From: an uncultured Chloroflexia bacterium
GTDB lineage: Bacteria; Chloroflexota; Limnocylindria; Limnocylindrales; CSP1-4
DNA: 64,000 nucleotides
Direction: 5' to 3'
Assembly (NCBI GenBank): GCA_963707395.1
Contig: CAVPPQ010000002.1
Coordinates: 195,474 to 259,473, forward strand
In this document: in pieces, positions 1 through 64,000 of the stretch
Position numbering within the stretch: the stretch's first letter is position 1
Layout of the letters: each line of letters begins with the position of its first letter
Program-made: the position numbers and the translations under genes
The notes under the pieces: generated by a model
Told to the model about the DNA's origin: nothing
The model's input: the letters and a program-made list of their open reading frames with translations, nothing else
The model's database searches: none

Positions 1-155
1 GCATGCTCCTCAACGTGGCCGGGGCGATGGGCCTCCTGGAAGCCGAGACGGGCTGGGCGGTCATGGTCCGCGACGGCTGCTTCAGCCAGATGGAGGGCTA
101 GCCATCGAAGGCCCCTTTTTTGAGGGTAGAAGTTAGTTAGTAATCACTACATCAA

Positions 156-1640
156 TTGGAGGGGGCTGGAGGCAACAGGATGCAAGGACGCTCATTGGCC
201 ATCTGGACGTTCGCGGTGACGTCGGTGGCACTGGTCATGGTCATGCTCGACAACCTCGTCGTGTCGACCGCTCTCAACGTCATCCGCGAGGAGCTCGGGG
301 CCACCATCGAGCAGCTCGAGTGGACCGTCAACGCCTACACGCTGACGTTCGCGGTGTTCCTGCTCACTGGCGCCGCGCTGGGCGATCGCTTCGGGCGCCG
401 CCGCATGTTCGTCATCGGCGTGGCCATCTTCACGGCCGCCTCGGCCTTCGCGGCCATGTCCACCAGCGTCGAGATGCTGCTGGTGGGGCGCATGGCCCAG
501 GGCATCGGCGCGGCCATCGTGACGCCGCTCACCCTGACGCTGCTGTCAGCGGCCGTGGTCGCGGAGCGCCGCGGCGTGGCCCTCGGGGCCTGGGGCGCCG
601 TCGGCGGCCTCGCCATCGCCATCGGTCCCCTCGTCGGTGGCGCCATCGTCGAAGGCGTGTCCTGGAACTGGATCTTCTGGATCAACGTGCCCATCGGCAT
701 CGCCCTCGTGCCCTTCGGCTGGTTCGCCCTGCGCGAGAGCCGTGGCCCGGCCAGCCGGCTGGACCTCCGGGGCGTGGCCTTCGCGAGCGTGGGCCTGCTG
801 GGCATCGTGTGGGCCCTCATCAATGGCAACAGCGAGGGCTGGACCAGCCCGACCATCGTGGCCTCCTTCGCCATCGGCATCGCCTTCCTGGTCGCCTTCC
901 TGGCCTGGGAGCGGCGGGCGCCGGCGCCCATGCTGCCGCCGCGCTTCTTCCGGGACCGCTCCTTCAGCCTCGCCAACGTGTCCTCGATGCTCATGAGCTT
1001 CGGGATGTTCGGCTCGATCTTCCTGCTGGCGCAGTTCCTGCAGTTCGTGCGCTTCTATTCGCCGCTCGAGGCAGGGGCGGCCATCCTGCCCTGGACCCTG
1101 GCGCCGATGTTCGTGGCACCCATCGCCGGCGCCCTGTCGGATCGCATCGGCGGCGGCCTGCTGATGGGCGCAGGCCTCACGCTGCAGGCCATCGGACTGG
1201 CGTGGCTGGGCCTCGTCTCCAGCACGACCGTCGAGTACGCCACGCTCGTGCTGCCCTTCATCATCTCGGGCATCGGCATGGGCCTCTTCTTCGCACCGGT
1301 CGCGAACGTCCTGCTGAGCTCGGTGCGGCCGGAGGAGGAAGGTCAGGCCTCGGGCGCCGGCAACGCCATCCGCGAGCTTGGTGGCGTCTTCGGAGTGGCC
1401 GTCCTGGCGGCCGTCTTCGCCCGCAACGGCGGCTTCGGGAGCCCGCAGGCATTCGTGGACGGCATGGTCCCGGCCATCCTCATCGGGGCGGCCTTCGTGG
1501 GCCTCGGTGCGGTGGCAGCCTTCGCCATCCCGCGGACCCGCCGCGTCACGGCCGAGCTGCCGGAAGCGCTGCCGGTCAGCACTCGTGGCGCCATGGCCCC
1601 GGGCGACCCGGCGCCCGTCTACATCCGCATCGACGAGTAG
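156..1640 (+). CDS. MFS transporter, DHA2 (EmrB/QacA-like) drug:H+ antiporter family
   Basis: 494-aa ORF with TTG start and about 14 hydrophobic segments. N-terminal MFS signature (GxxLGDRFGRRR), typical of the 14-TM DHA2 subfamily. Confidence 0.85.
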   Translation: MEGAGGNRMQGRSLAIWTFAVTSVALVMVMLDNLVVSTALNVIREELGATIEQLEWTVNAYTLTFAVFLLTGAALGDRFGRRRMFVIGVAIFTAASAFAAMSTSVEMLLVGRMAQGIGAAIVTPLTLTLLSAAVVAERRGVALGAWGAVGGLAIAIGPLVGGAIVEGVSWNWIFWINVPIGIALVPFGWFALRESRGPASRLDLRGVAFASVGLLGIVWALINGNSEGWTSPTIVASFAIGIAFLVAFLAWERRAPAPMLPPRFFRDRSFSLANVSSMLMSFGMFGSIFLLAQFLQFVRFYSPLEAGAAILPWTLAPMFVAPIAGALSDRIGGGLLMGAGLTLQAIGLAWLGLVSSTTVEYATLVLPFIISGIGMGLFFAPVANVLLSSVRPEEEGQASGAGNAIRELGGVFGVAVLAAVFARNGGFGSPQAFVDGMVPAILIGAAFVGLGAVAAFAIPRTRRVTAELPEALPVSTRGAMAPGDPAPVYIRIDE

Positions 1641-1737
1641 GCCGGGCCGGCAGCGGCCTGTGGCGAGCGGCGGGTATCCCTGGGGGCATCCGCCGCTTCC
1701 GCACGGGTTGCATCCGGGTCGCCGTGCTGGGCCTTTG

Positions 1738-1913
1738 GGCCGCTGGCGTTCCCGCAGGGGGTACGGATGGGCCGCCAGGGCTCCGGGAGGTGGCCGGCTC
1801 GTCTCCTTGGGGCCGCTGGCGTTCCCGCAGGGGGTACGGGGGCGTCAAGGGCTCCGGGAGGTGGCCGGCTCGTCTCCTGGGGCCGCTGGCGTTCCCGCAG
1901 GGGGTACGGGGGG
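1738..1913. repeat. intergenic tandem direct repeat, ~70-73 bp unit, ~2.5 copies (unit begins ggccgctggcgttcccgcagggggtacgg)
   Basis: Units start at 1738, 1811 and 1881 and are nearly identical along their whole length. The third copy is truncated. It lies between the MFS gene and a small membrane-protein gene. Confidence 0.8.
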
Positions 1914-2097
1914 CGAGCGATGGAGGCTTCCGAGCTGGGACGGCACGGCGGCCCATCTGCCATCGCTGAGGCGCAGCTCCTCGTCCGGGGGCCGCACTCG
2001 CGGAGCGGGCGCTGCGATAGGCTACCCAAGACGCGGGCCGGGGCCGTCCCCTCGAGATGCGCGGGGCCCCGGCAGCAGAGGGAGGTCTGAGCGGGAC

Positions 2098-2490
2098 ATG
2101 TCCAACCGACCCTTCGGAGTGCTCGTGCTCGGAGCACTCGCCATCGCCATCGCCGTGGTCAAGCTGGTCATCGGCTTCCAGCTGCTCTTCGGCGGGCTCT
2201 TCAGCGACAAGCTCGACGGCAGCGGCGTCGGCTGGGTCGGCCTGCTGACCATCGTCGTGGGCGTCATCTACCTGGCCGTGGGCTGGGCACTCTGGTCGAT
2301 GCGGCCCTGGGCCCTCCTCTTCACGATGATCATGGCCATCTTCGGCCTCGTAGACGCCATGTTCGTGATGCTGGCCACCAACAACATCGCGTACGGCATC
2401 GCCGCAGCGGCCATCCCGGCCTTCCTGCTCTGGTACACCAGCCGCGAGGACATCCGGGCCGCCTTCGGCCCCGACGCCGACCGGGTGTAG
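2098..2490 (+). CDS. small integral membrane protein (4 predicted TM), unknown function
   Basis: ATG at 2098 is in frame with the C-terminal hydrophobic part of ORF 1378..2490. The upstream part of that ORF is Arg/Pro-rich, overlaps the repeat region and is not credible. Confidence 0.5.
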   Translation: MSNRPFGVLVLGALAIAIAVVKLVIGFQLLFGGLFSDKLDGSGVGWVGLLTIVVGVIYLAVGWALWSMRPWALLFTMIMAIFGLVDAMFVMLATNNIAYGIAAAAIPAFLLWYTSREDIRAAFGPDADRV

Positions 2491-2575
2491 CAGCTCGCGA
2501 CTTCGCATCGACTCCAGGGCCGGGCTACGTCGCCCGGCCCTGTCGCATCCGGCAGCGCACCAAGGGAGGAAGAGC

Positions 2576-3220
2576 ATGACCCGCACCATCGTCTGCTTCG
2601 GCGATTCGAACACGCACGGTGCCCATCCGGACCCCTCGGTCGGAGGCCGTCACCCGCGCGCCGTGCGCTGGCCGGGGGTCATGCGCGCCGCGCTCGGCGA
2701 GGGCTTCGAGATCATCGAGGAGGGCCTCAACGGCCGCTGCACCGTCTGGGATGTGCCCATCGAACCGGGGCGCAACGGCTCCGACTACCTCGCGCCGTGC
2801 CTGCTCTCGCACCGGCCGGTGGACCTCGTCATCATCATGCTCGGCACCAACGACCTGAAGGGCATCTACGGCCAGACCGCCTCGGAGATCGCCTGTGGAG
2901 CCGGCGCACTGATCGACCTGGCCCGCGGGACCCTGGCCGGACCTGGCGAGACGCCGCCGCGCGTGCTCCTGGTGTCGCCCGTTCCGGTGGTGCTCACGCC
3001 GCACAGCGAGATGTGGGGCTTCGGGCACAGCATCGAGGAGGGCGCGCGCCTGGCCGGCATGTACCGACTGATGGCCGCCGGCAAGGGAGTCGGCTTCTTC
3101 GATGCCGGATCTGTGGCGCAGGTCAGCCCGCTGGACGGCGTGCACCTCGACGAGGCCGGCCACGCCGCCCTCGGGGCTGCCATGGCGGAGGCCGTGCGCG
3201 GGGAGCTGGCGCGCAGCTGA
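2576..3220 (+). CDS. SGNH/GDSL family hydrolase (lipase/acylesterase-like)
   Basis: N-terminal FGDSNT block (GDS(x) motif) and a downstream DxxH-like region, 214 aa. Confidence 0.8.
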   Translation: MTRTIVCFGDSNTHGAHPDPSVGGRHPRAVRWPGVMRAALGEGFEIIEEGLNGRCTVWDVPIEPGRNGSDYLAPCLLSHRPVDLVIIMLGTNDLKGIYGQTASEIACGAGALIDLARGTLAGPGETPPRVLLVSPVPVVLTPHSEMWGFGHSIEEGARLAGMYRLMAAGKGVGFFDAGSVAQVSPLDGVHLDEAGHAALGAAMAEAVRGELARS

Positions 3221-3248
3221 GACGTCTGGGGTCCGACGCCGGTCGGCG

Positions 3249-3641
3249 TCAGCGCGCCGGCCGCAGGCGGAAGGCCGACCAGGTCTCGTCCACGCTCAGT
3301 AGCCCAAGAGGGCGCAGGTCAAGCTTCTCGGCGAGGGCCCAGACGTCGTCGCGGCTCATGTCCAGGCCGGCTCCGCGCGAGCCCTTGCGGTAGAAGACCC
3401 AGATCGTCGCGTCGTGCGCCAGGCCTGCCACGGCGGGCGGCATGCGCAGCTCCAGTTCCGCCTTCGTGGTGACGAAGAGGAATACGAGCTGCGCCTGCGC
3501 CGGGTCAACGAAGACGGTGTCAGGCGGCAGGCCGAGCGACTCGACGACGCCCAGCACGGGGTTCAGCACCGCGATGGCGGTGCCCGGCTTCAGGCGCGCC
3601 TTCTGGGCGACGGTCTTGCTGGTCACTGGCGGCGCCTCCAT
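3249..3641 (-). CDS. hypothetical protein (130 aa)
   Basis: Clean ORF with coding-like composition. No motif recognised. Confidence 0.45.
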   Translation of the reverse strand: MEAPPVTSKTVAQKARLKPGTAIAVLNPVLGVVESLGLPPDTVFVDPAQAQLVFLFVTTKAELELRMPPAVAGLAHDATIWVFYRKGSRGAGLDMSRDDVWALAEKLDLRPLGLLSVDETWSAFRLRPAR

Positions 3642-3723
3642 CCTTTACATGCCGGCCACGGCGTCCCATCATCACCCGACGCGCGGGCACCCCCGCCCGC
3701 GGGCACGACACGGAGGTCAAGAC

Positions 3724-4038
3724 GTGGCCAAGTATCTGCTCATCTACCACGGCGGCAACCAGCCCCAGGGCGAGGAAGAGGGCAAGGCCGTCATGGCGGC
3801 CTGGATGGCCTGGTTCGAGGGGCTCGGCGCGGCGGTGGCCGACGGCGGCAACCCCACCGGCGCGGCGAAGTCCGTGGCCCCCGACGGCAGCGTGGCCGAC
3901 TACGACCCGGCAAGCCTGACTGGGTATTCCATCCTGGACGCGGACTCGCTCGACGCCGCCGTCGCGATGGCGAAGGGCTGCCCCCACCTGGCAGCCGGCG
4001 GCACGGTCACGGTGCACGCGACCTTCGAGGTCATGTAG
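3724..4038 (+). CDS. YCII-related / dimeric alpha-beta barrel-like small protein (putative)
   Basis: GTG start 7 nt after GGAGG. Sequence KYLLIYHGG...AAW..., 104 aa. The longer 198-aa ORF upstream of it is probably not translated. Confidence 0.5.
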   Translation: MAKYLLIYHGGNQPQGEEEGKAVMAAWMAWFEGLGAAVADGGNPTGAAKSVAPDGSVADYDPASLTGYSILDADSLDAAVAMAKGCPHLAAGGTVTVHATFEVM

Positions 4039-4127
4039 GAGCGGCGCATGCCGAACGCGCGCACGGTCCTGACGCTTGCGCAGCGCGATCCCTGACCGCT
4101 TCCGAGCCCCCACGAGGAGAAGCCAGC

Positions 4128-5573
4128 ATGGCCGTTCGCATCGTCTCGCGCGTCGTGATCGGTCGCGCCGTGGCATCTGCCGCGATGGCCGTCATCCTGA
4201 TGGCCACCACGGTGCAGGCAGCGGCTCCTTCGAGCCCTCCGGCCGATCAGTCGACCGCCGCCACATCGGCGCCGACAGCAGCCCCAGCCACCTCGGGCCT
4301 GAGCACCGGTCCCATCGCCAGCGTCCTCAGCCCCGTCTCGGCGGACCCCGGGTACGCGGAGCAGATCGTGGCCCTGGGACTGGATGAGGCCACCGCGGCC
4401 TTCATGGCCCGGACGCTCTCGACCGTCGAGGTCAGTGACACACACACCTTCGTGGTCCATCACGCCTTCCCGAACGGAGCGATGGGCGACGAGACCTACC
4501 ACTTGGTCCAAGGTTCCGGGATGAGCCCCGGCGACCCTCCGACGATCGTGACCGAGGTCGTGGGCGACGAGCTTCGCTACCAGGTGCGTTACGCCCTCGA
4601 CCTTGCGGAGCTCCCCGAGGACCTCCGGGCACAGGTGCTCGAGGGACTGCCGGTCCTGGCCGAGGGTACGGCCAACACGACGACCGCCGCCGTGCGCCTG
4701 CTCGGCCTGGCCCCGGTGGGCCCGGTCCGCGGGGTCTTCGCGGCCGACGCGCCGAGCACGGTCGCGGTGGTGGTCGACGGCGTCATCTCGCAGGGCAAGA
4801 GCACCGCCATCGGCAAGTTCGTGAAGTTCGGAGAGAAGCAGGGCTTCACCAAGACGGCGAACTCCTACAAGGCCTTCAAGGCGGGCAAGAAGGTGTGGGA
4901 GGCTGTGGAGGCCAACGACCTGATCGCGTCAGCCCTGGACAGGCTCAAGGCGCTCAGGAAGTGCGCCGAGGATCCCACGAACCCTGTGACCCAGCAGCAG
5001 TACGACGAGAACCCCGATGCGCGACAGAAGGTCCTCGACGAGCTGACCGCCGCGGAGAACGACATTCGCGCGAGCACCGCGGTCATGTTCACCACCATGT
5101 TGGTGAGCACCGGGTCCTCGCTCGTCAAGGCTGCCCCGTGGCTGGGGTTCATCACCACCCCGGCCAGCAACTACGTCAAGACGACGAACCGGTCCTTGAT
5201 CGAGGATCGTGTCAAGGCGGCCGAGCGACTTGTCGTGCCCTGCCAGCGCAGTGTGCGCATGACGGGTGGCGCCGATGAGTTGAAGGTCAATGCCGTCGTC
5301 TGCGACATCGGCCAGCCCTTCACGGTCACGGGAGGTCGGATCACGCTCGACTTCACCCCGAACCCGCGCGATCCCCTGGGCGGCGGCACGTACAGGTACA
5401 GGGGCGACTTCGGCAGGTTCAGCGTTTCAGGCGACGGCACCTACAAGGTGGATCTGTCCGCAGCCGGTGGCACCCTGATCGCCAGTGGGCCGGGTAGCGC
5501 CAAGACGAAGCTGGGCACGTTCTCGAACGCTGGCACGGAGCACTACGACCTGACGCCCGTATCCTGCGACTAG
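4128..5573 (+). CDS. secreted protein of unknown function (signal peptide, Ala/Thr/Pro-rich linker, Cys-containing C-terminal domain)
   Basis: ATG after GAGGAG. N-terminal MAVRIVSRVVIGRAVASAAMAVILMATTVQA resembles a Sec signal. 481 aa, no recognisable catalytic motif. Confidence 0.65.
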   Translation: MAVRIVSRVVIGRAVASAAMAVILMATTVQAAAPSSPPADQSTAATSAPTAAPATSGLSTGPIASVLSPVSADPGYAEQIVALGLDEATAAFMARTLSTVEVSDTHTFVVHHAFPNGAMGDETYHLVQGSGMSPGDPPTIVTEVVGDELRYQVRYALDLAELPEDLRAQVLEGLPVLAEGTANTTTAAVRLLGLAPVGPVRGVFAADAPSTVAVVVDGVISQGKSTAIGKFVKFGEKQGFTKTANSYKAFKAGKKVWEAVEANDLIASALDRLKALRKCAEDPTNPVTQQQYDENPDARQKVLDELTAAENDIRASTAVMFTTMLVSTGSSLVKAAPWLGFITTPASNYVKTTNRSLIEDRVKAAERLVVPCQRSVRMTGGADELKVNAVVCDIGQPFTVTGGRITLDFTPNPRDPLGGGTYRYRGDFGRFSVSGDGTYKVDLSAAGGTLIASGPGSAKTKLGTFSNAGTEHYDLTPVSCD

Positions 5574-5590
5574 GCTCAGCGAGCCAACAG

Positions 5591-6301
5591 CTACAGCCCG
5601 GAGTGCAGGCCGATGCGCTCGCCGTTGACGACGCCCGCAGCGTCGCTGAAGAGATAGCGGATGGCGGCCGAGATCTCCGCTGGTGTGGTCATGGCAGCGC
5701 CCTTGCCGTGTGGGTCGGTCGCCCGGACGCCCTTGGTGTCGATGGTCCGGACCCTCACCACGTTGGCGGTCACACCGGTGCCGGCTACTTCCCGGGCCAG
5801 GGCTGCAAAGAGTGTCTCCTCTGCGGCCTTGCCCACCGCGTAGGCGCTCATGCCGGCGGCGGGCGATGCCGCCATGGGCGAGGACACGGCCACCAGGCGT
5901 CCGCGGCCAGCGGCCACCATGCGCGGCACGAGTGGTCGCACGACGTTGAGGGTCGACCAGAGGTGCTGGTCGAGCATCGCGGCGTACGGCTCATCCGCGG
6001 CATCGACGACGTTGGTGCCGCCGGTCCATCCGCCCACGAGGTGCGCCAGGGCATCGACGCGCCCGAAGCGGCCGTAGGTGGCGTCGATGGCGGCCGCCGT
6101 CGCGTCCGCGTCGCGCAGGTCGACGGCGACGCGGAGCACGCGCTCAGGCGCGAGCCCCAGCTCGGCCTCCAGATCCGACAGGCGCTCCGGGCTCGATCCG
6201 AAGAGCGCCAGATGCCAGCCATCGGCCGCGAGGTCGGCTGTCAGGACGCGCCCCAGGCCTCCGGCGGCCCCACAGACCAGGGCCACGGGTCGGTCGGTCA
6301 T
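5591..6301 (-). CDS. SDR family NAD(P)-dependent oxidoreductase
   Basis: N-terminal Rossmann motif CGAAGGLG and a YxxxK region (YAVGKAAE), 236 aa. Confidence 0.8.
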   Translation of the reverse strand: MTDRPVALVCGAAGGLGRVLTADLAADGWHLALFGSSPERLSDLEAELGLAPERVLRVAVDLRDADATAAAIDATYGRFGRVDALAHLVGGWTGGTNVVDAADEPYAAMLDQHLWSTLNVVRPLVPRMVAAGRGRLVAVSSPMAASPAAGMSAYAVGKAAEETLFAALAREVAGTGVTANVVRVRTIDTKGVRATDPHGKGAAMTTPAEISAAIRYLFSDAAGVVNGERIGLHSGL

Positions 6302-7095
6302 GACCGTGACCCAACGGCGTCGAAGGCTTCGAGCGCCTCGACCAACTCAGGTTCCATGCCCTCCAGGATGGGTCGGTCGATCTGCTCGAGCAGGTGCTCA
6401 TGACCCTCGACGTCGATGAGGTGCCCAGACCGCAAGGCCTTCGTCTCCAGGTAAGCGCGGTTGTGGTCGTTGGCCGAGATGACCAGCGGGATGCGCCCGC
6501 TGACCCGGATGCCGAAGCCGGCCAACCCATCCAGCTTGCGCGGGTTGTTGGTCATGAGTCGGATCGAGCGCACCTCGAGCAACTTGAGCATGTGCGCGGC
6601 GACGCTGTAGTCGCGCTCGTCGTCGCGAAAGCCGAGCGCCAGGTTGGCGTCCACCGTGTCCAGGCCCTCGTCCTGCAAGCCGTAGGCCCGCAGCTTGTTG
6701 AGCAGCCCGATGCCGCGACCCTCCTGGCGCAGGTAGAGGACCATGCCTGTCTCCTGCTCACCGACGGCGCGCAGCGATGACATGAGCTGGTCCCGGCAGT
6801 CGCAGCGCAGGGAGCCCAGCGCGTCTCCGGTGAGGCACTCGCTGTGCAGCCGCACCGGGACATCCTCCTTGCCGAAGGGGTCGCCCTTGACGATGGCCAC
6901 GTGGTCCTTGCCGTCCCGGTCGTTCCAGAAGCCGACGATGTGGAAGGTGCCGAAGATGGTGGGCAGGTCGGCCACCGCGGCGATCCTGACGCAGACGTGG
7001 TCGCGGCCGATGCCGTCGCATTCGTGGTCGGCCGTGGAAGCGACGAGCTGGTCGTAGGTGAGGTGGCGGAGACCACGCCCCTGGGAGTCGTTCAT
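6298..7095 (-). CDS. ribA: GTP cyclohydrolase II (riboflavin biosynthesis) with C-terminal extension
   Basis: VRLHSECLTGDALGSLRCDCRDQL zinc/GTP motif. Start assigned to MNDSQ at 7095; the upstream part of the ORF is Arg-rich and non-coding-like. Confidence 0.85.
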   Translation of the reverse strand: MNDSQGRGLRHLTYDQLVASTADHECDGIGRDHVCVRIAAVADLPTIFGTFHIVGFWNDRDGKDHVAIVKGDPFGKEDVPVRLHSECLTGDALGSLRCDCRDQLMSSLRAVGEQETGMVLYLRQEGRGIGLLNKLRAYGLQDEGLDTVDANLALGFRDDERDYSVAAHMLKLLEVRSIRLMTNNPRKLDGLAGFGIRVSGRIPLVISANDHNRAYLETKALRSGHLIDVEGHEHLLEQIDRPILEGMEPELVEALEAFDAVGSRS

Positions 7096-7244
7096 GACGC
7101 GCAGGCTACGACAGCGACGGTGACGACGCTGTGAACGCGGCCGGCCGAGCGTGGCCGGCGGCTGCCACCGAGGGCCGGCAACCGGCGTTGTCCATGATGA
7201 AACTCTCTTGACCTCCGCGTAGCGAGGAGGACAATCGCGTTGCC

Positions 7245-8041
7245 ATGAGTGGCCAGCCAGGGGCTTCTGGCCCTGCCCAGCGCGGCGCCCTCGCAACAGG
7301 TCTACGGATGCTCGAACTGCTTGTGTCCGCGCATGGCTCCCTGGGCGTGACGGAGATCGCCGACCAGCTCAGCCTGGACAAGGCCAACGCTCACCGGACC
7401 CTGGCCGCGCTCGTGCGCCTCGGCTACGTGGAGCAGGATCCTCCACGCGGCGCTACGGCGCCACGGTCCGCATCGTCGAGCTGGCCCGCTCCATCCTGGA
7501 TTCCAAGGACCTCACGGTGGTCGCGGCGCCGCACCTCAAGTCGCTCTGGGCTGCCTCCGGCGAGAACACGCACCTGGCCGTGCTGGCCGGCGACCATGTC
7601 GTCTACGTGTCAACGCTCAACGGCACGACACTCCTCTCCGCCAATGCCGCCATCGGCCAGTCCGGGCCACTGCACTGCACGGCGACGGGCAAGGCCATCG
7701 TTGCCAACCTGCCACGCAGCCTCACGGAGGGCCTCATCCAGAGCCTCGGGTTCGAGTCCTTCACCCCCCGCACCATCGCCAGCCCCGACGCCCTCCAGAA
7801 GGAGCTGGCACAGGTCCGCGTCACCGGTTACGCGGTGGACGACCGTGAGTACCACCCCGGCGTCCGCTGCATCGCCGCGCCCGTCTTCGGGATCGGCGGT
7901 GTCATCGCCTCCCTCGGCATCTCCGCCCCTGCCGACCGGATGGACAGCGATCGGCTGCGCGTCCTGGCGCCGATCGTGGTGGACACCGCCGCGCGTATCA
8001 GTCGAGAACTGGGTGGTCCAGCATCGAGGATGCCTTCATGA
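7245..8041 (+). pseudogene. IclR family transcriptional regulator, interrupted by a single-base frameshift near 7441-7446 (real pseudogene or sequencing error)
   Basis: HTH N-terminus (…LGYVEQDPP) is in frame 0. The continuation RRYGATVRIVELARSILDS… and the full IclR effector domain are in frame 2 (ORF 7517..8041). One base missing in gatcctCCacgcgg would restore DP-T-RRYG. Confidence 0.6.
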
Positions 8042-9852
8042 GCAACCTGCGAACGGGCGGACAGGTCATCGCCGACCACCTGGAGGCCAACGGTGTGCCC
8101 TACGTGGTGGGCATCCCTGGCCATGGCTGCCTGCCCATGGTCGATGCCTTCGTCGGCCGCAGCACGCCCACCTTCCTGCAGGTCCGCCATGAGCAGTCGG
8201 CCGCCCACCTGGCCGACGCCTACTTCCGCGTGGCGCGCAAGCCCTTGGCGGTCATGACCTCCATCGGCCCCGGTGCTGTCAACACGGCGGTGGGCATCGC
8301 CACGGCCTACGTGGACTCCTCGACGATGCTCGTCTTCACCGGTGACGTGCACACCTACATGTTCGGGCGCGGCGTCCTCCAGGAGGTGGACCGCAAGGCC
8401 TGGGCGGACCTCACGACGCTCTTCGAGCCCATCACCAAGCGCCAGTGGCAGGTCACGCGTGTGGACCAGCTGGCGCGCATCCTGCCGCAGGCCTACGCGC
8501 TGGCGGCCGGCGGACGGCCGGGGCCCGTGCTCATCAGCGTGCCCATGGACGTCCAGGCCGATGCGGCCGACGTTCCCGAGGCCCGCGCGGTCGAGCTGCC
8601 CGAGCCACCCGGGCCCTCCGCCTCCGCCGTGGCCCAGATCCGGGCCGCGCTGGCCGATGCCGAACGTCCCGTCCTCCTGGCCGGCGGAGGCGTCGTCCAA
8701 AGCGGCGCCTCCGCCGTGTTCCGGCGCATCGCGGAGCACCTTGGCCTCCCCGTGGTGGCCACCTACCAGGCCAAAGGCGTGCTGCCGGAGGACCACCCGC
8801 TCTATGGCCGCTACCCGGGCTCCAAGGGCACGGACACGGGCAACGCCCTCTGCCGCGAGGCCGATGTCATCGTGGCCATCGGCTGCCGCTTCGCCGACGA
8901 GGCGGCCTCCTCCTACGTGCCCGGGGTGACCTTCTCCATCCCGCCCACAAAGCTCTACCAGGTCGACATCGACGAATATGAGATCGGCAAGAACTACCCC
9001 GTCGAGCTGGGGGTCGTGGCGGACGCCAAGGCCTTCTGCGAGGCCCTCTGGGACCTCGTGCGCGACGAGCCAGCCGACGCGGCGGCGAGTGCGCACTGGC
9101 AGGGCCGCATCGCCGACCTCGTGGTGCCCTGGAACGCCAAGCTGGCGCCGGGCCGCACGGACCGCAGCCTGCCGCTGCGCATCTCCGCGGTGCTGGACAT
9201 CGTCCACGACGCTGTGCCGCCGGACACCATCGTGCTCACCGGCGCCGGCCACTCGCAGGCCCAGTTCCTTCAGGAGTACACCGTCAACGACGCCTCCCAG
9301 GTCATCTCTCCCAACGGCTTCAGCACCATGGGCTTCACCATCCCGGGCGCCATCGGCGCGCGACTGGCGGCACCGGACCGCCCGGTGCTCGGCTTCGCCG
9401 GTGACGGCGACTTCCTCATGACCGTGCAGGAGCTGGCCATGGCGGTCCAGTACGGCCTCGACGTCATCTACGTCGTGGTTGACAACGCGGGCTGGCAATC
9501 CATCCGCGATCTGCAGATGGACGCCTACGGCGAGGAGCACGGCTTCGCAGCCGAGTTCCGCACGCCGGCTGGCGCATCCATCACGCCGGACCTGGTCACG
9601 GTCGCCCGTGGCTTCGGCGTCAAGGCTTCAGAGGCGACCGACGAGCCGGCGCTCAGGGCGGCCATCGGCCGGGCGCTCGCGGAGGGAGGACCGACGGTCA
9701 TCGTCGTGCCCGTGCGCCGCGAGTATCCCGAGTCGGCTGGTCCCACGAGCGGCTGGTGGGACGTTCCCGTGCCGGCGTCGCTGCCGGAGCGTCGTGGGAC
9801 CTACGAACAGGAGGTGGCACCCGTCCGACGAGATGCTGTCAAGCGAGGCTGA
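8038..9852 (+). CDS. thiamine pyrophosphate-dependent enzyme (acetolactate synthase / IolD / Xsc superfamily)
   Basis: 604 aa. N-terminal TPP-Pyr domain, central domain, and a C-terminal TPP-binding GDGDF…N motif (GFAGDGDFLMTVQELAMAVQYGLDVIYVVVDNAGW). ATGA overlap with the IclR stop. Confidence 0.8.
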   Translation: MSNLRTGGQVIADHLEANGVPYVVGIPGHGCLPMVDAFVGRSTPTFLQVRHEQSAAHLADAYFRVARKPLAVMTSIGPGAVNTAVGIATAYVDSSTMLVFTGDVHTYMFGRGVLQEVDRKAWADLTTLFEPITKRQWQVTRVDQLARILPQAYALAAGGRPGPVLISVPMDVQADAADVPEARAVELPEPPGPSASAVAQIRAALADAERPVLLAGGGVVQSGASAVFRRIAEHLGLPVVATYQAKGVLPEDHPLYGRYPGSKGTDTGNALCREADVIVAIGCRFADEAASSYVPGVTFSIPPTKLYQVDIDEYEIGKNYPVELGVVADAKAFCEALWDLVRDEPADAAASAHWQGRIADLVVPWNAKLAPGRTDRSLPLRISAVLDIVHDAVPPDTIVLTGAGHSQAQFLQEYTVNDASQVISPNGFSTMGFTIPGAIGARLAAPDRPVLGFAGDGDFLMTVQELAMAVQYGLDVIYVVVDNAGWQSIRDLQMDAYGEEHGFAAEFRTPAGASITPDLVTVARGFGVKASEATDEPALRAAIGRALAEGGPTVIVVPVRREYPESAGPTSGWWDVPVPASLPERRGTYEQEVAPVRRDAVKRG

Positions 9853-9895
9853 TCGCGAACGACGTTCGAGTGGACGTCACACAGGAGGACAGGGA

Positions 9896-11188
9896 ATGAC
9901 CAGATTCGGAACGATGTGGCGCAGGGGCTTCGTGCTTGCCGCGAGCCTGGCGCTGCTGGCGAGCGTGGTTCCGGCCGCGACCTTCGCCCAGGACGACGCT
10001 GCTGGCGAGGTCACCGTGATGACCTACTTCAGCAAGGACCTCGGCGAGACGGCGCTCAAGGAGCTGCTGGCCCAGTTCGAGGCCGATTCGGGCGTGACGG
10101 TCAAGTTCGCCGATGTCGGCCACGAGGACTTCAAGACCGGCATCCTCATCCAGCTGGCCGGTGGCAACCCGCCGGACGTGCACTCCAACTGGGCTGGCGC
10201 GCGTACCGCCTTCCAGGTCCAGAACGGCATGCTGGCCCCGATCGACGAGATGTGGGCTGCCAACGAGCTGGACAGCCAGTTCCCGCAGGGCCTCATCGAC
10301 TCCGCGGCCACCTATGACGGCACCAAGTACCTGCTGCCGCTGGGGTATCACTACGCGGGCATGTTCTACAACCCCAAGACCTTCGAGGCCGCCGGCATCG
10401 CCGTGCCGACCACGTGGGACGAGTTGAAGGCCAGTTGCGACGCCTTCAACGCGGCGGGCATCGTACCCATCTCGCTGGGCTCCATGAACCGCTGGCCAGC
10501 CCAGTTCTGGTTCGACTACCTGCTGCTCCGCACCGCGGGTCCGGAGTATCGCGCCAAGCTCATGGCCGGCGAGGCCATGTACACCGACGCCGAGGTCGTG
10601 CGCGCCATGGAGCTCTGGGCGGAGCTCGCCAACGCCAAGTGCTTCACGCCCGACGCCAATGCGTTCGACTGGACCGATGCTGCCGACCAGGTGGCCAACG
10701 GTGAGGCAGCCATGAACCTCATGGGCACCTGGATCACCGGCTACTGGAACGGCAACGGCCTGGTCGCGGGCACCGACTACGACTTCTTCGAGTTCCCCGT
10801 CATCGACGAGGGCGTGAAGACGGCCGTCGTCGGACCGGTCGATGGACTCGTGTCCGCTGCCGGAGCTGTGAACCCCGAGGCGGCCATGCAGCTGCTGGCG
10901 GCGCTGGCGACGCCTGAGGCGCAGACCGCCTGGGCGGTCGGCCAGGGCGCTCTGCCGCCCAACGTCAACGCTGACAAGTCGCAGTTCAACGAGGTCATCC
11001 TCAAGGCCCTCGACGTGGTCGCCGCGTCGGAGACCTACAACTTCAACTACGACCTGGCCACACCGCCGGCTCCCAGCGAGGTCGGCCTGGACATGTTCCA
11101 GAAGTTCGTGGCTGATCCGACGCAGGACATCAATGCCCTGCTGACCGAGACCGAGACCGCCGTCGCGGCGGCCTTCGCCAACCAGTAG
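9896..11188 (+). CDS. ABC transporter substrate-binding protein, family 1 (carbohydrate type)
   Basis: ATG 6 nt after AGGAGG. Signal peptide MTRFGTMWRRGFVLAASLALLASVVPAATFA, then a sugar-SBP-like sequence. The ORF track starts it too early. Confidence 0.8.
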   Translation: MTRFGTMWRRGFVLAASLALLASVVPAATFAQDDAAGEVTVMTYFSKDLGETALKELLAQFEADSGVTVKFADVGHEDFKTGILIQLAGGNPPDVHSNWAGARTAFQVQNGMLAPIDEMWAANELDSQFPQGLIDSAATYDGTKYLLPLGYHYAGMFYNPKTFEAAGIAVPTTWDELKASCDAFNAAGIVPISLGSMNRWPAQFWFDYLLLRTAGPEYRAKLMAGEAMYTDAEVVRAMELWAELANAKCFTPDANAFDWTDAADQVANGEAAMNLMGTWITGYWNGNGLVAGTDYDFFEFPVIDEGVKTAVVGPVDGLVSAAGAVNPEAAMQLLAALATPEAQTAWAVGQGALPPNVNADKSQFNEVILKALDVVAASETYNFNYDLATPPAPSEVGLDMFQKFVADPTQDINALLTETETAVAAAFANQ

Positions 11189-11239
11189 AGCGTGGGGGCC
11201 GCGTCTCGCCTGATGAGGTGCGGCTCCACGACCTCGATG

Positions 11240-11266
11240 CCGGGGTGGTGCTGGCCGCCATCCCGG
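11240..11266 (+). promoter_or_regulatory. intercistronic stem-loop (9-bp stem CCGGGGTGG/CCATCCCGG) between the SBP and permease genes
   Basis: Near-perfect inverted repeat 52 nt after the SBP stop. A common position for mRNA-stabilising or partial-terminator hairpins in ABC operons. Confidence 0.25.
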
Positions 11267-11343
11267 CATCGGCACCTCACGCGCGGAATACCATCTGGCT
11301 CAGGAGATATGGGGACCGTCGGACCGCACACCGAGATGAGCGC

Positions 11344-12222
11344 ATGACCAGGGGCAGCCGCTTCTCGCTGGTCCTCATGGCGGCCGGCCCGCTGGCCTTC
11401 TACGCCATCTTCGTGCTGCTGCCGCTGTTGCAGTCGCTGCAGATCAGCACGTGGAGCTGGAACGGACTCGGCGAACCCGTCTTCATCGGCCTCGACAACT
11501 ACACCCGGGCACTCAACGATCCGCTCTTCATCGGGGCCTTCCGCAACACGGCGCTCTGGCTCGTGGTGGCCGTCACGGTGCCCACGGTGCTGGGCCTGCT
11601 GCTGGCCGTCCTCCTGGACCGGCCTCTGCGGGCAAGCCGCGTCTACAAGTCGGCCTTCTACATGCCCGTCACGCTCTCGCTGGTGGTCGTCGGACAGGTC
11701 TGGATCTGGATCTACCAGCCTGACTGGGGCCTGCTCAACAGCGTCCTCACGGCCCTCGGCCTGGAGGGTCTGACCAGGGCCTGGCTGGGCGACCCGCAGA
11801 CGTCCCTGGCCGCGGTCATCGTGGCCTGGTGCTGGCAGCAGACGGCCCTCTCGCTGATCCTCTACCTGGCGGCCCTGACGACGGTGCCAAGGGACCTCCT
11901 GGAGGCGGCAGCCATCGACGGCGCCAACGCCTGGCAGCAATTCCGTCGCATCATCGTGCCCCTCCTGCGGCCGGCCTCCGTGGTGGTCATCTCACTGGCC
12001 GTCATCAACACGCTGAAGGGCTTCGACATCGTCTTCATGCTCACCAAGGGCGGACCATTCCACACCTCGGACAACCTGGCCATGTTCATGTACTCGGAGA
12101 CCTTCTTCAAGTACCAGATGGGCTACGGCGCGGCCATCGCGACGGCCCTCTTCATCCTGGCCATCATCGTCATCGTCATCTACTTCCGACAGGCGCGGGC
12201 CTCGGAGCGCATCTATGGCTAG
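11344..12222 (+). CDS. ABC transporter permease (MalF/UgpA-like)
   Basis: 6-TM permease with EAAxxDGA motif (LEAAAIDGANAWQQFRRI). Start at the internal ATG of ORF 11218..12222. Confidence 0.8.
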   Translation: MTRGSRFSLVLMAAGPLAFYAIFVLLPLLQSLQISTWSWNGLGEPVFIGLDNYTRALNDPLFIGAFRNTALWLVVAVTVPTVLGLLLAVLLDRPLRASRVYKSAFYMPVTLSLVVVGQVWIWIYQPDWGLLNSVLTALGLEGLTRAWLGDPQTSLAAVIVAWCWQQTALSLILYLAALTTVPRDLLEAAAIDGANAWQQFRRIIVPLLRPASVVVISLAVINTLKGFDIVFMLTKGGPFHTSDNLAMFMYSETFFKYQMGYGAAIATALFILAIIVIVIYFRQARASERIYG

Positions 12223-13168
12223 CCTCACCGGCAGCGGGTCCGTGACACCACCGGCGCCGGGTGGCATCGCGCCAACCCTGACCGTGAAGCCTGCCGATGG
12301 CGCGCGGCGTGCCCGGCCCGTGAGCCGCTCCGTCCTCCTCCACGGCTTCATCCTGGTCATCCTGATCATGTACGCAGCTCCGATGATCGGGGTCATGCTG
12401 ACGTCGCTGCAATCCAACGCCGAGATCGCTGCCCGGGGTGTGTGGCACATCCCGGAGAACGCCTCGCTGGCCAACTTCGGTGACGTCCTCGCCAACACGC
12501 CCCTGCCTCGCTACCTGCTCAACAGTTTCCTGGTGACGATCCCGGCCACCTTCTTCTCCGTGTTGGGCGGCGTGCTGCTGGGCTACGTCTTCAGCCAGTT
12601 CCGTTTCCCCTTCGCCGAGCTCCTCTTCCTGGCGGTCATCGCGGGCATGTTCTTCCCGCCCCAGGCCATGCTCATCCCGCTCTTCCGGCTCTTCAACTCG
12701 CCGATCGAGATCGCCGGCTTCCAGGTCCTGCCCGTCCTCTACGACACCGTCTACCCGATGATCATCATCCATGTCGCGCTGGGCCTCGCCATCACCACAC
12801 TGTTGTTGCGCAATTTCATGAGCGCGCTTCCATCCGGGTTGCGCGAAGCCGCGATCGTCGATGGCGCCGGGGAGTGGTCGGTCTTGTTCCGCGTCATCCT
12901 GCCGCTGCTCCTGCCGGCGCTCGCGGTGCTGGCCACGCTGCAGTTCACCTGGATCTGGAACGACTTCCTGTGGCCCCTCGTGCTGACACGATCGGAGGAG
13001 GCCAAGACCGTGATGGCCGGCATCAACGCCATGAAAGGGCAGTACAACGTGGCCTGGGCCAGCCAGGCGGCCATGGCCGTCATCGCCAGCATCCCGACCA
13101 TCGTCATCTTCGTGCTCTTCCAGCGCTACTTCATCGCCGGCCTGACGATGGGCTCGGTGAAGGAGTAG
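12215..13168 (+). CDS. ABC transporter permease (MalG/UgpE-like)
   Basis: EAA motif (LREAAIVDGAGEWSVLFRVILP). Overlaps the upstream permease by 8 nt. Confidence 0.8.
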   Translation: MASLTGSGSVTPPAPGGIAPTLTVKPADGARRARPVSRSVLLHGFILVILIMYAAPMIGVMLTSLQSNAEIAARGVWHIPENASLANFGDVLANTPLPRYLLNSFLVTIPATFFSVLGGVLLGYVFSQFRFPFAELLFLAVIAGMFFPPQAMLIPLFRLFNSPIEIAGFQVLPVLYDTVYPMIIIHVALGLAITTLLLRNFMSALPSGLREAAIVDGAGEWSVLFRVILPLLLPALAVLATLQFTWIWNDFLWPLVLTRSEEAKTVMAGINAMKGQYNVAWASQAAMAVIASIPTIVIFVLFQRYFIAGLTMGSVKE

Positions 13169-13241
13169 GCCGCCAGTCGTCCAGTCAGCCCGCCGGCCGG
13201 CCCCACGGCCAGCACAGCCAACCAGCCAGGAGGGGGTTCCC

Positions 13242-14333
13242 GTGACCGCAGCCGTCGAACGCATGAGGGTGGCCATCATCGGGCCCGGCCGCATCAGCGA
13301 CCTGCACGCCATCGAGTACGTGAAGTCGCCCTACACGCAGATCGCGGCCGTCTGCAAGCCGGACACGGCGGGGGCGCTGGCCCGGGCACGCAGCTGGGGC
13401 ATCGAGCCGGAGAAGGTCTACGCCGACTGGCAGGACTGCCTGGCCGACGACTCGATCGACGCCTTCGAGGTGCTGCTGCCTCACAACATGCACCTCGAGG
13501 TGGCCCTGGCGGCCCTGGCGACGGGCAAGCACCTCTCGATCCAGAAACCGGTGGGCTTCACGGTGGCCGAATGCCAGCAGTTCGTGGAAGCGGCAGATGC
13601 CGCCACGGCGCGCGGGCAGGTCGTGCGGGTCTTCGAGAACTTCCTCTTCTACCCACCCGTGGCCAAGCTGGTGGAGATCGTGCGCGCCGGCGAGATCGGT
13701 GACGTGCTCTCCATCCGCCAGAAGTCCCTCTCGGGTGATCCGACCTGCGGCTGGGAGGTGCCCGCCCGCGCGGCGGAGTGGCGCTTCGACCTGGATCGTA
13801 ACGGCGGCGGCCCGCTCGTCTTCGACGATGGCCTGCACAAGTTCAGCATCTTCTGGTCGATGCTCGGCGTGGCCGACGAGGTCCACGCCTGGATCGGCTC
13901 CACGCCGGTCGAGGGCGGGGCGCTCGATTCGCCGTCAGTGGTCTCGCTGCGCTGGGCCTCCGGGGCGGTTGGCGCGCTGGAGGTCGTCAACGCGCCCAAG
14001 CTGCAGGTGCAGTCGATCTTCTACTCGCAGGATGACCGCGTCGAGGTCAGCGGCACGAAGGGCGTGGCCTGGGTCAACCGCGGTCACGGCAAGATCCAGG
14101 AGCTGCCGGCGCTGCAGGTCTACAAGGACGGGCGCACGACCGACTACGAGGATCTGCCCAGCGAGTGGGACAGCAGCTTCATCCTGGCCACGCGCGACTT
14201 CATCGAGGCCGTGCGAGAGGGCCGCAGCTCCCTGCTGACAGCGGCGCAGCACCTCGAGGTGCTCTCGACGGCGCTGGCAGCGCAGATCTCGGCTCGCGAG
14301 GACCGGGTCGTCCGTCCGTCCGAGGTCGGCTGA
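13242..14333 (+). CDS. Gfo/Idh/MocA family oxidoreductase
   Basis: N-terminal Rossmann fold VAIIGPGRIS; GTG start after AGGAGGGGG. Confidence 0.8.
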   Translation: MTAAVERMRVAIIGPGRISDLHAIEYVKSPYTQIAAVCKPDTAGALARARSWGIEPEKVYADWQDCLADDSIDAFEVLLPHNMHLEVALAALATGKHLSIQKPVGFTVAECQQFVEAADAATARGQVVRVFENFLFYPPVAKLVEIVRAGEIGDVLSIRQKSLSGDPTCGWEVPARAAEWRFDLDRNGGGPLVFDDGLHKFSIFWSMLGVADEVHAWIGSTPVEGGALDSPSVVSLRWASGAVGALEVVNAPKLQVQSIFYSQDDRVEVSGTKGVAWVNRGHGKIQELPALQVYKDGRTTDYEDLPSEWDSSFILATRDFIEAVREGRSSLLTAAQHLEVLSTALAAQISAREDRVVRPSEVG

Positions 14334-14384
14334 TCCTGGAGGCTGCCCCGGAGCGGGCGAGGTGGCGCTCCGAGGGGCGGGCGG

Positions 14385-15029
14385 CTACGTGGCTGACACG
14401 ACCTGTCGTCGCGCCTGGAGAGCCGCGCGCAGCGCGTCGTCCGCGATGGTGTCGAGATCGAGCGCGGCGGACGCGGCTGGGTGGGTCAGGGCCGGCAGCA
14501 GGATCTCGTCGGGCAGATCAGCGACGATCTCGGCCATGGTGCGGTGGGCGACCCGGGAGATGAGGCTGAGGCGCTCTCGGGACGCGCGCTGCGGCTCCTG
14601 CCGATGTGCCGGGAAGCCCTGCCCTCGGGCGTCCGTGAAGAGCTGGTCGAAGAGCAGGCGCAGGTTCTCGTCACCGGCCCAGCCCCAGCCCTGGTTGAGC
14701 GACAGCGAGATGACGTTGCCGGCGTTGATGCGGGCGAAGAGGAACGCGTCCAGCGACGTGAGCAGGTGCCCGCAGGTGACGCCCGGGTACTGCATCACGG
14801 CGTTCATGTAGCCCTGCCCCGTGCCGCACCCGCCGACGACCAGGTCCACGCGGCCGGCCGCCAGCAGCAGCGCGGAGATGAGGCCCGTGTGGATGTACTG
14901 CAGCTCCGGCTCTTCGCCCTTCTCCGCCATGCCGGCGTTGACGACGTCGAGGCCGCGGCCTTCCAGGGCGGACATGATGTCAGCGTGCTTGTCGACCGCG
15001 CTGGTCTCGTTGACCACTGCCACGCGCAT
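14385..15029 (-). CDS. RpiB/LacA/LacB family sugar-phosphate isomerase (extended C-terminus)
   Basis: Conserved LVVGGCGTGQG active-site block; 214 aa versus about 150 aa for classical RpiB. Confidence 0.7.
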   Translation of the reverse strand: MRVAVVNETSAVDKHADIMSALEGRGLDVVNAGMAEKGEEPELQYIHTGLISALLLAAGRVDLVVGGCGTGQGYMNAVMQYPGVTCGHLLTSLDAFLFARINAGNVISLSLNQGWGWAGDENLRLLFDQLFTDARGQGFPAHRQEPQRASRERLSLISRVAHRTMAEIVADLPDEILLPALTHPAASAALDLDTIADDALRAALQARRQVVSAT

Positions 15030-15137
15030 CGTTCAGGGCTCCTTCCACGGGCTGAGGGGATCGATCCGTCGGTCAGACGGGCCAGCGGGCCAGCGGGCCA
15101 GCGGGCCGAGCATAGCGCGGTGATAGGCTCGCCGACG

Positions 15138-15779
15138 ATGAGCGACACGCACTGGCCCGACTACTACACGGTGACCGCCGAGCGACCCGCCTGGGCGACC
15201 GTGACCCGCGCTGCCGAGGCCTTCCCCGACCTGGCTCCCGGGTCGCGGCCGAGACTGGCCGTCGACCTTGGCTGCGGCGCCGGGCGGGACACCCGCGAGC
15301 TGCTGCGCCGCGGCTGGCGCGTCATCGCCATCGATCGCACGCCCGAGGGCATCGAGATGCTCCGTCGCCTGACGCCTGGTCGCGACCGCTCACGCCTCCG
15401 GGCCCACGTGGCGGACGTGGCCGACTTCGAGATCCCGGCCTGCGACCTCGTCAACGCCAACCTCATCCTGCCCTTCCTGCCGGCGGTCGCGTACGCGGCC
15501 ACATGGCAGCGCATCAGGGACGCACTCGGCCCGGGCGGCCGCTTCAGCGGCATGCTCTTCGGGGACCGCGACCAGGCGGCGAGCGACGAGCCGGACATGA
15601 CCTGCCCGACCCCGGAGGTCATCCGTGGACACCTCGCGGGATTCGCCATCGAGCACTGGGACGAGAAGGAGGAGGACGGCCACACGGCCCTCGGAGAAGC
15701 CCATCACTTCCATCTCATCGAGGTCGTGGCCGTGCGCCTGGGCGACGCGGCCTCGACCGCGGGCGGGCTGGTCGGGTAG
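15138..15779 (+). CDS. class I SAM-dependent methyltransferase
   Basis: Motif I VDLGCGAGRD and acidic motif II. Start at the internal ATG of the long ORF. Confidence 0.7.
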   Translation: MSDTHWPDYYTVTAERPAWATVTRAAEAFPDLAPGSRPRLAVDLGCGAGRDTRELLRRGWRVIAIDRTPEGIEMLRRLTPGRDRSRLRAHVADVADFEIPACDLVNANLILPFLPAVAYAATWQRIRDALGPGGRFSGMLFGDRDQAASDEPDMTCPTPEVIRGHLAGFAIEHWDEKEEDGHTALGEAHHFHLIEVVAVRLGDAASTAGGLVG

Positions 15780-15780
15780 C

Positions 15781-16623
15781 ATGCCGTCGATGTCAGACAC
15801 CACGCCCGCCGTGACCATCGGAACGGGCGAGCCCGCCCCGCAGGCGTCGCCGCCGGTCGCTGCGCCTCCGGCTTTGCCGGTCGTCGTGCCGCCCAGCCTG
15901 CCGGTGGCCGAGCGGGTTGCCCTGGCAGAGGCCGCCCCCGGCATCGAAGAGTTGTTCCGCTTCGCCCGAGAGGCCGAGCTGCGGGTGCGCAGCCTGCGGA
16001 TGACCATCGAGGAGCGACTCGAGAGTGCGCGGGGCCCAGAGGTCAGCCGCCACGAGGTCTGGCTCCGCCACCCGGGCCAGGCTCGCGTGACGACCCGCCG
16101 CGACGACGCCATGCCCTCGCGTGACTACGACGTCTGGCTCCTGGACGACGGCACGGTGACGACGTACCTGGCCGCCCGCAACGTGGCCAGCAGGCGTCCG
16201 CTGGCACGTCATGTCGTCGGCGTGGGCGGCCCGGACCTGCCCGCGTATGCGCGCCAGCGCGAACCACTCACGGCGCTGCCGTCGGGCAGCCTGGCGGACA
16301 CCTTCGTGCATCCCCACGGCCTCTTCCGCAACGTCCTCGTGACCGGCCCGTTGGCGGTCTCCGGCACCCGCTCCGTCGGCGGGCGCGAGGCCATCGTCGT
16401 GCGCTCGGACCACCCGCGTGCGTCCAAGGTCCTGGTCGATCGTCCGGACCGCAGCATCGAGGTCGGGATCGACCGTCAGCTGGGCTTCGTGGTCCTCTTG
16501 CGCGAGACGATCGCGGACCGCGTGACACGCCAGGCGGAGGTCACCGAGCTGGCCGTCGACCCGCCCGTGCCGCCGTCGGCCTTCGAGCTGCACCTGCCGG
16601 CCGACGTTCGGATGCTCTACTGA
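15781..16623 (+). CDS. hypothetical protein with Ala/Pro-rich N-terminus
   Basis: ATG at 15781 immediately after the methyltransferase stop. No motif recognised. Confidence 0.45.
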   Translation: MPSMSDTTPAVTIGTGEPAPQASPPVAAPPALPVVVPPSLPVAERVALAEAAPGIEELFRFAREAELRVRSLRMTIEERLESARGPEVSRHEVWLRHPGQARVTTRRDDAMPSRDYDVWLLDDGTVTTYLAARNVASRRPLARHVVGVGGPDLPAYARQREPLTALPSGSLADTFVHPHGLFRNVLVTGPLAVSGTRSVGGREAIVVRSDHPRASKVLVDRPDRSIEVGIDRQLGFVVLLRETIADRVTRQAEVTELAVDPPVPPSAFELHLPADVRMLY

Positions 16624-16649
16624 ACGACCTCGTCCGAAGCGATGGCCTG

Positions 16650-17267
16650 GTGCGCTGCGGCTGGGCCGGCGACGACCCGCTGATGGTCGCCTACCACGAT
16701 GACGAGTGGGGCCGGCCGGTCCACGACGAGCGGTGCCTGTTCGAGATGCTCTGCCTGGAAGGCGCGCAGGCGGGTCTCTCGTGGGCCACGATCCTGCGCC
16801 GCCGCGACGGCTACCGGGCAGCCTACGAGGGGTTCGATGCGGAGCGCATGGCGACCTGGGACGATGACCGCCAGGCACGGCTGCTGACCGACACGCGCAT
16901 CATCCGCAATCGCGCCAAGGTGCGCGCTTTCCGCGACAACGCCGCCGCCGTGCTGCGCCTGCGCGCGGACGAGGGCGGGCTGGGTGCCTGGCTCTGGTCG
17001 GCGGTCGGCGGTGCGCCGATCGTCAACCGCTTCAGGCACCTGACCGACGTGCCCGCGCGGACCCCGCTCTCGGATGGCCTGTCTCGCGACCTGACGGCGC
17101 GGGGCTTCCGTTTCGTCGGCCCGGTCATCGTCTACGCCTACCTGCAATCGGTCGGCGTTGTCAACGACCACCTGCTGGGCTGCTTCCGGCACCCGGAGTC
17201 GGATGCCGGGGATGTCGCGGCGCCGCTAGGATGGACCGGGCAGTCGAACCCGCCACTGCCGGCTTGA
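16650..17267 (+). CDS. tag: DNA-3-methyladenine glycosylase I
   Basis: YHDDEWG, FEMLCLEGAQAGLSW and zinc-site residues typical of Tag. Confidence 0.8.
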   Translation: MRCGWAGDDPLMVAYHDDEWGRPVHDERCLFEMLCLEGAQAGLSWATILRRRDGYRAAYEGFDAERMATWDDDRQARLLTDTRIIRNRAKVRAFRDNAAAVLRLRADEGGLGAWLWSAVGGAPIVNRFRHLTDVPARTPLSDGLSRDLTARGFRFVGPVIVYAYLQSVGVVNDHLLGCFRHPESDAGDVAAPLGWTGQSNPPLPA

Positions 17268-17289
17268 GCGTGGGCCATCCGGGACGTCG

Positions 17290-18096
17290 ATGGGCAAGCG
17301 GTCCAAGGAGAAGGTCAGCAAGAAGGAGCGTCGGCGAGTCGAGGCTGCCGCGCTCGCCAGGTCGACCTGGCTCACGGAGGCCGCGGGCCTGACCTCGGCA
17401 CCCGGTGGCCGGAGCATGGCGCCAGCCGGCCTGACAGCGGCGCCAGCCGGCCTGACCTCGGCGCCAGCGTCCGTCAGCGCGACGGCATCCAACGGGGTGA
17501 CCGGGCCTTTCACGGATATCGGGCCCGACGCGGCCCCGGATGCCCGGACCACCAGCGCGGCCCGACCGACGGGCGCGGATCTCCGCACGGTCGAGGTCGC
17601 GACTCCGCCGACCACCGTCGACGCCACGGAGTTGGCCGCCCGGTTGGCCAGCCTGAGCACCATCCTGCAGCGCGACCTGGGACGCGCTGACGCCGGAGAC
17701 GGACTCACCCGGGCTCGCCTCTCCGCCCTGTCGCTCCTCGTCCTTGGCGGGCCACGCACGCTGGGCGACCTGGCCGCCGCTGAGCACGTGCGCCCGCCGA
17801 CCATGACCCGCCTCATCCACGCCATGGAGGCAGACGGCCTGGTGGTCCGTGAGCCTCACCCCACTGACGGCCGCTCGATCATCATCCGGGCCACGGCCGG
17901 TGGCGAGGGCCTCCTCGGTCACGGCCGCGCGCAGCAGATCGCCTCGTTGGCAGGGGCCATCGCCGACCTTGATGACGTCGACCGGGTGCGCCTCGCCGAT
18001 GCCGCGGACCTCCTTGGCCGTGTCCTGTGGTCTGCGGGCCGGGAGACCTCCGACCGAGGGACCGTCGACCGGGGGGCCTCCGACCCACCCACGTGA
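17290..18096 (+). CDS. MarR family transcriptional regulator with low-complexity N-terminal extension
   Basis: C-terminal winged-helix region (…LGDLAAAEHVRPPTMTRLIHAMEADGLVVREPHPTDGRS). N-terminus contains APAGLT repeats encoded by a 21-bp DNA repeat at 17419-17481. True start is uncertain. Confidence 0.65.
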   Translation: MGKRSKEKVSKKERRRVEAAALARSTWLTEAAGLTSAPGGRSMAPAGLTAAPAGLTSAPASVSATASNGVTGPFTDIGPDAAPDARTTSAARPTGADLRTVEVATPPTTVDATELAARLASLSTILQRDLGRADAGDGLTRARLSALSLLVLGGPRTLGDLAAAEHVRPPTMTRLIHAMEADGLVVREPHPTDGRSIIIRATAGGEGLLGHGRAQQIASLAGAIADLDDVDRVRLADAADLLGRVLWSAGRETSDRGTVDRGASDPPT

Positions 18097-19286
18097 CGAA
18101 CGCCACGGGCTCCACCCCGCGGGATGCGGCCAGCGGAAGCGCGCCGGCGCGCCGCACCGAGCTCGCCGTCTGGCTGGCGCTCATCGTGGCCCTGGTAGGC
18201 CTGCTCCAGGCGGGCACGCCGCCACGGGTCACGGTCCTGTCACTCATCGTCGTGGCGGCCACGCTGGCAGCCTCGCTGCGCTGGCGGATCAGCGGGGTCG
18301 CCGTCATCGTGCTGTTGGCCGTCGGCGTCGCACTCCGCCTCTCGCCCGCGACCGGGTCCAGTGACGTGCTGCTCACGACGGAGGCCGCCATCCGGGAGAT
18401 GCTGGCCGGAGGCAGCCCCTACGGCCACGGCTTCGCGGAATCGATCCCGCCCGGCGCGCCGTTCGCCTACGGGCCGGTGGCGCTCCTCTGGTACCTGCCC
18501 AGCCTGGAGCGGCCGGGGTCGATGGAGCTCCTGGCGTCGCTCGTGGTGCTGGGCTTGCTGGCCCTCCGCGGCCGGCCCTTGGGGCTGGCCATCTACGCCG
18601 TGACGCCGGCCTTCGTGGTCTCGGCGAGCGACGGCTCCAACGACACCACCGCTGGCCTGCTGCTCCTCGTCGCCCTGTTGACGGCCGTGCGCCGGCCGGT
18701 GGCCGGGGCCGTGCTGCTGGGTGTGGCGACGGCCTTCAAGCCCTACGCGCTGGCCTGGCTGCCCGGGCTCATCGGCTACGCCGGGTCCGCGTGGCCCCTG
18801 GTGGCCTTCCTGGGAGCGTCAGCCGTGGCCTGGCTGCCGGCAGTCGTGGCGTGGGGACCGGAGTCCCTGCTGTGGTCCTTCCGACAGGCGGACGCGGTCC
18901 ACGCCCGGCCCTACTACTCGTTGGCCTATGGGCTGGGCAGCCCGGAGAACGTCCCGAAGGCCGCCTGGCAGGCGCTGCGGGTGGCGGCCGGTGTGTTCCT
19001 CGCCGTGCTCAGCCTGCGCCTGGTGCGCTCGGCCCCCTCGCTGGTCATCGTCGGCACGCTCGTCTTCGGCGCCACGCTGTTCCTCGGCTACTGGAGCACC
19101 TTCGCCTACCTGGCCGCCGTGGCACCCGTGCTCTGCTGGCATCTGGACGACTGGCTGGGCCTGGGGGCGCAGCGCATCGCCTGGCCGGGCGACCCGGTGC
19201 GCGCCGTCACCAGGTGGGCCGATCGGCGCTGGCCGGTAGCCCATCCGGGTCATGGCCAAGCGGTGTCGATCGTGTCCACGCGGTAG
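18093..19286 (+). CDS. polytopic membrane protein, GT87/DUF2029-like glycosyltransferase family (putative)
   Basis: About 10 TM segments. GTG at 18093 overlaps the MarR stop. Family assignment is from general resemblance only. Confidence 0.5.
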   Translation: MTNATGSTPRDAASGSAPARRTELAVWLALIVALVGLLQAGTPPRVTVLSLIVVAATLAASLRWRISGVAVIVLLAVGVALRLSPATGSSDVLLTTEAAIREMLAGGSPYGHGFAESIPPGAPFAYGPVALLWYLPSLERPGSMELLASLVVLGLLALRGRPLGLAIYAVTPAFVVSASDGSNDTTAGLLLLVALLTAVRRPVAGAVLLGVATAFKPYALAWLPGLIGYAGSAWPLVAFLGASAVAWLPAVVAWGPESLLWSFRQADAVHARPYYSLAYGLGSPENVPKAAWQALRVAAGVFLAVLSLRLVRSAPSLVIVGTLVFGATLFLGYWSTFAYLAAVAPVLCWHLDDWLGLGAQRIAWPGDPVRAVTRWADRRWPVAHPGHGQAVSIVSTR

Positions 19287-19348
19287 AATCCGAGCCTCCG
19301 AGCAGAGACCCGCAGCGTGCCGTGCGCTGCACAAGGCCGGAGGGTGCC

Positions 19349-19642
19349 ATGTCCGCGATCGGGATCGGCCTGCTCATCATCGCCAACGCGGCTGACTACC
19401 TCACGTTCCTGCCCATGGTGGCGCGCCACGGGCTCCGGGCAGAGCTGAACCCCATCGTCGTGGCCCTTCTGCGCGACCACGGGCTGCTGCTGCTGACCCT
19501 GGCCAAGGTCTCCGCCGTCCTGCTGGTGGCGTCGACCTTCCTCATCGTGGGGCGCACGCGGCCGCGGCTGGCGGGCGCCATGCTGGCAGTGGGCATCGCC
19601 ATCGGCAGCGTCGGGGCCCTCTCCAACATGGCGACCCTCTGA
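19349..19642 (+). CDS. small membrane protein (97 aa), DUF5658-like
   Basis: ATG after GGAGGG. Three hydrophobic segments. The rest of ORF 18791..19642 overlaps the preceding gene and is discarded. Confidence 0.45.
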   Translation: MSAIGIGLLIIANAADYLTFLPMVARHGLRAELNPIVVALLRDHGLLLLTLAKVSAVLLVASTFLIVGRTRPRLAGAMLAVGIAIGSVGALSNMATL

Positions 19643-19711
19643 GCCGCCTTGCGGCGCGGGGGGCTGAACTCTCCGCGGCCCGGGCGTTCCCGAACTCCCA
19701 GCGCGCGGCCG

Positions 19712-20332
19712 TCAGCCCTCCGCCAACCCCGCGCAGGAGGCGTCGACATCAAGGTCCGGCCTGACGCCACGGACCCAGTCGCGCACGGCCCAGAGCGTCG
19801 TGCAGAAGGCCAGGCCGTTCCACGGGATGTCGTCCACGGGGAAGGGCCGCACCTCCAGGGACTCCTTGGTCACGGTCATGGTGCCACCGACGATGGTCGC
19901 CTGGAAGACGACCACCACGATGGCGGCCTGCGGCCGCGAGTAGATGCCCACGATGCGCTCCGGCTCGACGATGAGGCCGGTCTCCTCGCGTGTCTCGCGC
20001 ATGGCCCCCTGGATCACGGTCTCGTCAGCCTCCAGGAAGCCACCCGGCTGCGCCCAGGCGCCAAAGCCCGGCGGGATGGCACGGCGGAGGAGGATGAGCT
20101 CGCCGGCCTCGGTCACCGGCAGCGTGGTGACCACGACCCGCGGGTTGACGTAGGTCACACAGCCGCAGTCGGTGCAGTGATGGCGGTCGCGGTCCTCGCT
20201 GGGAACCGGGCCGAAGGCCAGCGAACCACCACAGCGGGAGCAGTTGCGCAGCGCCGGGGCCAGCCAGTCGGGCGCACCATCAGTGAAGCCGTGCAGCGGC
20301 TGCCTCGCCCCCGGATCCTCCAGTCGGGTCAT
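19712..20332 (-). CDS. NUDIX hydrolase with N-terminal zinc-ribbon
   Basis: CxxC…CxxC followed by Nudix box GAWAQPGGFLEADETVIQGAMRETREETG. Confidence 0.8.
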   Translation of the reverse strand: MTRLEDPGARQPLHGFTDGAPDWLAPALRNCSRCGGSLAFGPVPSEDRDRHHCTDCGCVTYVNPRVVVTTLPVTEAGELILLRRAIPPGFGAWAQPGGFLEADETVIQGAMRETREETGLIVEPERIVGIYSRPQAAIVVVVFQATIVGGTMTVTKESLEVRPFPVDDIPWNGLAFCTTLWAVRDWVRGVRPDLDVDASCAGLAEG

Positions 20333-20335
20333 CGG

Positions 20336-20755
20336 TCAGGCCAGCAGGACGACGAGCATGATGGCAGCCACCACGACCAGGGAGCCAGCCAGCACGGCGA
20401 CCCATACCAGGCGGAAGGCGGCCCGGCCGGCATCCACCGGGCGCCACGCCCCCACCGAGCGCCACACTCGGAGGAGCGCGTCCGCCGTGATGAGCAGGAG
20501 CACGGCGCCGCCGACGAGCACGGGGATGCGGACCAGCGGCGACGACATGGGCGTGCCCAGCTCGAGAGCCATGATGGCGACGACGCCGCAGACGAGCACC
20601 ACGATGGAGAGGTAGATGAAGGCGCCCTGCAGCGGCGTCGGCTTGAGCTCGGGGACGCGTTGGGGCACCAGCGGCCGTCCGTGGGCATCGACGGGCGGCG
20701 TCGGCCGCGCCTGGCGGTCGAGCCGCGGAAGTCCCTGGAGATCGTCGGCATCCAC
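20336..20755 (-). CDS. membrane protein, unknown function
   Basis: 139 aa, 3 TM; sits 4 nt from the NUDIX gene, so they probably share an operon. Confidence 0.45.
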   Translation of the reverse strand: MDADDLQGLPRLDRQARPTPPVDAHGRPLVPQRVPELKPTPLQGAFIYLSIVVLVCGVVAIMALELGTPMSSPLVRIPVLVGGAVLLLITADALLRVWRSVGAWRPVDAGRAAFRLVWVAVLAGSLVVVAAIMLVVLLA

Positions 20756-20859
20756 GCAGCGGAGTCTAGACGTGCGCGCAAGTCGGCCCCCGACCGTCCG
20801 TTGCTGGCTGACGTCCGTTCGTCGCCTCTCGGACGATCGCCACGTGGACGGTCGGTCGC

Positions 20860-22320
20860 CTACTGTCCCTGGGCGCGCGTGAAGCCCTCTTCGTCCCCGT
20901 ACGTGCGCAGCTTCTGGACGTGCACCCAGGGCAGCCGCTCCCCGATGCGGCCCAGCAGCCGCAGGATGGCCGCGTCATCCACGCTGCCGCCCTCTGCCGC
21001 GGCCACGAGGCGGCATCGCCACCAGGCGACCGTGTCGATGTTGGCGTTGCCGGCCGGGTACACGACCGTGCCGCGCGCGGAGACGAACAGGAGGCGGAAC
21101 TCCGGACCGGCGGCGGCCTCCAGGGCCGCACCCACGGCTTCAGGCCCCCCGTCCTGCTCGACGAAGACATCCACGCCCAGGAGACGGATGTCCGAGCCGG
21201 TCACGCTGCGCACCTGCCAGCGCGGCAGCGGCGCTGGCGGGCTGGCCGGGGCGCCCTGCGACTTGGTCGCGTAGCGGGTGGAGGGCGCACGACCGAGGTT
21301 GGCGATGATGGCGTCGGCGAAACCGGACGTGGAGGTGGCGTGCTCCACGTCGCCGGCCTGGCGGGCCACGTCCAGCGTCACGGCTTCACCCTCCTCGAGG
21401 GTCACGAAGACGGCGTCCTCGACGCGCTGCGCCGCCGCAGGCTCGCCGATATGGCGCAGCATCATGACCGAGCTCAGGATGAGCGCCGTGGGGTTGATGA
21501 CGTTCTTGCCGGCGTACTTCGGCGCGGAGCCGTGGACGGCCTCGAAGATGGCCGCCGTGTCACCGTAGTTGCCGGAGGCTGCGAAGCCCAGGCCGCCGAC
21601 GAGGCCAGACGCCAGGTCGCTGATGATGTCGCCGGCCAGGTTGGTGGTCACGATGACGTCGAACTGGGCGGGGTCCTTGGCCATCTGGTGGGCCACGTTG
21701 TCGATGATGAGGTGCTGCGCCTCGATGTCCGGGTACTCCGGCGCCATCTCCTCGAAGATGCGCTTGAACATGCCCTCGCTGAGCTTGAGGATGTTCGCTT
21801 TCGTAGCGCAGGTGACCTTGCGGCGGCCCTCCCGTCGGGCCAGCTCGAAGGCGTAGCGGATGATCTTCTCCGAGCCGCGACGGCTGATGATCTTGAGAGC
21901 CACGGCCACGTCGCGCGAGTCCAGGTACTCCACGCCGGCGTAGAGGTCCTCGATGTTCTCGCGCACGACGATGAAGTCGATGCCCTCGCCGTCGTAGCGG
22001 GTGGGTACCCCGGGGATCTGACGCGCGGGGCGGATGTTGGCGTAGGTCTCGAAGAGCTTGCGCAGGGTCACGTTGGCCGACTTCTCGCCAAAGCCCACCG
22101 GCGTCTCGAGGGGACCCTTGAGCGCGACGCGGGTGCGGGCGATCGAATTGGCCGTCTCACGCGGCACCCCGGTCGTGTCGCCGCGCTTGAAGACCTCAGC
22201 GCCGGCCTCGCACTCCTCCCACTCGACGGCCACGCCGGCGGCGTCGATGACGCGGCGCGTGGCGAGGGCGATCTCGGGGCCGACCCCGTCGCCGGGGATG
22301 AGGGTGATGCGGTGGCTCAT
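20860..22320 (-). CDS. icd: isocitrate dehydrogenase (isocitrate/isopropylmalate dehydrogenase fold) with ~140-aa C-terminal extra domain
   Basis: [12 protein letters not shown] start, NLAGDIISD and GSAPKYAG blocks. A C-terminal extension like that of Thermus-type IDH. Confidence 0.8.
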
Positions 22321-22552
22321 GCTTCCTCCGGGGACCGTGCTGGTCGAGATCTGCGGTGCGTTCAGAGACCCGTGGCGCGACAGGTTCGCTCGCGGTTGGG
22401 CGGGCTGTCGAGAATGCTACACGGGCCGTTCCTCCACCTGCGGGGATGATGCCCGCCATCAGGCACCCGCTAGCGTAGGCTCGAGCGCGCGACCACGCGG
22501 GGACCGACAGCACATGCGGTCTGTGCCGCACGGCGCAGGAAGGGAAGACGGC

Positions 22553-25324
22553 ATGACCGCGCCGACTACGACGACCGGGCCATCGGCCGGCTCTGCCCCT
22601 GCAGAGACCGGCGGCGGCTGGCATGGGCTGAGCCCAGATGAGGTGGCCGCCCGACTCAAGGTCGACCCGGCCATCGGCCTGACGTCCGCCGAGGCTGACG
22701 CGCGGCGCTCGACATATGGCCAGAACACCTTCGACGAGGCGAAGAAGGCATCGCGCTGGCAGCAGTTCAGCGGCCAGTACGCGGACCCCATGCAGATCGT
22801 GCTCCTCGTCGCCGGCATCGTCTGTCTGTTCCTGCCGGGCCAGTTCTACACGGGCGTCTTCCTGCTGTTGCTCACCTTCTTCAACGCCTGGATGGCCATG
22901 AACCAGGAGGGCAAGGCCGAGGCGAGCGCCTCCGCCCTGCAGGGCATGATGGTCGTCAAGGCCAAGGTCCGCCGCGATGGCGACCTGGTCGAGGTCCCCA
23001 TGCAGGATCTCGTCCCCGGTGACGTCGTGAACATCGAGGCGGGCGACCTCGTCCCGGCCGACGCCCGCATCCTCTCCGCGGCGACCCTCGAGATCGACGA
23101 GTCGGCGCTCACGGGCGAGAGCATCCCCAGCCCCAAACAGGTGAACGCCGTCGCCCCAGACGCCGCCCTCGGGGATCGCGTGGACATGGCCTTCATGAAC
23201 TGCCAGGTCACCCGCGGATCCGGCACCATCCTCGTGACGACGACGGGGATGGCCACCGAGGTCGGGCACATCAGCGGCATGCTCCAGGCCACCGGGGTCG
23301 AGAAGACCCCGCTGACCAGGCAGCTGGACGCGCTCACGAACCAGATCCTCGTCATCGCCGGCGTGGCGCTCGCCATCTCGGTCGTCCTCGGCCTGTACCG
23401 CGACGTCGAGCTCCAGGAGCTGTTCCTGAGCGCGGTCGCCTTCGCGGTGGCAGCCATCCCCACGGCGCTCCCTGCGGTCGTCACGGCCATCCTGTCCAAG
23501 GGCTCGCAGTCGCTGGCCGACGCCGGGGCGATCATGAAGCGCCTGCGCTCCGTCGAGACGCTCGGATCGACCTCCGCGCTCAACTCCGACAAGACGGGCA
23601 CCCTCACGCTCAACCAGATGACGGCCACGCAGATGGCCGTCGTCGGCCGGCGCTACTCCATCAGCGGCGACGGCTACTCGACGGTCGGTCAGATCTCGCA
23701 CGCTGGCGGACAGCCGGATGTCCCGCTCGAGCAGTACCTGCTGCCGATGGCCCTCTGTGCAGACGCTGAAGTCCGTGACGGAGGGCTCGTGGGTGATCCC
23801 ACGGAGGGCGCGCTCGTCGTCCTCGCCGCGAAGGGCGGCGTGGACCCGTCCCTCACTCGCGAACGGTATCCCCGCGTGGCGACCCTGCCCTTCGACGCGG
23901 CCTACAAGATGATGGCCACGTTCCACGCCATGCAAGACGAGTCGGGCAAGGACGTCGTGCGCGGCTACATCAAGGGTGCACCGGACCAGCTCCTCGCTCG
24001 CGCGACCAGCGCCCACGGGCCGGACGGCACCCAGGTCCCGGTCGAGCAGGTCCGCGACGGCTATCTGGCTGAGAACGATCGCCTGGGCACCATGGGCCTG
24101 CGCGTCATGGCCACCGGCCAGAAGGACTTCGATCCGGCCACCTTCGATCCCGCTGCGGACCTGCTGCCGCTCCTCGACGGCATGACCCTCCTCGCCATCG
24201 TCGGCATCGTGGACCCGCCGCGACCCGCGGCCAAGGACGCCATCGCGATCGCCCACGCAGCCGGCATCCAGGTCCGCATGATCACCGGCGACCACGCGGT
24301 CACGGCCGAGGCGATCGCCCGCCAGCTCGGCATCGAGGGTCGCGCCATGACCGGCGCCGACTTCCGAGCGCTGAGCGACGAGGAAGCCATGCGCCAGATC
24401 GACGGCATCGGCGTCCTCGCCCGCGTCTCGCCCGAGGACAAGGTCCACCTCGTGGACATCCTGCGCAAGAAGGGCCACGTGGTGGCCATGACCGGTGACG
24501 GCGTGAACGACGCGCCGGCGCTCAAGAAGGCTGACATCGGTATCGCCATGGGCATCACCGGAACGGAGGTCTCCAAGCAGGCCGCCGTCATGATCCTCAC
24601 CGACGACAACTTCGGGACGATCGTGAAGGCCGTCGGCCTCGGGCGCGCGGTGTACGACAACATGCTGCGCTTCATCCGCTTCCAGATGGCCGGCCTCTTC
24701 GGCTTCATCGCCACGTTCCTGGGCTCGTCGCTCCTCAACATCCTGGGCGGCATCCCGTTCCTGCCGTTGCAGACGATGTGGCTCAACTTCACCGTCAACG
24801 TGTTCCAGGCCATCGGCCTGGGCTACGGCAAGCCGCGCGAGGGCCTCATGGCGGTCCCGCCGCGTCCGAAGGAGCAGCCGATCATGCCGCGCCGCCTGAT
24901 GAGCTGGCTCGTGTTCGTCGGGCTCGTCATGGCCGCGGGCACCCTGGGGATCCTGTGGTGGGGCAACGACAACTACGGGGACGTGGTCGCCCGCACGATG
25001 GGCATCACCGTCTTCTCGCTCTTCCGCCTCTTCTCCTCCCTGGAGACCATGGACGAGCGGGAGTCGCTTTTCGGCGGCTCCATCCTCGCCAACCGCGCCC
25101 TCCTGGTGGCCACCGGCCTGTCGGTGCTGACCATCATCCTCGCGACCGAGCTCGGCTTCCTGCAGCGGCTCCTCGGGACGGTGAGCCTGACCATCGACCA
25201 GTGGGCCATCTGCCTCGTCGTGTCGCTCTCGGTCGTCGTGGTCGAGGAGGTCCGCAAGCTCCTCCGGATACACGCCGTGGAGGAGACGACCGCTCCGGCC
25301 ACTGCGGTGGCTGCCGCGGCATAG
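22553..25324 (+). CDS. cation-transporting P-type ATPase (P2/HAD-IC type, Ca2+/Mg2+-like)
   Basis: DKTGTLT phosphorylation site, TGES, MTGDGVNDAPALKKADIGIAMG hinge, 10 TM. Start at the internal ATG after GGAAGGGAAG. Confidence 0.9.
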   Translation: MTAPTTTTGPSAGSAPAETGGGWHGLSPDEVAARLKVDPAIGLTSAEADARRSTYGQNTFDEAKKASRWQQFSGQYADPMQIVLLVAGIVCLFLPGQFYTGVFLLLLTFFNAWMAMNQEGKAEASASALQGMMVVKAKVRRDGDLVEVPMQDLVPGDVVNIEAGDLVPADARILSAATLEIDESALTGESIPSPKQVNAVAPDAALGDRVDMAFMNCQVTRGSGTILVTTTGMATEVGHISGMLQATGVEKTPLTRQLDALTNQILVIAGVALAISVVLGLYRDVELQELFLSAVAFAVAAIPTALPAVVTAILSKGSQSLADAGAIMKRLRSVETLGSTSALNSDKTGTLTLNQMTATQMAVVGRRYSISGDGYSTVGQISHAGGQPDVPLEQYLLPMALCADAEVRDGGLVGDPTEGALVVLAAKGGVDPSLTRERYPRVATLPFDAAYKMMATFHAMQDESGKDVVRGYIKGAPDQLLARATSAHGPDGTQVPVEQVRDGYLAENDRLGTMGLRVMATGQKDFDPATFDPAADLLPLLDGMTLLAIVGIVDPPRPAAKDAIAIAHAAGIQVRMITGDHAVTAEAIARQLGIEGRAMTGADFRALSDEEAMRQIDGIGVLARVSPEDKVHLVDILRKKGHVVAMTGDGVNDAPALKKADIGIAMGITGTEVSKQAAVMILTDDNFGTIVKAVGLGRAVYDNMLRFIRFQMAGLFGFIATFLGSSLLNILGGIPFLPLQTMWLNFTVNVFQAIGLGYGKPREGLMAVPPRPKEQPIMPRRLMSWLVFVGLVMAAGTLGILWWGNDNYGDVVARTMGITVFSLFRLFSSLETMDERESLFGGSILANRALLVATGLSVLTIILATELGFLQRLLGTVSLTIDQWAICLVVSLSVVVVEEVRKLLRIHAVEETTAPATAVAAAA

Positions 25325-25408
25325 GCCGGGCGACACCGAAGCCGACCGTATCGACACCAGACGGCGAACCCAGACCATCCACCCAAGCAGGGAAGAAGAG
25401 GGACGAAC

Positions 25409-26272
25409 GTGGCGAAGGACAAGGACAAGAAGGCGGCGAAGGATCGCGCCATCAAGCCGCTGGGCGACGCCGAGGCGAGCGCTGCCACGTCACCGCAGCC
25501 GCAGATGAAGACCAAGGACTATGAGCGCGAGATGCGCCGTCTCCATGGCGAGCTCGTGGCGATGCAGGAGTGGGTCAGGGCGACCGGCGCGAAGGTCTGC
25601 GTCGTGTTCGAGGGCCGTGACACGGCTGGCAAGGGCGGCGCCATCAAACGCATCACGGAGCGGGTCAGCCCACGCGTGTTCAAAGTGGTGGCCCTGTCCG
25701 CCCCGTCGGAGCGGGAGCGGTCGCAGATGTACGTGCAGCGCTACATGGCGCACTTCCCGGCCGCCGGTGAGGTCGTCATCTTCGATCGCAGCTGGTACAA
25801 CCGCGCCGGTGTCGAGCGAGTGATGGGCTTCTGCACGCCAGAGCAGACGGAGCGATTCCTCGAGCAGGTCCCGACCGTCGAGAAGGCCATGGTCGACTCG
25901 GGGATCATCCTCATCAAATACTGGCTGGAGGTCAGCCCCGACGAGCAGACCCGCCGGCTCGAGGGTCGTATCCACGACCCGCGCAAGGTCTGGAAGCTGA
26001 CCGACATGGACCTCAAGTCGTACAGCCGCTGGTTCGACTACTCACGGGCACGGGATGCCATGCTCAGTGCCACGGACACGCCCTGGGCGCCCTGGCACAT
26101 CGCCCACACGGACGACAAGATGCGGGGGCGTCTCAACATCATCAGTCACCTGTTGAGCCAGGTCCCGTACGAGCCGCTCAAGCCACGCGACGTCAAGCTG
26201 CCGAAGCGGCAGCCGGCCGGCAAGTACAGGGAGCCGGACCTGCCGCTGAAGCACATCCCGACGCCGTTCTGA
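25409..26272 (+). CDS. ppk2: polyphosphate kinase 2 family protein
   Basis: Walker A FEGRDTAGKGG plus the characteristic PPK2 blocks (YxxRY, WYNRAG). Confidence 0.85.
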   Translation: MAKDKDKKAAKDRAIKPLGDAEASAATSPQPQMKTKDYEREMRRLHGELVAMQEWVRATGAKVCVVFEGRDTAGKGGAIKRITERVSPRVFKVVALSAPSERERSQMYVQRYMAHFPAAGEVVIFDRSWYNRAGVERVMGFCTPEQTERFLEQVPTVEKAMVDSGIILIKYWLEVSPDEQTRRLEGRIHDPRKVWKLTDMDLKSYSRWFDYSRARDAMLSATDTPWAPWHIAHTDDKMRGRLNIISHLLSQVPYEPLKPRDVKLPKRQPAGKYREPDLPLKHIPTPF

Positions 26273-26312
26273 CGGTGCGACCCTCCGTCGTCAAGGAGAT
26301 GCGATCGTTCGC

Positions 26313-27281
26313 GTGAGCCAGCGTGAGGCCCCCTGGTCGGCATCGCGGCCAGGCACCCGATGGATCTGGACGACGTTGGCAGTGCTGCTCACGCTGCTGG
26401 CGTGGGCCTTGCCTCGCAGCCCGGTCCTGGCCCTGGAGGACGGGGCATGGGGGGAGACGGGGCCTCACGAGGTGGCCACGTTGGAGGTGAGTGTGCCCCG
26501 CACGCGGGGTGGCAGCGGCAGCTTCGAGGCTCGCCTCTACGTACCGCTGCCACGCGAGTGGGACGCTGAGGCACCGGCGGCGAGCTCGCCGGTGGTGGCC
26601 TTCGGGCACGGCTACCAGGCGTCCGTCGACTGGTACGAGTCCACGCTCGCGCACCTGGCGTCCCGGGGCATCGTCGTCATCGCACCCCGATCGGCAGGAG
26701 GTCTGTTCCCGGACCATTCCGCCTTCGCCGATGACCTGCTGTCAGCCCTGGACTGGGTCACGGCCGCTGCCAAGCCCGGGAGCCGCGACTGGCCCGGCGG
26801 CCCCGTCGACCCGGAGGCGCTCGGCCTGTCCGGTCATTCGATGGGCGGTGGGGCGGCACTCCTGGCCGCCGCTCGCGATCCCGCGATCCGCGCCGTGGCG
26901 ACGTTGGCGGCCGCCGAGACGGACCCCAGCGCCATCATGGCCGCGGGAACCATCGCGGCCCCGGTCCTGTTCGTGGCCGCCGGCGATGACGCCATCACCC
27001 CGCTGGCCGAGCACCAGCGACCGATGTTCGAGGCCAAGGCGGTCGGACCAGCCGAGCTGCGCACCATCGTGGGTGCCAGCCACTGCGGGTTCCTCGACCT
27101 CCAGACGCCACTCCTGCGCCTGGTCTGTGATGACGCGTCCATCGGGCCGGACGAGCAGCGGCGCCTGACGCGCGCGCTGCTCGCGGCCTGGCTGCGTCAC
27201 GAGCTGGCTGGCGATGCCGCAGCGGCTGCGCTGGCCTGGCCTGGCGTTTCTGACGACAGCACCCTGGTCGAGACGCGCTGA
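26313..27281 (+). CDS. alpha/beta hydrolase (chlorophyllase / dienelactone-hydrolase-like), secreted or membrane-anchored
   Basis: N-terminal hydrophobic segment, nucleophile elbow GHSMGG, later Asp/His. Confidence 0.7.
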   Translation: MSQREAPWSASRPGTRWIWTTLAVLLTLLAWALPRSPVLALEDGAWGETGPHEVATLEVSVPRTRGGSGSFEARLYVPLPREWDAEAPAASSPVVAFGHGYQASVDWYESTLAHLASRGIVVIAPRSAGGLFPDHSAFADDLLSALDWVTAAAKPGSRDWPGGPVDPEALGLSGHSMGGGAALLAAARDPAIRAVATLAAAETDPSAIMAAGTIAAPVLFVAAGDDAITPLAEHQRPMFEAKAVGPAELRTIVGASHCGFLDLQTPLLRLVCDDASIGPDEQRRLTRALLAAWLRHELAGDAAAAALAWPGVSDDSTLVETR

Positions 27282-27340
27282 GGCGCGGCGCGCATGGGCG
27301 CTGCGGGTCGGGTCGTGGCGAAGAGCCGCGCCGCGTCCGC

Positions 27341-27697
27341 TCAGGGAAGCCGTGGATCGTCGAGGCGCTCGAGCGCGGCGTCGATGTCGTAGCCCAGGGC
27401 CCGCGCCAGCTCCGGGGCGATGGCCACGGCCCGGTCGATGCCGATCGTCGGCGCCAGGGCCGTGAGGGCCTCCACGATGTCATCGAACCCGAGCCCGCTC
27501 TCCAGCGCCTCGGTGACGCGCTGCTGCCACACGGGTCCCGCCATGCCGGCCGTCATCGTGGCACCCAGTCGCAACAGGGCCAAGCTGCGCGCATCAAGGT
27601 GGTGCGACACGCCCGGCACCTCGTCGGCCACCAGGCTCCGGCAGTAGGCGCGGTCGCCGATGGTCAGTCTCCGGAGGATCTCCTCGCTCTCGATCAT
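27341..27697 (-). CDS. carboxymuconolactone decarboxylase (AhpD-like) family protein
   Basis: 118 aa with a CMD-like helical core. Low certainty from sequence alone. Confidence 0.55.
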   Translation of the reverse strand: MIESEEILRRLTIGDRAYCRSLVADEVPGVSHHLDARSLALLRLGATMTAGMAGPVWQQRVTEALESGLGFDDIVEALTALAPTIGIDRAVAIAPELARALGYDIDAALERLDDPRLP

Positions 27698-27748
27698 CAG
27701 GCTAGAGCCTCACGTGGCCGGTGCTGCGGGATAGGCACCAGTCCATCA

Positions 27749-30019
27749 TCAGCCAGCGGCGGCCGCATCCTCCACGATGGGGGAGACCGGGCCGGTGGCC
27801 GGGAAGGGGTCCAGGAGACCGGCCTCAACGGCACGCTCGACGGACTCGCTGCGCGAGGAGGCGCCGAGCTTGCCGTAGATGGACAGGGCGTGCGTCTTGA
27901 CCGTGGTGCCCTTCACGCCGAGCCGTTGCCCGATCTCCTTGAACGAGAGGTAGTAGGGCAGCATCGCCAGCACGCGCAGCTCTGCTGCAGTCAGGGTGGA
28001 GACGCCGCCAAGACCCGCCGGCAGCAGGGCGATGGCGGTCCGCAGGTCAGCCACCTGTGCGGGCAGGACACCGAGGTCGGGGCGCCTCCGGATGATGTCC
28101 TCGGCTTGGCGCAGGAGGGTGCGGGCGCCGCCAGGATCACCCACCGCAAGGTGCGCGCGTGCCAGCCCCAGCAGGAAGGCGACCGAGACGGCCGGGCCAT
28201 CGATGCCCATCGCCGGACGTAGGCTGACGGCGCGGGCGGCTGCTCGACGGGCTGCGCCAGCGTCACCCTGATGGGCAAGGATCCGGATGTTCGCGATGAC
28301 AGCCGGGACAGAGGCCAGGAATCCTTCGACCAGCACTGACACCCCGAGCTGCTTCGCTTCGTCCATGAAGCTGATCGCGGCTGCCCAATCGCCCCGTTCG
28401 GCGGCCCGCAGTGCGCGATGGCCGAGGATGCAGTAGGTGAGCGGGTCGTGGCCGGCACCGCGCGCTGCCATCAGGGCGTCCGCGATGGCCTGGTCGCCAG
28501 CCTCCGATTCGCCGTTCGTGAGCAGTGCGAACGAGAGCATCCAGAGCGCGAAGTCCCGCCAGGGGCTCGCCTCCGGCTCCAGCTCCACCGCGCGCCGCGC
28601 ATCCCGGAGCATCTCAGCTGCGCCATGCCGGCACAGCGCCGTGCGCAGCATCGCCCGGCTCGACTCGAAGGAGGCGGTGCCATCCGGCGGGCGACCGGCG
28701 AAGGAGCCCCGTTCCGCGATGTCGGCAAAGCGAAGGGTCCGCGAAGCATCGCCGGTGCCGAAGCATTCCCAGGCCGCCAGGATGGCCAGCCACGGCCGCT
28801 CCTCGAGCGCGGCGTCGCTGTAGCGAGCCAGCCACGCCTGGGTCATGGCGCGCCGGCCGGACCAGTGGTTGTCCAGCATCACGCGACCAAGGAATGACGC
28901 CGCCAGGTCGAGGTCTCCGGCCGAGAACGCCTGGTGGGCAGCCAGGTCGATCTCACCGGCCCCCTCGTACCAGGCCGCGGCTCGCCGATGCAGCTCGGCG
29001 ACGTGGTCGGGCTCGCGTGCCAGGAGCTCCGCGGCCAGGAACTCGCGCAGCAGGAGGTGGTAGCGGAACCAGCCGCCGTACTCGACCACGAGCAGGGTCG
29101 ACTGCGCGAGATCGGCGAGATGACCAGCCGACCCGCGGCCACCGGTCACCGCGTCACACAGGGGGCCATTGAGGCGCTCCAGGATCGAGGTGCGCGTCAG
29201 GAACGCGACCTCCTCCTCGGAGCGACGGCCCAGGAGCTCTGCCCGGAGGTAGGCGGTGACGGCCGGGTTGCCGTGGGGCAGGAGGTCTGCGTCGACCGGG
29301 GCTGGCTCCCGGGCCGCCCTGGTCGCCAGCGCCAGCAGTGCCGGCCAGCCATCCGTGCGCCGGGTCAGGCGCTCGATGACATGATCGGGCAGTCCGGGTC
29401 CGAGCCGGCGAGCGAGAGTGTCAGCCTCGTGGGCGTCCATGGCCAGCTCGGCCGGGCCGAACTCCAGCAGCGTGGAGCCCTGCGCGCGCCAGCGGGCCAG
29501 CGGGAGGTCCACCAGGTCGCGACTGGCGACGGCCACCTGCGATCCGAGTGGCAGGTACGTGATCAGCTCGGCGAGCGCGTCAAGGGATGCGCGGTCCGTG
29601 AGCCGGTGCGCGTCATCCAGGGCCAAGAGGACCGGGCGCGAACGACCGACGATGGCCGACAGCAGGCGCCCGATCACGGAACGGGCATCCACGCTGCGAG
29701 CGTGGACGGCCTGGAAGACGGACGGGTCCAGCGGCTCGATGCGGTCGAGGGTCGCGGCCAGGTAGCCGAGGAACACGCCCGGGTCGTTGTCGAAATCGTC
29801 GAGCGTCAGCCAGGCCGCCTCGCGCGGCCCGTCGGTGGCCCACTGCGCGAGCAGCGTCGTCTTGCCGTAGCCGGGTGGCGCGACGATGGAGACGAGCCGG
29901 CGATCAGGAGCGGCCCGGAGGCGTCGCAGGATCCCACGCCGTGGCACGGAGGCCTCCGTGCCACTCGGGACGAGGAGCTTGGCCGCGATGAAGTCGGTCG
30001 AGCCGCTGCGGATGGTCAC
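27749..30019 (-). CDS. LuxR-family transcriptional regulator of the large ATP-binding (LAL/MalT-like) type
   Basis: N-terminal P-loop APPGYGKTTLL, central TPR-like region, C-terminal LuxR HTH (…LTAAELRVLAMLPYYLSFKEIGQRLGVKGTTVKTHALSIYGKLG). Confidence 0.8.
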   Translation of the reverse strand: MTIRSGSTDFIAAKLLVPSGTEASVPRRGILRRLRAAPDRRLVSIVAPPGYGKTTLLAQWATDGPREAAWLTLDDFDNDPGVFLGYLAATLDRIEPLDPSVFQAVHARSVDARSVIGRLLSAIVGRSRPVLLALDDAHRLTDRASLDALAELITYLPLGSQVAVASRDLVDLPLARWRAQGSTLLEFGPAELAMDAHEADTLARRLGPGLPDHVIERLTRRTDGWPALLALATRAAREPAPVDADLLPHGNPAVTAYLRAELLGRRSEEEVAFLTRTSILERLNGPLCDAVTGGRGSAGHLADLAQSTLLVVEYGGWFRYHLLLREFLAAELLAREPDHVAELHRRAAAWYEGAGEIDLAAHQAFSAGDLDLAASFLGRVMLDNHWSGRRAMTQAWLARYSDAALEERPWLAILAAWECFGTGDASRTLRFADIAERGSFAGRPPDGTASFESSRAMLRTALCRHGAAEMLRDARRAVELEPEASPWRDFALWMLSFALLTNGESEAGDQAIADALMAARGAGHDPLTYCILGHRALRAAERGDWAAAISFMDEAKQLGVSVLVEGFLASVPAVIANIRILAHQGDAGAARRAAARAVSLRPAMGIDGPAVSVAFLLGLARAHLAVGDPGGARTLLRQAEDIIRRRPDLGVLPAQVADLRTAIALLPAGLGGVSTLTAAELRVLAMLPYYLSFKEIGQRLGVKGTTVKTHALSIYGKLGASSRSESVERAVEAGLLDPFPATGPVSPIVEDAAAAG

Positions 30020-30346
30020 CGGTCGATGCCGCCTTCGACCGCAGGCCGGCAGATCGGCTCAACGGTCCGCCCCGCACGGAGGTCGCCGCCTGATCGGGCC
30101 GAGCATCGTCCTTCCATGGTTGACAGCCTACCGGCTCCCATTCCGCCTCGCCATCGGGACGGCCCGTCTCACCGCTTGCGGCGTGAGGGTCTACCAGCAG
30201 GAGTCCGTGTGTCCCCCCACGCGGATGAGGCACCATAGACGAGCGGAGTGCTTCACTCCCTCGAGCGGGTGAAGCGGCCACCGTGGACACGCACCGCGGG
30301 TCGGGGCGACCGCTTCGGGCGACGCACGACCAGAGAGGAGAACGGG

Positions 30347-30646
30347 ATGATCCTGCTCGGATGTCTGCTGGCCTTCGGGCTGGCCGTGGCGCCTCGCGCC
30401 TTCCTCGTCCTGGCCTGGCTGTTCAGCGAGCGCTGGCCGATCGTATGGGGCGGCGACTTCCTGTTGCCGTTGTTGGGCATCATCTTCGTGCCCTACACCA
30501 CGGTCATGTACATGCTCGCCTGGTCGCCCCAGGGTATCGAGGGCTGGGACTGGATGTGGATCGCGCTGGGGCTCTTCCTTGACGTCTCGCACTGGGCCCA
30601 GACGGCCGCCAACCGCAAGCAGGTCCCCGGCTACACGGGTCCCTAG
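30347..30646 (+). CDS. small membrane protein (99 aa)
   Basis: ATG after GAGAGGAG. 3 TM. Divergent from the LAL regulator. Confidence 0.5.
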   Translation: MILLGCLLAFGLAVAPRAFLVLAWLFSERWPIVWGGDFLLPLLGIIFVPYTTVMYMLAWSPQGIEGWDWMWIALGLFLDVSHWAQTAANRKQVPGYTGP

Positions 30647-30736
30647 GCCGGAGAGGCGTCCGCCACCCAGAAAGCCTGGACCCCCGGCTGGTGGCCGAGG
30701 GTCCAGGTGGCGGCTCCCGACTCGCGTCGGAGCGAT

Positions 30737-30943
30737 CTAGAAGCGGCGGCGGCCGGGTGTGACCGCTGCGCCAACGACGGCGGCCTTGGCGACGGGCGAG
30801 GGGCCGGGGCCCACTGCTGCGCCAACGACGGCGGCCTTGGCGACGGGCGAGGGGCCGGGGCCCACCGCTGCACCCACCACGGCAGCCTTGGCGACGGGGG
30901 CGCCGATGACCCCGACTCCGGCACGACCTGGTCCGAGTGGCAT
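30737..30943 (-). CDS. 68-aa Gly/Ala/Val-rich peptide built from three 17-aa tandem repeats (PVAKAAVVGAAVGPGPS), translationally coupled to the upstream gene
   Basis: ATG 5-6 nt after AAGGAG and 1 nt after the upstream stop. Underlying 51-bp DNA repeat x3. Alternative frames give Pro/Arg-rich nonsense. Confidence 0.4.
   Translation of the reverse strand: MPLGPGRAGVGVIGAPVAKAAVVGAAVGPGPSPVAKAAVVGAAVGPGPSPVAKAAVVGAAVTPGRRRF
30765..30917. repeat. 51-bp tandem repeat x3 (gctgcgccaacgacggcggccttggcgacgggcgaggggccggggcccact…)
   Basis: Copies begin at 30765, 30816 and 30867. The third is diverged. Coincides with the small repeat-peptide ORF. Confidence 0.8.
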
Positions 30944-30944
30944 G

Positions 30945-31406
30945 TCAGACTCCTTCGGCTGCAAGGGCCGCGTCGGCTTCGACGGCGGCGATGATGGCCT
31001 GGATGGGGATGCGGCCGTTGGCGATGAGCTGGCCACCGGCCCGGCGCATGGCCGAGGCGAAGGGTGCCGCCCAGAGGTTCTCGTAGACGAGCACGCCGGC
31101 GACACTGCCCGGCTCCATGGCCGCCGCCAGATGGTCGACGTCCTCCTCCGCGAGGGTCTGCACGAGCTCGGCCTCGAGCCGTGCCAGCTCTCCGAGCTCG
31201 GCAAGGTCGCCCAGCTCCTGGGCCATCACCGAGCCGTCCTCGGCCTTCTGGAGGATGAGCACGTCCATGAGGCGGATGATGCCCGCGTCGTGAAGTCTGA
31301 CGAGCTCCGCGGCGCCCTCACCCGTGAAATGCTGGCCCCCGGGCGGGAACTCCACGATCAGGTAGTCGACGGGCCCCAGCTCGTCGATGGATCTCTCGGT
31401 CATCAT
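30945..31406 (-). CDS. DUF1269-N-domain-like soluble protein (DUF6325-like)
   Basis: Start MMTERS after GGAGG. Resembles the soluble N-terminal domain of the DUF1269 protein encoded at 45532-46023 but lacks its glycine-zipper membrane segment. Confidence 0.55.
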   Translation of the reverse strand: MMTERSIDELGPVDYLIVEFPPGGQHFTGEGAAELVRLHDAGIIRLMDVLILQKAEDGSVMAQELGDLAELGELARLEAELVQTLAEEDVDHLAAAMEPGSVAGVLVYENLWAAPFASAMRRAGGQLIANGRIPIQAIIAAVEADAALAAEGV

Positions 31407-31513
31407 GCCTCCATCCAGATACGGTGTTTGCAGCGCCACTATGCGCCACAGCGCGGCGCGCCGCATCCCCCGGGGCGGATGAGCGGGCGTCCTGGACCGG
31501 CACGAGCCGGGTA

Positions 31514-33457
31514 TCAGTCGCCACTCGGAGAGGCGGTCCTGGCGGGCGCGGGTGAGGCACCCAGGTCCGGCGATGAGCCCGGGGCCGAGGACGTCTCGAT
31601 GCCGGCGCCCGCGGCGGCCTGTACCTCCAGCACAAGGCGCCGCTCGATGGCGTCGAGGGTCTCGATGGCCTCGCTGGATGTGCCGGGCCGCGTCCGCCGC
31701 TCGCGCACGAAGGTCAGGATGTCGTCGATGATCGCGACGCGTGCGGCGGCGCCCGGCGAGCGCAGCGCGTAGGCGAGGAGCCCGTCCGAGGTGCGCGCGT
31801 AGACACGCGCCCGCCCGATGGATTCGAAGACACCCGCACGTTCCAGCGTGTCCCTGGCGCCCGGCCGCAGGTGGCTCAGCCAGAGCTCCACGCCGGCCGT
31901 CGTGAGGTGCTCATTGAGACGCTCCAGCACCTCCACGACGGGCACGTCCACCTCCGGCGTCAGCGAGAGATCGAGCAGGACCACCGAGCAGGCGGGCTCG
32001 GCGTGCTCGGCGGCCTCCAGGATGCCGTCCCGGATGGAGGCGGCGTTGGCGAAGTAGAGCATCTCGTCCGGGCGCACGATGATGAGACCCGGGACCGCCG
32101 CCTCAGGCGACGTGCGCAGGTCGAGGGGCTCGAGGCCGCCGCTGGCTCGGCCCAGGAACGTGAGACGCGGCTCGCTCGTGCGCCAGATGAGGACGCCCAG
32201 CGAGGCCACGACGGCGATGCCCAGGGCCTGCAGGGTGGGCACCACGAGGACCCCCACGAGCGCGATCATGGCCAGCCAGAAGTCGGCACGCCGCAGCTCC
32301 CAGAGCTGGCGCATCTTGCCCACCTTCATCATGCCCATGACAGCCACGATGACGATGGCCCCGAGCGTGGCCTCCGGCAGCGGCTCGAAGATCGGCGTCA
32401 GGAACAGGGCCACCAGGGCCGTGGCCGCCGCGGCCGTCACCAGCGATGCCGGCGTGCGAGCCCCCGCGCGGTCGTTGGCGGCTGACTTGGAGAGCGAGGA
32501 GCCGATGGGGAACCCGGAGAAGAGGCCGGCGCTGGTGTTGGCCGCCCCGATGGCCACGAGCTCACGGTTCGGATCGATGCGCCCGCCGTGCCGGCGCGCG
32601 AACTCGTGGGCCGGACCGATGGCCTCGGCGAAGGCCACCAGGGCGATGCCCACGGCACCCACGAGAAGCAGCGGTACGGCATCCAGGCCGACGCCCGGCA
32701 ACGAGGGCCCGGCCAGGCCAGCGGGCAGGTCGCCCACCACGTGGACTCCCGCCGCCTCCAGCGCGAACACGATCGAGGCGGCGATGGAGGCCAGCAGCAC
32801 CACCAGCGCGGCGGGCACGCGCGGCAGCCGGTGCTCCAGCAGGAGCATGCCGGCGATGCCCGCCAGGCCCACGGCCAGGGTCAGCAGGTCCGTCTCGCCG
32901 ACGTGCCGGACGATCTCGACCACCACCTGGACGGCCGATTCACCGTGCGCCTCGATACCCAGGAGCTTGGGGACCTGTTTGATCGAGATGAGCAGCGCCA
33001 GGCCGAAGACGAAGCCCGTGAGCACCGATTCCGAGAAGAACTGGGCGATGCGGCCGAGCTTCAGGACGCCGGCCCCGATGGAGATGAGGCCGGCCAGGAT
33101 GGCCAGCGCGGCCGTGAGGGCCACGAACTCGGCGCTGCCTTCCACGGCGATCTCGCCGATGGTCGCGGCCGACATGATGGCGATCGCCGACGAGACCGCC
33201 ACCACCAATTGGCGCGACGTGCCCAGCGCCGCGTACGCCAGCAGGGCCGCCGGCGCCGCGTAGAACGCGTACTCCGGTGGCACGCCCGCCAGTTCTGCGT
33301 AGGCCATGCCTTCCGGGACGAGGATGGCGCAGACGGTCAGGCCGGCGATGACATCGAAGCGCAGCCAGCTCCGCTGGTAGCCCGGGAGCCAGGAGAACAC
33401 GGGCCAAGTCCGGGGGGTCGGTGCGGTGGTGGCGCGACGGGTCATGGCGGCTTTCAA
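31514..33457 (-). CDS. SulP family sulfate/anion permease with C-terminal STAS domain
   Basis: 647 aa. Polytopic core with SulP signature region, and a C-terminal STAS fold. Confidence 0.85.
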   Translation of the reverse strand: MKAAMTRRATTAPTPRTWPVFSWLPGYQRSWLRFDVIAGLTVCAILVPEGMAYAELAGVPPEYAFYAAPAALLAYAALGTSRQLVVAVSSAIAIMSAATIGEIAVEGSAEFVALTAALAILAGLISIGAGVLKLGRIAQFFSESVLTGFVFGLALLISIKQVPKLLGIEAHGESAVQVVVEIVRHVGETDLLTLAVGLAGIAGMLLLEHRLPRVPAALVVLLASIAASIVFALEAAGVHVVGDLPAGLAGPSLPGVGLDAVPLLLVGAVGIALVAFAEAIGPAHEFARRHGGRIDPNRELVAIGAANTSAGLFSGFPIGSSLSKSAANDRAGARTPASLVTAAAATALVALFLTPIFEPLPEATLGAIVIVAVMGMMKVGKMRQLWELRRADFWLAMIALVGVLVVPTLQALGIAVVASLGVLIWRTSEPRLTFLGRASGGLEPLDLRTSPEAAVPGLIIVRPDEMLYFANAASIRDGILEAAEHAEPACSVVLLDLSLTPEVDVPVVEVLERLNEHLTTAGVELWLSHLRPGARDTLERAGVFESIGRARVYARTSDGLLAYALRSPGAAARVAIIDDILTFVRERRTRPGTSSEAIETLDAIERRLVLEVQAAAGAGIETSSAPGSSPDLGASPAPARTASPSGD

Positions 33458-33509
33458 TCATCGCGCTTCGATGCCCGGCCCGCGGGGCCGGAGATCAGCC
33501 CGTGAGGGT

Positions 33510-34061
33510 TCAGTCGGCCTCGTTGCCCGGTTGGAGCTCAGTGGCCTCGCGCTTCGGCAGCACCATGCGCTCGCGGTCGATGACGTAGGTCCAGGGCAGG
33601 CCGGAGTTCTTCCAGCCGTTCTTCATGCGCATCCCGTCGAAGACGCTGTCGGGGTCCTTGACCTGGCCGCCCTCCATGCCGTCGACGATGTTCCAGGCGT
33701 TCGTGTAGCCGTTCTTGGCCAGCAGGTTGATGGCCATCGCGCTGCGGCCGCCCGAGCGGCAGGAGACGAGCAGGGTGTCGTCTGGCTTCGCCCACGCCTG
33801 GACCGCGGGCAGGAACCCGGGGTTGAGGTCCCAGTGGAAGCCCTGCTTCTCGGCATCCCATTCGAAGGACTGGAAGGCGAGCGGGATGTTGGTGGCCATC
33901 GGCGCGTGGCCCACGAAGACGTACTCCTCGGGCGTGCGGACGTCGAGGATGCGCACGCCCTCGGGGTCCGCCTGCCAGCGGTCAAACGCCTCCCGGGCGG
34001 TGAGGTACAGGCCCAGGCTGGTCAGCCGCTCCTGGGCGAGGGTGGGGGGGTCCACGGTCAT
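33510..34061 (-). CDS. rhodanese-domain sulfurtransferase
   Basis: Active-site loop CRSGGRS. Confidence 0.8.
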   Translation of the reverse strand: MTVDPPTLAQERLTSLGLYLTAREAFDRWQADPEGVRILDVRTPEEYVFVGHAPMATNIPLAFQSFEWDAEKQGFHWDLNPGFLPAVQAWAKPDDTLLVSCRSGGRSAMAINLLAKNGYTNAWNIVDGMEGGQVKDPDSVFDGMRMKNGWKNSGLPWTYVIDRERMVLPKREATELQPGNEAD

Positions 34062-34130
34062 CGCGATCTCCTGTCCAGTCGTCGGGCCCGCGAAGGCGGA
34101 CCCGACGTGAGAGGTGGTGGTTCGTGACGG

Positions 34131-35309
34131 CTACCCGAGCCGGGTGCCCTCGACCTCGAGCCCGCCCCCTTCTGGCAGCTTGCTCCAGCTACGCCGTGCC
34201 CACTCCTCCTTGAGGACCTCCTCGGCCGCCTTCTCCAGGAACTCGGGCCTCGCCCAGGCAGCCACGTCGAAGTCGTTCTTGATGTAGCCGTGGCTGAACA
34301 TGAAGTCCTTGCCGATCTCGACGCACGCCAGGTTGCGGGCGCTCAGGCTCGGCACCATGTCGACGTCCTTGATGCCCTGGTAGGTGTCCTCGGCGTCGAG
34401 GTAGAACGTCTGGCGGTTGAGGATCTCGCCGGCGGCGCGCTTGTTGCGATTGGCCCAGAGGCCGACCTTGATCATGGCCTTCATGTAGGCGATGACCAGC
34501 TCGGGATGTTCCTCGGCCATGACGTCGGTGCAGGTGATGACAGCCGGCGTGTTGGCGACCTGGATCCGCCAGTCCGAGCGCTTCGACAGGTCCTCGATCA
34601 TGGCGATCTTGCCAGTCGCTTCCTGGAGATGCTGGAAGACCTTGCTCTGAGTGTAGATGGCATCGACGACGCCACCAAGCAGCGCCTTCTCGAGCGGGCG
34701 GAAGGCGTAGTCGTGCTTGTGGTCGCGGCGCATCCACAGCTCCGACGGGTTGTTCATCGTGACCCGGAGCATCTCGGGCTTGTCGTACCAGTCGTCCGGG
34801 TAGGGGAACTCGACGAGCTCGATGTCATCCATCGTCATGTCGTTGAGCATGAGCATGGACTCGATGCCCATGTGCTCCTGGATCCGCCACCAGTCGTTCT
34901 TGATGGTGTTCAGGCTCTTGCTGATGCCGATCTTCCTGCCCTTGAGGTCCTGCATCCGGAAGATCCGGTCGTCAGCGCGGACCGCCATGCAGCCGCCCTC
35001 GTGCACCCACGTCGCCCCGAGCAGCACGGTGCGGCGGAGGTCGGCGTTGACGTGGATCGGCGGGTAAAGCCCCCCGAAGCGGATCAGGTTGTCGAGGTTG
35101 TGGATGTAGTGCGGGTACCAGTTGTTCTCCGGAGCGTGGCGGAAGTAGGCGTACTCGACGCCGATCTTCTTGAACTCCTCACGGCACCACCCCAGCTCTT
35201 GGTCCACGTTGTTGGCGGACACCATGGGGCAGTTGGTGAACCAGACCTCGTTCCAGTCCAGGGGCACGGTCGTGGAGACACGCTTCGGCGCCTGGTTCTC
35301 GTTGGTCAT
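34131..35309 (-). CDS. cytoplasmic SsuA/THI5/DszB-fold protein; DszB (2-hydroxybiphenyl-2-sulfinate desulfinase)-like
   Basis: No signal peptide. ATG after GGAGGAGG. Blocks TNCPM, RFGGLYPPIH and GCMAVRADDRIFRMQDLKGRKIGISKS match my recollection of DszB blocks SNCPV, RFGGEIPPLL and GFFVRDDSPITAAADLAGRRIGVSAS. Confidence 0.55.
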   Translation of the reverse strand: MTNENQAPKRVSTTVPLDWNEVWFTNCPMVSANNVDQELGWCREEFKKIGVEYAYFRHAPENNWYPHYIHNLDNLIRFGGLYPPIHVNADLRRTVLLGATWVHEGGCMAVRADDRIFRMQDLKGRKIGISKSLNTIKNDWWRIQEHMGIESMLMLNDMTMDDIELVEFPYPDDWYDKPEMLRVTMNNPSELWMRRDHKHDYAFRPLEKALLGGVVDAIYTQSKVFQHLQEATGKIAMIEDLSKRSDWRIQVANTPAVITCTDVMAEEHPELVIAYMKAMIKVGLWANRNKRAAGEILNRQTFYLDAEDTYQGIKDVDMVPSLSARNLACVEIGKDFMFSHGYIKNDFDVAAWARPEFLEKAAEEVLKEEWARRSWSKLPEGGGLEVEGTRLG

Positions 35310-35491
35310 GGGGGCTTCCTCCTCCGGTGCTCCGGTCGGGCGAACGCGCGACGGCGCGTGACGGTCACGAACATCGAGCCTCGGCCACGATGACGGCTGC
35401 GAGTTGACCACCATCGACCTCGCGCCGCATCCTCCGCGGCGGTGGAGCCACGACGAGGACGAGGTGCCGCGCTCGGGCTAGTCTGCTGACG

Positions 35492-36556
35492 GTGATGACG
35501 ACGCCCACTCCGATCCCCCTGCTCATCGACTGCGACACCGGCATCGACGATGCCCTGGCGCTGCTCTATGCCGCCGCCTCGCCAGAGGCGGAGATGGTGG
35601 GGGTCAGCTGCGTGGCCGGCAACGTGGAGTTGCCTCACATCGTGCGCAACACGCTGGCCGTGCTGGAGCTGGCCGGTCGGGCGGACATCCCCGTGGCCGC
35701 CGGGGCCGACCGACCCCTGGTCCGGGCGCTTCGCACCGCCGCGGACACGCACGGTCCGACGGGCCTCGGCTACGCGGTCCTCCCGGCGCCCAGCCGGGGT
35801 GTCGTCGCCGAAGGTGCCGCAGGGGTCATCGCGGCGGCCGCCCGCGCCCGTCCCGGTGAGCTGACGTTGGTGACGCTCGGCCCCCTGACCAACGTGGCGC
35901 TCGCGCTGCAGCGCGAGCCTGACCTGCCGCGCCTGCTGCAGCGGATGGTGATGATGGTCGGCTCGTACCGCTCACCGGGCAACACCGCGCCGACCATGGA
36001 GTGGAACGCCGGGCTGGACCCGGAGGCGCTGGCCACGGTGCTCGCAGCCTGGAGCGCGGCGCGGGTCGCCGATCGAGCCATCGGCCGGCCGGTCGCCTTC
36101 GGCCTGGATGTCACGGAGCGGGCCAAGCTGACCCCGGCCCACCTGGAGCGCCTCGCTTCCCGGGCGGGCGGCGGGTCCGCGAACGCCGTGGTGCGCTTCG
36201 TGGCCGACGCCCTGCGCTTCTACTTCGAGTTCCACAGCCGCTACGACGGCTTCTACGGTGCCTTCATCCACGATGCCCTGGTGCTCGCGGCGGCGCTTGA
36301 CCCCGATCTGGCCCGCACGGAGGCGCTGGCCGTGGAGGTGGAGCTCGAGGGTCGCTGGACGACCGGCGAGACCGTGACCGACTGGCGGCGGGCCTGGGGC
36401 CGCGAACCGAACCTCGACGTCGCCGTTGACGCTGACATCGGGACCTTCTTCGAGCATCTCATCGAGCGCGTCGGCGACCTGGCGGCTCAGCGGCCGGGAG
36501 AGCGGCCGGGCGGCAGGGACCACGCTCCAGCGGCGACCCCGGAGGACCACTGCTGA
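35492..36556 (+). CDS. nucleoside hydrolase (inosine-uridine preferring family)
   Basis: N-terminal DCDTGIDDA calcium/ribose-binding aspartate motif. Confidence 0.85.
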   Translation: MMTTPTPIPLLIDCDTGIDDALALLYAAASPEAEMVGVSCVAGNVELPHIVRNTLAVLELAGRADIPVAAGADRPLVRALRTAADTHGPTGLGYAVLPAPSRGVVAEGAAGVIAAAARARPGELTLVTLGPLTNVALALQREPDLPRLLQRMVMMVGSYRSPGNTAPTMEWNAGLDPEALATVLAAWSAARVADRAIGRPVAFGLDVTERAKLTPAHLERLASRAGGGSANAVVRFVADALRFYFEFHSRYDGFYGAFIHDALVLAAALDPDLARTEALAVEVELEGRWTTGETVTDWRRAWGREPNLDVAVDADIGTFFEHLIERVGDLAAQRPGERPGGRDHAPAATPEDHC

Positions 36557-37638
36557 TGCCGCAGACCTGGCTGCGGGTCGGCGTCGGCCTCCTCGCCTTC
36601 CTCGTCGTCGGCCTGGCAGGCGTGCTCGTGCTGCGTCAGATCGACCCGGAGCAGGCGGCTGACTCGTGGTCGCTGGTGACGCTCCTGGCCATCCCGGCCG
36701 GCATCACCGCCTACGCGCTCATCGAGCACCGCCAGACGGGGCGCCTGGACTCGATCACGCGCCAGTTCGACACGCACACGCTGGTGCTGATGCCGGTGGC
36801 CGTGGCCCTCAACATCGTCCTCGGCACGGCCGTGGCGAGCGCACTCAAGATCCCCATCTATCTCGATTCGATCGGCACCATCCTGGTGGCCGTCCTGGCC
36901 GGACCACTGGCCGGCGCCGTGACGGGCTTGCTGGCCAACCTGGTCTGGACGTACCTGGCACCGCCGCCCTTCGCCAGCCCGTACGCGGCGCCCTTCGCCC
37001 TCGTGGCCGTCGTCGTGGGCCTGCTGGCCGGAACGTTCGCGCGCTGGGGCTGGCTGCGACCCCGACCCCACACCTCGGGGCGGCAGCTGGCGATGGGGGC
37101 AGCCGCGGCCATCGGCCTGCTCGCCCTGATGGCCGTGCTGGCACTGGGGGTCTGGCAGGTCGCCTCGCTGGGTAGTGCGCTGGCGCCGTCGAGCGACGAG
37201 CTGGCCTTCACCGCGCTGGGCTGGCTGTCCATGGCGCTCGTGGTGGGCACGGGCATCGGCCTGGTCTGGCTCCTGGTGCGCCAGCGCGACCTGACCGCGG
37301 CCTACATCGTGGTGGCCGGTGCGTTGACCGGCCTCTGTGCGGCCGTGGTGGCTGCCCCGATCGCCGCCAGCCTCTTCGGGGGCGTGACAGGTTCAGGGGC
37401 GGACTTCGTGATCGCCGCCTTCCGCCAGGCTGGCGCGGACCTGCAGCAGGCGGTCCTGGGCCAGAGCCTCGTCTCCGATCCCATCGACAAGGTCGTCACG
37501 TACTTCGTCGTCTACGTCATCCTGGGCACGCTGGCGGTACGCACGAAGGCTCGTTTCCCGCAAGGTGAGTACCTCATCGAACGACCGACCGATGAGGCCA
37601 CGGGTCGGACGGATGGAGCCATCCCCGCTGCGCGCTGA
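36556..37638 (+). CDS. ECF-transporter substrate-specific (S) component-like membrane protein, unusually large (360 aa)
   Basis: Start overlaps the hydrolase stop. Polytopic, with an S-component-like N-terminal core and SDPIDKVVTYFVVYVILG C-terminus. Immediately followed by EcfT and two EcfA genes. Confidence 0.5.
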   Translation: MPQTWLRVGVGLLAFLVVGLAGVLVLRQIDPEQAADSWSLVTLLAIPAGITAYALIEHRQTGRLDSITRQFDTHTLVLMPVAVALNIVLGTAVASALKIPIYLDSIGTILVAVLAGPLAGAVTGLLANLVWTYLAPPPFASPYAAPFALVAVVVGLLAGTFARWGWLRPRPHTSGRQLAMGAAAAIGLLALMAVLALGVWQVASLGSALAPSSDELAFTALGWLSMALVVGTGIGLVWLLVRQRDLTAAYIVVAGALTGLCAAVVAAPIAASLFGGVTGSGADFVIAAFRQAGADLQQAVLGQSLVSDPIDKVVTYFVVYVILGTLAVRTKARFPQGEYLIERPTDEATGRTDGAIPAAR

Positions 37639-38431
37639 GCGGAGCCTGCCGGCCGGCGTCGCCGTTCCTGGCCCGACGGCCTGGCACCGGCTTGACCCGC
37701 TCACCCGTCTGACGCTCTCACTGGTCAGCGTGCTGGCGGTGGTCGTGCTGGGCGGCGTCGTGGGCCCGCTGCTCCTTTGGCTGCTGGCCGTGCTGCTGCC
37801 CGCGTCCCGGGCCCGTGTGCTGCCCGCCGTGTGGCGAGTGTCCGTGCTCCTATCGCTGCCGCTGGCGGCCAGCGCCGCCATCGTCAACGTGTTCTTCACG
37901 CCCGGCGGCGGCACGGTCGTGGCGCAGGTCGGCCCGCTCACCATCACGGCGGAGGGCATCGGGGTCGCCGTGGAGGTCGTCGTGCGCGTCCTGGTGATGT
38001 CCGGCGCGGTGACGCTCTACTACCTCACCACGCGGCCGGCCGAGCTTGTGGCCAGCCTCCAGGCGCACGGCGCGCCGCCACGGCTGACCTTCGTCATCCA
38101 CAGCGCCGTGTCCATGATCCCGCGCCTGGCCGAGCGCGCCTCCGAGGTGACCGCGGCGCAGCGGGCTCGCGGACTGGACAGCGAGGGCAGCCTGTCGCGG
38201 CGCCTGCATGGCGTGATGGCCGTGGCCGGACCCACGGTGAGCGGCGCCATCGCGGAAGCCGAGGCGCGCACGCTGGCGCTGGAGGTCCGCGGCTTCACCC
38301 GTCCCGGGCGCCATACGCTGCTGTGGATCCCGGCGGACAGCGATGGCCAGCGCCTGGCACGCTGGGGCATGGCCGCGGGCGTGGTCCTGCTGGTGGCGCT
38401 CCGGCTGGCCGGCTGGCGGCTACCGTGGTGA
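37613..38431 (+). CDS. energy-coupling factor transporter transmembrane component EcfT/CbiQ
   Basis: HRLDPLTRL (DPRxKL-type) motif and C-terminal ALEVRGF coupling motif. Confidence 0.7.
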   Translation: MEPSPLRAERSLPAGVAVPGPTAWHRLDPLTRLTLSLVSVLAVVVLGGVVGPLLLWLLAVLLPASRARVLPAVWRVSVLLSLPLAASAAIVNVFFTPGGGTVVAQVGPLTITAEGIGVAVEVVVRVLVMSGAVTLYYLTTRPAELVASLQAHGAPPRLTFVIHSAVSMIPRLAERASEVTAAQRARGLDSEGSLSRRLHGVMAVAGPTVSGAIAEAEARTLALEVRGFTRPGRHTLLWIPADSDGQRLARWGMAAGVVLLVALRLAGWRLPW

Positions 38432-38556
38432 TGTCGGCACCACGGGGACAAGTGCCGGGCCGCACCGGGCTCCCCGGGCCCATCGGGCTGGTCGGGCTCT
38501 CAGCCGGTCGGGCTCCCCAAGCTGGTCGCGCTTCGCCGACAGATGCGCGGACGCCG

Positions 38557-39417
38557 GGCCGCGACATGCTGACGCTCAGCGGCGCCACGTACCGCTACCC
38601 GGGCGCGGCGGTGGACAGCCTCCGGGACGTCTCGCTGGTGCTGCCGGAGGGCAGTGTCACGGGCATCGTGGGCACGGCGGAGTCCGGCCTCTCCACGATC
38701 TGCCTGGTGTTGAGCGGGCTGGCGCCGCGCGTGGTCGGTGGCCACCTGCGGGGCTCTCTGCAGGTCGATGGCGAGGACACGGTCGGCTGGCCCATGCACC
38801 GACTCTGCGAGTCCGTCGTGCTGGGCGTCGGACGGCCCGGTGGTCAGCTCTCGATGGTGGCCGAGACCGTCTACGAGGAGGTCGCGTTCGGGCCCGCCAA
38901 CCTGGGGCTGCCGCGCGACGAGGTCATGGCACGCACGGAAGAGGCGCTCGAGCAGGTCGCCATCAGCCACCTGGCGGGCCGCGAGCCGCGCCTGTTGTCC
39001 GGCGGCGAGCATCAGCTGGTGGCGATCGCGGGCCTGCTGGCCATGCGGGCGCCACACCTGGTCCTCGACGAGCCGGTCGCCCACCTTGACGCACACGGCC
39101 GAGAGAAGGTCCTGGCGGCCGTCGCGAGCGCGGCCGCGGCGGGCACGGCCGTGCTCCTCGCCACCCGCTCGAGCGAGGTCGTGCTCCGCAGCTGCGCAAC
39201 GGTGCTGGTGATGGCCGGCGGGCGTGTCGTGGCACAGGGTCCCCCGGTGGAGGTCCTTGCCGACCCGGCGACCTGGGCGCTGGGCATCGCCGAGCCGACC
39301 GGCATGCGCCTCGAGCGGCTGCTGGCAGTCGAGCGCCTGCTGGCGGCGACCAGCATGGCATCGCCTTCGGGAGCCTCATCCGCGCTGCCGCAGCCTCCTC
39401 CCCCGGGTGCGCGCTGA
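38557..39417 (+). CDS. ECF/ABC ATPase component with degenerate Walker A (no P-loop lysine)
   Basis: Walker A position reads GIVGTAESGLST instead of GxxGxGK(S/T). Signature LSGGEHQ and Walker B LVLDEP are present. Confidence 0.65.
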   Translation, partial: GRDMLTLSGATYRYPGAAVDSLRDVSLVLPEGSVTGIVGTAESGLSTICLVLSGLAPRVVGGHLRGSLQVDGEDTVGWPMHRLCESVVLGVGRPGGQLSMVAETVYEEVAFGPANLGLPRDEVMARTEEALEQVAISHLAGREPRLLSGGEHQLVAIAGLLAMRAPHLVLDEPVAHLDAHGREKVLAAVASAAAAGTAVLLATRSSEVVLRSCATVLVMAGGRVVAQGPPVEVLADPATWALGIAEPTGMRLERLLAVERLLAATSMASPSGASSALPQPPPPGAR

Positions 39418-40247
39418 TGGACATCGAGCTGGAGGGCGTCAGCTTCGCCTACCCGTCCGGTCCGACGGTCCTGGACGGCCTCGACTTGGTCTTCCCGGGT
39501 GGCCGGTCGGTGGCCCTGGTGGGCGCCAACGGCAGCGGCAAGACGACCCTGGCTCGGCACCTGAACGGCCTCCTGCGCCCGACCCGTGGGCGCGTGCTGC
39601 TGGACGGCGCCGACATCGCGACCCGCCGCGTGGCCGACCTGGCCGCGAGCGTGGCCGTGGGCTTCCAGGATCCGGACCGGCAGGTGTTCTCGCGCAACGT
39701 GCGGGCCGAGGTCGAGTTCGGGCCGCGGCGGCTGCGCTTCTCCGCGGAGCGTCGCGAGCGGGTCGTCGCCGAGGCGCTCGAGGCGACCGGCCTCGACGAT
39801 GCCGCCCATGTCCACCCTCACGACCTCGGTGAGAGCCGCCGCATGCTCCTCGCGCTGGCCTCGCTGCTGGCCATGGAGACGGCCGTGCTCGTGCTCGACG
39901 AGCCGACGGTCGGCCTCGACCCTGCCGGGCGGGCACGGGTGGCCGGGGTCATGGCCAGGCTGCTGGCCGCAGCGAGGAGCGTCATCGTCATCAGCCACGA
40001 CATGCGCCTGGTGGCGGAGACCTGCGAGCGCGTCGTCGTGTTCGAGCACGGCCGCATCGCTCTCGATGGCAGTCCAGCCGACGTCTTCGCAGAGGCCTCG
40101 TGGCCGCTCCTGCACCGCGCCGGGCTGGAGCCGCCGGAGGCCGCACTCCTCGGCTCGCGACTGGGTCTCGGCTCCACCCCCACGGAGTCGGCCCTTCTGG
40201 CGGCCGCTCGGCGTCCGCACCCAGATCGCGACTGCACAGTCACTTGA
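39417..40247 (+). CDS. ECF/ABC ATPase component (canonical)
   Basis: Walker A GANGSGKTT and Walker B VLVLDEPT. ATGA overlap with the upstream ATPase. Confidence 0.8.
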   Translation: MDIELEGVSFAYPSGPTVLDGLDLVFPGGRSVALVGANGSGKTTLARHLNGLLRPTRGRVLLDGADIATRRVADLAASVAVGFQDPDRQVFSRNVRAEVEFGPRRLRFSAERRERVVAEALEATGLDDAAHVHPHDLGESRRMLLALASLLAMETAVLVLDEPTVGLDPAGRARVAGVMARLLAAARSVIVISHDMRLVAETCERVVVFEHGRIALDGSPADVFAEASWPLLHRAGLEPPEAALLGSRLGLGSTPTESALLAAARRPHPDRDCTVT

Positions 40248-40350
40248 CACGGCTTGGCGGATGGCAGGTACGATGACTCCTCGAGCGAGTGGAGGCCGGG
40301 ACATCGCCCGCCGGGTGCGCCTGCCTCCCGGCGCTGGAGGGTTCCTATCG

Positions 40351-41373
40351 ATGGTCAGGCGTATCTCCGTGTGCGCGGCCGCAGGGCTGCTGACACTCAC
40401 CGTGACCGTGGGCGGTGCCGTGGCCGTCGCCCAGGACGAGCCCCTCAAGGTCTTCGGCGCCTATGCGACGGAGATCGAGGAGCCCTGGGACGGCGTCATC
40501 CACGCAGCGCTGCAGGCCGAGGCTGACGCCGGTCGCATCGAGTACACCTTCGCCGACGGCCTGGGCTACTCGGGTGACATGGAGTTGACCCTGCGCGAGG
40601 TCTCCGAGATCGACGTGCCGGACATCATCTTCGGCGACGCCTTCGGCAACGAGGAGGCCGTGCGTGCCGTGGCCGCCGACTATCCCGACATCGCCTACGT
40701 CTTCGGCTCCGGCGGCGGTCCCGCCGACCCCAACTTCAGTGTCTTCGACAACTGGATCCACGAGCCCGCCTACCTGGCCGGCATGCTCGCCGGCGGCCTG
40801 ACCGAGACGGGCATCATCGGTGTCGTGGGCGGCGTGCCCGTTCCTGAGGTCAACCGCATCACCAACGCCTTCGTCGCTGGCGCCCGTGACGTCAACCCGG
40901 AGGTGGAGGCCAAGGTCAGCTTCATCAACAGCTGGTTCGACCCGGCCGCGGCCAAGGAAGCCGCGCTGGCCCAGATCGACGCCGGCGCGGACGTCCTCTA
41001 CGCGGAGCGCTTCGGCGTCATCGAGGCCGCCGACGAGAACGACCTCATCGCCGTGGGCAACATGAGCGACCAGTCCGCGCTGGCACCGGACAACGTCGTC
41101 ACCAGCGTGACCTGGAACATGACCCCGACCGCCGAGTACGTCATCGAGCAGGTCGCCGGCGGGACCTACACCGCCCAGGACCTGAAGGACTTCAGCATGG
41201 TCGCCAAGGGCGGTGCCGCACTGGCGCCCATCAACACGGCGCTCGTGCGCGAGGTGCCCGCGGATCTCGTCGAACAGGTCAAGGCCCGGGAGGCGGAGAT
41301 CGTCTCCGGCGTCTTCCGGGTGGACATCAACGAGTCGACCCCGCCCGGCTCGGACATCCCGCCGGCCGAATAG
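40351..41373 (+). CDS. BMP-family ABC transporter substrate-binding lipoprotein (PnrA-like nucleoside receptor)
   Basis: Signal peptide MVRRISVCAAAGLLTLTV, then a BMP/Med-like sequence. Confidence 0.8.
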   Translation: MVRRISVCAAAGLLTLTVTVGGAVAVAQDEPLKVFGAYATEIEEPWDGVIHAALQAEADAGRIEYTFADGLGYSGDMELTLREVSEIDVPDIIFGDAFGNEEAVRAVAADYPDIAYVFGSGGGPADPNFSVFDNWIHEPAYLAGMLAGGLTETGIIGVVGGVPVPEVNRITNAFVAGARDVNPEVEAKVSFINSWFDPAAAKEAALAQIDAGADVLYAERFGVIEAADENDLIAVGNMSDQSALAPDNVVTSVTWNMTPTAEYVIEQVAGGTYTAQDLKDFSMVAKGGAALAPINTALVREVPADLVEQVKAREAEIVSGVFRVDINESTPPGSDIPPAE

Positions 41374-41393
41374 CCGCCCTCCCTCTCACCAGC

Positions 41394-42914
41394 ATGATCG
41401 GCGACGGCGGCCAGGGCGACCTGGCCGCCGATCTGCGAGGCATCAGCAAGCGCTTCGGCGACCTCATCGCCAACGACGAGGTGGACCTCTCGCTGGCGCG
41501 AGGCGAGGTGCATGCCCTGCTGGGCGAGAACGGCGCCGGCAAGACGACGCTGATGCGCATCCTCTACGGGCTCACCCGGATGGACAGCGGCAGCATCCTG
41601 ATCGGCGATCGACCAGTCAGCATCGGCTCGCCGCGGGACGCCATCGCGGCCGGGGTGGGCATGGTCACCCAGCACTTCTCGCTGGTGCAGCCCATGACCG
41701 TGACGGAGAACCTCGTGCTGGGGCGCGCGCGAGGCGCGCGGCTGGACCTGGCCGCCGGGCGCCGCTCCGTGGAGGCCGCCGCGGAGCGCTTCGGCATCGC
41801 GGTCCGGCCGGAGGCCATCGTCTCGGAGCTCTCGGTCGGCGAGCAGCAGCGCGTCGAGATCGTCAAGGCCCTGGCGCGTGACTGTCGCGTGCTCATCCTC
41901 GACGAGCCCACGGCCGTCCTCGTGCCCCACGAGGTGGAGGCCCTCTTCGAGACCCTGCGGCGCCTCGTTGGCGAGGGCCTTTCGGTGGTCTTCATCAGCC
42001 ACAAGCTGGGCGAGGTGCGCGCCATCAGCGACCGGGTCAGCGTCATGCGGCGCGGGCGCATGGTCGGCACCGCCCCCGGATCGACCGACGAGCGCGAGCT
42101 GGCACGGATGATGGTGGGCAGGCCGACCTTCGGTGTCGGGCAGCAGGAGACCATCTGGGGGGGCGGGGAGCCTCGACTCAAGGTCCGCGAGGTCTCGGCG
42201 CTGGGCGGTCACGGGCGGCCGGCCCTGCACGGCGTCTCACTGGAGGTGCACGCGGGTGAGATCCTCGGCGTCGCCGGTGTCTCAGGCAATGGCCAGACCG
42301 AGCTGGCCGAGGTCCTCTCGGGCATGCGCCCCGTGACCAGCGGCTCGGTCCTGGTGCACGAGCAAGAGCTGGCGGGGGCGGAACCGGCGGTCGTCATGGC
42401 CGCCGGCGTGGGACGCATCCCGGAGGACCGGCACGCCAGCCTGGTGCTGGATCTGCCCGTCTCGTTGAACCTCATCCTCGAGCACATCGACGATTTCACG
42501 CGCGGCGGCCGCCTCGACCGTCGCGCTGTGGATGTCCACGCTCGAGAGCTCATCGAGCGCTACCGCATCAAGGCCCAGCCCGATGACCGCGTGGCCACCC
42601 TGTCCGGCGGCAACATCCAGAAGGTGCTCCTGGCACGGGTGCTGTCACGCGACCCGCACGTCATCGTCGTCTCACAGCCCACGCGCGGCCTGGACGTGGG
42701 CGCCAGCGAGTACGTGCGCGAGGAGCTCCTGGCGCACCGTCGCGACGGGGCGGCCATCCTGCTCATCTCCGAGGACCTCGACGAGCTGCTCTCCCTGTCC
42801 GACCGCATCGTGGTGCTCTACGAAGGTCGGGTCGTGGGCCGCATGGCGGCCTCGCAGGCCGAGCCGGAGCAGCTGGGCATGCTCATGGCCGGGCGCGGCC
42901 AGGCCGCGGCATGA
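41394..42914 (+). CDS. ABC transporter ATP-binding protein with two tandem nucleotide-binding domains (nucleoside/sugar importer type)
   Basis: Walker A GENGAGKTT in NBD1. Degenerate second NBD typical of NupA/RnsA-type proteins. 506 aa. Confidence 0.85.
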   Translation: MIGDGGQGDLAADLRGISKRFGDLIANDEVDLSLARGEVHALLGENGAGKTTLMRILYGLTRMDSGSILIGDRPVSIGSPRDAIAAGVGMVTQHFSLVQPMTVTENLVLGRARGARLDLAAGRRSVEAAAERFGIAVRPEAIVSELSVGEQQRVEIVKALARDCRVLILDEPTAVLVPHEVEALFETLRRLVGEGLSVVFISHKLGEVRAISDRVSVMRRGRMVGTAPGSTDERELARMMVGRPTFGVGQQETIWGGGEPRLKVREVSALGGHGRPALHGVSLEVHAGEILGVAGVSGNGQTELAEVLSGMRPVTSGSVLVHEQELAGAEPAVVMAAGVGRIPEDRHASLVLDLPVSLNLILEHIDDFTRGGRLDRRAVDVHARELIERYRIKAQPDDRVATLSGGNIQKVLLARVLSRDPHVIVVSQPTRGLDVGASEYVREELLAHRRDGAAILLISEDLDELLSLSDRIVVLYEGRVVGRMAASQAEPEQLGMLMAGRGQAAA

Positions 42915-44058
42915 CGCTGGAGGCCCGTCGGGCCGCAGAGACACGCTTCGGACGCACGGGGACCATCATCCTGGGGGCCCTGGTGGCCGTCCTGGCGGTG
43001 ACCGGGGGCGCCTTCATCATCGCCGGCGCCAACCCGGTCGATGCCACCTTCGCCTACTTCGTCGCGCCGCTGACCCGCGAGTTCACGCTCTGGGAGGTCC
43101 TCAATGTCTCGACGCCGCTGCTCTTCGCGGGCGCGGCCGTGGCCATCGCCTTCCGGAGCGGCTACTGGAACATCGGTGTCGAAGGACAGCTGCTGATGGG
43201 TGCCGTGGCCGCGGCCGGCATCGGCCAGGTCGTGCACGGCTGGCCATCCATCGTGGTGCTGCCGCTCATGATCGTGGCCGGCGCACTGGCCGGCGCGGCA
43301 TGGGCCCTTGTGCCAGCCCTCCTGCGCGTGCGCCTGGGCATCGACGAGGTCGTCACCACGCTGCTCCTGAACCCCGTGGCGCTGCTGGTCGTGGAGGCCC
43401 TCCTCCACGGGCCATGGACGGACCCGGAGACCGGCTTCCCGGAATCGCCGCGCATCGCCGAAGCCGCCGAGTTCCCCAAGCTGGCGGCCTTCCTGCCCTT
43501 CCTGGGCAAGTCGCGGCTGCACATCGGGTTCATCATCGCCATCGTCATCATCGTCGCCGCCTGGTGGGTGCTGAGCCGCACTTCGACGGGCCTGCGCGTG
43601 CGTGCCGTGGGCCTCTCGCCACACGGGGCGCGCTTCGCCGGGATCAAGGTCGAGCGGACGCTCCTGCGGGTGGCGCTCATCAGCGGCGCGGTGGCCGGCG
43701 TGGCCGGCGTGAGCGAGGTGGCCGGCATCCAGTTCCGCCTCACAGCGGGCATCTCGCCGGGCTTCGGCTACACGGGCATCGTGGTGGCCATGCTGGGCGG
43801 CCTGACCATGCCCGGCGTCCTCCTGGCCGGCCTGCTGCTGGGCGACCTCGCCGTGGGCGCCTCGTCTGCGGTGCGCAGCCTGCAGATCCTTCACAGCTGG
43901 GGGCCGTGGTCGAGGGCACCCTGTTGCTGGTCGTCATCGGGGCCCTGGCGCTGCGCCGGGCCAGGTCGCGACAGGAGGATGAGCGCCCCGCCGACGAGGG
44001 TGAGCCGCCGCCGGCCGAGCCCAAGTCCATGGCGTCCGCCGAGGGGCCGCCGGGATGA
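42911..44058 (+). pseudogene. ABC transporter permease (BMP-system, NupB-like) with single-base frameshift near 43883-43888 (pseudogene or homopolymer sequencing error)
   Basis: Frame A encodes the permease up to …AVRSLQI, then degenerates into Cys/Trp nonsense. Frame B (ORF 42532..44058) carries the proper end …PSQLGAVVEGTLLLVVIGALALRR and an ATGA overlap with the next permease. One extra C in cagatCCttca restores it. Confidence 0.6.
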
Positions 44059-44969
44059 ACTTCCTGGCTGACATCCTGGCGGCCACGTTCCGCAACGCCA
44101 CGCCGCTCGTCTACGGCACGGTCGGGGAGACCTACGCGGAGCGGTCCGGCGTCCTCAACCTGGGCATCGAGGGCACGATGTACGCGGGAGCCTTCTTCGG
44201 CTTCGCCGTGGCCTTCCAGACTGGGAACCCCCTGGTCGGTCTCGTCGCCGCGATCGTCGTGGGCATGGTCGCAGGCGGCCTCATGGGGCTGCTCACGGTG
44301 ACGCTGGGAGCCAACCAGCACGTCAGCGGCCTGGGTCTGACCATCGGCCTCATCGGCATCTCCGAGTTCGCCAACCGGCTCATCTTCTCGGGCGACACGC
44401 TGGCCCGCATCGAGCCCATGCCGCTCTGGGATCCGCTGGCCGGCCTGGGTGACATCGGCACGATAGCCAACCAGTACGGCCTGACCTACCTGGCCTTCCT
44501 GGTCGTGGTGCCCGTGGCCTGGTGGGTGCTGAGCCGAACGCCGCTGGGCCTGTCGATCCGCGCCGTGGGCGAGAACCCCGAGGCGGCCGACGTGGCCGGC
44601 ATCAGCGTCTTCCGCATCCGCTATGTGGCGCTCATGATCGGTGGCGCGCTGATGGCGGTGGGCGGCGCATTCATCACGCTCTCGATGCTGGGCACCTTCA
44701 CCCTGGACATCATCGCCGGGCGCGGTTGGGTGTGCATCGCGCTCGTCATCTTCGGGCGCTGGCGCATCTTCCGCGGCGTGCTCGGCGCACTCGTCTTCGC
44801 GGCGGTCTTCTCGCTGGGCCTGCGCTTGCGCATCACGCCCGGCTTCGAGGGCGTGCCCAACGAGCTCATGCTGGCCCTGCCGTACGTGGTGGTCATCGCG
44901 GCGCTCGCCCTGTCGGGCCGCAACGTGCCATATCCCGGCGCCTACCTGAAGGCATACCGTCGTACCTAG
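44055..44969 (+). CDS. ABC transporter permease (BMP-system, NupC-like)
   Basis: 304 aa, polytopic, branched-chain/ribose-permease-like. Confidence 0.8.
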   Translation: MNFLADILAATFRNATPLVYGTVGETYAERSGVLNLGIEGTMYAGAFFGFAVAFQTGNPLVGLVAAIVVGMVAGGLMGLLTVTLGANQHVSGLGLTIGLIGISEFANRLIFSGDTLARIEPMPLWDPLAGLGDIGTIANQYGLTYLAFLVVVPVAWWVLSRTPLGLSIRAVGENPEAADVAGISVFRIRYVALMIGGALMAVGGAFITLSMLGTFTLDIIAGRGWVCIALVIFGRWRIFRGVLGALVFAAVFSLGLRLRITPGFEGVPNELMLALPYVVVIAALALSGRNVPYPGAYLKAYRRT

Positions 44970-45024
44970 GCAGGAGCCGGGCAGCGCCGCAGGGCGCCCA
45001 CGGCAACCATCAGAAGGAGGGCAC

Positions 45025-45471
45025 ATGGACGACCAGGGATTCATGAAGATCGCCATCGAGGAGGCCGCCCGCGGGCTCTCGGAAGGCGGGGTGCCCGTCG
45101 GCGCGGCTCTCGTGGCCGACGGCAAGGTCCTGGGCTCAGGCCACAACCGGCGCGTCCAGCAGGGCAGCGCCATCCGCCACGGCGAGACGGACTGCCTGGA
45201 GAACATCGGGCGGCTGCACGCCTCGGTCTATCGGCGGGCCACGATGTACACGACGCTGTCACCCTGCGACATGTGCACGGGCGCCATCCTGCTGTACGGG
45301 ATCCCGCGCGTCGTCGTGGGCGAGAACGAGACGTTCATGGGTGGCGAAGGTCACCTGCGCTCGCGGGGCGTGGAGGTGGTGAACCTCGATTCGGCCGACT
45401 GCAAGGCGCTCATGGCCGAGTTCATCGCTCGCTACCCGGATATCTGGAATGAGGACATCGGGCAGGAGTGA
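45025..45471 (+). CDS. cytosine deaminase, Fcy1-like (CDA-fold zinc deaminase)
   Basis: HGE…SPCDMCTGAI zinc motifs. Overall very similar to my recollection of yeast Fcy1, including the YTTLSPCDMCTGAI and GIPR(V/C)VVGEN blocks. Confidence 0.8.
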   Translation: MDDQGFMKIAIEEAARGLSEGGVPVGAALVADGKVLGSGHNRRVQQGSAIRHGETDCLENIGRLHASVYRRATMYTTLSPCDMCTGAILLYGIPRVVVGENETFMGGEGHLRSRGVEVVNLDSADCKALMAEFIARYPDIWNEDIGQE

Positions 45472-45531
45472 CGCGCCGCCGCCCCCCGCGCCGTCCGGGT
45501 CAGCCGAGCCGGGCCGAGGCTGTGGGCCGGC

Positions 45532-46023
45532 CTACCCCTCCTCGGTTCGGTCCAGCGCGGCCTGGATCTGCGCCTCGGCCTCCGCGTCCAGGGTGGTCTG
45601 GTAGACCTTGCCCTTGTACGGCTCCAGGGCGCCGACCACGGCGGACGCATTGCCGGTGCCGAGCACGAAGAGGGCGGACGTGCCCGCGGTCAGGTCGCGG
45701 GTGACATCCTCGACGAGCTTCTTGTCGACGTTGTGGTGCAACGAGCGGCCGATGACCCCGCCGATGGCAGCTCCGATGGCGAGACCGGCCACGGGGAAGA
45801 AGACCAGTCCAAGCAGGAGGCCCAGCGCACCGCCGACCACGGCTCCCCCGGCCGTGGTGCGGTCGAAGCCGTGGTGGACGTGGACCTTGCCATCGGCGTC
45901 CTTCTCGACCACCGCCACGTCGTCGATCTGCGCGCCGTGGGCGCTCTGCAGCGACTTGAGCCGTTCACAGGCCTGCCCGGCGCTCTCGCGGTCCTCGAAC
46001 GTGATGACCAGCAGTTGACTCAT
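45532..46023 (-). CDS. DUF1269 family membrane protein (soluble N-domain plus glycine-zipper TM segment)
   Basis: TAGGAVVGGALGLLLGLVFFPVAGLAIGAAIGGVIG GxxxG-rich segment. Confidence 0.7.
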   Translation of the reverse strand: MSQLLVITFEDRESAGQACERLKSLQSAHGAQIDDVAVVEKDADGKVHVHHGFDRTTAGGAVVGGALGLLLGLVFFPVAGLAIGAAIGGVIGRSLHHNVDKKLVEDVTRDLTAGTSALFVLGTGNASAVVGALEPYKGKVYQTTLDAEAEAQIQAALDRTEEG

Positions 46024-46146
46024 GGAGGCGCTCCTTTCTGACGCAGGCCTCGAGTGTATCGCCGCACGCCCTCCTGCGGCTCACGACCGCGCCTTCCGGA
46101 GCGACGTTCGACCGAACACTTGCCGTTCGCCACGCGGGCGGTGACG

Positions 46147-46548
46147 TCACGTCCGTTCCAGGACGACCTCGTTGACGGCGCCCTCGACGATCGTCCAGGC
46201 GCGCACCTCGGGCGGCTCGCCCAGGAAGGAGCAGAGCACGTAGAGCGCGTCGGGGTAGGCCGCCAGGCCGACGTCGGTGGCCGAGGGCCGTGGCGGCGAG
46301 GCGACGTGGGAGTGGACGATGGCCCAGATCACCTCGTCCGCGTCGTCGATCTCGAGCATGACGCGCAGCTGCTCGTCGGGGTCCATGAGATAGCGATAGG
46401 GAGAGGCAGCCGCGTTGCGCATGCCCACGAAACGCGTCGGGACGCCGCCGTCCTCGGGGGTCCGGTCGGAGACGAGGAGTCCGCAGCCCTCGTTGGGCAG
46501 GGCGTCCCGCAGCCAGTCGACGAGCTCGTCGCGGATGCGGGGCGACAT
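46147..46548 (-). CDS. mec: JAMM/MPN+ metalloprotease, Mec+-like (CysO C-terminal processing and cysteine release)
   Basis: JAMM motif E…HSHVASPPRPSATD; Mec-like N-terminus (RIRDELVDWLRDALPNEGCG). Start set at the internal ATG; the ORF could extend upstream to 46746. Confidence 0.7.
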   Translation of the reverse strand: MSPRIRDELVDWLRDALPNEGCGLLVSDRTPEDGGVPTRFVGMRNAAASPYRYLMDPDEQLRVMLEIDDADEVIWAIVHSHVASPPRPSATDVGLAAYPDALYVLCSFLGEPPEVRAWTIVEGAVNEVVLERT

Positions 46549-46866
46549 GGCGGCCGAGGCCGGCGTCCACGGCGGGCCGGCGCCGCGGCCGACGGCACCC
46601 CAGTCGGCCAGGTGGCGTTCCTCCGCGACCGCGCCCAGGTCGGCCGCCCGTTGCCAGGCCGCGACTCCGGGGACGGAGGCATCGCCCGTGACCGCCGGCT
46701 CGTGAGCCTCGGAGCGGATCGGAGACGCGCCGGCGCCGGAGGCCACGCCCGTGCCAGGACCCTGGCCGGTGCCGAGGATCCTCGCGGGTGCCGGGATCCT
46801 CGCCGGTGCTGGGGTCCTCGCGGGTGCTGGGGTCCTCGCCAGAGGTCGGGCCCCGGTCGCTGTCGC

Positions 46867-47886
46867 TCACCACAGGTTCAGGCTGTCCACGACATCCTCG
46901 TCGGCGTCGAGATCACGCGTCCAGATGTCCTCGCTGAGGTACTTCCAGCCACCGTCGGCGAGGAGCGCGACGATCGTGCCGCGCTCCATCTCGCGAGCCA
47001 GCTGCTTGGCCGCCACCATGACCGCGCCACAGGAGACGCCGGCGAAGATGCCCTCGCGGTCGGTGAGCTCGCGCAGCGCCTCGATGGCCTGCGCGTTGGA
47101 AACGAGGAGCCGGCCGTCCAGCACGGAGGCATCGAAGATCTCCGGGATGAAGCCCTCCTCCAGCGAGCGCAGGCCCTGGACGCGCTCGCCGGGCAGCGGC
47201 TCCGCGGCATAGATGCGCACGTCGGGGTTGTGCCGCCGCAACCGCCGGCCCACGCCCATGAGCGTGCCGCCGGTGCCCAAACCAGCCACGAAGGCGTCCA
47301 CCTCCGGACAGTCGGCGATGATCTCCTCCGCGGTGGTCTCCTCGTGCGCCCGCGGATTGGCTTCGTTGCCGTACTGGTAGGGCATCACGAAGCGCGCGTC
47401 CCTGGCCACGAGGTGCTTGGCCAGCGCGATCGCCCCATTTGAGCCCAGGTGGCCCGGCGAGTCGATGACCTCCGCGCCGAAGAGCGCCAGCAACTGGCGC
47501 CGTTCCATGGTCACGTTGTCCGGCACCACGACGGCCACGCGATAGCCCTTGCGGCGCGCGATCATGGCCAGCCCGATGCCGGTATTGCCGCTGGTGGGCT
47601 CGATGATGATGGAGTCCGGCCGCAGGCGGCCGGCGCGCTCCAGGTCCTCGATGAGGTACTTGGCGACGCGGTCCTTGACCGACCCCGTCGGGTTCATGAA
47701 CTCCAGCTTGGCGTAGAGCCGCACGTTGGGATTGGGGCAGACGTTGGGGACCTCCACCAGCGGCGTGAAGCCGATGGCGTCCACGATGGACGGGAAGCGG
47801 CCCCCGTGTCGCGCGTTGCCGCCGTGGGCATGCGGCCGCAGAGCGTCGACCTCGACCCCGGACGGCCGCTCCGACGTCGCCGTCAC
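46867..47886 (-). CDS. cysM: cysteine synthase, CysM-type (CysO-thiocarboxylate-dependent O-phosphoserine sulfhydrylase-like)
   Basis: PLP lysine region NPTGSVKDR, and GTGGT glycine loop. GTG start. Confidence 0.85.
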   Translation of the reverse strand: MTATSERPSGVEVDALRPHAHGGNARHGGRFPSIVDAIGFTPLVEVPNVCPNPNVRLYAKLEFMNPTGSVKDRVAKYLIEDLERAGRLRPDSIIIEPTSGNTGIGLAMIARRKGYRVAVVVPDNVTMERRQLLALFGAEVIDSPGHLGSNGAIALAKHLVARDARFVMPYQYGNEANPRAHEETTAEEIIADCPEVDAFVAGLGTGGTLMGVGRRLRRHNPDVRIYAAEPLPGERVQGLRSLEEGFIPEIFDASVLDGRLLVSNAQAIEALRELTDREGIFAGVSCGAVMVAAKQLAREMERGTIVALLADGGWKYLSEDIWTRDLDADEDVVDSLNLW

Positions 47887-47898
47887 GAGCGTGGCGCC

Positions 47899-48174
47899 CT
47901 ACCGGCCTCCGGCCATGGCCGGCAGAAGGATGACCTCGTCGGCAGCGGCGACCGGGGTCTCCAGGCCCTGCTCGTAGCGCACGTCGCGGCCGTTGACGTA
48001 GACGTTGACGAAGCGGTTCAGCTCGCCGTCGGCGGAGAAGACCTGCTCGCGGAGGCCGGGGTGCAGCTCCAGCAGCGACGTGAGGGCCTCACCGACGGTC
48101 GCGCCACTCACCTCGACGCGCTTCTGGTTGCCGGCCTGTGCGCGCAGCACGGGCGGGATGCGGACCGCGGTCAT
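47899..48174 (-). CDS. cysO: sulfur-carrier protein CysO (MoaD/ThiS family) with one residue (Arg) after the Gly-Gly
   Basis: 91 aa. The C-terminal two-thirds (RFVNVYVNGRDVRY…VILLPAMAGG-R) closely match my recollection of the M. tuberculosis CysO C-terminus (RFVNIYVNDEDVRF…SVTILPAVAGG). ATGA overlap with the upstream E1 gene. Confidence 0.8.
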   Translation of the reverse strand: MTAVRIPPVLRAQAGNQKRVEVSGATVGEALTSLLELHPGLREQVFSADGELNRFVNVYVNGRDVRYEQGLETPVAAADEVILLPAMAGGR

Positions 48175-49358
48175 GCACTCGCCTCCATCGTGGTCGGAAG
48201 GTTCAGGGGGAAGGTGAAGACGCCATCGGCGGCCTCGGGCGCCGGCAGCTCGCCATCGCCGCAGGCGGGGCAATGCGGGTCGCGCCGCAGCTGCAGCTCG
48301 CTGAAGGAGCCGTCCAGGGCGTCGTAGATGAGCAGGCGCCCGGCCAGCGAGTCGCCGATGGCGAGGAGGACCTTGATGCCTTCCGTGGCCTGCAGGAGGC
48401 CCATGACGCCGGGCACGACACCCAGGACGCCGGCCACCGAACAGCCCGGCGCCAGCTCGGGGGGCGGCGGGGTCGGGTAGAGGCAGCGATAGCAGGGCCC
48501 CTCGTGAGGCGTGAAGACGGTCAGCTGGCCCTCGAAGCGGAAGACGGAGGCGTGCACGACAGGGATGCCGGCGCGCACGGCAGCATCGTTGAGCGTGTAG
48601 CGCGTCTCGAAGGTATCGGTGCCATCGAAGATGAGGTCGTACCCGGCGATGAGACGCTCCACGTTGTCCGGTCCGAGCATCTCCTCGAAGGTCTCGACGC
48701 GAACGTCCGGGTTGAGCTCCCGGATGGTCTGCGCGGCCGACTCCGTCTTCTTCATGCCCACCCGGTCGGCGCGGTGGACGACCTGGCGCTGCAGGTTGGA
48801 GACGTCCACGACGTCGAAGTCGACGATACCGATGGTGCCCACGCCGGCTGCGGCCAGGTAGAGCATGGCCGGAGAGCCCAGGCCGCCGGCGCCGATGAAG
48901 AGCACCCGTGAGCCGAGGAGCTTGGCCTGGCCGGCCGCGCCGACCTCCGGGATGAGCAGGTGGCGCGAGTAGCGCTGCTTCTGCTCGCTGGTCAGCAGCA
49001 CGGGTTGCGTGAAGGGGCGACCCTCCGACTTCCAGGCCTGGAAGCCGCCGCTCATGGAGGCCACATCGGTGTAGCCCATGGCCTGCAGCGTCTGGGCCGC
49101 GAAGAGCGAGCGGATGCCGCCCGCGCAGTAGAGGATGACCGGCACCTCGCGGTCCGGGGCGAGGCCCTCGATCTCCTGTTCGATGAACGATTTCGAGACG
49201 TGATGGGCGCCGCCGATGTGCCCTTGCTCCCACTCGCTGACCTCGCGGACGTCGACCAGGACGGCGCCTTCCCGCGTGGCGCGCTCCGTCTGTGCCGTGG
49301 TCACCTCGCGAACGGCGGCGCGGGCATCGCGCAGCAGGTCGCGGTACGACTTGCTCAT
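48171..49358 (-). CDS. moeZ: MoeZ/MoeB-like E1 sulfurtransferase with inverted domain order (N-terminal rhodanese, C-terminal ThiF/E1 domain with CxxC…CxxC)
   Basis: Residues about 1-125 are a rhodanese domain (active-site CAGGIRS). E1 Rossmann motif LFIGAGGLGS follows. Zinc cysteines CYRC…CPAC. Start set at MSKSYRDLL. Confidence 0.8.
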   Translation of the reverse strand: MSKSYRDLLRDARAAVREVTTAQTERATREGAVLVDVREVSEWEQGHIGGAHHVSKSFIEQEIEGLAPDREVPVILYCAGGIRSLFAAQTLQAMGYTDVASMSGGFQAWKSEGRPFTQPVLLTSEQKQRYSRHLLIPEVGAAGQAKLLGSRVLFIGAGGLGSPAMLYLAAAGVGTIGIVDFDVVDVSNLQRQVVHRADRVGMKKTESAAQTIRELNPDVRVETFEEMLGPDNVERLIAGYDLIFDGTDTFETRYTLNDAAVRAGIPVVHASVFRFEGQLTVFTPHEGPCYRCLYPTPPPPELAPGCSVAGVLGVVPGVMGLLQATEGIKVLLAIGDSLAGRLLIYDALDGSFSELQLRRDPHCPACGDGELPAPEAADGVFTFPLNLPTTMEASA

Positions 49359-49801
49359 GTCGGTGCGACCGCGTCGGTCGCGGAACCCCCGTGGGTCGTG
49401 CCTGCGCCACCCGCCGCGGAGGCCGGGGCGTCCGGGCGGCCGTGGAGGGCGTGGTGCAGCGTGTTCAGGGAGAGGAGCGCGCACTTCAGCCGCGCCGGGC
49501 TGATCTCGATGCCCAGCAGGTCCAGGACGTCCTGATCGGTCAGGGCCTCGACGTCGGCCAACGGGCGGCCCTTGACCTCGTCGGTGAGCAGCGAGGCGGA
49601 GGCCTGGCTGATGGCGCAGCCGCGGCCGCTGAAGGCCACGTCGCGGACGGTGCCGTCCGCGCCGAGCGCCAGCATCATCGTGATGCGGTCGCCACAGAGC
49701 GGGTTGTTGCCCTCGTAGACGGCATCAGGCGCGTCCAGCGTGCCGAAGTTGTGGGGCTGTCGATAGTGCTCGAGGATCTCGTCGCGGTAGAGGTCGTCCA
49801 T
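49355..49801 (-). CDS. sufU: SufU/IscU-like Fe-S scaffold / sulfur acceptor
   Basis: Conserved cysteines LCGD…GRGCAISQASAS…LKC. ATGA overlap with moeZ. Confidence 0.8.
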   Translation of the reverse strand: MDDLYRDEILEHYRQPHNFGTLDAPDAVYEGNNPLCGDRITMMLALGADGTVRDVAFSGRGCAISQASASLLTDEVKGRPLADVEALTDQDVLDLLGIEISPARLKCALLSLNTLHHALHGRPDAPASAAGGAGTTHGGSATDAVAPT

Positions 49802-49839
49802 GGGAGTGTGCAGGGTACCCGATGCGGTGGGGTGGATGG

Positions 49840-51144
49840 CTAGGAGATGCTGCCGCCGCTGAGCGGGATGGCCGGCACAGGAGACACGGGCGGGCGGCCA
49901 AAGATGGCCTGCACCTTGCGCAGGCCAGCGGCCAGGCGATCGACGTCGTCACGGCCGCTGTACACGCTGAACGAGGCACGGTTGGTGGCTGGCAGCCCCA
50001 GGCGCTCGTGGAGCGGCTGCGTGCAGTGGTGCCCGGCACGGATGGCCACCGCCTCGCGGTCGAGCAGCGTGGCGACATCGTGGGGATGCGCCTCCGGCAG
50101 GGTGAAGGTGACGATGCCGGCCCGCTCGGCTGCCGTGCGCGGCCCGTGGATGCGGATGCCCGGCACCTCGCGCGGCAGCATCTCCAGCGCGTACGCGGTG
50201 AGGGCCTCCTCGTGCACGGCGACCCGCTCCATGCCGATGGCGGAGAGGTAGTCGACGGCCGCCCCCAGGCCGATGGCGGCCCCGATGTCGGGCGTGCCGG
50301 CCTCGAACTTGTGGGGGATCTCGTTGAACGTGGTGTGCCGCAGGTGCACAGAGCTGATCATCTCGCCGCCGCTCATGAAGGGCGGCATGGCCTCCAGGAT
50401 CTCGGCTCGCGCCCACAGGGCACCCGAGCCGGGGGGGCCCAGGACCTTGTGGCCGGAGAAGACGTAGAAGTCGGCGCCCAGGTCCGCCACGTCCACCGGC
50501 AGGTGCGGCACGGCCTGGGCGCCGTCCACCAGCACCAGTGCGCCGGCGTCGTGCGCCTGGCGAACCATCTCGCGGACGGGCAGCAGCGTGCCCAAGCCAT
50601 TGGACTTGTGGGTGAAGGCCACCAGCCGCGGACGCGTGCGCAGCAGGACCTCCCAGGCGTCCATGTTGAGGTGTCCCTCGGCGTCGAAGGGCACGAACTC
50701 CAGGTCGGCGTCCTTCTCCTGGGCCAGCAGCTGCCAGGGCACCAGGTTGGCGTGGTGCTCCAGCTCCGTCAGGACGATGGTGTCCGCCCGGCCGATGTTG
50801 CCCCGCCCCCAGGCGTAGGCCACCAGGTTGATGGCCTCCGTGGCGTTGCGCACGAAGACGATCTCGCGAGCATCGGGTGCGCCCAGGAAGCGGGCCACCT
50901 TCTGGCGGGCCCCCTCGTAGGCCGCCGTCGCCTCCTCGCCGATGGTGTAGATGCCGCGGTGCACGTTGGCGCTGTAGCGGCTGTGGTAAGCGTCCACCGC
51001 CTCGATGACCGAGCGCGGCTTGAGGGCCGTGGCAGCGCTGTCCAGGTAGGCCAGTCGCCGCCCACCGAAGTCGCGCTCGAAGATCGGAAAGTCGCGGCGG
51101 ACGACGTCCGGGTCGAGCGGGGGTTGGTCGTGCACGGGTGCCAT
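49840..51144 (-). CDS. sufS: cysteine desulfurase, SufS (class II)
   Basis: PLP lysine FSGHKVLGP, active-site Cys region RAGHHCTQPL. 434 aa. Confidence 0.9.
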   Translation of the reverse strand: MAPVHDQPPLDPDVVRRDFPIFERDFGGRRLAYLDSAATALKPRSVIEAVDAYHSRYSANVHRGIYTIGEEATAAYEGARQKVARFLGAPDAREIVFVRNATEAINLVAYAWGRGNIGRADTIVLTELEHHANLVPWQLLAQEKDADLEFVPFDAEGHLNMDAWEVLLRTRPRLVAFTHKSNGLGTLLPVREMVRQAHDAGALVLVDGAQAVPHLPVDVADLGADFYVFSGHKVLGPPGSGALWARAEILEAMPPFMSGGEMISSVHLRHTTFNEIPHKFEAGTPDIGAAIGLGAAVDYLSAIGMERVAVHEEALTAYALEMLPREVPGIRIHGPRTAAERAGIVTFTLPEAHPHDVATLLDREAVAIRAGHHCTQPLHERLGLPATNRASFSVYSGRDDVDRLAAGLRKVQAIFGRPPVSPVPAIPLSGGSIS

Positions 51145-51173
51145 GTCGGGTTCGGGTCGAGTGCCCGGCGCCG

Positions 51174-52142
51174 TCAGCCCGCCTGGACCTCGAGGTGCTC
51201 CACCTCGGGGTCCTCGTCGAGTGCGTCGATGTCGAAGCCGGCCTCGCGCAGGATGGGCGCGTAACCCTCGTCCTCCAGCCGCAGGGCCAGGTCCTTGCCG
51301 CCCGAGGCGATGATGCGGCCGTGCGCCAGGACGTGGACGAGGTCAGGCTGGATGTAGTTGAGCAGGCGCTGGTAGTGGGTGATGAGGAGCACGCCCAGGT
51401 CCGGGCTGAGCTGGGCGTTGACGCCCTCGGCCACGATGCGCAGCGCATCGATGTCGAGACCCGAATCGGTCTCGTCGAGGATCGCGAACTCCGGCTCCAG
51501 GATGGCCATCTGGAGCATCTCCAGGCGCTTCTTCTCGCCGCCGGAGAAGCCCTCGTTGACGTACCGACCAGCGAACGAGTCGTCCAGCTTGAGTAGCGCC
51601 ATCTTGTCGCGCAGGAGTCGGCGGAAGTCGGCCATCTTGATGCCGCCCCGGGTCGGGTCGGACGGATCGATCTCGCCGTCGCCGCCCTCCAGCCCCCGTC
51701 GGCGCGCATTGAGCGCGGTGCGCAGGAAGGAGGCCACGGAGAGCCCGGGCACGGCCGTGGGGTACTGGAAGGCCAGGAAGAGGCCCAGGCGGGCGCGCTT
51801 GTCCGGGCTGAGCTGGAGGATGTCGTGGCCCTTCCAGATGACCTCGCCCTGCGTCACCTGGTAGGCGGGGTGGCCCATGAGGGCGTAGGCGAGGGTCGTC
51901 TTGCCCGAGCCGTTGCGGCCCATGATGGCGTGGACCTCGCCCTTGCGGACCTCCAGGTCGATGCCGCGCAGGATCTCGCGCGTGGGGTCAGCCGAGGGGA
52001 CGACGTGCAGATCCCGGATGAGGAGGACGCGGTCGGCATCGGTGGCCGAAGCGCGCTCGGCAGCTGAGGCGCTCTCGGCGGCAGTGGCGGGGCTGGTGCT
52101 GGCCTGGGGATCTCCGGGCAGCGTGGCAGTGTCGCGGTTCAT
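51174..52142 (-). CDS. sufC: Fe-S cluster assembly ATPase SufC (with ~50-aa N-terminal extension)
   Basis: Walker A GRNGSGKTT, signature FSGGEKKR, Walker B ILDETDSGLD, H-loop ITHYQR; close to canonical SufC. Confidence 0.85.
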   Translation of the reverse strand: MNRDTATLPGDPQASTSPATAAESASAAERASATDADRVLLIRDLHVVPSADPTREILRGIDLEVRKGEVHAIMGRNGSGKTTLAYALMGHPAYQVTQGEVIWKGHDILQLSPDKRARLGLFLAFQYPTAVPGLSVASFLRTALNARRRGLEGGDGEIDPSDPTRGGIKMADFRRLLRDKMALLKLDDSFAGRYVNEGFSGGEKKRLEMLQMAILEPEFAILDETDSGLDIDALRIVAEGVNAQLSPDLGVLLITHYQRLLNYIQPDLVHVLAHGRIIASGGKDLALRLEDEGYAPILREAGFDIDALDEDPEVEHLEVQAG

Positions 52143-52708
52143 GGCTGGACGATGGGCTCCTTGGCGGGACGGTCGGGGAGTGGTCGGACGGTCACGAGGA
52201 CCGCGTCATCTTGACCCGGCCGAGTGTCGCGGCCGGACGTCGGCGGGTGCGAGGGGTGCCCAGCTCCGGGCAGGGTGAGCTCTGCCAGGGAGGTGGACTC
52301 CAGCGCCTGCACGACGGCGTCGCGGACGCGACGCCAGAGCAGATCGACCGTGCAGAACCCGCCCCGGGAGCAGAGTTCGCCGGGGTGCGCGTCCCCGCTG
52401 GCACAGATCATCGGCGCGATGGGACCCTCGAGCGCGGTCACGACCTCCGCCATGTGGATGCGCGAGGGGTGCCGCGCGAGCTCGTAGCCGCCGTGCGCGC
52501 CGCGGGTGCTGGTGACCAAGCCGGCCTCGCGCAGGCTGACCACCAGCTGCTCCAGGTAGGGGCGCGGCAAGTCCTCGTGCTCAGCCATCTCCGAAAGGCT
52601 GACGGGGCCGCTGCCGTGGTGGCGCGCCAGCTCCACCATGAGGCGCACGCCGTACTCCCCACGCGTGGAGAAGTGGAGGGCTCCCGATGGCGGGGCGGTG
52701 GTGCGCAC
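52139..52708 (-). CDS. Rrf2 family transcriptional regulator (IscR/SufR-like) with C-terminal extension
   Basis: HTH STRGEYGVRLMVELARHH…VSLSEMAEHEDLPRPYLEQL. GTG start. ATGA overlap with sufC. Confidence 0.8.
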   Translation of the reverse strand: MRTTAPPSGALHFSTRGEYGVRLMVELARHHGSGPVSLSEMAEHEDLPRPYLEQLVVSLREAGLVTSTRGAHGGYELARHPSRIHMAEVVTALEGPIAPMICASGDAHPGELCSRGGFCTVDLLWRRVRDAVVQALESTSLAELTLPGAGHPSHPPTSGRDTRPGQDDAVLVTVRPLPDRPAKEPIVQP

Positions 52709-52760
52709 GAAGGTCTCCTGGGCCGGGCCGATGCGTCGCCGCGACCTGCGGCGCCGGCGA

Positions 52761-52787
52761 ATAATCCCGACTGATTTCGTCAGGATT
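52761..52787 (-). promoter_or_regulatory. putative Rrf2/IscR-type operator (imperfect palindrome ATAATCCCGACTGATTTCGTCAGGATT) upstream of the Rrf2-suf-cysO operon
   Basis: About 55 nt upstream of the Rrf2 start. Resembles IscR type-1 box ATASYYGACTRwwwYAGTCRRSTAT. Confidence 0.3.
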
Positions 52788-52867
52788 GAGTCTAGCCCGC
52801 GGGCCGGACCTCGTCAACGTGGGCGCCTGCCGCTGTCACGGACCGGGCACAGCCGGCGCGTGTGTGG

Positions 52868-53398
52868 TCAGCTGGGGCGTTGTGCCCGTTGCGCGACCCT
52901 GATCTCGTGACGACGCGGGGTGCGCCCATCCACGGACGCGCGCAGCACCACCTGCCCCTCCGCGGGGATGGCCACCGGGATGTTGAAGGCCATCGGCACC
53001 AGCATGTCCATGCCGGCCATGCCGGGCGGGCGGCCCGTCGTCAACTTCGCCTCGAAGCCGACCAGGCGCTGCTCGTCCTGCTGCATCTCGACCGCCACCG
53101 TGTGCTCGTCGTCGGTGTGGGCGAACGGGATGCGCACGCCAAGGGCGATGCCCACGATCATGCGGTGCGGGAAGGCGGACGGCTGGATGCGGTCCCAGGC
53201 GGCACCCATGAGGTAGAGCTTGCCGTTGACGACCTCGGCCCGGTCAGCCACCAGGAGATAGTCGATCTCCGGCTTGCGAGCGAAGGTCGCCTCGGCCGCT
53301 TCCAGGGCGCCCTCCAGCCCATCGGCCGCCTGCGGCTCTCCTGGCGCGTCGGGATCGGGTGTCTGCGCGGGGTCGGGTGTCTGCGCGGGATCGGTCAC
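52868..53398 (-). CDS. hypothetical protein (176 aa, acidic Pro/Ala-rich N-terminus)
   Basis: Overlaps upstream DUF4389 gene by 4 nt. No motif recognised. Confidence 0.45.
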   Translation of the reverse strand: MTDPAQTPDPAQTPDPDAPGEPQAADGLEGALEAAEATFARKPEIDYLLVADRAEVVNGKLYLMGAAWDRIQPSAFPHRMIVGIALGVRIPFAHTDDEHTVAVEMQQDEQRLVGFEAKLTTGRPPGMAGMDMLVPMAFNIPVAIPAEGQVVLRASVDGRTPRRHEIRVAQRAQRPS

Positions 53399-54318
53399 AG
53401 TCGCGGGTCGTCCTCTCCGAGCGAGAAGGGCGGGTAGCGGTCGACCATCAGGAGCTGATAGGCGAGGACCCGGAAATACCAGCGGTTGTAGCCGCCGACG
53501 ATGGTGTAGATGACATCCGCCTGGTGGCCCGTGAAGAGGACCGGCACCCAGGTGAACCAGATGAGGAACATGGCCAGGATGTTCAGGAACGAGAGCACGA
53601 TGTAGTGCGGGATGAGGATGATGAAGCGCACCCAGATGCCGATGAGCGGGATGCCCCAGAGGCGGTTGATGCGCACGCCCTCGTCGAAGCGCACCGTGAC
53701 TGGGTGCTCCTCGCCGGAGAGGGAGAAGGGCGGATAGGTCGGTGTCAGCAGCTCAAGGTAGGCCTGCACGCGGACCAACCAGCCCATCAGGCCACCGATC
53801 CAGCGGTAGCCCCAGCCCGGGAAGCGGCCCAGGATGAGCACGGGGATCCAGGTCACGAGGCTGAGCAGAGCGGCCACGATGGCGATGAGCGCCAACAGGA
53901 TGAAGTGCGGGATGAGCAGGATGGTGCGGACGAGGATGCCGACGATCGGGATCCCCCAGAGCCGGTTGATCCGAGCGAGGCGGTCGTACGAGATGTTGAC
54001 CGGGTAGGCGTCAGGGGCAAGGGGGTAGGCCGGGGGCGGCTGCCAGACCGGCTCAGGCGGGAGATAGCCTGGGGGCTGGTAGCCGGGCGGAGGCAGCGGG
54101 TAACCGGGCGGAGGCGGCGGGTAGCCGCCGGCGGGCGGGTAGCCGGGCGGAGGCGGCGGGGCGTAGCCGCCAGGGGGCGGCGGGTAGCCACCAGGGGGCG
54201 GCGGGTAGCCACCAGGCTGGGAGTAGCCCGGGGGCGGCGCCTGCCACGGCGATGGCTGCTGGCCTTCACTCCATCGCGGATCCTGCGGAGTCGCGGGGCC
54301 CTGGGATTCCCACGTCAT
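53395..54318 (-). CDS. DUF4389 domain membrane protein (two tandem DUF4389 repeats) with Pro/Gly/Tyr-rich N-terminal repeat region
   Basis: Two copies of R(I/L)NRLWGIP…IPH(F/Y)I(L/V)L…YPPFSL. N-terminus has (GGYPPPP)n. Confidence 0.7.
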   Translation of the reverse strand: MTWESQGPATPQDPRWSEGQQPSPWQAPPPGYSQPGGYPPPPGGYPPPPGGYAPPPPPGYPPAGGYPPPPPGYPLPPPGYQPPGYLPPEPVWQPPPAYPLAPDAYPVNISYDRLARINRLWGIPIVGILVRTILLIPHFILLALIAIVAALLSLVTWIPVLILGRFPGWGYRWIGGLMGWLVRVQAYLELLTPTYPPFSLSGEEHPVTVRFDEGVRINRLWGIPLIGIWVRFIILIPHYIVLSFLNILAMFLIWFTWVPVLFTGHQADVIYTIVGGYNRWYFRVLAYQLLMVDRYPPFSLGEDDPRL

Positions 54319-54429
54319 GTCACGACCTCGATGTGGTCTGAACGTCCCTCACAGCGTACACGCATCCCGACCCCTCGGACGCGAGCCGGCCGCCGGAGGC
54401 CCGGCGGGACACGGCGGCCTGGACGCGGA

Positions 54430-55209
54430 TCAGCGGCTGCTGCCGAAGATCCGGAGCATGAAGAGGAAGAGGTTGACGAAGTCGAGGTACAGCGTCAGCG
54501 CGCCCAGGACGGTGGCCGAGTCCTTGTTGATGCCCGGGAGGGCGCCATTCTTGAGGCGCTGCACGTCCCAGGCCGTGAGGCCCGTGAAGATGCCCACGCC
54601 CAGGAGGCCGATGAGCAGGCTGGCCATGCTGCTGTCCGCGAAGAAGAAGATCTGCAGGAACATGACCACGATGAGCCCGATGAGGCCCATGAAGAGGATG
54701 CCGCCGAGGCTGGTCAGGTCGCGCTTGGTGACCACGCCGTAGAGCGCCGCGCCGCCGAAGATGCCGGCCGCGCCTGCGAAGGCCGAGACGACGCCGGAGA
54801 TGCCGATGGTGCCGACGTAGGCGAGCACGATGACGCCCAGCGTCAGGCCCATCGTCAAGGCGTAGATGAAGAAGAGGCCCAGGGCCACGATGGGCGAGAT
54901 GCGCGCGATGAGGAAGCTGATGGCCATGACCAGGCCGAGCTGGGCGATGAACAGCAGCAGCCAGAGGTCCTGGACCTGATCCATGAGCTGCTCGTTGCCC
55001 ATCACGAAGGCGGCGGAGACAGCCGACAGCAGCACGCCCACGAACATCCAGACGAAGCTGCCCGTCAGGAAGCCCTCCCGGGGCGCGGTGGCCACGATGG
55101 GCTGGCCTCGCACGAGGCCGGAGGCTGCGGGTGTCCCGGCGCTCACCTGGTTGGAGGGCGACTGGGCGCGGTTCAGGGGATCGATGTCGTTGGCGGGCAC
55201 GGTCCTCAT
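54430..55209 (-). CDS. Bax inhibitor-1/YccA family membrane protein
   Basis: 7-TM, BI-1-like pattern with a charged C-terminus. Confidence 0.75.
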   Translation of the reverse strand: MRTVPANDIDPLNRAQSPSNQVSAGTPAASGLVRGQPIVATAPREGFLTGSFVWMFVGVLLSAVSAAFVMGNEQLMDQVQDLWLLLFIAQLGLVMAISFLIARISPIVALGLFFIYALTMGLTLGVIVLAYVGTIGISGVVSAFAGAAGIFGGAALYGVVTKRDLTSLGGILFMGLIGLIVVMFLQIFFFADSSMASLLIGLLGVGIFTGLTAWDVQRLKNGALPGINKDSATVLGALTLYLDFVNLFLFMLRIFGSSR

Positions 55210-55309
55210 TCCTTTCAGGGGCGCCCGTCACGGGCGTCGTGACTCACAGTCTAGCGAGCGCTCCATGACGAGCCTGCGACACCCAGGCGAGCCCATGACG
55301 CAGGGTGGG

Positions 55310-55954
55310 TCAGGCGGACGTGGACCCGCGCGACGACTCGGCGGCAGCGCCCTCGGCCTGCTCGGCGAGGCGCGCGAGCACCCACAGCAGGTCGGCCAGG
55401 CGGTTGAGGTAGGGCATCAGCCAGGCGCCCGGTACGAGGCGGTCGTGGTCGAGCGCGATGACGCGTCGCTCGGCACGCCGCACCACGGTGCGGCTCACCT
55501 CGAGCGCGGCGGAGAGACGGCTGGCGCCCGGCACGATGAACTCGCGGGGCATCTCCACCGCCTCCTCGGCGGCGCGAAGCCGGTCCTCGAGGGCGATCAG
55601 CATGGCCTCGTCGACGCGGGTCTCGCCATCACGCAGGCGATCCCAGGCATCGGGATTGGTGGCCAGCTCCGCACCGGCCACGAAGAGGTCGCGCTGCAGC
55701 GAGAGGATCGTGTGACCAAGGTCCTCGAGGGCGGACGGCTGCCGGCCTGCGGCACGCATGACGTCCAGCTCAGCCCGGGCCAGGCCAAGGCAGGCCACGG
55801 CTTCGTCGATGGTCCCGTAGGCCTCCGCGCGGGCGTCGTCCTTGGCGATGCGGCCGCCATAGAGCAGGCCCGTCGTGCCATCGTCACCCTTACCCGTGGC
55901 GACGGCGCTGCCCGCGATGCGGACGCGGGACGGTCGCGGGTCGGTGCCGCTCAC
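55310..55954 (-). CDS. ATP:cob(I)alamin adenosyltransferase, PduO-type
   Basis: TGKGDDGTT P-loop-like motif diagnostic of PduO/MMAB. Confidence 0.8.
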   Translation of the reverse strand: MSGTDPRPSRVRIAGSAVATGKGDDGTTGLLYGGRIAKDDARAEAYGTIDEAVACLGLARAELDVMRAAGRQPSALEDLGHTILSLQRDLFVAGAELATNPDAWDRLRDGETRVDEAMLIALEDRLRAAEEAVEMPREFIVPGASRLSAALEVSRTVVRRAERRVIALDHDRLVPGAWLMPYLNRLADLLWVLARLAEQAEGAAAESSRGSTSA

Positions 55955-56304
55955 CAGGTCAGGCCGGCGTCCCGCGGGTCCCAGCGCTCAGCGAGCAGGG
56001 TGACCTTGACGTCGTGGCCCTCGGCCTCCTCGGCTGCCTCCTTGACCTGCTGGATCATGGAACCAGCGTAGGGGCAGAAAGGCGTCGTGAGGATCATCTT
56101 GATCTCGGTCAGCTCGTCGCCAAGGATGACCTGCCTGATGAGCGCCAGCTCCACCACGTTCATGCCGATCTCTGGATCGACCACGGCCCGCAGAGCGTCC
56201 AGGACGGCCAGCTCGCGGGAGCGTGCCACGGGGTCGAAGGCCGGCGCGGCGGAGGGGGCGATGGTCGGGCCGAGGGCGTCCTCGGAAAGCGTCTGGTCGG
56301 ACAT
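55951..56304 (-). CDS. DUF59/MIP18-family Fe-S assembly protein (SufT-like)
   Basis: VVDPEIGMNVVELALI and conserved Cys in TTPFCPY. Confidence 0.7.
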   Translation of the reverse strand: MSDQTLSEDALGPTIAPSAAPAFDPVARSRELAVLDALRAVVDPEIGMNVVELALIRQVILGDELTEIKMILTTPFCPYAGSMIQQVKEAAEEAEGHDVKVTLLAERWDPRDAGLTW

Positions 56305-56360
56305 CGTCGGGCCATCCTACACCGGGCTCCGAAGTGGGCCCTCCAAAGGCAAGTCCCGGG

Positions 56361-56708
56361 CTACGTGTTCGAGGCGGCGCCCTCGGCCGTCAGGGGTGCC
56401 TCGACCATGCCCAGCACAGTCCGCAGGTGGTCCGGCAGCCCGGCGGCGTCAGCGGGCGAGAAGCCCGGCCCCTGGAGGGCCCCGTCCGGCCCCAGCAGAC
56501 CGGCGTAGCGCTCCGGATGCTCGGCGGCATATCGGAAGGCCTCGGCGATGCCGACCCGGCGCAGCTCAGGGTGCTCGGCCAGCATGTCAGCCGGGGTGAG
56601 GCCGTGCACCCGCATCTCCAGCAGGTTGCGCACGGTCAGCCGCGTGCCGTAGCAGAAGGGCTCGCCGTTCATGACCAAGGGGTCCGACTTGACCCACTTG
56701 ATGGTCAT
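56361..56708 (-). CDS. DUF433 domain protein
   Basis: DUF433 core MNGEPFCYGTRLTVRNLLE…G…P. 115 aa. Confidence 0.6.
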   Translation of the reverse strand: MTIKWVKSDPLVMNGEPFCYGTRLTVRNLLEMRVHGLTPADMLAEHPELRRVGIAEAFRYAAEHPERYAGLLGPDGALQGPGFSPADAAGLPDHLRTVLGMVEAPLTAEGAASNT

Positions 56709-57208
56709 CAGACGACCGTGTCGTCGCCGAGGCCGGCGCCCTTCCAGATGAAGCGGACGGCGCGGTGGCCGGCGTGATCGCCCGCCAGTCGGCGGTGGCG
56801 GCGCAGGCAGGTGATCCAGGCCGCCACGGGCGCTCGGATGATCTCTGCGTCCGACGACGGACCGGAGGCCACGGCGGCCTCCTCCAGGCCGCGCAGGAGG
56901 GAGACGACGTCGTTCATGCGCACCTTCCGGCGGCGGTAGCTGGGCACGAGGTCCTCTCCATAGACGACCACGTAGCGATCCTCCCCGGTGGACACCGCCC
57001 GTGCCAACTGCTCGATGTGGCGCTCGTAGTCGCGCAGGAAGCGGCGCAGCATGAGGTCGTCATAGCGGTCGCGCAGCGTGGGGTCCACGCGCAGCGCGGC
57101 TTCCAGCGCCAGGGTCGGCAGGCGTTCCGCGGCGCGCAGGCGCGCCGCGACGGCCGGGTGGCCAGCGCCGTGATCCGAAGGCGGTAGTCCGAGAGCGGGG
57201 TGCGGCAT
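56708..57208 (-). CDS. hypothetical protein (166 aa) cotranscribed with DUF433 gene
   Basis: ATGA overlap with the DUF433 start. Not a recognisable PIN/DUF5615 domain. Confidence 0.4.
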   Translation of the reverse strand: MPHPALGLPPSDHGAGHPAVAARLRAAERLPTLALEAALRVDPTLRDRYDDLMLRRFLRDYERHIEQLARAVSTGEDRYVVVYGEDLVPSYRRRKVRMNDVVSLLRGLEEAAVASGPSSDAEIIRAPVAAWITCLRRHRRLAGDHAGHRAVRFIWKGAGLGDDTVV

Positions 57209-57262
57209 CGACGGGCCCAAGTCTAGCGACTGCCGAGCGGGCGGCGCAGCTACAGTGACGAC

Positions 57263-57769
57263 GTGAGCGAACCTGGAGAGCGACGCGTGCCGAGCACGAC
57301 CGGGCCGACCGGCGAGGCCGGGCGCGGCTGGGGCGCGCCGCAGGGCAGGGACCGTGGCCGACCGCCGCCCTCGCTGACCGCGACGCTGCTCCTTGCCGTC
57401 GGCGTGGTCCTGCTGACCGCCACGGCCTGGGCCCTGCTGCGCGGCATCCTCGAGCTGGGCTTCACGGCCCTGGCCGTCTGTGCGTTGGGAGGCTGGGGCA
57501 TCGGGGCCATCCTGCGCCAGTCGCGTCAACCTGTCCTCCTGGCCGTGCTCTTGGGCGGGGCGGCCTGGGTCCTGGGCCTCGTCTTCAGCTGGCTGCTCGC
57601 CATGGCCCTGCTGCCGGGCTCCAGCCGCACGTTCGTCGAACGCCTTCAGGGCACGCCCTTCCTCGAGTGGTTGAGTCCGCAGCTCGGGCTCGTGGAGGTT
57701 GCCGCCCTGCTCGTGACCGTGGCCGCGGCAGCCTACGGCGCGCGCCCGTCCGCCAGACCCGCCGACTGA
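57263..57769 (+). CDS. membrane protein, unknown function
   Basis: 168 aa, 4 TM, Arg/Gly-rich N-terminus. Confidence 0.4.
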   Translation: MSEPGERRVPSTTGPTGEAGRGWGAPQGRDRGRPPPSLTATLLLAVGVVLLTATAWALLRGILELGFTALAVCALGGWGIGAILRQSRQPVLLAVLLGGAAWVLGLVFSWLLAMALLPGSSRTFVERLQGTPFLEWLSPQLGLVEVAALLVTVAAAAYGARPSARPAD

Positions 57770-57844
57770 TCCGCCCGCGAGACCCTGCGCTGCTCCCCGG
57801 GGGCGCGAGCGCCCGCCAACCCCCGAGGTTGACTCGCCGGACCG

Positions 57845-58204
57845 TCAGCCGTCGCCGACCGTGTCCTGCCCGACGAAGGGCATGCCATCCTCCTCGACGG
57901 CCCTGAGGCTCATGCGCAGGGCCGCCGACTTGGCGGCGGCGACCTGTCGGACGTAGGCTGCCTCTTCTTCGGCCGTCATGGCCCGTCCGCGGACGGCATC
58001 GGCCGGGCGGCCCACCATGAGCCACGCGAGGTGGTAGCGGTCCATCGACCCCCAGGCCTGCCGAAGCAGATCGTCGGAGACGGCGATCCAGGTGCGCAGG
58101 GCACCCAGCGACGGGCGGGCCTCCAGCCGCTCACCCTCGGTCAGCAGCCGGCGGACCTGGCGCACGTACTCATCGCGGGTCACGTCCCTATCATCGGCTG
58201 ACAT
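57845..58204 (-). CDS. hypothetical protein (119 aa)
   Basis: Start MSADDRD. The longer 196-aa version of the ORF would overlap the beta-lactamase-like gene. Confidence 0.4.
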   Translation of the reverse strand: MSADDRDVTRDEYVRQVRRLLTEGERLEARPSLGALRTWIAVSDDLLRQAWGSMDRYHLAWLMVGRPADAVRGRAMTAEEEAAYVRQVAAAKSAALRMSLRAVEEDGMPFVGQDTVGDG

Positions 58205-59270
58205 GACCATCCCCGCAGCGTCCCTGGATGTGACCGCCCTCGACCTGGGGGAGGCACGTTCCATCACCGCCCGGTACGTGCAGGCTGGCACGCTGCCATG
58301 CGCGAGCTTCGGGCTGGTCGATGCGGCCGGGCGCACCGCGACGCAGATCGTGGCCGCACCGGGCCTGCGCGTCGCCGAGGACTCGGTGTTCTTCCTGGCA
58401 TCCATCAGCAAGGCCATCGTGGCCACGGCGGTCATGCAGTACGTGGACGAGGGGCGCCTCGATGTGCACGCGCCGCTGGTCCGCTACCTGCCCGAGCTCC
58501 GGGGCGGCGTCGACGGCGTCAGCGCCTGGCACGTGCTGACGCACACCTCCGGCCTGCCGGACATCCCCGTGGAGACGCTGCGGCGCGAGCGACCGGCCTA
58601 TCGCAGCACCGTCGCGTTCGTGGCCGCCAGCCGGCCCGCCTGGCCGCCCGGCAGCCGCTACGAGTACAACTCGGCCGCCTGGGTGCTGCTCTCCGAGGTG
58701 ATGGCGCGTCTCAGCGGGATGCCCTTCGCCGAGGCGCTCGCGCTGCGCCTGACGCGGCCGCTGGGCATGGTCGACACGAGCTTCGATGGGCGCCCGAGGC
58801 GCTCGCGCATCGTGCGGGTGCGGGGCTCGCGGATGGACAACCGACTGGTGCAGGAGCTGCTGCTGCGCTTCCTGGCCCGGGCCCAGCTGCCGGGCGGGGG
58901 CCTCTTCGGCAGCCTCCCGGACCTCCTGCGCCTGGGAGGCGCACTGCTACCGCCCATCGACGCCTCGAGCGGCCCCCGCGTCCTGAGCCAGGCGGCCATC
59001 GACGAGATGGCGCGCAGCCAGGCGGAGGGCCTCACGCACGAGGGCCAGGACGGGCGCGTCCACGAGATCCGGCAGGGCCTGGGTTGGCGGAAGCCACAGC
59101 CCGAGTGGCCCGGGTCGGAGCGGGCATTCACGCACGGGGGCATCTCTGGCGGTCGGCTCTGGGTCGACCCGGAGGCCGGCTTCGCCTTCGCCTTTCTCAC
59201 CAACCTCTGGCAGGCGCCGCTGACGCCGGCGATCGAGACCCTCGAGGCCGTCTACCGGGCCCGCGGCTGA
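58203..59270 (+). CDS. serine hydrolase, beta-lactamase/esterase (class C-like) family
   Basis: SxxK motif ASISK, then YxN/HTSG regions. Start at the internal ATG (MTIPAAS). Confidence 0.75.
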   Translation: MTIPAASLDVTALDLGEARSITARYVQAGTLPCASFGLVDAAGRTATQIVAAPGLRVAEDSVFFLASISKAIVATAVMQYVDEGRLDVHAPLVRYLPELRGGVDGVSAWHVLTHTSGLPDIPVETLRRERPAYRSTVAFVAASRPAWPPGSRYEYNSAAWVLLSEVMARLSGMPFAEALALRLTRPLGMVDTSFDGRPRRSRIVRVRGSRMDNRLVQELLLRFLARAQLPGGGLFGSLPDLLRLGGALLPPIDASSGPRVLSQAAIDEMARSQAEGLTHEGQDGRVHEIRQGLGWRKPQPEWPGSERAFTHGGISGGRLWVDPEAGFAFAFLTNLWQAPLTPAIETLEAVYRARG

Positions 59271-59272
59271 GC

Positions 59273-59686
59273 TCAGGGAGCGGCGCCCTCGTCGGTCGCG
59301 AAGGCGCGCAGCTGGTCCACGCAGACGGCCCGGCGGCGCTCCACCTGGCGAACGATCCAGGGATCCACGCGGGCGCTGTCCTCGATGCGCAGCTCCGGAC
59401 CGGTGGGACCGTCCTGCAGCAGGATCCCATCACTCGTGCGGTAGTCGGACCGCCAGTCGGCCTGCAGTTGCACGGCGGAGGCGACGACCACCGCCCGCGA
59501 GAAGGACCAGTCGAGATGCTCGGCGTTGAGACGGTCGACGATGTCACGGACGCGGATCAGCTCGGCGCGGGGGAGGCGCGCCAGCAGGTGGACGACGCGA
59601 AGGTCGGCGAAGGGGTCACCGGGGGCCGCCACGACGGGTGGCTGGAGGCTGGCGTCGGGCAGGCCGGGAGGCTCCCTGAGCCGCAT
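59273..59686 (-). CDS. hypothetical protein (137 aa)
   Basis: ATGA overlap with the upstream gene. No motif recognised. Confidence 0.4.
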   Translation of the reverse strand: MRLREPPGLPDASLQPPVVAAPGDPFADLRVVHLLARLPRAELIRVRDIVDRLNAEHLDWSFSRAVVVASAVQLQADWRSDYRTSDGILLQDGPTGPELRIEDSARVDPWIVRQVERRRAVCVDQLRAFATDEGAAP

Positions 59687-60111
59687 CAGACCTCCTCGCG
59701 ATCCTCGCCGCTGCCGGCCGGTCCGCGCCGCACCGCCAGGTAGCTGCCCGGCGGGACGTCGGCCAGGAGCGGCCGCACGACGTCCAGGACGCCGTCGGCG
59801 TCCGTGCCCACGAGTCGGATGGCCAGGTAGCCCGCCTCGAGCGAGTTGGAGTCGTGCTCGCCCACGCCAGACGCGTCGAGCGCGCGCATGAGACCGTTCT
59901 CCAGCGCGAAGAGCCGCTGCTGCTCACGAACGGACTCGAAGGCCGGGTCCGCGAGGCGCAGCCAGACGGTCACCCGATGCTTGTCGGCGTTGGCGTCGAA
60001 CGTGGCCTCGTGGGCGGTACGCCACTCCGCCTCATCGTCCCCGATCGCCGACGACGACGCGCGCGCCTCGCCGTCCCCGGACCCGCCGAAGAGCCGCCGC
60101 AGGAAGCCCAC
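59686..60111 (-). CDS. hypothetical protein (141 aa)
   Basis: GTG start 5 nt downstream of the KamA stop. No motif recognised. Confidence 0.4.
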   Translation of the reverse strand: MGFLRRLFGGSGDGEARASSSAIGDDEAEWRTAHEATFDANADKHRVTVWLRLADPAFESVREQQRLFALENGLMRALDASGVGEHDSNSLEAGYLAIRLVGTDADGVLDVVRPLLADVPPGSYLAVRRGPAGSGEDREEV

Positions 60112-60116
60112 CGTGG

Positions 60117-61682
60117 CTAGAGGAGCTCTCCGTGCGCGGAGGCCGTGGGCTCGCCCTCGCGGGGCCGCGGCTCCTCACCCGGACCGAAGGCGGCGGCGCC
60201 ATCCCTGCCGTCGCCCTGGGACCCGGCACCGGTGCCGAGCTCGGGCAGTGGCCGGCCGGCCTGACCCTCGATGGCACCCACACCGTAGGGCACCCACTTC
60301 TCCGGCGACTGCAGGCGGTGCTGCTCCTCGTTGCCGCGGGCGTGAAGCTGGGCAAAGCCTGATGGCTCGATCCACATGGCATCACCCTGGAGGAGGGCGT
60401 GGACGCCGCCCTGTCCCGGCTCGGAGCGCTCGGAGCGGCACCAGGCGCAGCTGGCGCGCTGGTGGGCCTGGTAGTCCGTGGGCTCCTCGTAGGTCGTGAT
60501 GTAGCCCTCGTAGTTGCGCAGGATGACCTTGTGATCCGAGTAGCTGATGAGGTAGTTGGGCATGACCGGGATCTTGCCGCCGCCGCCGGGCGCGTCGATG
60601 ACGTAGGTCGGCACCGCATAGCCGCTGGTGTGCCCGCGCAGGCCCTCGATGATCTCGAGACCCTTGCCCACCGGCGTGCGGAAGTGCCCGGAGCCCTCCA
60701 CGAGATCGCACTGGTAGAGGTAGTAGGGGCGGATGCGGTTCTCGACCAGCTTGTGGACCAGCGAGCGCTGGATGTGCACGCAGTCGTTGACGCCGGCCAG
60801 CAGCACCGACTGGTTGCCGATGGGGATGCCGGCGCGTGCCAGCATGTCCACCGCGCGGGAGACCTCCGGGGTGATCTCGTTGGGGTGGTTGAAGTGGAGG
60901 TTCATCCAGAGCGGGTGGTAGCGGGCGAGCATCTCGCAGAGCTCGTCATCCACGCGCTGCGGCAGGAACACCGGGACGCGGGTGCCGATGCGCACGATCT
61001 CGATGTGGGGGATCTCGCGCAGGCCGCGCAGCACGCGCTCCAGCAGCTTGGGGGCCATCGTCAGCGGATCCCCGCCAGAGAGGAGCACGTCACGCACCTG
61101 GGGCGTGCGGCGCAGGTAGTCGAGCTGCGCCTCGAAGTCGCGCGTGTTGAAGTTCTGGGCCGCGTCGCCCACGATGCGTGAGCGGGTGCAGTAGCGGCAG
61201 TAGGAGGCGCACTGCGTGGTCACCAGCATCAGCACGCGGTCCGGGTAGCGGTGCACGAGGCCAGGCACGGGCGAATGGCGGTCTTCGGCCAGCGAGTCCT
61301 CCATCATGGCCGTGAAGGCCTCCTGCTCGCGCCCGAGAGGCATGACCTGGCGGCGGATGGGGTCGTCCGGGTCAGCCGGGTCCACGAGGCTGATGAAGTA
61401 GGGCGTGATGTCCACCCGGAACTTGTCCGGTGCACCGAGGCCCTCGCGCTCCTCGTTGGTCAGCTCCAGGATCTGGGCGAACGTCTCCAGGTCGTTGACG
61501 CGGTTGGAGAGCTGCCAGCGCCAGTCGTGCCACTGCTCGTCTGGCACGTCAGCGTAGAAGGGAGCGCGGCGGCTGCGGGCAGGTCGGCCATCGGCGCCCA
61601 AGGCGCGCGCGGGGTCTCGCGGGTTGACCCAGTCGTCCTGTCCGGGTGCTCGCTCCACGGTGGCGTCGGTCGCGTCCTGCAT
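60117..61682 (-). CDS. kamA: lysine 2,3-aminomutase family radical-SAM protein (KamA-like) with ~100-aa C-terminal extension
   Basis: CASYCRYCTRS (CxxxCxxC) radical-SAM motif, and KamA blocks VLLSGGDPL, PYYLYQCD, GYAVPTYVID. Start set at MQDATD. Confidence 0.8.
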   Translation of the reverse strand: MQDATDATVERAPGQDDWVNPRDPARALGADGRPARSRRAPFYADVPDEQWHDWRWQLSNRVNDLETFAQILELTNEEREGLGAPDKFRVDITPYFISLVDPADPDDPIRRQVMPLGREQEAFTAMMEDSLAEDRHSPVPGLVHRYPDRVLMLVTTQCASYCRYCTRSRIVGDAAQNFNTRDFEAQLDYLRRTPQVRDVLLSGGDPLTMAPKLLERVLRGLREIPHIEIVRIGTRVPVFLPQRVDDELCEMLARYHPLWMNLHFNHPNEITPEVSRAVDMLARAGIPIGNQSVLLAGVNDCVHIQRSLVHKLVENRIRPYYLYQCDLVEGSGHFRTPVGKGLEIIEGLRGHTSGYAVPTYVIDAPGGGGKIPVMPNYLISYSDHKVILRNYEGYITTYEEPTDYQAHQRASCAWCRSERSEPGQGGVHALLQGDAMWIEPSGFAQLHARGNEEQHRLQSPEKWVPYGVGAIEGQAGRPLPELGTGAGSQGDGRDGAAAFGPGEEPRPREGEPTASAHGELL

Positions 61683-61775
61683 GGGCCGCGATGATACCCC
61701 CGACACGACGTTTCCCCGGGGGGCGCGGTGGCCTGCCGCACCACGCCAGTGCCTGGAGCCTGGGTCCGGTGTCTT

Positions 61776-61806
61776 GACACACCGACCCCAGTGGCTCATA
61801 AGTGCC
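61776..61806 (+). promoter_or_regulatory. possible promoter (TTGACA-17/18 nt-CATAAG/TAAGTG) upstream of the first Flp pilin gene
   Basis: Good -35 hexamer, weak -10. About 300-nt leader to the 62103 start. Confidence 0.2.
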
Positions 61807-62102
61807 ATACCGTCAGCGGACCCGGAGCGGTACGTTGTCGTTGCCTGGACCCGCGTGGCCGTGAAGGCCCCGGTCGCGAGCCGGCGCATTCATCCATCCT
61901 CGGACAGCCGAATACGAAGGACGGGCACCGACCGAGCGGCGCCCGGGCCCTGTCCCCCGGCATCGCATCCTGAGCAGGCACGCGCTTCATCATCATCCTC
62001 GCGGTGGCTGCAGGGAACGGTCGCTCGGTCCGCATCGGATCGAGGGCAGCGGGCCGGCGGCCAGGTTCGTGAGCGAACTGTCCACCATCGGAGACACAGA
62101 CG

Positions 62103-62561
62103 ATGGAAACGCTTCGGAGCACGCTTGGCGCATTGGCCGACTGGGCCGCTCGCCGCGTCGTGTGGTTCAGATCCACGCTCGATGCCGCGCTGGCGGGCCG
62201 TCCCGACTCCGAGCGCGGACAGGGCCTGGCCGAGTACGCGCTCATCCTGTCACTCATCGCCGTCGCCGTCATCGGCGCGCTGACGTTCTTCGGACAGCAA
62301 CTCGATGGGCGTCTTCCTGGACCCGATCAACGCGGAGACATCAAGGTCTTCGACGGGATGCCTCGCGCCTCGGGTCGAGCCCTCACAAGGCGCTCGATCG
62401 GTGCCAACGAGCGGCCGGAGTTCGGTCACTGCGGGAGCGCGGCGGTTGATAGCTCCGGCGCCACGGCCTGGGACGACTGCGAACCCTGGGCTACGTCCTC
62501 GCCCTGCTCCTGCTGGGGTCGTCACGGCGCATCGAGCGCTAGGCGTCACCGCGGGGGCTAG
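62103..62561 (+). CDS. Flp/Fap pilin-like protein (Flp motif encoded at ~62217-62304); C-terminal part of ORF doubtful
   Basis: ERG/QGLAEYALILSLIAVAVIGALTFFG matches the G/XXXXEY Flp prepilin motif plus hydrophobic core. The ORF then runs another ~85 aa through a duplicated fragment, which is atypical. Confidence 0.5.
   Translation: METLRSTLGALADWAARRVVWFRSTLDAALAGRPDSERGQGLAEYALILSLIAVAVIGALTFFGQQLDGRLPGPDQRGDIKVFDGMPRASGRALTRRSIGANERPEFGHCGSAAVDSSGATAWDDCEPWATSSPCSCWGRHGASSARRHRGG
62469..62518. repeat. 50-bp direct repeat copy 1 (matches 62788-62837 with 2 differences)
   Basis: tgggacgactgcgaaccctgggctacgtcctcgccctgctcctgctggg versus copy 2 tgggaccgactgcgcaccctgggctacgtcctcgccctgctcctgctggg. 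Confidence 0.8.
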
Positions 62562-62781
62562 CTTCCGGCCCGTGCTTGAGGAGAGGCGATTGCGACACCC
62601 CGCCTTGGTGAGTGCCTCGACCGATCGGACGCCGCTCATCGAGCGTGGCGTCACGCGGCGGACCGCTGCTCGCGCCGTACGGACACGTGCGATGCGACGC
62701 CCTTCCCACAAGAGACGCTACGCCTCTGCCACGACAGCTGGCCTTCCCGGCGACTCGGCCGTTTGCTAGACTCCGGACGCC

Positions 62782-63177
62782 ATGACTTGGGACCGACTGC
62801 GCACCCTGGGCTACGTCCTCGCCCTGCTCCTGCTGGGCGTGGTCGTCTTCTCGCTGTACGGCGCCTTCCGCACGGAGCTCGAGAAGAGCCACTTCATCGG
62901 CTTCCTCGGTGGGGTCGTGCTGGGCACGATCATGGTGAGCCTCATCGTGATCATCCTCATCGTCCCGGAGCGGCGACGGACCGCCTGGGTCCAGGCCATC
63001 ACGACCGTCAACGCCAAGTACCTGTTCCTGGCGCTGATCATCGGCTGGGCGCTCGCCATGGGCCTGCTGGCCAGCCTGCAACTCGAGGTCAACACGGTCG
63101 GGGTCCCGGCGCTCATCGGCCTCTTCGCCGGCATCTTCATCTTCATGGGCTTCATCTGGTCCGTCATCGGCGAGTAG
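62782..63177 (+). CDS. small polytopic membrane protein (131 aa) within Flp pilin gene cluster
   Basis: 4 TM segments. Its 5' end is the second copy of the 50-bp repeat. Confidence 0.5.
   Translation: MTWDRLRTLGYVLALLLLGVVVFSLYGAFRTELEKSHFIGFLGGVVLGTIMVSLIVIILIVPERRRTAWVQAITTVNAKYLFLALIIGWALAMGLLASLQLEVNTVGVPALIGLFAGIFIFMGFIWSVIGE
62788..62837. repeat. 50-bp direct repeat copy 2
   Basis: See copy 1. Confidence 0.8.
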
Positions 63178-63281
63178 GGATGGACCGGCCGACGGGGTCG
63201 GGTCCATGACAGGACCGTCGGGTCGTGCAGGGTGGGACACGGTGACACCGCCGACGTCGCGGCGACTGGGGCAGCTCAGAG

Positions 63282-63476
63282 ATGAGGCCAGCCAGGCACT
63301 ACCTCGACCGACTCCTGGGGCATGGCGAGGACGGCGACCATCTGCTCGAGTACGCGTTCATCGCTCTCCTCATCATCGTCGTCGCCGTGCTCGCCCTCGT
63401 CTTCCTCGGTGACGCCGTCGCGGAGTTGATCTCGCTCATCGGTGGCCGAGTCGACGAGGTGACCGTCACCAAGTAG
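63282..63476 (+). CDS. Flp/Fap pilin component (64 aa)
   Basis: GDHLLEYAFIALLIIVVAVLALVFLG Flp motif; typical size. Confidence 0.75.
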   Translation: MRPARHYLDRLLGHGEDGDHLLEYAFIALLIIVVAVLALVFLGDAVAELISLIGGRVDEVTVTK

Positions 63477-63754
63477 GACCCACCGTCCCGCTCCCCGCCG
63501 GATCCGCACCGGGGCGCAGGGGCCGAAGGTCACGGGCGGGGACCCCCCAGAGGTGCCATCGACGGGCGCGCACACCCAGGACCATCATCCCGCCACTGAG
63601 GACGTGCGGCCATCATGCTGGTCGTCCCAGTGGACAGCTTGCGGCGGGGCTGTACCATCCGCCGTGCACGGGTGCTTCATGGCCCCGAGCGCATTCATCC
63701 ATCTCGGCGCCCGGCACCGCCGGATCGCCACCAGGAATAGGGAGGACCATCCGA

Positions 63755-64000
63755 ATGGTCGACTTCATGCTTCGCCAGTACGTGGCGCTTCAGAACTTCG
63801 TCGTCGACCGCGACGAGGAGGGCCAGGGCCTGGCTGAGTACGCGCTCATCCTGGCGCTCATCGCCATCGTCGCGATCGTCGCGCTGACCTTCCTGGGCGG
63901 CAAGATCAACAGCATCCTCAGCGACGATCGGCACGGCAGATCTAGCGCAGCGGCCTCGCAGCGAGCCGTACGACGGCCCGTCCCCTCGGGGACGGGCCGT
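63755..64000 (+). CDS. Flp/Fap pilin component, 3' end not reached in window
   Basis: ATG 8 nt after GGGAGGA. GQGLAEYALILALIAIVAIVALTFLGG Flp motif. No in-frame stop before the window end. Confidence 0.65.
   Translation, partial: MVDFMLRQYVALQNFVVDRDEEGQGLAEYALILALIAIVAIVALTFLGGKINSILSDDRHGRSSAAASQRAVRRPVPSGTGR
63973..64000 (+). terminator. strong GC hairpin (12-bp stem ACGGCCCGTCCC / GGGACGGGCCGT, 4-nt loop) at window edge
   Basis: Perfect inverted repeat. The downstream U-tract cannot be assessed because the window ends. Confidence 0.3.

What the first reader, a model, noticed from the sequence alone, without database searches (positions are those of the whole stretch)
46147..48174. CysO sulfur carrier ends in Gly-Gly-Arg next to a JAMM (Mec+) protease: implies obligatory C-terminal processing
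Translating the minus strand gives …LLPAMAGGR-stop, which I verified codon by codon. Sulfur-carrier proteins must expose the GG carboxylate for adenylation. Extra C-terminal residues are removed by JAMM proteases in a few systems (QbsE/QbsD is the one I am confident of). A Mec-like JAMM gene sits two genes downstream. In M. tuberculosis, as I recall it, CysO ends directly in GG.
Basis: partly seen in the sequence, partly recalled or inferred. Interest (0 to 1): 0.55.

Follow-up and report, generated by a model that had tools for sequence, protein, structure and literature searches.

The report
Sulfur-carrier protein with a removable Arg cap
A small sulfur-carrier protein used to make cysteine is encoded with one extra arginine after its reactive Gly-Gly end, and the metalloprotease in the same operon almost certainly clips it off; this is real, but it is an ordinary variation on a processing scheme already known in several bacteria.

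Summary
The minus-strand gene 48174..47899 encodes a 91-aa ThiS/MoaD-fold protein ending ...LLPAMAGGR-TAG. It sits in the operon rhodanese-ThiF E1, CysO, CysM-like PLP enzyme, JAMM/JAB peptidase. The organism is a Chloroflexota (Limnocylindria-type) bacterium, not an actinobacterium.

The Arg is not a sequencing error. 111 of the 120 closest homologues end in GGR, and the Arg codon varies synonymously (CGG, CGC, CGT).

Across 79 orthologous loci the operon stays constant while the tail varies: no tail in 36, R in 20, then A, AG, C, SR and tails up to 19 aa. A tree of 60 loci implies at least 10 gains or losses.

M. tuberculosis CysO does end in GG. Its partner Mec+ normally hydrolyses a CysO-Gly-Gly-Cys amide bond, so removing one Arg is the same chemistry. 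Some relatives literally encode GGC.

JAMM maturation of tailed sulfur carriers has been proposed or reported for QbsE/QbsD, CxnE/CxnF and MetO/Mec.

Processing by the operon's JAMM is therefore well supported by inference but not shown biochemically. Verdict: a new member of a known kind, of low to moderate interest.

It carries a conserved N-terminal extension.

The parts
47899..48174 (-). cysO: 91-aa ThiS/MoaD-fold sulfur-carrier protein ending AMAGG-R. Gly-Gly codons are at 47910-47905, the extra Arg codon CGG at 47904-47902 and the TAG stop at 47901-47899.
   Evidence: Sequence read. Pfam ThiS and NCBIfam SAMP1/MoaD hits. Best PDB relative is M. tuberculosis CysO. Homologue tails.
47902..47904 (-). 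The extra C-terminal Arg codon (CGG), which forms the one-residue cap that must be removed to expose the Gly-Gly carboxylate.
   Evidence: The residue is conserved as Arg in 93% of 119 close homologues, rank 66 of 91 columns by entropy. Relatives use the synonymous codons CGG, CGC and CGT, and a TGC (Cys) variant is nested within the clade.
46147..46746 (-). JAMM/JAB (Mec-like) zinc metallopeptidase, probably 199 aa from GTG 46746. The JAB domain covers about residues 67-199. The catalytic Glu86 lies at 46489-46491 and the HSHVASPPRPSATD motif at 46273-46314. The N-terminal extension of about 65 aa carries the conserved motifs AAWQRAAD and PPWTPAS.
   Evidence: Pfam Prok-JAB covers residues 70-186. 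Alignment to JAB structures 2KKS, 2KCQ and PfJAMM1 5LD9/5LDA. Motif columns are at least 90% conserved in 69 orthologues. The extension is conserved as protein, with third-position variability 0.39 against 0.20 and 0.21.
46867..47886 (-). cysM-like PLP-dependent cysteine synthase (339 aa, GTG start 12 nt after the cysO stop). The PLP lysine in SVKDR is at 47674-47676. The Arg aligned with M. tuberculosis CysM Arg220 is at 47167-47169.
   Evidence: Pfam PALP. NCBIfam cysKM subfamily. Best PDB hit is M. tuberculosis CysM / O-phosphoserine sulfhydrylase 3DWG_A, E=1.1e-88. Coordinates.
48171..49358 (-). E1-like activating enzyme (395 aa from ATG 49358) with an N-terminal rhodanese domain (CAGGIR loop, 49110-49127) and a ThiF/MoeB adenylation domain (GAGGLG, 48876-48893). 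Two CxxC motifs lie at 48483-48494 and 48261-48272. Its stop overlaps the cysO start (ATGA).
   Evidence: Pfam Rhodanese and ThiF. NCBIfam NF006444, 546 bits, above its cutoff. Junction sequences. Motifs.
46728..46840 (.). 18-nt tandem repeat (6.2 copies) between the cysM stop and the conserved part of the JAMM gene. It is absent from relatives.
   Evidence: TRF output. DNA alignment with L001-L006 shows a window-specific insertion of about 90 nt.
49355..51144 (-). Context: sufS (cysteine desulfurase, 51144..49840) and sufU (NifU_N, 49801..49355) lie immediately upstream. The sufU stop overlaps the E1 start (ATGA).
   Evidence: Pfam hits. Junction sequence and conservation of SufS and/or SufU (mostly both) upstream of the E1 in 68 of 80 related loci.

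Best explanation
This is a protein-thiocarboxylate cysteine-biosynthesis operon of the M. tuberculosis CysO/CysM/Mec type in a Chloroflexota (Limnocylindria-type) genome. CysO is translated as a pro-form, CysO-Gly-Gly-Arg. The E1 (rhodanese-ThiF) can only adenylate a free C-terminal Gly carboxylate, so the Arg must first be hydrolysed off. The most likely agent is the JAMM zinc peptidase encoded two genes downstream. Its normal job in every catalytic cycle is to hydrolyse the chemically equivalent CysO-Gly-Gly-Cys amide that forms after CysM couples CysO-thiocarboxylate to the aminoacrylate derived from O-phosphoserine. Maturation is thus one extra 'turnover' per newly made CysO molecule. Because the pathway already contains this hydrolase, residues after GG cost little, and the tail drifts freely between lineages (none, R, C, A, AG, SR, and tails up to 19 aa). 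Shown here: the tail is real and heritable, the operon is conserved, and the catalytic motifs are intact. Inferred: the cleavage itself, the identity of the protease, and the near-neutrality of the tail.
For: Sequence and domains. CysO and CysM are each closest to the M. tuberculosis proteins among solved structures. The JAMM motif E...HSHx7SxxD is intact and at least 90% conserved across 69 orthologues. The E1-cysO-cysM-JAB order is conserved in nearly all 80 related genome loci whose flank is long enough. Tails differ among orthologues: 36 have none, 20 R, 4 A, 3 AG, 2 C, 2 SR and others reach 19 aa. On a tree of 60 loci there are at least 10 tail/no-tail changes and at least 17 changes of exact tail. 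The GGC variants nested in the GGR clade encode exactly the pathway's CysO-Cys intermediate. GGR carriers in unrelated 50%-identity clusters also sit beside JAB genes in other gene orders: L081 is mec-cysO-cysM and L082 is PALP-cysO-JAB. Natural CysO-CysM fusions and tandem CysO-CysO proteins exist and must be cleaved after GG to work. From the literature, Mec+ hydrolyses the CysO-cysteine adduct (PMC3227635). QbsE (GG-CF) and CxnE (GG plus 10 aa) are proposed JAMM substrates (PMC5925218). Mec is stated to be required for maturation of the carrier MetO in Streptomyces (bioRxiv 10.1101/2024.10.14.618325 citing Hasebe 2024). This four-gene operon type was catalogued in 2006, including in Chloroflexus (PMC1779556). 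From my own memory, and not readable here: HcyS-Ala is trimmed by the JAMM protein HcyD in Wolinella (Krishnamoorthy and Begley 2011).
Against: There is no biochemical evidence for this protein. Two related loci (L037 with tail AG, L046 with tail AD) have no JAB gene within 5-6 kb on either side, so adjacency is not universal and another peptidase cannot be excluded. A third GGR carrier, L084, lies next to a ThiG-like gene with no JAB on its short contig. Because the JAB gene is present in almost all loci whether or not there is a tail, the data cannot show a statistical association between tail and protease. No Mec residue is shared between the main GGR clade and the three independent GGR lineages (L026, L045, L052) to the exclusion of other lineages, so there is no sign of adaptation to Arg at P1'. 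Arg is bulkier than the residues at the first tail position in the cited examples (Cys in QbsE and in the CysO-Cys adduct, Ser in CxnE; Ala in HcyS from memory). The Arg is 93% conserved within its clade, which is more than a strictly neutral site would be.
Confidence: 0.75

Rival explanations
1. The Arg is removed, but by a different enzyme such as a general cytoplasmic carboxypeptidase. On this view the operon's JAMM protein only recycles CysO-Cys.
For: L037 and L046 carry tails (AG, AD) with no JAB gene within 5-6 kb. L084 has a GGR carrier without an adjacent JAB on its short contig. No Arg-specific feature was found in Mec.
Against: The JAB gene accompanies the carrier in nearly all loci and in independent gene orders. 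Its known reaction already cleaves one residue off CysO-GG (PMC3227635). Mec is reported to mature another tailed carrier. The JAMM gene could simply lie elsewhere in the L037 and L046 genomes, as moeZ does in M. tuberculosis (from my own memory).
Confidence: 0.12
2. The module is mainly, or additionally, a ubiquitin-like protein-conjugation system of the SAMP/TtuB type. The JAMM protein would then act as both precursor-processing protease and deconjugase, as for ubiquitin precursors.
For: NCBIfam scores CysO above the cutoff of the SAMP1 equivalog model (73.9 against 60). The JAMM protein and the E1 give sub-cutoff hits to desampylase and the SAMP-activating E1. PMC1779556 proposed conjugation roles for JAB-associated operons.
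Against: A CysM orthologue is fixed in the operon between carrier and protease, and natural CysO-CysM fusions exist. CysO and CysM are both closest to the M. tuberculosis cysteine-pathway pair. No E2-like gene is present. The desampylase and UbaA hits are far below their cutoffs.
Confidence: 0.08
3. The Arg is retained, and CysO-GGR is either inactive or acts without C-terminal activation, for example as a regulatory partner of CysM.
For: None directly. The only hint is moderate conservation of the Arg within its clade.
Against: The invariant PAMAGG end, the dedicated E1 translationally coupled to cysO (ATGA overlap) and the intact JAMM enzyme all point to C-terminal chemistry. Sister lineages with the same operon end exactly at GG.
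Confidence: 0.03
4. The Arg codon is an artefact of sequencing or assembly error, or of a miscalled stop.
For: Several related long-read MAG loci show frameshifted genes. MoeZ is split into two frames in L001, and the Mec extension is shifted in L013 relative to L014.
Against: 111 of 120 independent homologue clusters from several sources end in GGR. The Arg codon varies synonymously while TAG follows in the whole clade. GGR recurs in at least 9 separate 50%-identity clusters.
Confidence: 0.01

Closest known systems
M. tuberculosis CysO / CysM / Mec+ / MoeZR protein-thiocarboxylate cysteine pathway (Rv1335, Rv1336, Rv1334, Rv3206c)
   Same: The carrier has the same fold and the same ...A-x-AGG end. 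The CysM partner is the closest solved relative (E=1e-88) and keeps the residue aligned with Arg220. A JAB/JAMM hydrolase sits in the same gene cluster, and the E1 is a rhodanese-containing ThiF-type enzyme. Mec+ hydrolyses a single residue (Cys) from CysO-GG (PMC3227635).
   Different: M. tuberculosis CysO ends exactly at GG, whereas this one ends in GGR. The gene order here is E1-cysO-cysM-mec rather than mec-cysO-cysM with moeZ elsewhere (the M. tuberculosis order is from my own memory). The E1 here has its rhodanese domain at the N terminus and keeps both CxxC motifs. MoeZR has a C-terminal rhodanese and mostly lacks the second motif (PMC3227635). The JAMM protein here has an extra conserved N-terminal extension of about 65 aa. 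The host is Chloroflexota, not Actinobacteria.
QbsE / QbsD (thioquinolobactin, Pseudomonas fluorescens) and CxnE / CxnF (chuangxinmycin, Actinoplanes)
   Same: These are sulfur carriers encoded with residues after GG (CF in QbsE; SEAARAEESR in CxnE) together with a cluster-encoded JAMM protease proposed to expose the GG end before E1 activation (PMC5925218).
   Different: Those belong to secondary-metabolite clusters, whereas this is a primary cysteine-synthesis operon. The tail here is a single Arg. In this system the same protease also has a catalytic-cycle role.
MetO / MetM / Mec / MoeZ (Streptomyces albulus methionine route) and HcyS-Ala / HcyD (Wolinella succinogenes)
   Same: These are amino-acid biosynthesis pathways that use a protein thiocarboxylate whose carrier needs maturation. 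The maturing enzyme is Mec for MetO (bioRxiv 10.1101/2024.10.14.618325) and a JAMM-type protease removing one Ala for HcyS (from my own memory; the paper was not readable here).
   Different: Those pathways make homocysteine with MetM or MetY partners. This one has a CysM partner and an Arg cap.
Operon type 4c of Iyer, Burroughs and Aravind 2006 (ThiS/MoaD + E1-rhodanese + JAB + cysteine synthase)
   Same: The four-gene content is the same, and that type was already listed for Chloroflexus, Rubrobacter, Salinibacter and others (PMC1779556).
   Different: In the passages I read, that paper did not describe one-residue tails. It proposed JAB cleavage only for fused carriers.

Membership tests
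ThiS/MoaD-fold sulfur-carrier proteins (CysO type) | Beta-grasp ThiS/MoaD domain | tested here: met
   Pfam PF02597 E=1.2e-14 over residues 5-90. Alignment to CysO 3DWG_C has E=4.8e-19. The fold itself was not modelled.
ThiS/MoaD-fold sulfur-carrier proteins (CysO type) | Gly-Gly at the very C terminus of the mature protein | tested here: inconclusive
   GG is present and invariant at residues 89-90, but the gene encodes one more residue, Arg91. The mature end cannot be known without mass spectrometry.
ThiS/MoaD-fold sulfur-carrier proteins (CysO type) | Genetic linkage to a CysM-type PLP sulfhydrylase and an E1-like activator | tested here: met
   The E1 stop overlaps the cysO start, and cysM starts 12 nt after the cysO stop. 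The arrangement is conserved in related loci.
ThiS/MoaD-fold sulfur-carrier proteins (CysO type) | Formation of a C-terminal thiocarboxylate and sulfur transfer to O-phosphoserine-derived aminoacrylate | not testable with these tools
   This requires biochemistry.
JAMM/MPN+ (Prok-JAB, Mec+-like) metallopeptidases | Motif E-x(n)-H-S/T-H-x7-S-x2-D | tested here: met
   Glu86 in PNEGCG and HSHVASPPRPSATD at residues 145-158. Both align with the motif in 2KKS and 2KCQ. The columns are at least 90% conserved in 69 orthologues.
JAMM/MPN+ (Prok-JAB, Mec+-like) metallopeptidases | Hydrolysis of the bond after the carrier's Gly-Gly (CysO-Cys, or a precursor tail) | not testable with these tools
   Inferred from context and from literature on Mec+, QbsD, CxnF and MetO maturation.
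CysM (O-phosphoserine sulfhydrylase, M. tuberculosis type) | PLP-binding Lys, and an Arg at the position aligned with M. tuberculosis CysM Arg220 | tested here: met
   Lys71 lies in SVKDR. Arg240 aligns with chain residue 222 of 3DWG_A, which I calculate to be native Arg220. The role of Arg220 in O-phosphoserine specificity is from my own memory. Substrate preference was not tested.
MoeZR (M. tuberculosis CysO-activating E1) | C-terminal rhodanese domain, with the second CxxC motif lacking and the first replaced by NYRD | tested here: not met
   The rhodanese domain is N-terminal (residues 71-153 of the 437-aa ORF). Both CxxC motifs are present (CYRC, CPAC). The MoeZR definition comes from PMC3227635. 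The NCBIfam MoeZ model scores 364 against a cutoff of 647, whereas NF006444 scores 546 against a cutoff of 449. The enzyme works like MoeZR but is not a member of that subfamily.
SAMP1 / archaeal ubiquitin-like modifiers | Match to the NCBIfam equivalog model, together with a cognate UbaA E1 and a desampylase | tested here: inconclusive
   The carrier passes the SAMP1 model (73.9 against a cutoff of 60). The E1 (333 against 450) and the JAMM protein (64.7 against 130) fail their models. Conjugation was not tested.

The most novel reading that the evidence does not exclude
The one-residue Arg cap is not just tolerated drift but a functional pro-sequence. It would keep newly made CysO inert until the JAMM enzyme, which in this clade carries a conserved Trp-containing N-terminal extension of unknown function, licenses it. 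Entry of carrier into the thiocarboxylate cycle would then be gated by protease activity, for example by zinc or redox state. This would parallel ubiquitin-precursor processing. The 93% conservation of Arg within the clade, and its recurrence as the commonest single-residue tail in separate lineages, would then reflect selection rather than the mutational path from stop codons.
Probability: 0.12. Interest if true: 0.5.

Novelty: new member of a known kind. Interest (0 to 1): 0.25.

Why it matters
For annotation and pathway reconstruction, CysO-type carriers should not be expected to end at GG. The JAMM gene should be counted as needed twice: once for maturation and once for product release. 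This applies to tools such as GapMind and to heterologous expression of these carriers, which would fail without trimming or co-expression of the protease. For evolution, the data give a clean example of a pathway-intrinsic hydrolase making stop-codon position after GG nearly free to drift. There are at least 10 gains or losses among 60 related genomes. This is the same logic by which ubiquitin is always made as a precursor. The finding does not open a new mechanism.

Tried and rejected
- **Sequencing error or miscalled stop:** rejected, because the GGR end is conserved with synonymous Arg codons.
- **TAG read-through giving a CysO-CysM fusion:** in the window cysO and cysM share a reading frame, separated by TAG and four codons. 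The frame relation is not kept in relatives: by my arithmetic on the coordinates, L008, L009, L013 and L017-L019 are out of frame. I treat the shared frame as coincidence.
- **Adaptation of the JAMM enzyme to Arg:** I looked for residues shared by the main GGR clade and by L026, L045 and L052 but absent elsewhere. None was found.
- **Statistical link between tail and JAMM adjacency:** not possible, because the JAB gene is nearly universal in these loci.
- **RNA elements:** Rfam gave no hits at gathering threshold in the whole window.
- **Promoters and terminators:** the scan gave only one promoter-like site, upstream of the Rrf2 gene, and nothing inside the operon.
- **Literature:** the primary papers of Burns 2005, Godert 2007, Krishnamoorthy and Begley 2011, Sasaki 2014 and Hasebe 2024 were not held. 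Statements about them rest on secondary citations or on my memory and are marked as such.
- **Not run:** I did not run structure prediction, because a single-chain model would not test cleavage.
Full report
**1. What is in the sequence**

On the minus strand, the ORF 48174..47899 encodes a 91-aa protein:

MTAVRIPPVLRAQAGNQKRVEVSGATVGEALTSLLELHPGLREQVFSADGELNRFVNVYVNGRDVRYEQGLETPVAAADEVILLPAMAGGR

Its last codons read GGA GGC CGG TAG. It matches Pfam ThiS (PF02597, E=1.2e-14), and the match ends on the second Gly. NCBIfam places it above the cutoff of the SAMP1 model and just below the archaeal MoaD model.

The neighbouring genes on the same strand are as follows.
- **Upstream:** a 395-aa E1-like enzyme with an N-terminal rhodanese domain and a ThiF domain. 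Its TGA overlaps the cysO ATG (ATGA).
- **Downstream, 12 nt after the stop:** a 339-aa PLP enzyme.
- **Next downstream:** a Prok-JAB protein.

**2. Where it comes from**

The closest genomic relatives (up to 99% identity) are metagenome-assembled genomes labelled Chloroflexia, Chloroflexota or Candidatus Limnocylindrales. A few more distant ones are Solirubrobacterales. The window is thus a high-GC Chloroflexota genome, not an actinobacterium.

**3. The tail is real and heritable**

- Of the 120 best homologues (80-97% identity, from several independent sources), 111 end in GGR, 5 in GGC and one each in GGV, GGS, GGA and GGGW.
- In the genome loci the Arg codon is CGG (L001-L003, L026, L052), CGC (14 loci) or CGT (L045).
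- The two GGC loci (TGC) are one transition away from CGC.
- Within the close clade the Arg column is 93% conserved. It ranks 66th of 91 columns. That is less than the invariant core (45 invariant columns) but more than the freely varying surface positions, which are 35-67% conserved.

**4. The operon is constant and the tail is not**

tblastn of the four window proteins against the 80 loci shows the order E1-cysO-cysM-JAB in essentially every locus whose flank is long enough. The residues after the aligned PAMAGG differ widely.

| Tail after GG | Loci |
|---|---|
| none | 36 |
| R | 20 |
| A | 4 |
| AG | 3 |
| C | 2 |
| SR | 2 |
| single cases: TG, AD, TA, ATH, APA, SGSR, SHRT, STGEA, SGPWSR, SVSWSR, a 15-mer and a 19-mer | 12 |

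On a neighbour-joining tree of concatenated E1 and CysM sequences from 60 loci, Fitch parsimony needs at least 10 tail/no-tail changes. It needs at least 17 changes of exact tail. The GGR state marks one clade with GGC nested inside, and GGR arises again separately in L045 and L052.

A search of one representative per 50%-identity cluster gives the same picture more broadly.
- 104 of 130 classifiable representatives have something after GG.
- The commonest first residues are A, S and R.
- R is the commonest single-residue tail (9 of 16).
- CysO-CysM fusions (P0205, P0236) and tandem CysO-CysO proteins exist.

Cluster representatives may over-represent long or frameshifted gene calls, so the 80% figure is an upper estimate. 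The locus-based 54% (43 of 79) is the safer number.

**5. Identity of the partners**

- **CysO:** the best solved relatives are M. tuberculosis CysO (3DWG/3DWM), which ends exactly at Gly93, and a 90-aa ThiS/MoaD family protein (4N6E_B).
- **PLP enzyme:** it is closest to M. tuberculosis CysM (3DWG_A, E=1.1e-88, 301 bits, against 259 bits for the next family). It keeps the PLP lysine and the Arg aligned with Arg220.
- **JAB protein:** it aligns with the JAB structures 2KKS, 2KCQ and PfJAMM1. It has Glu86 and HSHVASPPRPSATD. These columns are at least 90% conserved in 69 orthologues.
- **E1:** it has the rhodanese CAGGIR loop, the GAGGLG nucleotide loop and both CxxC motifs. Its architecture (N-terminal rhodanese, zinc motifs present) differs from M. 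tuberculosis MoeZR as defined in PMC3227635. It is functionally analogous but not a member of that subfamily.

**6. Mechanism**

Established chemistry of ThiF/MoeB/E1 enzymes requires a free C-terminal glycine carboxylate for adenylation. A GGR end therefore cannot be activated.

[quoted passage not shown] The bond cleaved in that step is Gly-Gly|Cys, a one-residue amide. Gly-Gly|Arg is the same kind of bond. The GGC variants in this clade encode that intermediate directly.

The simplest model is that the operon's JAMM enzyme matures CysO once and then recycles it at each turnover.

Precedents:
- QbsE (GG-CF) with QbsD, and CxnE (GG plus 10 aa) with CxnF (PMC5925218).
- Mec 'required for the maturation' of MetO in Streptomyces (bioRxiv 10.1101/2024.10.14.618325 citing Hasebe 2024; the preprint writes 'N terminus', which I take to be a slip for the C terminus).
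- HcyS-Ala with HcyD, from my own memory.

The four-gene operon type was listed in 2006, including for Chloroflexus (PMC1779556).

Independent GGR carriers from other clusters also sit beside JAB genes in different gene orders. L081 is mec-cysO-cysM, and L082 is PALP-cysO-JAB with a divergent rhodanese-ThiF.

**7. What weakens the model**

- Nothing here demonstrates cleavage.
- L037 and L046 have tails but no JAB gene within 5-6 kb.
- L084 has a GGR carrier beside a ThiG-like gene on a short contig.
- The near-universal presence of JAB prevents an association test.
- No Arg-specific convergent change was found in the protease.
- Several related long-read MAGs contain frameshifts. Individual long tails should be treated with caution, but the GGR end itself is secure.

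**8. Corrections to the coordinates**

In relatives the gene starts at a GTG overlapping the cysM stop (GTGA). It encodes a conserved N-terminal extension of about 65-75 aa:

...SSADEPAVxGD...VPxVxAWQRAADSGA...GPPW(V/T)PASA...

Third codon positions in this extension vary about twice as much as first and second positions (0.39 against 0.20 and 0.21). In the window the conserved part is in the JAMM frame from at least GTG 46746. The cysM-overlapping GTG (46873) is in another frame. Between them lies a window-specific 18-nt tandem repeat (46728-46840). I give 46147..46746 as the likely CDS and leave the 5' end open.

**9. Comparison with what is known, and verdict**

This works like the M. tuberculosis CysO/CysM/Mec pathway, with a pro-carrier as in QbsE, CxnE, MetO and HcyS.

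What is new:
- the lineage (Limnocylindria-type Chloroflexota);
- the single Arg cap;
- the E1 architecture;
- the N-terminal extension on the protease;
- the quantitative picture of tail lability.

None of these changes the kind of system. I rate it a new member of a known kind, with interest 0.25. The most novel reading still open is that the Arg cap is a selected gate rather than tolerated drift. I give that about 12% probability.

Noticed in passing
window 46147-46873 (minus strand); L002-L019: The JAMM/Mec gene of this clade carries a conserved N-terminal extension of about 65-75 aa, with the motifs EPAVxGD, VPxVxAWQRAAD and GPPW(V/T)PASA and no Pfam match. In relatives it starts at a GTG overlapping the cysM stop (GTGA). 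In the window and in L001 that start is out of frame with the conserved part, so the true start is uncertain: either GTG 46746 or an indel. The function of the extension is unknown.
   Followed up: partly
window 46728-46840: An 18-nt tandem repeat (6.2 copies, 79% matches) lies just downstream of cysM. It is absent from the closest relatives, so it is a window-specific insertion of about 90 nt. In the frame of the cysM-overlapping GTG it would encode GEDP(S/G)T(R/G) repeats.
   Followed up: partly
window 48171-52817 (minus strand): The cysteine module is the tail of a longer gene string: Rrf2-family regulator (52708..52139), ABC ATPase (52142..51174; I take it to be SufC-like from context), SufS (51144..49840), SufU (49801..49355), E1, cysO, cysM, JAMM. 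There are ATGA overlaps at the sufU/E1 and E1/cysO junctions. The only sigma-70-like site lies at 52817-52789. SufS and/or SufU (mostly both) lie directly upstream of the E1 in 68 of 80 related loci. A cysteine desulfurase feeding a cysteine-synthesis carrier would be circular, so the meaning of the linkage is unclear.
   Followed up: partly
window 48171-49358: The E1 has its rhodanese domain at the N terminus and retains both CxxC zinc motifs. This is unlike M. tuberculosis MoeZR, which has a C-terminal rhodanese and mostly lacks the second motif. NCBIfam would name it MoeB (NF006444).
   Followed up: yes
P0205, P0236, P0122, P0138, P0152: Natural CysO-CysM fusion proteins exist, in which GG is followed directly by a full CysM. 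Tandem CysO-CysO proteins also exist, with each unit ending in GG plus a short tail. These must be cut after GG to function.
   Followed up: no
window 47899-48174: NCBIfam scores this bacterial CysO above the cutoff of the archaeal SAMP1 equivalog model (73.9 against 60). Automatic annotation would therefore probably call it 'ubiquitin-like small modifier protein 1'.
   Followed up: no
L001 4813-6001; L013 against L014; L004, L005, L030, L055: Several related MAG loci show genes split between frames. MoeZ is in two frames in L001, and the Mec extension is shifted in L013 relative to its near-identical copy L014. This suggests indel errors in those assemblies. Individual long CysO tails in such MAGs should be read with caution.
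   Followed up: partly
L084 1-1248: A GGR-ending CysO-like carrier lies between a gene I judge ThiG-like from its translated C-terminus and a gene that looks HAD-hydrolase-like from its translation (neither was run through a family search). No JAB gene is present on the 1.2-kb contig. One-residue Arg caps may therefore also occur on carriers used for thiamin.
   Followed up: no
window 47875-47925: cysO and cysM are in the same reading frame, separated only by TAG and four codons. The frame relation is not conserved in relatives, so it is probably coincidental.
   Followed up: yes

Follow-up and report, generated by a model that had tools for sequence, protein, structure and literature searches.

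The window analysed here, a stretch of 64,000 nucleotides from an uncultured Chloroflexia bacterium, encodes in one reading frame a rhodanese domain followed by a ThiF/MoeB-type E1 adenylation domain, the reverse of the order in MoeZ. Is this fusion genuine, is its order new, and which sulfur carrier does the enzyme serve? The gene and the parts of it that bear on these questions are the following:

48171..49358, minus strand: rhodanese-E1 (Rhd-ThiF/MoeB) gene, 395 aa from ATG to TGA, member of NCBIfam NF006444/PRK08762
49026..49274, minus strand: rhodanese domain (Pfam PF00581, residues 29-111, E 1.6e-20)
49125..49127, minus strand: codon of the rhodanese active-site Cys78 (C-A-G-G-I-R, six-residue loop, read from the sequence)
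48264..48971, minus strand: ThiF/MoeB E1 adenylation domain (PF00899, residues 130-365, E 1.9e-84)
48876..48893, minus strand: nucleotide-binding G156-A-G-G-L-G161, aligned with ThiF GLGGLG
48483..48494, minus strand: first CxxC, C289-Y-R-C292, presumed Cys4 zinc site, aligned with ThiF GCYRC
48441..48443, minus strand: codon of crossover-loop Cys306, aligned with the Cys of the E. coli ThiF NCRTAG loop; invariant
48261..48272, minus strand: second CxxC, C363-P-A-C366, aligned with ThiF GCPVC

The original prediction was exact as to the coordinates and the single uninterrupted ORF (minus strand, 49358 to 48171, 395 aa), and no stop or frameshift was found between the rhodanese and ThiF domains. 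An alternative start, GTG at 49484, lies upstream. The ATG at 49358 was favoured because it forms an ATGA overlap with the stop codon of sufU, and because its homologues, of 392-396 aa, all start with the same MxKSYRDLL. A trivial explanation of the fusion would be that separate rhodanese and thiF genes had been joined by a sequencing or assembly error, and the window does differ from a sister assembly by at least three single-base indels. However, these indels are all outside the rhodanese-E1 gene, and an independent public assembly, 99.85% identical to the window over 13.2 kb, carries the same 395-aa gene, with zero nucleotide differences across the E1, cysO and cysM genes; its gene caller also gave Rhodanese ahead of ThiF. 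Of 80 independent genomes, 78 have the same single ORF, as do hundreds of metagenome proteins, and the curated full-length HMM (NF006444) aligned collinearly. The probability of an artefact is thus practically nil, and we consider it ruled out by the identical gene in the second assembly and the recurrence of the ORF. The fused frame therefore passed the check for a frameshift or stop that had been proposed along with it.

Annotation with Pfam, suggested beforehand as a way to verify the domain order, placed Rhodanese PF00581 first and ThiF PF00899 second. The PF00899 match spans 238 of 238 profile positions, and the whole N-terminal rhodanese module covers approximately residues 1-120. All the motifs that had been predicted (YC78AGGIRS, LFIG156AGGLG161S, C289YRC292 and C363PAC366) were found and do not vary among 31 aligned relatives, the invariant rhodanese residues being C78, G81, R83 and S84. 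Furthermore, the position equivalent to Cys78 is a Cys in all 80 related loci, and C78-A-G-G-I-R83 conforms to the CxxGxR of a catalytic rhodanese, with the Cys opening a six-residue loop. The E1 domain aligned with E. coli ThiF (1zfn, 9.7e-57) and MoeB (1jw9, 4.4e-54), and the elements of a ThiF/MoeB E1-like protein (PF00899), namely GxGxxG, the N-terminal Arg (RYxRQ/H) and the catalytic Asp (DxTD), align with those of ThiF. At the codon aligned with Cys306, 7 of 79 related loci have TGA, which probably encodes selenocysteine; a SECIS-like hairpin after this TGA codon in the relatives was no more stable than shuffled sequence.

The inverted order had been put forward as a novelty, on the understanding that it would lose this status if databases showed it to be common. 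The rhodanese-E1 protein scored 546.4 bits (E 2.7e-164) against the NCBIfam equivalog NF006444/PRK08762, whose cut-off is 449, in one collinear stretch that places residues 6-370 on profile positions 4-371 of 387. Residues 5-124 in isolation aligned to positions 3-122 at 118.7 bits, that is, to the profile's own N-terminal rhodanese. The curated name of this family is 'molybdopterin-synthase adenylyltransferase MoeB', and public relatives are annotated thus. The rhodanese-first order was found in all of the 120 closest public proteins. Of 80 species genomes, drawn from several phyla, 78 have it as well, and the remaining two are truncated at contig ends. Among the best 150 representatives of 50%-identity clusters, 68 were rhodanese-first and 63 had the MoeZ order. 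A wider search matched 587 relatives, but mostly by ThiF-domain patterns, and this figure is therefore no measure of how often the rhodanese comes first; the order was classified in the 80 retrieved loci only. The claim of novelty thus falls: NF006444 was built on such an architecture, which occurs in many phyla and in dozens of 50%-identity clusters. Rarity of the order is ruled out by the curated family together with the counts among proteins, genomes and cluster representatives; the order is already known, catalogued, automatically annotated and phylogenetically widespread. Because of this, and because the exact protein is already deposited in public databases, the locus carries little weight as a discovery.

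The enzyme had also been described as a MoeZ-like E1. This term is imprecise. Against the MoeZ model NF005902 the protein reached 364.7 bits, well below the cut-off of 647, in two non-collinear stretches, with its rhodanese mapping to profile positions 295-383. Retention of the CxxC motifs is a mark of MoeB/MoeBR, and these motifs are mostly absent in MoeZ/MoeZR (Voss et al. 2011, PMC3227635). Because both C289xxC292 and C363xxC366 are present, and invariant, we assign the protein to the MoeB type rather than the MoeZ type.

How the order arose is a separate matter. 'Circularly permuted', the term first applied to it, is wrong, because neither fold is itself permuted; what differs from MoeZ is the order in which two independent domains have been fused. 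Relocation (permutation) of the C-terminal rhodanese to the N-terminus, in one rearrangement of an ancestral MoeZ, would agree with the ThiF domains, whose similarity to the query is about equal in the rhodanese-first (220-350 bits) and rhodanese-last (250-316 bits) proteins. The two types are also mixed in a crude NJ tree built on the ThiF domains of 134 representatives, with 28 state changes as compared to about 55 with shuffled labels. The rhodanese domains, however, argue against relocation. The N-terminal rhodanese scored 59 bits against the stand-alone GlpE, 46 against the MoeZ rhodanese and 30.7 against that of PRK07411, and the stand-alone rhodanese of PDB 6mxv matched it at 1.1e-42. 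Against the query rhodanese, C-terminal rhodaneses gave only 15-57 bits and N-terminal ones 19-116 bits. An NJ tree of 122 rhodanese domains largely splits the two types, with pure clades of 28 and 27 and 13 state changes, compared to about 41 with shuffled labels. Clustering is partial in both trees, which are weak; on these comparisons relocation is quite unlikely, and independent fusions appear more likely.

Which carrier the enzyme serves was considered from the genes around it:

46147..46746, minus strand: JAMM/Mec-like metallopeptidase (PF14464, E 2.6e-18)
46867..47886, minus strand: CysM-like PLP-dependent cysteine synthase (PF00291)
47899..48174, minus strand: CysO-like ThiS/MoaD-family sulfur carrier (PF02597, 91 aa, C-terminus ...AMAGG-R)
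49355..49801, minus strand: SufU/NifU-N sulfur-transfer protein (PF01592; TIGR01994 SufU 109.1 bits, cut-off 92.5)
49840..51144, minus strand: SufS-type cysteine desulfurase (PF00266, E 2.7e-138)
51174..52142, minus strand: SufC-like ABC ATPase (PF00005), syntenic in 25 of 80 loci
52139..52708, minus strand: Rrf2-family regulator at the head of the gene string (PF02082, E 5.7e-37)

The sufU stop overlaps the E1 start as ATGA, and the cysO ATG overlaps the E1 stop in the same manner; to judge from these overlaps, translation of the rhodanese-E1 gene is coupled to that of sufU upstream and of cysO downstream. The link to a CysO-type carrier drawn in the original prediction was borne out, as the best solved relative of the adjoining carrier is M. 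tuberculosis CysO (3dwg_C, 4.8e-19), in an alignment that reaches the GG. One Arg extends beyond this GG; among the carriers of 57 relatives, 21 end in GG and the others have 1-7 extra residues or fusions. The best PDB match of the cysteine synthase is the M. tuberculosis CysM/O-phosphoserine sulfhydrylase (3dwg_A, 1.1e-88; 3dki, about 1e-88), the next family following at 5.5e-76, and its score against NCBIfam cysKM, 332.6, is just under the cut-off of 344.15. Both 3dwg chains come from the M. tuberculosis CysM-CysO complex. The Arg aligned with Arg220 of M. tuberculosis CysM, the residue governing O-phosphoserine use, is conserved. In the sister assembly the JAMM gene begins at the stop codon of cysM and encodes 240 aa; in the window it differs by a +1 nt indel near 46775. 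This is one of the at least three single-base indels that separate the two assemblies, none of them in the rhodanese-E1 gene.

Over 80 related loci, the neighbours of rhodanese-E1 include CysO in 57, CysM in 55 and JAMM in 52, across Chloroflexota and Actinomycetota. Two features expected of the CysO/CysM pathway are present, a CysM-type PLP enzyme closest to O-phosphoserine sulfhydrylase and a JAMM peptidase in the same operon. An operon type combining ThiS/MoaD, E1-rhodanese, JAB and cysteine synthase was described in 2006 (PMC1779556, Table 1 row 4c). The linkage of rrf2-sufC-sufS-sufU to the E1-cysO-cysM block is confined to Chloroflexota-like relatives (22-33 of 80 loci). We conclude that the gene most probably encodes a bifunctional adenylyltransferase/sulfurtransferase of the NF006444 family that charges the adjacent CysO-like carrier for cysteine synthesis.

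Two other functions were weighed against this assignment. The enzyme could be a genuine MoeB whose main or only client is MoaD, in molybdenum cofactor synthesis, as the 'molybdopterin-synthase adenylyltransferase MoeB' label of NF006444 says. One relative (P0235) bears an N-terminal MobA-like NTP-transferase domain; with the family name, this fusion implies that some members, possibly including rhodanese-E1, serve Moco synthesis. Mycobacterial MoeZR serves MoaD as well as CysO (PMC3227635), and CysO is absent nearby in about 23 of the 80 loci, including several from Poribacteria and Entotheonella. On the other hand, no Moco gene adjoins rhodanese-E1 within the window, and the predicted translational coupling to a CysO-like carrier, followed by CysM and JAMM in a block kept in 52-57 of 80 loci, makes a MoaD-directed role rather doubtful. 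The E1, carrier and JAMM could also form a ubiquitin-like conjugation system (SAMPylation/TtuB-like), instead of or besides a sulfur relay. The carrier scores above the SAMP1 equivalog cut-off (73.9 vs 60 bits) and has SAMP1 among its PDB matches, the E1 matches the UbaA model (333.5 bits) and the JAMM protein the 'desampylase' model (64.7 bits). The last two scores are, however, far under their cut-offs of 450 and 130, so that the set does not qualify as SAMP/UbaA. The carrier is nearer to M. tuberculosis CysO (4.8e-19) than to SAMP1 (4e-10), and a cysteine synthase accompanies the operon at 55 of 80 loci. Conjugation is accordingly very unlikely, and CysO charging for cysteine synthesis is the reading that we develop further.

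Domain order, motifs, family membership and the operon with its conservation are direct observations; the chemical steps, the sulfur source and the carrier specificity are inferred by analogy with MoeB, ThiF, MoeZR and Uba4. The JAMM peptidase would first remove the terminal Arg of CysO (...GG-R) and expose Gly-Gly. The E1 domain would then bind ATP (through GAGGLG, the RYSRH Arg and the DGTD Asp) and adenylate the C-terminal glycine of CysO. Cys78 of the N-terminal rhodanese would carry a persulfide. Its sulfur could come from thiosulfate or some other sulfane donor, from a relay that starts at a cysteine desulfurase, such as the co-transcribed SufS/SufU, or directly from sulfide; to supply cysteine synthesis with persulfide from SufS would be a futile cycle. 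The persulfide would attack either the acyl-adenylate or a thioester at Cys306, and the acyl-disulfide so formed would be resolved to CysO-COSH. CysM would couple this thiocarboxylate to an activated serine, in all likelihood O-phosphoserine, after which the cysteine would be freed by the JAMM peptidase. Precedents are MoeZR, which acts with CysO (PMC3227635), and Uba4, with its rhodanese persulfide and Cys202 thioester (PMC7527816).

In an AlphaFold2 model of the rhodanese-E1 monomer (mean pLDDT 74, pTM 0.60), the rhodanese and the E1 are both folded, with disorder in the crossover loop and the C-terminal tail. The rhodanese is followed by a short segment of approximately 10-15 residues that leads into the N-terminal helix of the E1. 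By Foldseek, the E1 part gave a TM of 0.85 normalised to ThiF/MoeB. The matches of the model in the PDB were to the E1 half only (TMq about 0.5), and therefore no solved two-domain analogue was identified; no structural entry for a rhodanese-first E1 was found in the PDB. The literature searched contained no structure or biochemical study of such an enzyme, the described fusions all having a C-terminal rhodanese.

In MoeB, the N-terminal Arg-finger helix reaches into the ATP site of the partner protomer. By analogy, the short N-terminal tether may set the rhodanese Cys beside this helix of the E1, and persulfide might be delivered in trans across the dimer in a fixed geometry, in contrast to Uba4/MOCS3, whose C-terminal linker is long and mobile. 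Where the module is joined to rrf2-sufCSU in Chloroflexota, cysteine made on CysO might moreover be passed directly to SufS for Fe-S assembly, the whole forming a dedicated line. This reading, with delivery in trans and the dedicated line, is unlikely. The direct coupling of the module to the suf operon, as seen in Chloroflexota, suggests that oxidation-resistant cysteine synthesis is co-regulated with Fe-S cluster assembly.

Compared with known systems, rhodanese-E1 is structurally no different from NF006444/PRK08762, which it matches collinearly over its full length, rhodanese then ThiF. It differs in what the name implies: the family name points to Moco, whereas the genes surrounding it in the window, as in most relatives, point to cysteine synthesis through CysO and CysM, with JAMM, so that the name (MoeB, molybdopterin) probably misdescribes most members. 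E. coli ThiF and MoeB, the best solved relatives, share the adenylation fold, the Zn Cys4 site, GxGxxG and the Arg/Asp catalytic residues; they are without a rhodanese, and separate proteins supply the sulfur. M. tuberculosis MoeZR (Rv3206c) likewise has E1 and rhodanese in one polypeptide that activates CysO, an activity predicted for rhodanese-E1, and M. tuberculosis CysO, CysM and Mec+ are homologous to the carrier, CysM and JAMM of the window. Going by H37Rv gene numbers, the MoeZR gene is unlinked to cysO, whereas the rhodanese-E1 gene lies inside the cysO operon. In MoeZR the rhodanese is C-terminal and the CxxC motifs are mostly absent (PMC3227635), while in rhodanese-E1 the rhodanese is N-terminal and both are present. 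Uba4/MOCS3, the eukaryotic activators of Urm1/MOCS2A, resemble it in the adenylation domain (37% identity to Uba4 by Foldseek) and in having one Cys in the crossover loop and another that carries the rhodanese persulfide, for which Cys306 and Cys78 are the candidates here. Uba4, however, has a C-terminal rhodanese on a long regulatory linker that lies in the Urm1 groove (PMC7527816), in place of the N-terminal tether of about 10-15 residues. In gene content there is a likeness to operon type 4c (Iyer, Burroughs and Aravind 2006), which has the same four gene products and occurs in Chloroflexus, Rubrobacter, Salinibacter and others (PMC1779556); the operon of the window differs in being also joined to rrf2-sufC-sufS-sufU.

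Rhd-E1, as we call the minus-strand gene for a rhodanese domain followed by a ThiF/E1 domain, is a frame of 395 codons in the window sequence, from an ATG at 49358 to a TGA at 48173-48171. The start overlaps the upstream sufU stop as ATGA; a second ATGA joins the Rhd-E1 stop to the ATG of the carrier gene downstream. The first overlap, the lengths of the homologues (392-396 aa) and their shared N-terminal MxKSYRDLL make ATG 49358 the likely start codon.

Features of the Rhd-E1 protein
Residues 29-111: Rhodanese domain (Pfam, E 1.6e-20)
Residues 130-365: ThiF domain (Pfam, E 1.9e-84, full profile)
C78-A-G-G-I-R-S: rhodanese loop
G156-A-G-G-L-G: nucleotide-binding motif
C289-Y-R-C292 and C363-P-A-C366: CxxC pairs
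C306: crossover-loop Cys, aligned with the Cys of the NCRTAG loop of E. coli ThiF

The C78 loop, GAGGLG, both CxxC pairs and C306 were invariant in an alignment of 31 relatives. The original prediction of a single ORF at 48171-49358, with the rhodanese ahead of the E1 domain, agrees exactly in coordinates and Pfam order, and every motif it named (CAGGIRS, GAGGLG, CxxC...CxxC) is present; this observation is confirmed, far beyond chance.

An artefactual fusion was also considered and is refuted: a stop or frameshift between the domains, named beforehand as grounds for rejection, is absent both from a second public assembly and from 78 of 80 independent species-level genomes, in which tblastn found the two-domain frame uninterrupted (the remaining two end at contig edges). 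The second assembly (ENA ERZ25039462 contig_12036) shares 99.85% identity with the window across 13.2 kb, and its gene caller gives the same 395-aa product, Rhodanese ahead of ThiF. None of the 17 substitutions and three single-base indels that separate the two falls within the E1, cysO or cysM genes. Near 46775 the window carries one extra base, a sequencing error or a polymorphism between strains, and the low-complexity N-terminal extension of the JAMM protein (EDPSTREDPSTGEDPGTREDPGTG...) is frameshifted (46746-46873). The JAMM gene thus encodes 240 aa from the cysM stop in the second assembly and a 199-aa ORF in the window, with the JAB domain intact. The indels at ~45390, in a cytidine/dCMP deaminase gene (45025-45471, plus strand), and at ~43886, in an ABC permease gene (42911-44071, plus strand), may alter the predicted ends of these genes.

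Minus-strand gene string, in order
52708-52139: rrf2
then sufC, sufS and sufU
49358-48171: Rhd-E1
48174-47899: 91-aa ThiS-family carrier (CysO)
47886-46867: PLP cysteine synthase (CysM)
46746-46147: JAMM peptidase
then a DUF1269 gene

Among solved proteins the carrier is closest to M. tuberculosis CysO (3dwg_C, 4.8e-19), with an alignment that runs to the C-terminal Gly-Gly, and the synthase to the M. tuberculosis CysM / O-phosphoserine sulfhydrylase of that complex (3dwg_A, 1.1e-88), other cysteine synthases being well behind. The Arg aligned to M. tuberculosis Arg220, which we take to be the residue governing O-phosphoserine use, is conserved. Across 80 related loci, CysO was found near the E1 in 57, CysM in 55 and JAMM in 52, and the E1-CysO-CysM-JAMM order is kept nearly always, in Chloroflexota and Actinomycetota alike. 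An operon type of ThiS/MoaD, E1-rhodanese, JAB and cysteine synthase has been described (Iyer, Burroughs and Aravind 2006; PMC1779556, Table 1 row 4c). Taken together, these homologies, the conserved block and the known operon type make CysO adenylation and thiocarboxylation for CysM-dependent cysteine synthesis the best-supported function of Rhd-E1, and the predicted tie to a CysO-type carrier is upheld. MoaD could be an additional client, in a molybdenum cofactor role to which the family name molybdopterin-synthase adenylyltransferase MoeB, a MobA-Rhd-ThiF fusion (P0235) and the two clients of MoeZR (PMC3227635) point; however, Moco genes were not found near Rhd-E1. The carrier also passes the SAMP1 model, the sole pointer to protein conjugation by E1, carrier and JAMM, but the E1 falls far under the UbaA cut-off and the JAMM far under the desampylase cut-off.

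For the CysO-activating function, the C-terminus of the window carrier matters: it reads ...AMAGG-R (47899-47904), so that trimming would be needed ahead of adenylation, presumably by the JAMM peptidase of the operon. A GG terminus occurs in 21 of 57 carriers of relatives; the others have one to seven further residues (A, R, S, C, Q, AG, QSLFG and more) or are fused to neighbours. SufS/SufU would be a co-transcribed candidate sulfur source, but it would be futile to spend cysteine-derived sulfur on making cysteine. A more plausible reason for the link to the suf genes is that cysteine supply and Fe-S assembly are regulated together. Upstream SufU, SufS, SufC and Rrf2 (33, 27, 25 and 22 of 80 loci) are confined to Chloroflexota-like relatives. 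No sufB/sufD lies between sufC and sufS in the window (49355-52708; rrf2-sufC-sufS-sufU); a sufS-sufU gap of ~2.5-3 kb in loci L012-L014, L016 and L027 may hold them. The window SufC has a ~50-residue N-terminal extension. Upstream of rrf2 lie genes for a DUF6941 protein (52868-53398, minus strand) and a proline-rich DUF4389 membrane protein with N-terminal PPPGGY repeats (53395-54318, minus strand).

The rhodanese-first order had been thought unusual; this part of the original prediction fails on the ground it had itself named for rejection, an order that databases show to be common, while the make-up of the protein and its probable client stand. A curated family defined by this order already exists, NCBIfam NF006444 (PRK08762, equivalog, 'molybdopterin-synthase adenylyltransferase MoeB'), by which the NCBI annotation pipeline names proteins, and several public relatives bear its exact name. 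Rhd-E1 scores 546.4 bits against it (curated cut-off 449) as one collinear match that pairs residues 6-370 with profile positions 4-371 (of 387). The best 120 matches in a 5.8-billion-protein collection (74-100% identity) are all rhodanese-first, as are 68 of the best 150 representatives of 50%-identity clusters, against 63 rhodanese-last (MoeZ/MoeBR type) and 18 without rhodanese. Such genes occur in Chloroflexota (Limnocylindrales, Anaerolineae, Ktedonobacterales), Actinomycetota (Gaiellales, Acidimicrobiia, Solirubrobacterales), Dormiibacterota, Acidobacteria, Poribacteria, Entotheonella, Burkholderia cenocepacia, one gammaproteobacterial MAG and Cystobacterineae. A sequence identical to Rhd-E1 is already public (P0001), and Rhd-E1 ranks as an ordinary protein of a widespread family that has already been curated. 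Nor does 'MoeZ-like' fit: the MoeZ HMM gives 364.7 bits against 647 needed, and both CxxC pairs, a feature of MoeB/MoeBR that MoeZ/MoeZR mostly lack (Voss et al. 2011, PMC3227635), make it MoeB-type by that criterion.

'Circularly permuted' is not correct: two autonomous domains are fused in alternative order. The isolated N-terminal 125 residues match NF006444 positions 3-122 (118.7 bits); in the MoeZ and PRK07411 models they match the C-terminal ends, at 295-383 of 392 (46 bits) and 279-382 of 390 (30.7 bits). This rhodanese is closer to stand-alone rhodaneses (GlpE model, 59 bits; PDB 6mxv, 1.1e-42) than to that of MoeZ; C-terminal rhodaneses of MoeZ type score 15-57 bits against it, N-terminal ones 19-116 bits. 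Crude NJ trees separate the order types in part, not cleanly, with 13 state changes for the rhodanese (~41 with shuffled labels) and 28 for ThiF (~55). Independent fusions would be the likelier, though tentative, account of how the two orders arose.

Among relatives, seven of 79 loci (five Poribacteria, two Entotheonella) carry an in-frame TGA at the codon aligned to Cys306 (window 48441-48443): L062, L067, L070 and L075 each at 6922-6924, L068 at 6916-6918, L072 at 6919-6921 and L076 at 1307-1309. Since conserved coding continues downstream (..VPS[TGA]SEAGVLGVLP..), this TGA is probably selenocysteine; a 2005 paper reported selenoproteins of a 'MoeB' family (PMC1088965). Gene callers cut the proteins of these loci short near residues 304-306 (e.g. 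P0164, P0166, P0225). A CCUGGG...CCCAGG hairpin ~17 nt 3' of the TGA was no more stable than shuffled sequence. Further fusions occur (L026:7185-8375; L074:5719-7200; P0100, P0121, P0126, P0235): ThiS-Rhd-ThiF, Rhd-ThiF-ThiS, MobA-Rhd-ThiF and, uniting all four functions in 634 aa, JAB-ThiS-Rhd-ThiF. ThiS-CysM is one ORF in four loci (Gaiellaceae L026, Gaiellales L029, Actinomycetes MAGs L028 and L058). A carrier in any place other than the C-terminus would have to be freed by proteolysis.

An AlphaFold2 model of Rhd-E1 (31-sequence alignment; mean pLDDT 74, pTM 0.60) has both domains folded, with the crossover loop 295-313 and the tail 373-395 disordered. Foldseek against the PDB aligned the E1 half alone (ThiF, MoeB, Uba4; query-normalised TM ~0.5), and neither this nor a sequence search of the PDB returned a rhodanese-first chain. 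In the part of the literature covered, which may leave other studies aside, E1-rhodanese fusions are described with a C-terminal rhodanese only. That the N-terminal tether makes persulfide delivery mechanistically distinct seems unlikely to us. The chemistry of Rhd-E1 may be modelled on MoeB/ThiF structures, on MoeZR (PMC3227635) and on Uba4, where the persulfide of a mobile rhodanese domain attacks a thioester at the crossover-loop Cys (PMC7527816).

What the first reader, a model, noticed from the sequence alone, without database searches (positions are those of the whole stretch)
59273..61682. Extended KamA-type radical-SAM aminomutase cotranscribed with two unknown proteins
The KamA homologue (CASYCRYCTRS) carries about 100 extra C-terminal residues. 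Two tightly coupled downstream ORFs follow (141 aa and 137 aa, ATGA overlap), with no recognisable domains. KamA paralogues are usually paired with a GNAT acetyltransferase (ablB) or with EF-P lysylation (epmA); these partners are neither. A new beta-amino-acid-utilising function is possible.
Basis: partly seen in the sequence, partly recalled or inferred. Interest (0 to 1): 0.5.

Follow-up and report, generated by a model that had tools for sequence, protein, structure and literature searches.

The report
Lysine aminomutase with lineage-specific small neighbours
This is an ordinary lysine 2,3-aminomutase gene (it makes beta-lysine) from an uncultured soil Chloroflexota lineage; the two small genes behind it are non-enzymatic, lineage-specific proteins, not a new beta-amino-acid pathway, and the one unusual feature is a strongly conserved peptide on a flexible tail at the end of the enzyme.

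Summary
All three ORFs are real genes (GC3 0.88-0.92). They are packed tightly on the minus strand: a 5-nt gap, then a 1-nt TGATG overlap (not ATGA).

**KamA.** It passes the NCBIfam equivalog cutoff for lysine 2,3-aminomutase. It matches the Clostridium enzyme 2A5H at E=7e-160 and keeps the cluster, PLP and lysine-specifying residues. About 35 extra residues are N-terminal and about 70 C-terminal, not 100 C-terminal.

**C-terminal tail.** It consists of a conserved segment, a variable linker and a near-invariant tip, PGEEPRPREGEPTxSAHGELL. The tip is under protein-level selection.

**ORF2.** It has an N-terminus almost identical to the E. coli MinD membrane-targeting peptide. An acidic linker follows, then a ferredoxin-like domain remotely related to DUF695.

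**ORF3.** It is an acidic winged-helix protein found across class Limnocylindria.

**Conservation.** The compact trio occurs in only 16 of 53 ORF3-centred loci. ORF2 follows kamA in 6 of 60 kamA-centred loci. Elsewhere ORF3 follows kamA directly, lies 1-4 kb away behind unrelated genes, or sits without kamA.

**Verdict.** A known enzyme with a lineage-specific tail. A new beta-lysine-using function is not supported. Interest is low to moderate.

The parts
60117..61682 (-). kamA: lysine 2,3-aminomutase, 521 aa
   Evidence: NCBIfam TIGR03820 lys_2_3_AblA scores 553.9 bits against a cutoff of 525.4. Pfam finds Radical_SAM and LAM_C. PDB 2A5H matches at E=7.4e-160. GC3 is 0.92. The exact protein is on record, and cluster members are named lysine 2,3-aminomutase.
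61188..61211 (-). CxxxCxxC radical-SAM cluster motif (CASYCRYC, residues 158-165; equivalent to C125/C129/C132 of 2A5H)
   Evidence: Alignment to 2A5H; coordinates.
60573..60596 (-). DAPGGGGK: equivalents of Asp330 (binds the lysine epsilon-amino group) and Lys337 (PLP lysine). The Asp293 equivalent lies in YQCD at 60705..60716.
   Evidence: Alignment to 2A5H and coordinates. The residue roles come from the published 2A5H structure, recalled from my own knowledge.
61560..61631 (-). Lineage-conserved N-terminal extension (WVNPRDPARALGADGRPARSRRAP, residues 18-41); the part before residue 37 lies upstream of the first residue aligned to 2A5H
   Evidence: The same segment appears in KamA of distant Limnocylindria loci (L043, L044, L056 and others).
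60264..60344 (-). Conserved post-core segment of the C-terminal extension (HARGNEEQHRLQSPEKWVPYGVGAIEG, residues 447-473)
   Evidence: Conserved in about 60 loci. Invariant columns R, G, N, H, R, L, Q, W, P, G, V, G, A in the tail alignment.
60189..60263 (-). Variable low-complexity linker of the KamA tail (residues 474-498)
   Evidence: Its length differs several-fold between the tails listed, and its sequence is not conserved.
60120..60188 (-). Near-invariant C-terminal tip FGPGEEPRPREGEPTASAHGELL (residues 499-521)
   Evidence: There are 54 distinct nucleotide versions. Residues G, E, E, P, R, P, G, P, A, E and L are invariant while their third codon positions vary freely. In about 1 Mb of related sequence the motif occurs only at the KamA C-terminus.
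61691..61696 (-). TATCAT, a -10-like box 8 nt upstream of the kamA ATG; this suggests a leaderless or near-leaderless transcript
   Evidence: Sequence. G.TAT.AT is conserved at 80% or more in a 49-sequence alignment of upstream regions. The exact box-8 nt-ATG arrangement was recovered only in the window, L006 and L007. The consensus promoter scan found nothing, so this is an inference.
59686..60111 (-). ORF2: 141-aa acidic protein (pI 4.7) made of an N-terminal amphipathic peptide, a disordered linker and a DUF695-like alpha/beta domain
   Evidence: GC3 is 0.92. It has 155 close homologues, all annotated hypothetical. The N-terminus M/V-G-F-L-R/K-R-L is conserved, which validates the GTG start.
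60082..60111 (-). ORF2 residues 1-10, MGFLRRLFGG: resembles the MinD membrane-targeting peptide
   Evidence: The E. coli MinD membrane-targeting sequence is KGFLKRLFGG (PMC5471200). F3, L4, R6, L7 and G9 are conserved in 90% or more of 60 homologues. The hydrophobic moment is 0.55, against 0.48 for the MinD peptide. pLDDT here is low, as expected for a peptide that folds on a membrane.
59689..59979 (-). ORF2 residues 45-141: ferredoxin-like beta-alpha-beta-beta-alpha-beta-beta domain with a conserved GEHD(S/T)N motif
59273..59686 (-). ORF3: 137-aa acidic winged-helix protein with a long C-terminal helix; a widespread gene of class Limnocylindria

Best explanation
**The enzyme.** kamA encodes a genuine lysine 2,3-aminomutase. 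It uses a [4Fe-4S] cluster, S-adenosylmethionine and pyridoxal phosphate to convert L-lysine to beta-lysine. The family assignment and active-site residues are shown here. The chemistry is inferred from the family.

**Lineage-specific additions.** The enzyme carries a short N-terminal extension and a C-terminal tail. The tail has a conserved segment, a variable flexible linker and a near-invariant 20-residue tip. The tip most likely acts as a tethered docking peptide for a partner not yet identified (inferred).

**The two downstream genes.** In this genome they are probably co-transcribed and translationally coupled with kamA. They are not enzymes that use beta-lysine.
- ORF2 is a small acidic protein. 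Its first ten residues mimic the MinD membrane-targeting amphipathic helix. Its folded part is a DUF695-like ferredoxin-fold domain of a kind that is often membrane-anchored or fused to immunity-type domains.
- ORF3 is an acidic winged-helix protein conserved throughout class Limnocylindria.

**How the arrangement arose.** kamA followed by ORF3 is a recurrent, possibly ancestral, co-directional pair in this class. ORF2 is one of several alternative insertions between them. The trio is therefore a sub-lineage arrangement inside a generally syntenic chromosome region, not a conserved three-gene pathway.
For: **KamA identity**
- TIGR03820 scores 553.9 bits, above its cutoff of 525.4. The models for glutamate 2,3-aminomutase (431 vs 650), arginine 2,3-aminomutase (388 vs 600) and EpmB (262 vs 369) all fall below their cutoffs.
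- 2A5H matches at E=7.4e-160. C125/C129/C132, R134, C268, D293, D330, K337, C377 and C380 are conserved.

**Tail**
- The three-part architecture is seen in about 60 loci.
- Tip residues are invariant despite free synonymous variation in 54 distinct sequences.
- The tip was found on no other protein in about 1 Mb of related DNA, nor in the protein database search.

**Partners are non-enzymatic**
- The models are confident: pLDDT 94-98 over the ORF2 domain and 92.2 for ORF3.
- The folds are generic ferredoxin-like and winged-helix.
- ORF2 links remotely to DUF695, and some remote homologues are fused to Imm26.
- The ORF2 N-terminus resembles the MinD membrane-targeting sequence.
- Many remote homologues have transmembrane, lipoprotein or amphipathic N-termini.

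**Conservation**
- Of 53 ORF3-centred genome loci, 16 have the compact trio and 9 have kamA plus ORF2 with ORF3 0.7-5.7 kb downstream of the kamA stop. In 21 kamA is upstream without ORF2, and 7 have no kamA within the upstream flank.
- Of 60 kamA-centred metagenome loci, only 6 have ORF2 after kamA. Eleven have ORF3 directly after kamA, with a gap of 7-100 nt.
- The intervening genes are unrelated: nitroreductase-like, S41 peptidase, EamA-type transporter, metalloprotease and others.
- Flanking genes of mixed function (beta-lactamase family, DUF433, FeS_assembly_P, Cob_adeno_trans) are just as syntenic.
Against: - The coupling in this genome is very tight (5-nt gap, 1-nt overlap). The co-directional kamA-ORF3 neighbourhood persists in 46 of 53 and 31 of 45 scored loci. 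A real functional link of ORF3, ORF2 or both with KamA cannot be excluded.
- ORF2 itself does not hit DUF695; only its remote homologues do, and mostly below the Pfam cutoff.
- No consumer of beta-lysine (AblB, EpmA, KamDE) was found in the window. The physiological role of the product therefore remains open.
- The docking role of the tip is inferred from its architecture only.
Confidence: 0.6

Rival explanations
1. One reading: ORF2 and ORF3 are novel enzymes or carriers that consume beta-lysine, so the trio is a new beta-amino-acid-utilising pathway.
For: - The three genes are tightly coupled.
- Neither partner is a GNAT or EpmA, and neither matches a known family directly.
- KamA paralogues are usually paired with a consumer of their product (general knowledge).
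Against: - ORF2 folds as about 100 residues of generic ferredoxin-like domain. ORF3 is a winged helix. Neither has a cofactor or nucleotide-binding motif or a match to any enzyme family.
- ORF2 follows kamA in only 6 of 60 kamA-centred loci.
- ORF3 is often separated from kamA by unrelated genes, or occurs without kamA.
Confidence: 0.05
2. A regulatory or scaffolding module. ORF3 is a local regulator of kamA, binding DNA or protein. ORF2 is a membrane-tethered adaptor. One of them binds the conserved C-terminal tip of KamA and so controls where or when beta-lysine is made.
For: - kamA followed by ORF3 is a recurrent co-directional pair, directly adjacent in at least 11 kamA-centred loci.
- When ORF2 is present it usually starts 1-13 nt after the kamA stop.
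- The tip is under strong protein-level selection.
- The ORF2 N-terminus matches the MinD membrane-targeting peptide.
- ORF3 has a PadR-like architecture of winged helix plus C-terminal helix.
Against: - The tip is present in many loci where no ORF2 is nearby.
- ORF3 occurs without kamA in 7 of 53 loci.
- The ORF3 family is acidic (median pI 5.0) and its putative recognition helix has no net positive charge.
- The tip, ORF2 and ORF3 are all acidic, which gives no obvious electrostatic complementarity.
- No conserved palindrome was seen upstream of kamA.
- The whole region is syntenic regardless of function.
Confidence: 0.25
3. Physiological role as in the AblA/AblB system: the beta-lysine is acetylated by an AblB-type GNAT encoded elsewhere in the genome to give the osmolyte N-epsilon-acetyl-beta-lysine. 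ORF2 and ORF3 are unrelated neighbours.
For: - KamA passes the AblA equivalog cutoff.
- The lineage lives in soils and sediments, where osmotic stress is common. The loci come from soil and sediment metagenomes.
Against: - I recognised no GNAT among the coding ORFs of the window by eye from their first 70 residues; these were not profile-scanned.
- None was seen either among the ORFs inspected between kamA and ORF3, or around ORF3, in related loci.
- Gene adjacency is part of what defines ablAB, and it is absent here.
- The rest of the genome could not be searched.
Confidence: 0.25
4. KamA acts as an EpmB-type enzyme and supplies beta-lysine for EF-P modification. This modification is reported for some Chloroflexota.
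For: A review states that EF-P beta-lysylation occurs in diverse phyla including Chloroflexota (PMC12856214).
Against: - The EpmB model scores 261.7 bits against a cutoff of 369.3, while the AblA/LAM model scores 553.9.
- The protein keeps the long LAM_C domain typical of clostridial-type enzymes.
- No EpmA-like gene lies nearby.
Confidence: 0.03

Closest known systems
Clostridium subterminale lysine 2,3-aminomutase (PDB 2A5H)
   Same: The alignment is collinear over 406 residues at E=7.4e-160. The CxxxCxxC cluster, the PLP lysine, Arg134, both lysine-specifying aspartates and three of the four zinc cysteines are conserved.
   Different: This protein has about 34 extra N-terminal and about 69 extra C-terminal residues. 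The C-terminal part is a conserved segment, a variable linker and an invariant tip. The Cys375 equivalent is Ala.
AblA/AblB (methanogen and bacterial N-epsilon-acetyl-beta-lysine synthesis)
   Same: KamA scores above the AblA equivalog cutoff.
   Different: No AblB-type GNAT was recognised next to kamA, among the window's coding ORFs (read by eye), or in the related-locus ORFs that were inspected.
EpmB/EpmA (EF-P beta-lysylation)
   Same: Same KamA superfamily.
   Different: The score is below the EpmB cutoff (261.7 vs 369.3). The protein is about 180 residues longer than the 321-position EpmB model and has a full LAM_C domain. There is no EpmA neighbour.
Pfam DUF695 and Imm26-DUF695-like fusions
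   Same: The ORF2 domain reaches 393 remote homologues. Of 122 scanned, 27 hit DUF695 over the same region and 7 carry an N-terminal Imm26 domain.
   Different: ORF2 itself has no Pfam hit at E<=1. Most DUF695 hits among the relatives are below the gathering score. DUF695 has no known function, and no paper in the held library mentions it.
E. coli MinD membrane-targeting sequence (KGFLKRLFGG)
   Same: ORF2 residues 2-10, GFLRRLFGG, differ from GFLKRLFGG only by K to R. They have a similar hydrophobic moment and are conserved across ORF2 homologues.
   Different: The peptide is N-terminal here and C-terminal in MinD. ORF2 has no ATPase domain. Membrane binding was not tested.
Small winged-helix proteins with a C-terminal helix (PadR-like regulators, ScpB, Cdt1 C-terminal domain)
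   Different: There is no sequence-level match to PadR, MarR or any HTH family. The protein is acidic and its putative recognition helix is uncharged. A conserved proline-rich N-terminal segment is specific to this family.
Proteins built as folded core, disordered linker and conserved terminal tip (for example the bacterial SSB C-terminal tip, or encapsulin cargo-loading peptides)
   Same: The KamA tail has the same three-part logic: a variable linker and an invariant terminal peptide under purifying selection.
   Different: There is no sequence resemblance to those tips (comparison from my own knowledge, not tested). No partner, encapsulin or shell gene was seen nearby.

Membership tests
Lysine 2,3-aminomutase (LAM/AblA, TIGR03820) | Score above the curated equivalog cutoff | tested here: met
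   553.9 bits against a cutoff of 525.4.
Lysine 2,3-aminomutase (LAM/AblA, TIGR03820) | Radical-SAM CxxxCxxC motif that binds the [4Fe-4S] cluster | tested here: met
   CASYCRYC at residues 158-165 aligns with C125/C129/C132 of 2A5H.
Lysine 2,3-aminomutase (LAM/AblA, TIGR03820) | PLP-binding lysine (Lys337 of 2A5H) | tested here: met
   DAPGGGGK is conserved at residues 363-370.
Lysine 2,3-aminomutase (LAM/AblA, TIGR03820) | Lysine-specifying Asp293 and Asp330, and carboxylate-binding Arg134 | tested here: met
   All three are conserved in the alignment. The residue roles are recalled from the published structure.
Lysine 2,3-aminomutase (LAM/AblA, TIGR03820) | Structural zinc site (Cys268, Cys375, Cys377, Cys380) | tested here: inconclusive
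   C268, C377 and C380 are conserved. The C375 equivalent is Ala, and a conserved His/Asp just upstream might substitute.
Lysine 2,3-aminomutase (LAM/AblA, TIGR03820) | Catalytic conversion of L-lysine to beta-lysine | not testable with these tools
   Needs an enzyme assay.
AblA-AblB osmolyte gene pair | Adjacent AblB-type GNAT acetyltransferase | tested here: not met
   No GNAT is called next to kamA in relatives whose genes carry Pfam labels. None was recognised by eye among the window's coding ORFs or the related-locus ORFs inspected. The rest of the genome was not searched.
EpmB (EF-P beta-lysylation) | Score above the TIGR03821 cutoff and an epmA/efp neighbourhood | tested here: not met
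   261.7 bits against a cutoff of 369.3. No EpmA-like neighbour.
Glutamate or arginine 2,3-aminomutase | Score above the equivalog cutoff; replacement of the lysine-specifying aspartates | tested here: not met
   431.2 bits against 650, and 387.6 against 600. Both aspartates are retained.
Pfam DUF695 (for ORF2) | Score above the Pfam gathering threshold (23.1 bits) | tested here: not met
   ORF2 has no hit at E<=1.
Pfam DUF695 (for ORF2) | Transitive homology through intermediate sequences | tested here: inconclusive
   27 of 122 remote homologues of the ORF2 profile hit DUF695 (best E=3.9e-6). In the hits inspected individually the match falls on roughly the same part of the model. No profile-profile test against the Pfam model was possible.
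Membrane-targeting amphipathic helix (MinD type, for the ORF2 N-terminus) | Sequence and amphipathicity like a proven membrane-targeting peptide | tested here: met
   GFLRRLFGG against GFLKRLFGG (PMC5471200). Hydrophobic moment 0.55 against 0.48.
Membrane-targeting amphipathic helix (MinD type, for the ORF2 N-terminus) | Actual membrane binding | not testable with these tools
   Needs localisation or liposome assays.
Winged-helix transcription regulators (PadR/MarR-like, for ORF3) | Winged-helix fold | tested here: met
Winged-helix transcription regulators (PadR/MarR-like, for ORF3) | Sequence membership in a known HTH family | tested here: not met
   No Pfam or NCBIfam hit. The profile search against PDB sequences gave nothing better than E=0.46.
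Winged-helix transcription regulators (PadR/MarR-like, for ORF3) | Basic DNA-contacting surface and a cognate operator | tested here: inconclusive
   The family median pI is 5.0. The putative recognition helix has net charge 0 and the wing -1. No conserved palindrome was found upstream of kamA. DNA binding itself cannot be tested here.

The most novel reading that the evidence does not exclude
The invariant C-terminal tip of KamA (PGEEPRPREGEPTxSAHGELL, on a flexible linker) is a tethered docking peptide. It recruits the aminomutase to a lineage-specific partner: ORF3, or the ORF2 domain that is anchored to the membrane by a MinD-like amphipathic helix. Beta-lysine synthesis in Limnocylindria would then be spatially or allosterically controlled, a mode of regulation not described for any lysine 2,3-aminomutase.
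Probability: 0.15. Interest if true: 0.55.

Novelty: new variant of a known kind. Interest (0 to 1): 0.3.

Why it matters
The main value is negative. A tightly coupled trio that looked like a new beta-amino-acid pathway is a standard lysine 2,3-aminomutase followed by lineage-specific, non-catalytic neighbours. It should not be annotated as a new pathway.

Three smaller positive points remain:
- Lysine 2,3-aminomutase appears widespread in the abundant but uncultured soil and freshwater class Limnocylindria. No adjacent consumer of beta-lysine was found, so the role of beta-lysine there is open.
- The enzyme carries a conserved terminal peptide on a disordered tether. This is a clean, testable handle for finding an interaction partner.
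- ORF3 (in 498 species genomes) and the ORF2 family are two unannotated protein families that now have fold assignments.

Tried and rejected
- **Riboswitch or leader RNA upstream of kamA.** The Rfam E-value scan of 58500-64000 gave only a sub-threshold Guanidine-II hit (20.4 bits against 32, E=0.75) on the far side of the intergenic region. I treat it as chance.
- **Promoter and terminator scans.** The consensus scans found nothing.
- **Defence or phage origin of ORF2 and ORF3.** There were no PADLOC hits, and only a PHROG hit at E=0.17.
- **Profile searches against PDB sequences.** Nothing better than E=0.46 for ORF3 or E=1.3 for the ORF2 family.
- **Foldseek of ORF2 against the PDB.** Nothing at E<=1e-3. 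The afdb50 library was unavailable.
- **The same tip on other proteins**, which would have suggested a shared sorting or cargo tag. It was found only on KamA, both in about 1 Mb of related DNA and in the protein database search. That search returned only short KamA fragments.
- **A conserved operator upstream of kamA.** The MAFFT alignment of 49 upstream regions shows only a -10-like G.TAT.AT box. An anchored ungapped analysis recovered just 3 sequences.
- **Read-through or frameshift fusion of KamA and ORF2.** Rejected, because the gap length varies (1-13 nt) with no constant frame.
- **Self-modification of the tail by KamA.** Rejected, because the tip contains no lysine.
- **Literature.** A recent Limnocylindria genomics paper mentions no aminomutase, lysine or osmolyte. 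No paper in the held library mentions DUF695.


Full report
**Observation.** The window has about 70% GC. At the stated coordinates three co-directional minus-strand ORFs exist: KamA 60117..61682 (521 aa), ORF2 59686..60111 (141 aa, GTG start) and ORF3 59273..59686 (137 aa). All three carry the codon-position signature of real genes in a high-GC genome. GC3 is 0.92, 0.92 and 0.88, with GC2 of 0.46-0.50. Overlapping alternative frames show the inverse pattern. The longest KamA ORF runs up to 61889, but that upstream part looks non-coding (GC3 0.77, GC2 0.71). The 521-aa protein that starts at 61682 is exactly the one on record in public collections. The motif CASYCRYCTRS is present.

Two details of the finding need correction. 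First, the ORF2/ORF3 junction reads GTC TGA TGC. The stop and start codons share one base (TGATG), so this is not an ATGA overlap. The KamA stop and the ORF2 GTG are 5 nt apart. Second, the extra length of KamA is split. The alignment to the 416-aa Clostridium enzyme covers query residues 37-444 against chain residues 3-408. That leaves about 34 extra residues at the N-terminus and about 69 at the C-terminus, not about 100 at the C-terminus. No terminator-like site lies within or after the cluster. Co-transcription is therefore likely but inferred.

**What KamA is.** NCBIfam places it in TIGR03820 (lysine 2,3-aminomutase, AblA equivalog) at 553.9 bits, above the curated cutoff of 525.4. The models for glutamate 2,3-aminomutase (431 vs 650), arginine 2,3-aminomutase (388 vs 600) and EpmB (262 vs 369) all fall below their cutoffs. 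Pfam finds Radical_SAM and LAM_C. Against solved structures the only hit is 2A5H, lysine 2,3-aminomutase, at E=7.4e-160. In that alignment the following are conserved:
- the three cluster cysteines (C125/C129/C132);
- Arg134;
- Asp293 and Asp330, which specify lysine;
- the PLP lysine 337;
- three of the four zinc cysteines (C375 is Ala).

Members of its 90% cluster are already named lysine 2,3-aminomutase by JGI and NCBI, from Candidatus Limnocylindrales. This part is ordinary.

**The C-terminal tail.** KamA tails from about 60 related loci share one architecture:
- a conserved segment, RGNxExHRLQxPxKWVPYGVGAIEG;
- a low-complexity linker of very variable length;
- a near-invariant extreme C-terminus, YGPGEEPRPREGEPT[AG]SAHGELL, followed by the stop codon.

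Among 54 distinct nucleotide versions of the last 23 codons, eleven residues are invariant. Their third codon positions use two to four different synonymous codons. The constraint therefore acts on the peptide, not on the RNA or on a ribosome-binding site for ORF2. The tip is also present where no ORF2 follows. The motif occurs nowhere else in about 1 Mb of related sequence. A database search with the tail returned only KamA fragments from the same lineage. A folded core, a disordered tether and an invariant tip form the usual layout of a docking peptide. That reading is an inference, and the partner is unknown.

An exhaustive profile search found 393 remote homologues of the domain. Of 122 of them, 27 hit Pfam DUF695 (best E=3.9e-6) and 7 carry an N-terminal Imm26 domain. 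ORF2 itself hits nothing. Many remote homologues have an N-terminal transmembrane or lipoprotein-like segment, or a short amphipathic N-terminus.

The first ten residues of ORF2, MGFLRRLFGG, are almost the E. coli MinD membrane-targeting sequence KGFLKRLFGG (PMC5471200). The hydrophobic moment is equal or higher. My best reading is a peripherally membrane-tethered, non-catalytic, probably protein-binding small domain. This is inferred, not shown.

**Is the trio a unit?** Close relatives keep kamA-ORF2-ORF3, but they also keep everything else around it. Flp pilin and a 131-aa membrane protein lie upstream. A convergent beta-lactamase-family gene, DUF433, FeS_assembly_P, Cob_adeno_trans and Bax1-I lie downstream. 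This is general synteny. Two wider samples give the following counts.

| Sample | Arrangement | Loci |
|---|---|---|
| ORF3-centred GTDB loci with at least 6 kb upstream (53 scored) | compact trio | 16 |
| | kamA and ORF2 present, ORF3 0.7-5.7 kb downstream of the kamA stop | 9 |
| | kamA upstream, no ORF2 | 21 |
| | no kamA within the upstream flank | 7 |
| kamA-tip-centred metagenome loci with at least 500 nt downstream (60 scored) | ORF2 directly after kamA | 6 |
| | no ORF2 in the downstream flank | 54 |
| kamA-tip-centred loci with at least 1.2 kb downstream (45 scored) | ORF3 downstream within the flank | 31 |

In the 7 ORF3-centred loci without kamA, ORF3 is often followed instead by a rhodanese-type gene. 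The genes lying between kamA and ORF3 differ between lineages. By inspection of their sequences they look like a nitroreductase, an S41 peptidase, an EamA-type transporter, a zinc metalloprotease and small unknowns. In the kamA-centred sample, eleven loci have ORF3 directly after kamA, at 7-100 nt and with no ORF2.

The simplest history is that kamA followed by ORF3 is an old co-directional pair in this class. The space between them has accepted different insertions, and ORF2 is the insertion in the lineage of this window. That leaves a functional link between KamA and ORF3, or ORF2, possible. I put it at roughly one in four. It removes the argument that the three genes form a conserved pathway.

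**Mechanism and comparison with what is known.** The family assignment and active-site residues show a radical-SAM, PLP-dependent lysine 2,3-aminomutase. It is closest to the clostridial and AblA type and is distinct from EpmB. Not shown is what happens to the beta-lysine. I recognised no AblB-type GNAT, EpmA or lysine-fermentation genes among the window's coding ORFs or in the inspected flanks. The rest of the genome could not be searched. A review reports EF-P beta-lysylation in some Chloroflexota (PMC12856214), but this protein fails the EpmB model. The partners work like a membrane-tethered adaptor (ORF2) and a winged-helix regulator or adaptor (ORF3). Membership in DUF695, or in any HTH family, is not established.

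**Novelty and verdict.** The enzyme is a known kind and is already annotated as such. What is new is the lineage-specific tail with its invariant tip, and fold assignments for two unannotated families. I rate it a new variant of a known kind, with interest 0.3. The most novel reading not excluded is that the tip docks KamA to ORF2 or ORF3 and so controls beta-lysine synthesis. I give that a probability of about 0.15.

Noticed in passing
window 60120..60188 (-), and the KamA C-termini in L001-L164: The last ~20 residues of KamA (PGEEPRPREGEPTxSAHGELL) are nearly invariant across roughly 60 loci, while the linker before them varies several-fold in length. Synonymous sites vary freely. No other protein in the fetched DNA carries the motif.
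   Followed up: yes
L022, L026, L028, L040, L053, L078 (KamA linker region): Some lineages carry a second conserved island inside the KamA linker, LPTERAA[ST]DTNAG[IVM]VDxExLxPEEQRD. It is absent from the window's protein.
   Followed up: no
window 60082..60111 (-): The ORF2 N-terminus MGFLRRLFGG is almost identical to the E. coli MinD membrane-targeting peptide KGFLKRLFGG. Similar short amphipathic N-termini, or transmembrane segments, occur in many remote homologues of the ORF2 domain.
   Followed up: partly
window 61691..61696 (-): A TATCAT box lies 8 nt upstream of the kamA ATG, and G.TAT.AT is conserved in an alignment of 49 upstream regions. This suggests a leaderless kamA mRNA. There is no obvious Shine-Dalgarno sequence at a normal distance before kamA or ORF2.
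   Followed up: partly
window 58092..59270 (+) and 59273..59686 (-): A beta-lactamase-family (serine hydrolase) gene converges on ORF3, with only 2 nt between the two stop codons. This convergent pair is kept in most related loci, more consistently than the compact trio.
   Followed up: partly
window 62103..63476 (+): Upstream of kamA and divergent from it lie small Flp/Fap-type pilin-like genes and a 131-aa membrane protein. Pfam labels them Flp_Fap (weak) in the syntenic loci L001-L003.
   Followed up: no
window 53395..54318 (-): A DUF4389-family protein has a long N-terminal PPGGY/PPPGY proline-glycine-tyrosine repeat region.
   Followed up: no
window 49355..52708 (-): An Fe-S cluster assembly neighbourhood: an Rrf2-type regulator, a SufC-like ATPase, a cysteine desulfurase-like protein and a NifU/SufU-like protein. 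FeS_assembly_P and Cob_adeno_trans genes lie further on, at 55310..56304. The first four were identified by eye from translations; the FeS_assembly_P, Cob_adeno_trans and Rrf2 labels come from syntenic loci.
   Followed up: no
L043, L054, L073, L075, L079, L081: An S41 C-terminal processing peptidase gene (with a PDZ domain and an N-terminal membrane anchor) recurs next to ORF3, or between kamA and ORF3, in distant Limnocylindria. It is probably extracytoplasmic, so it is unlikely to see the KamA tip.
   Followed up: no
L066, L073, L079, L081, L084: In the sub-lineage where ORF3 lacks kamA, ORF3 is 155-165 aa long, with an N-terminal extension and a different C-terminal end (FSRRDR...). It is followed by a co-directional rhodanese/thiosulfate sulfurtransferase-like gene.
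   Followed up: partly
L005, L010, L020, L048, L049, L074: kamA, and sometimes neighbouring genes, appears split into several frames in some metagenome-assembled genomes. These are probably assembly indel errors rather than pseudogenes. They may also explain the many 70-127 aa KamA tail 'proteins' in the protein database.
   Followed up: no
window 62194..62232 (-): A sub-threshold Rfam match to the Guanidine-II riboswitch (20.4 bits against a gathering score of 32, E=0.75). I treat it as chance.
   Followed up: no
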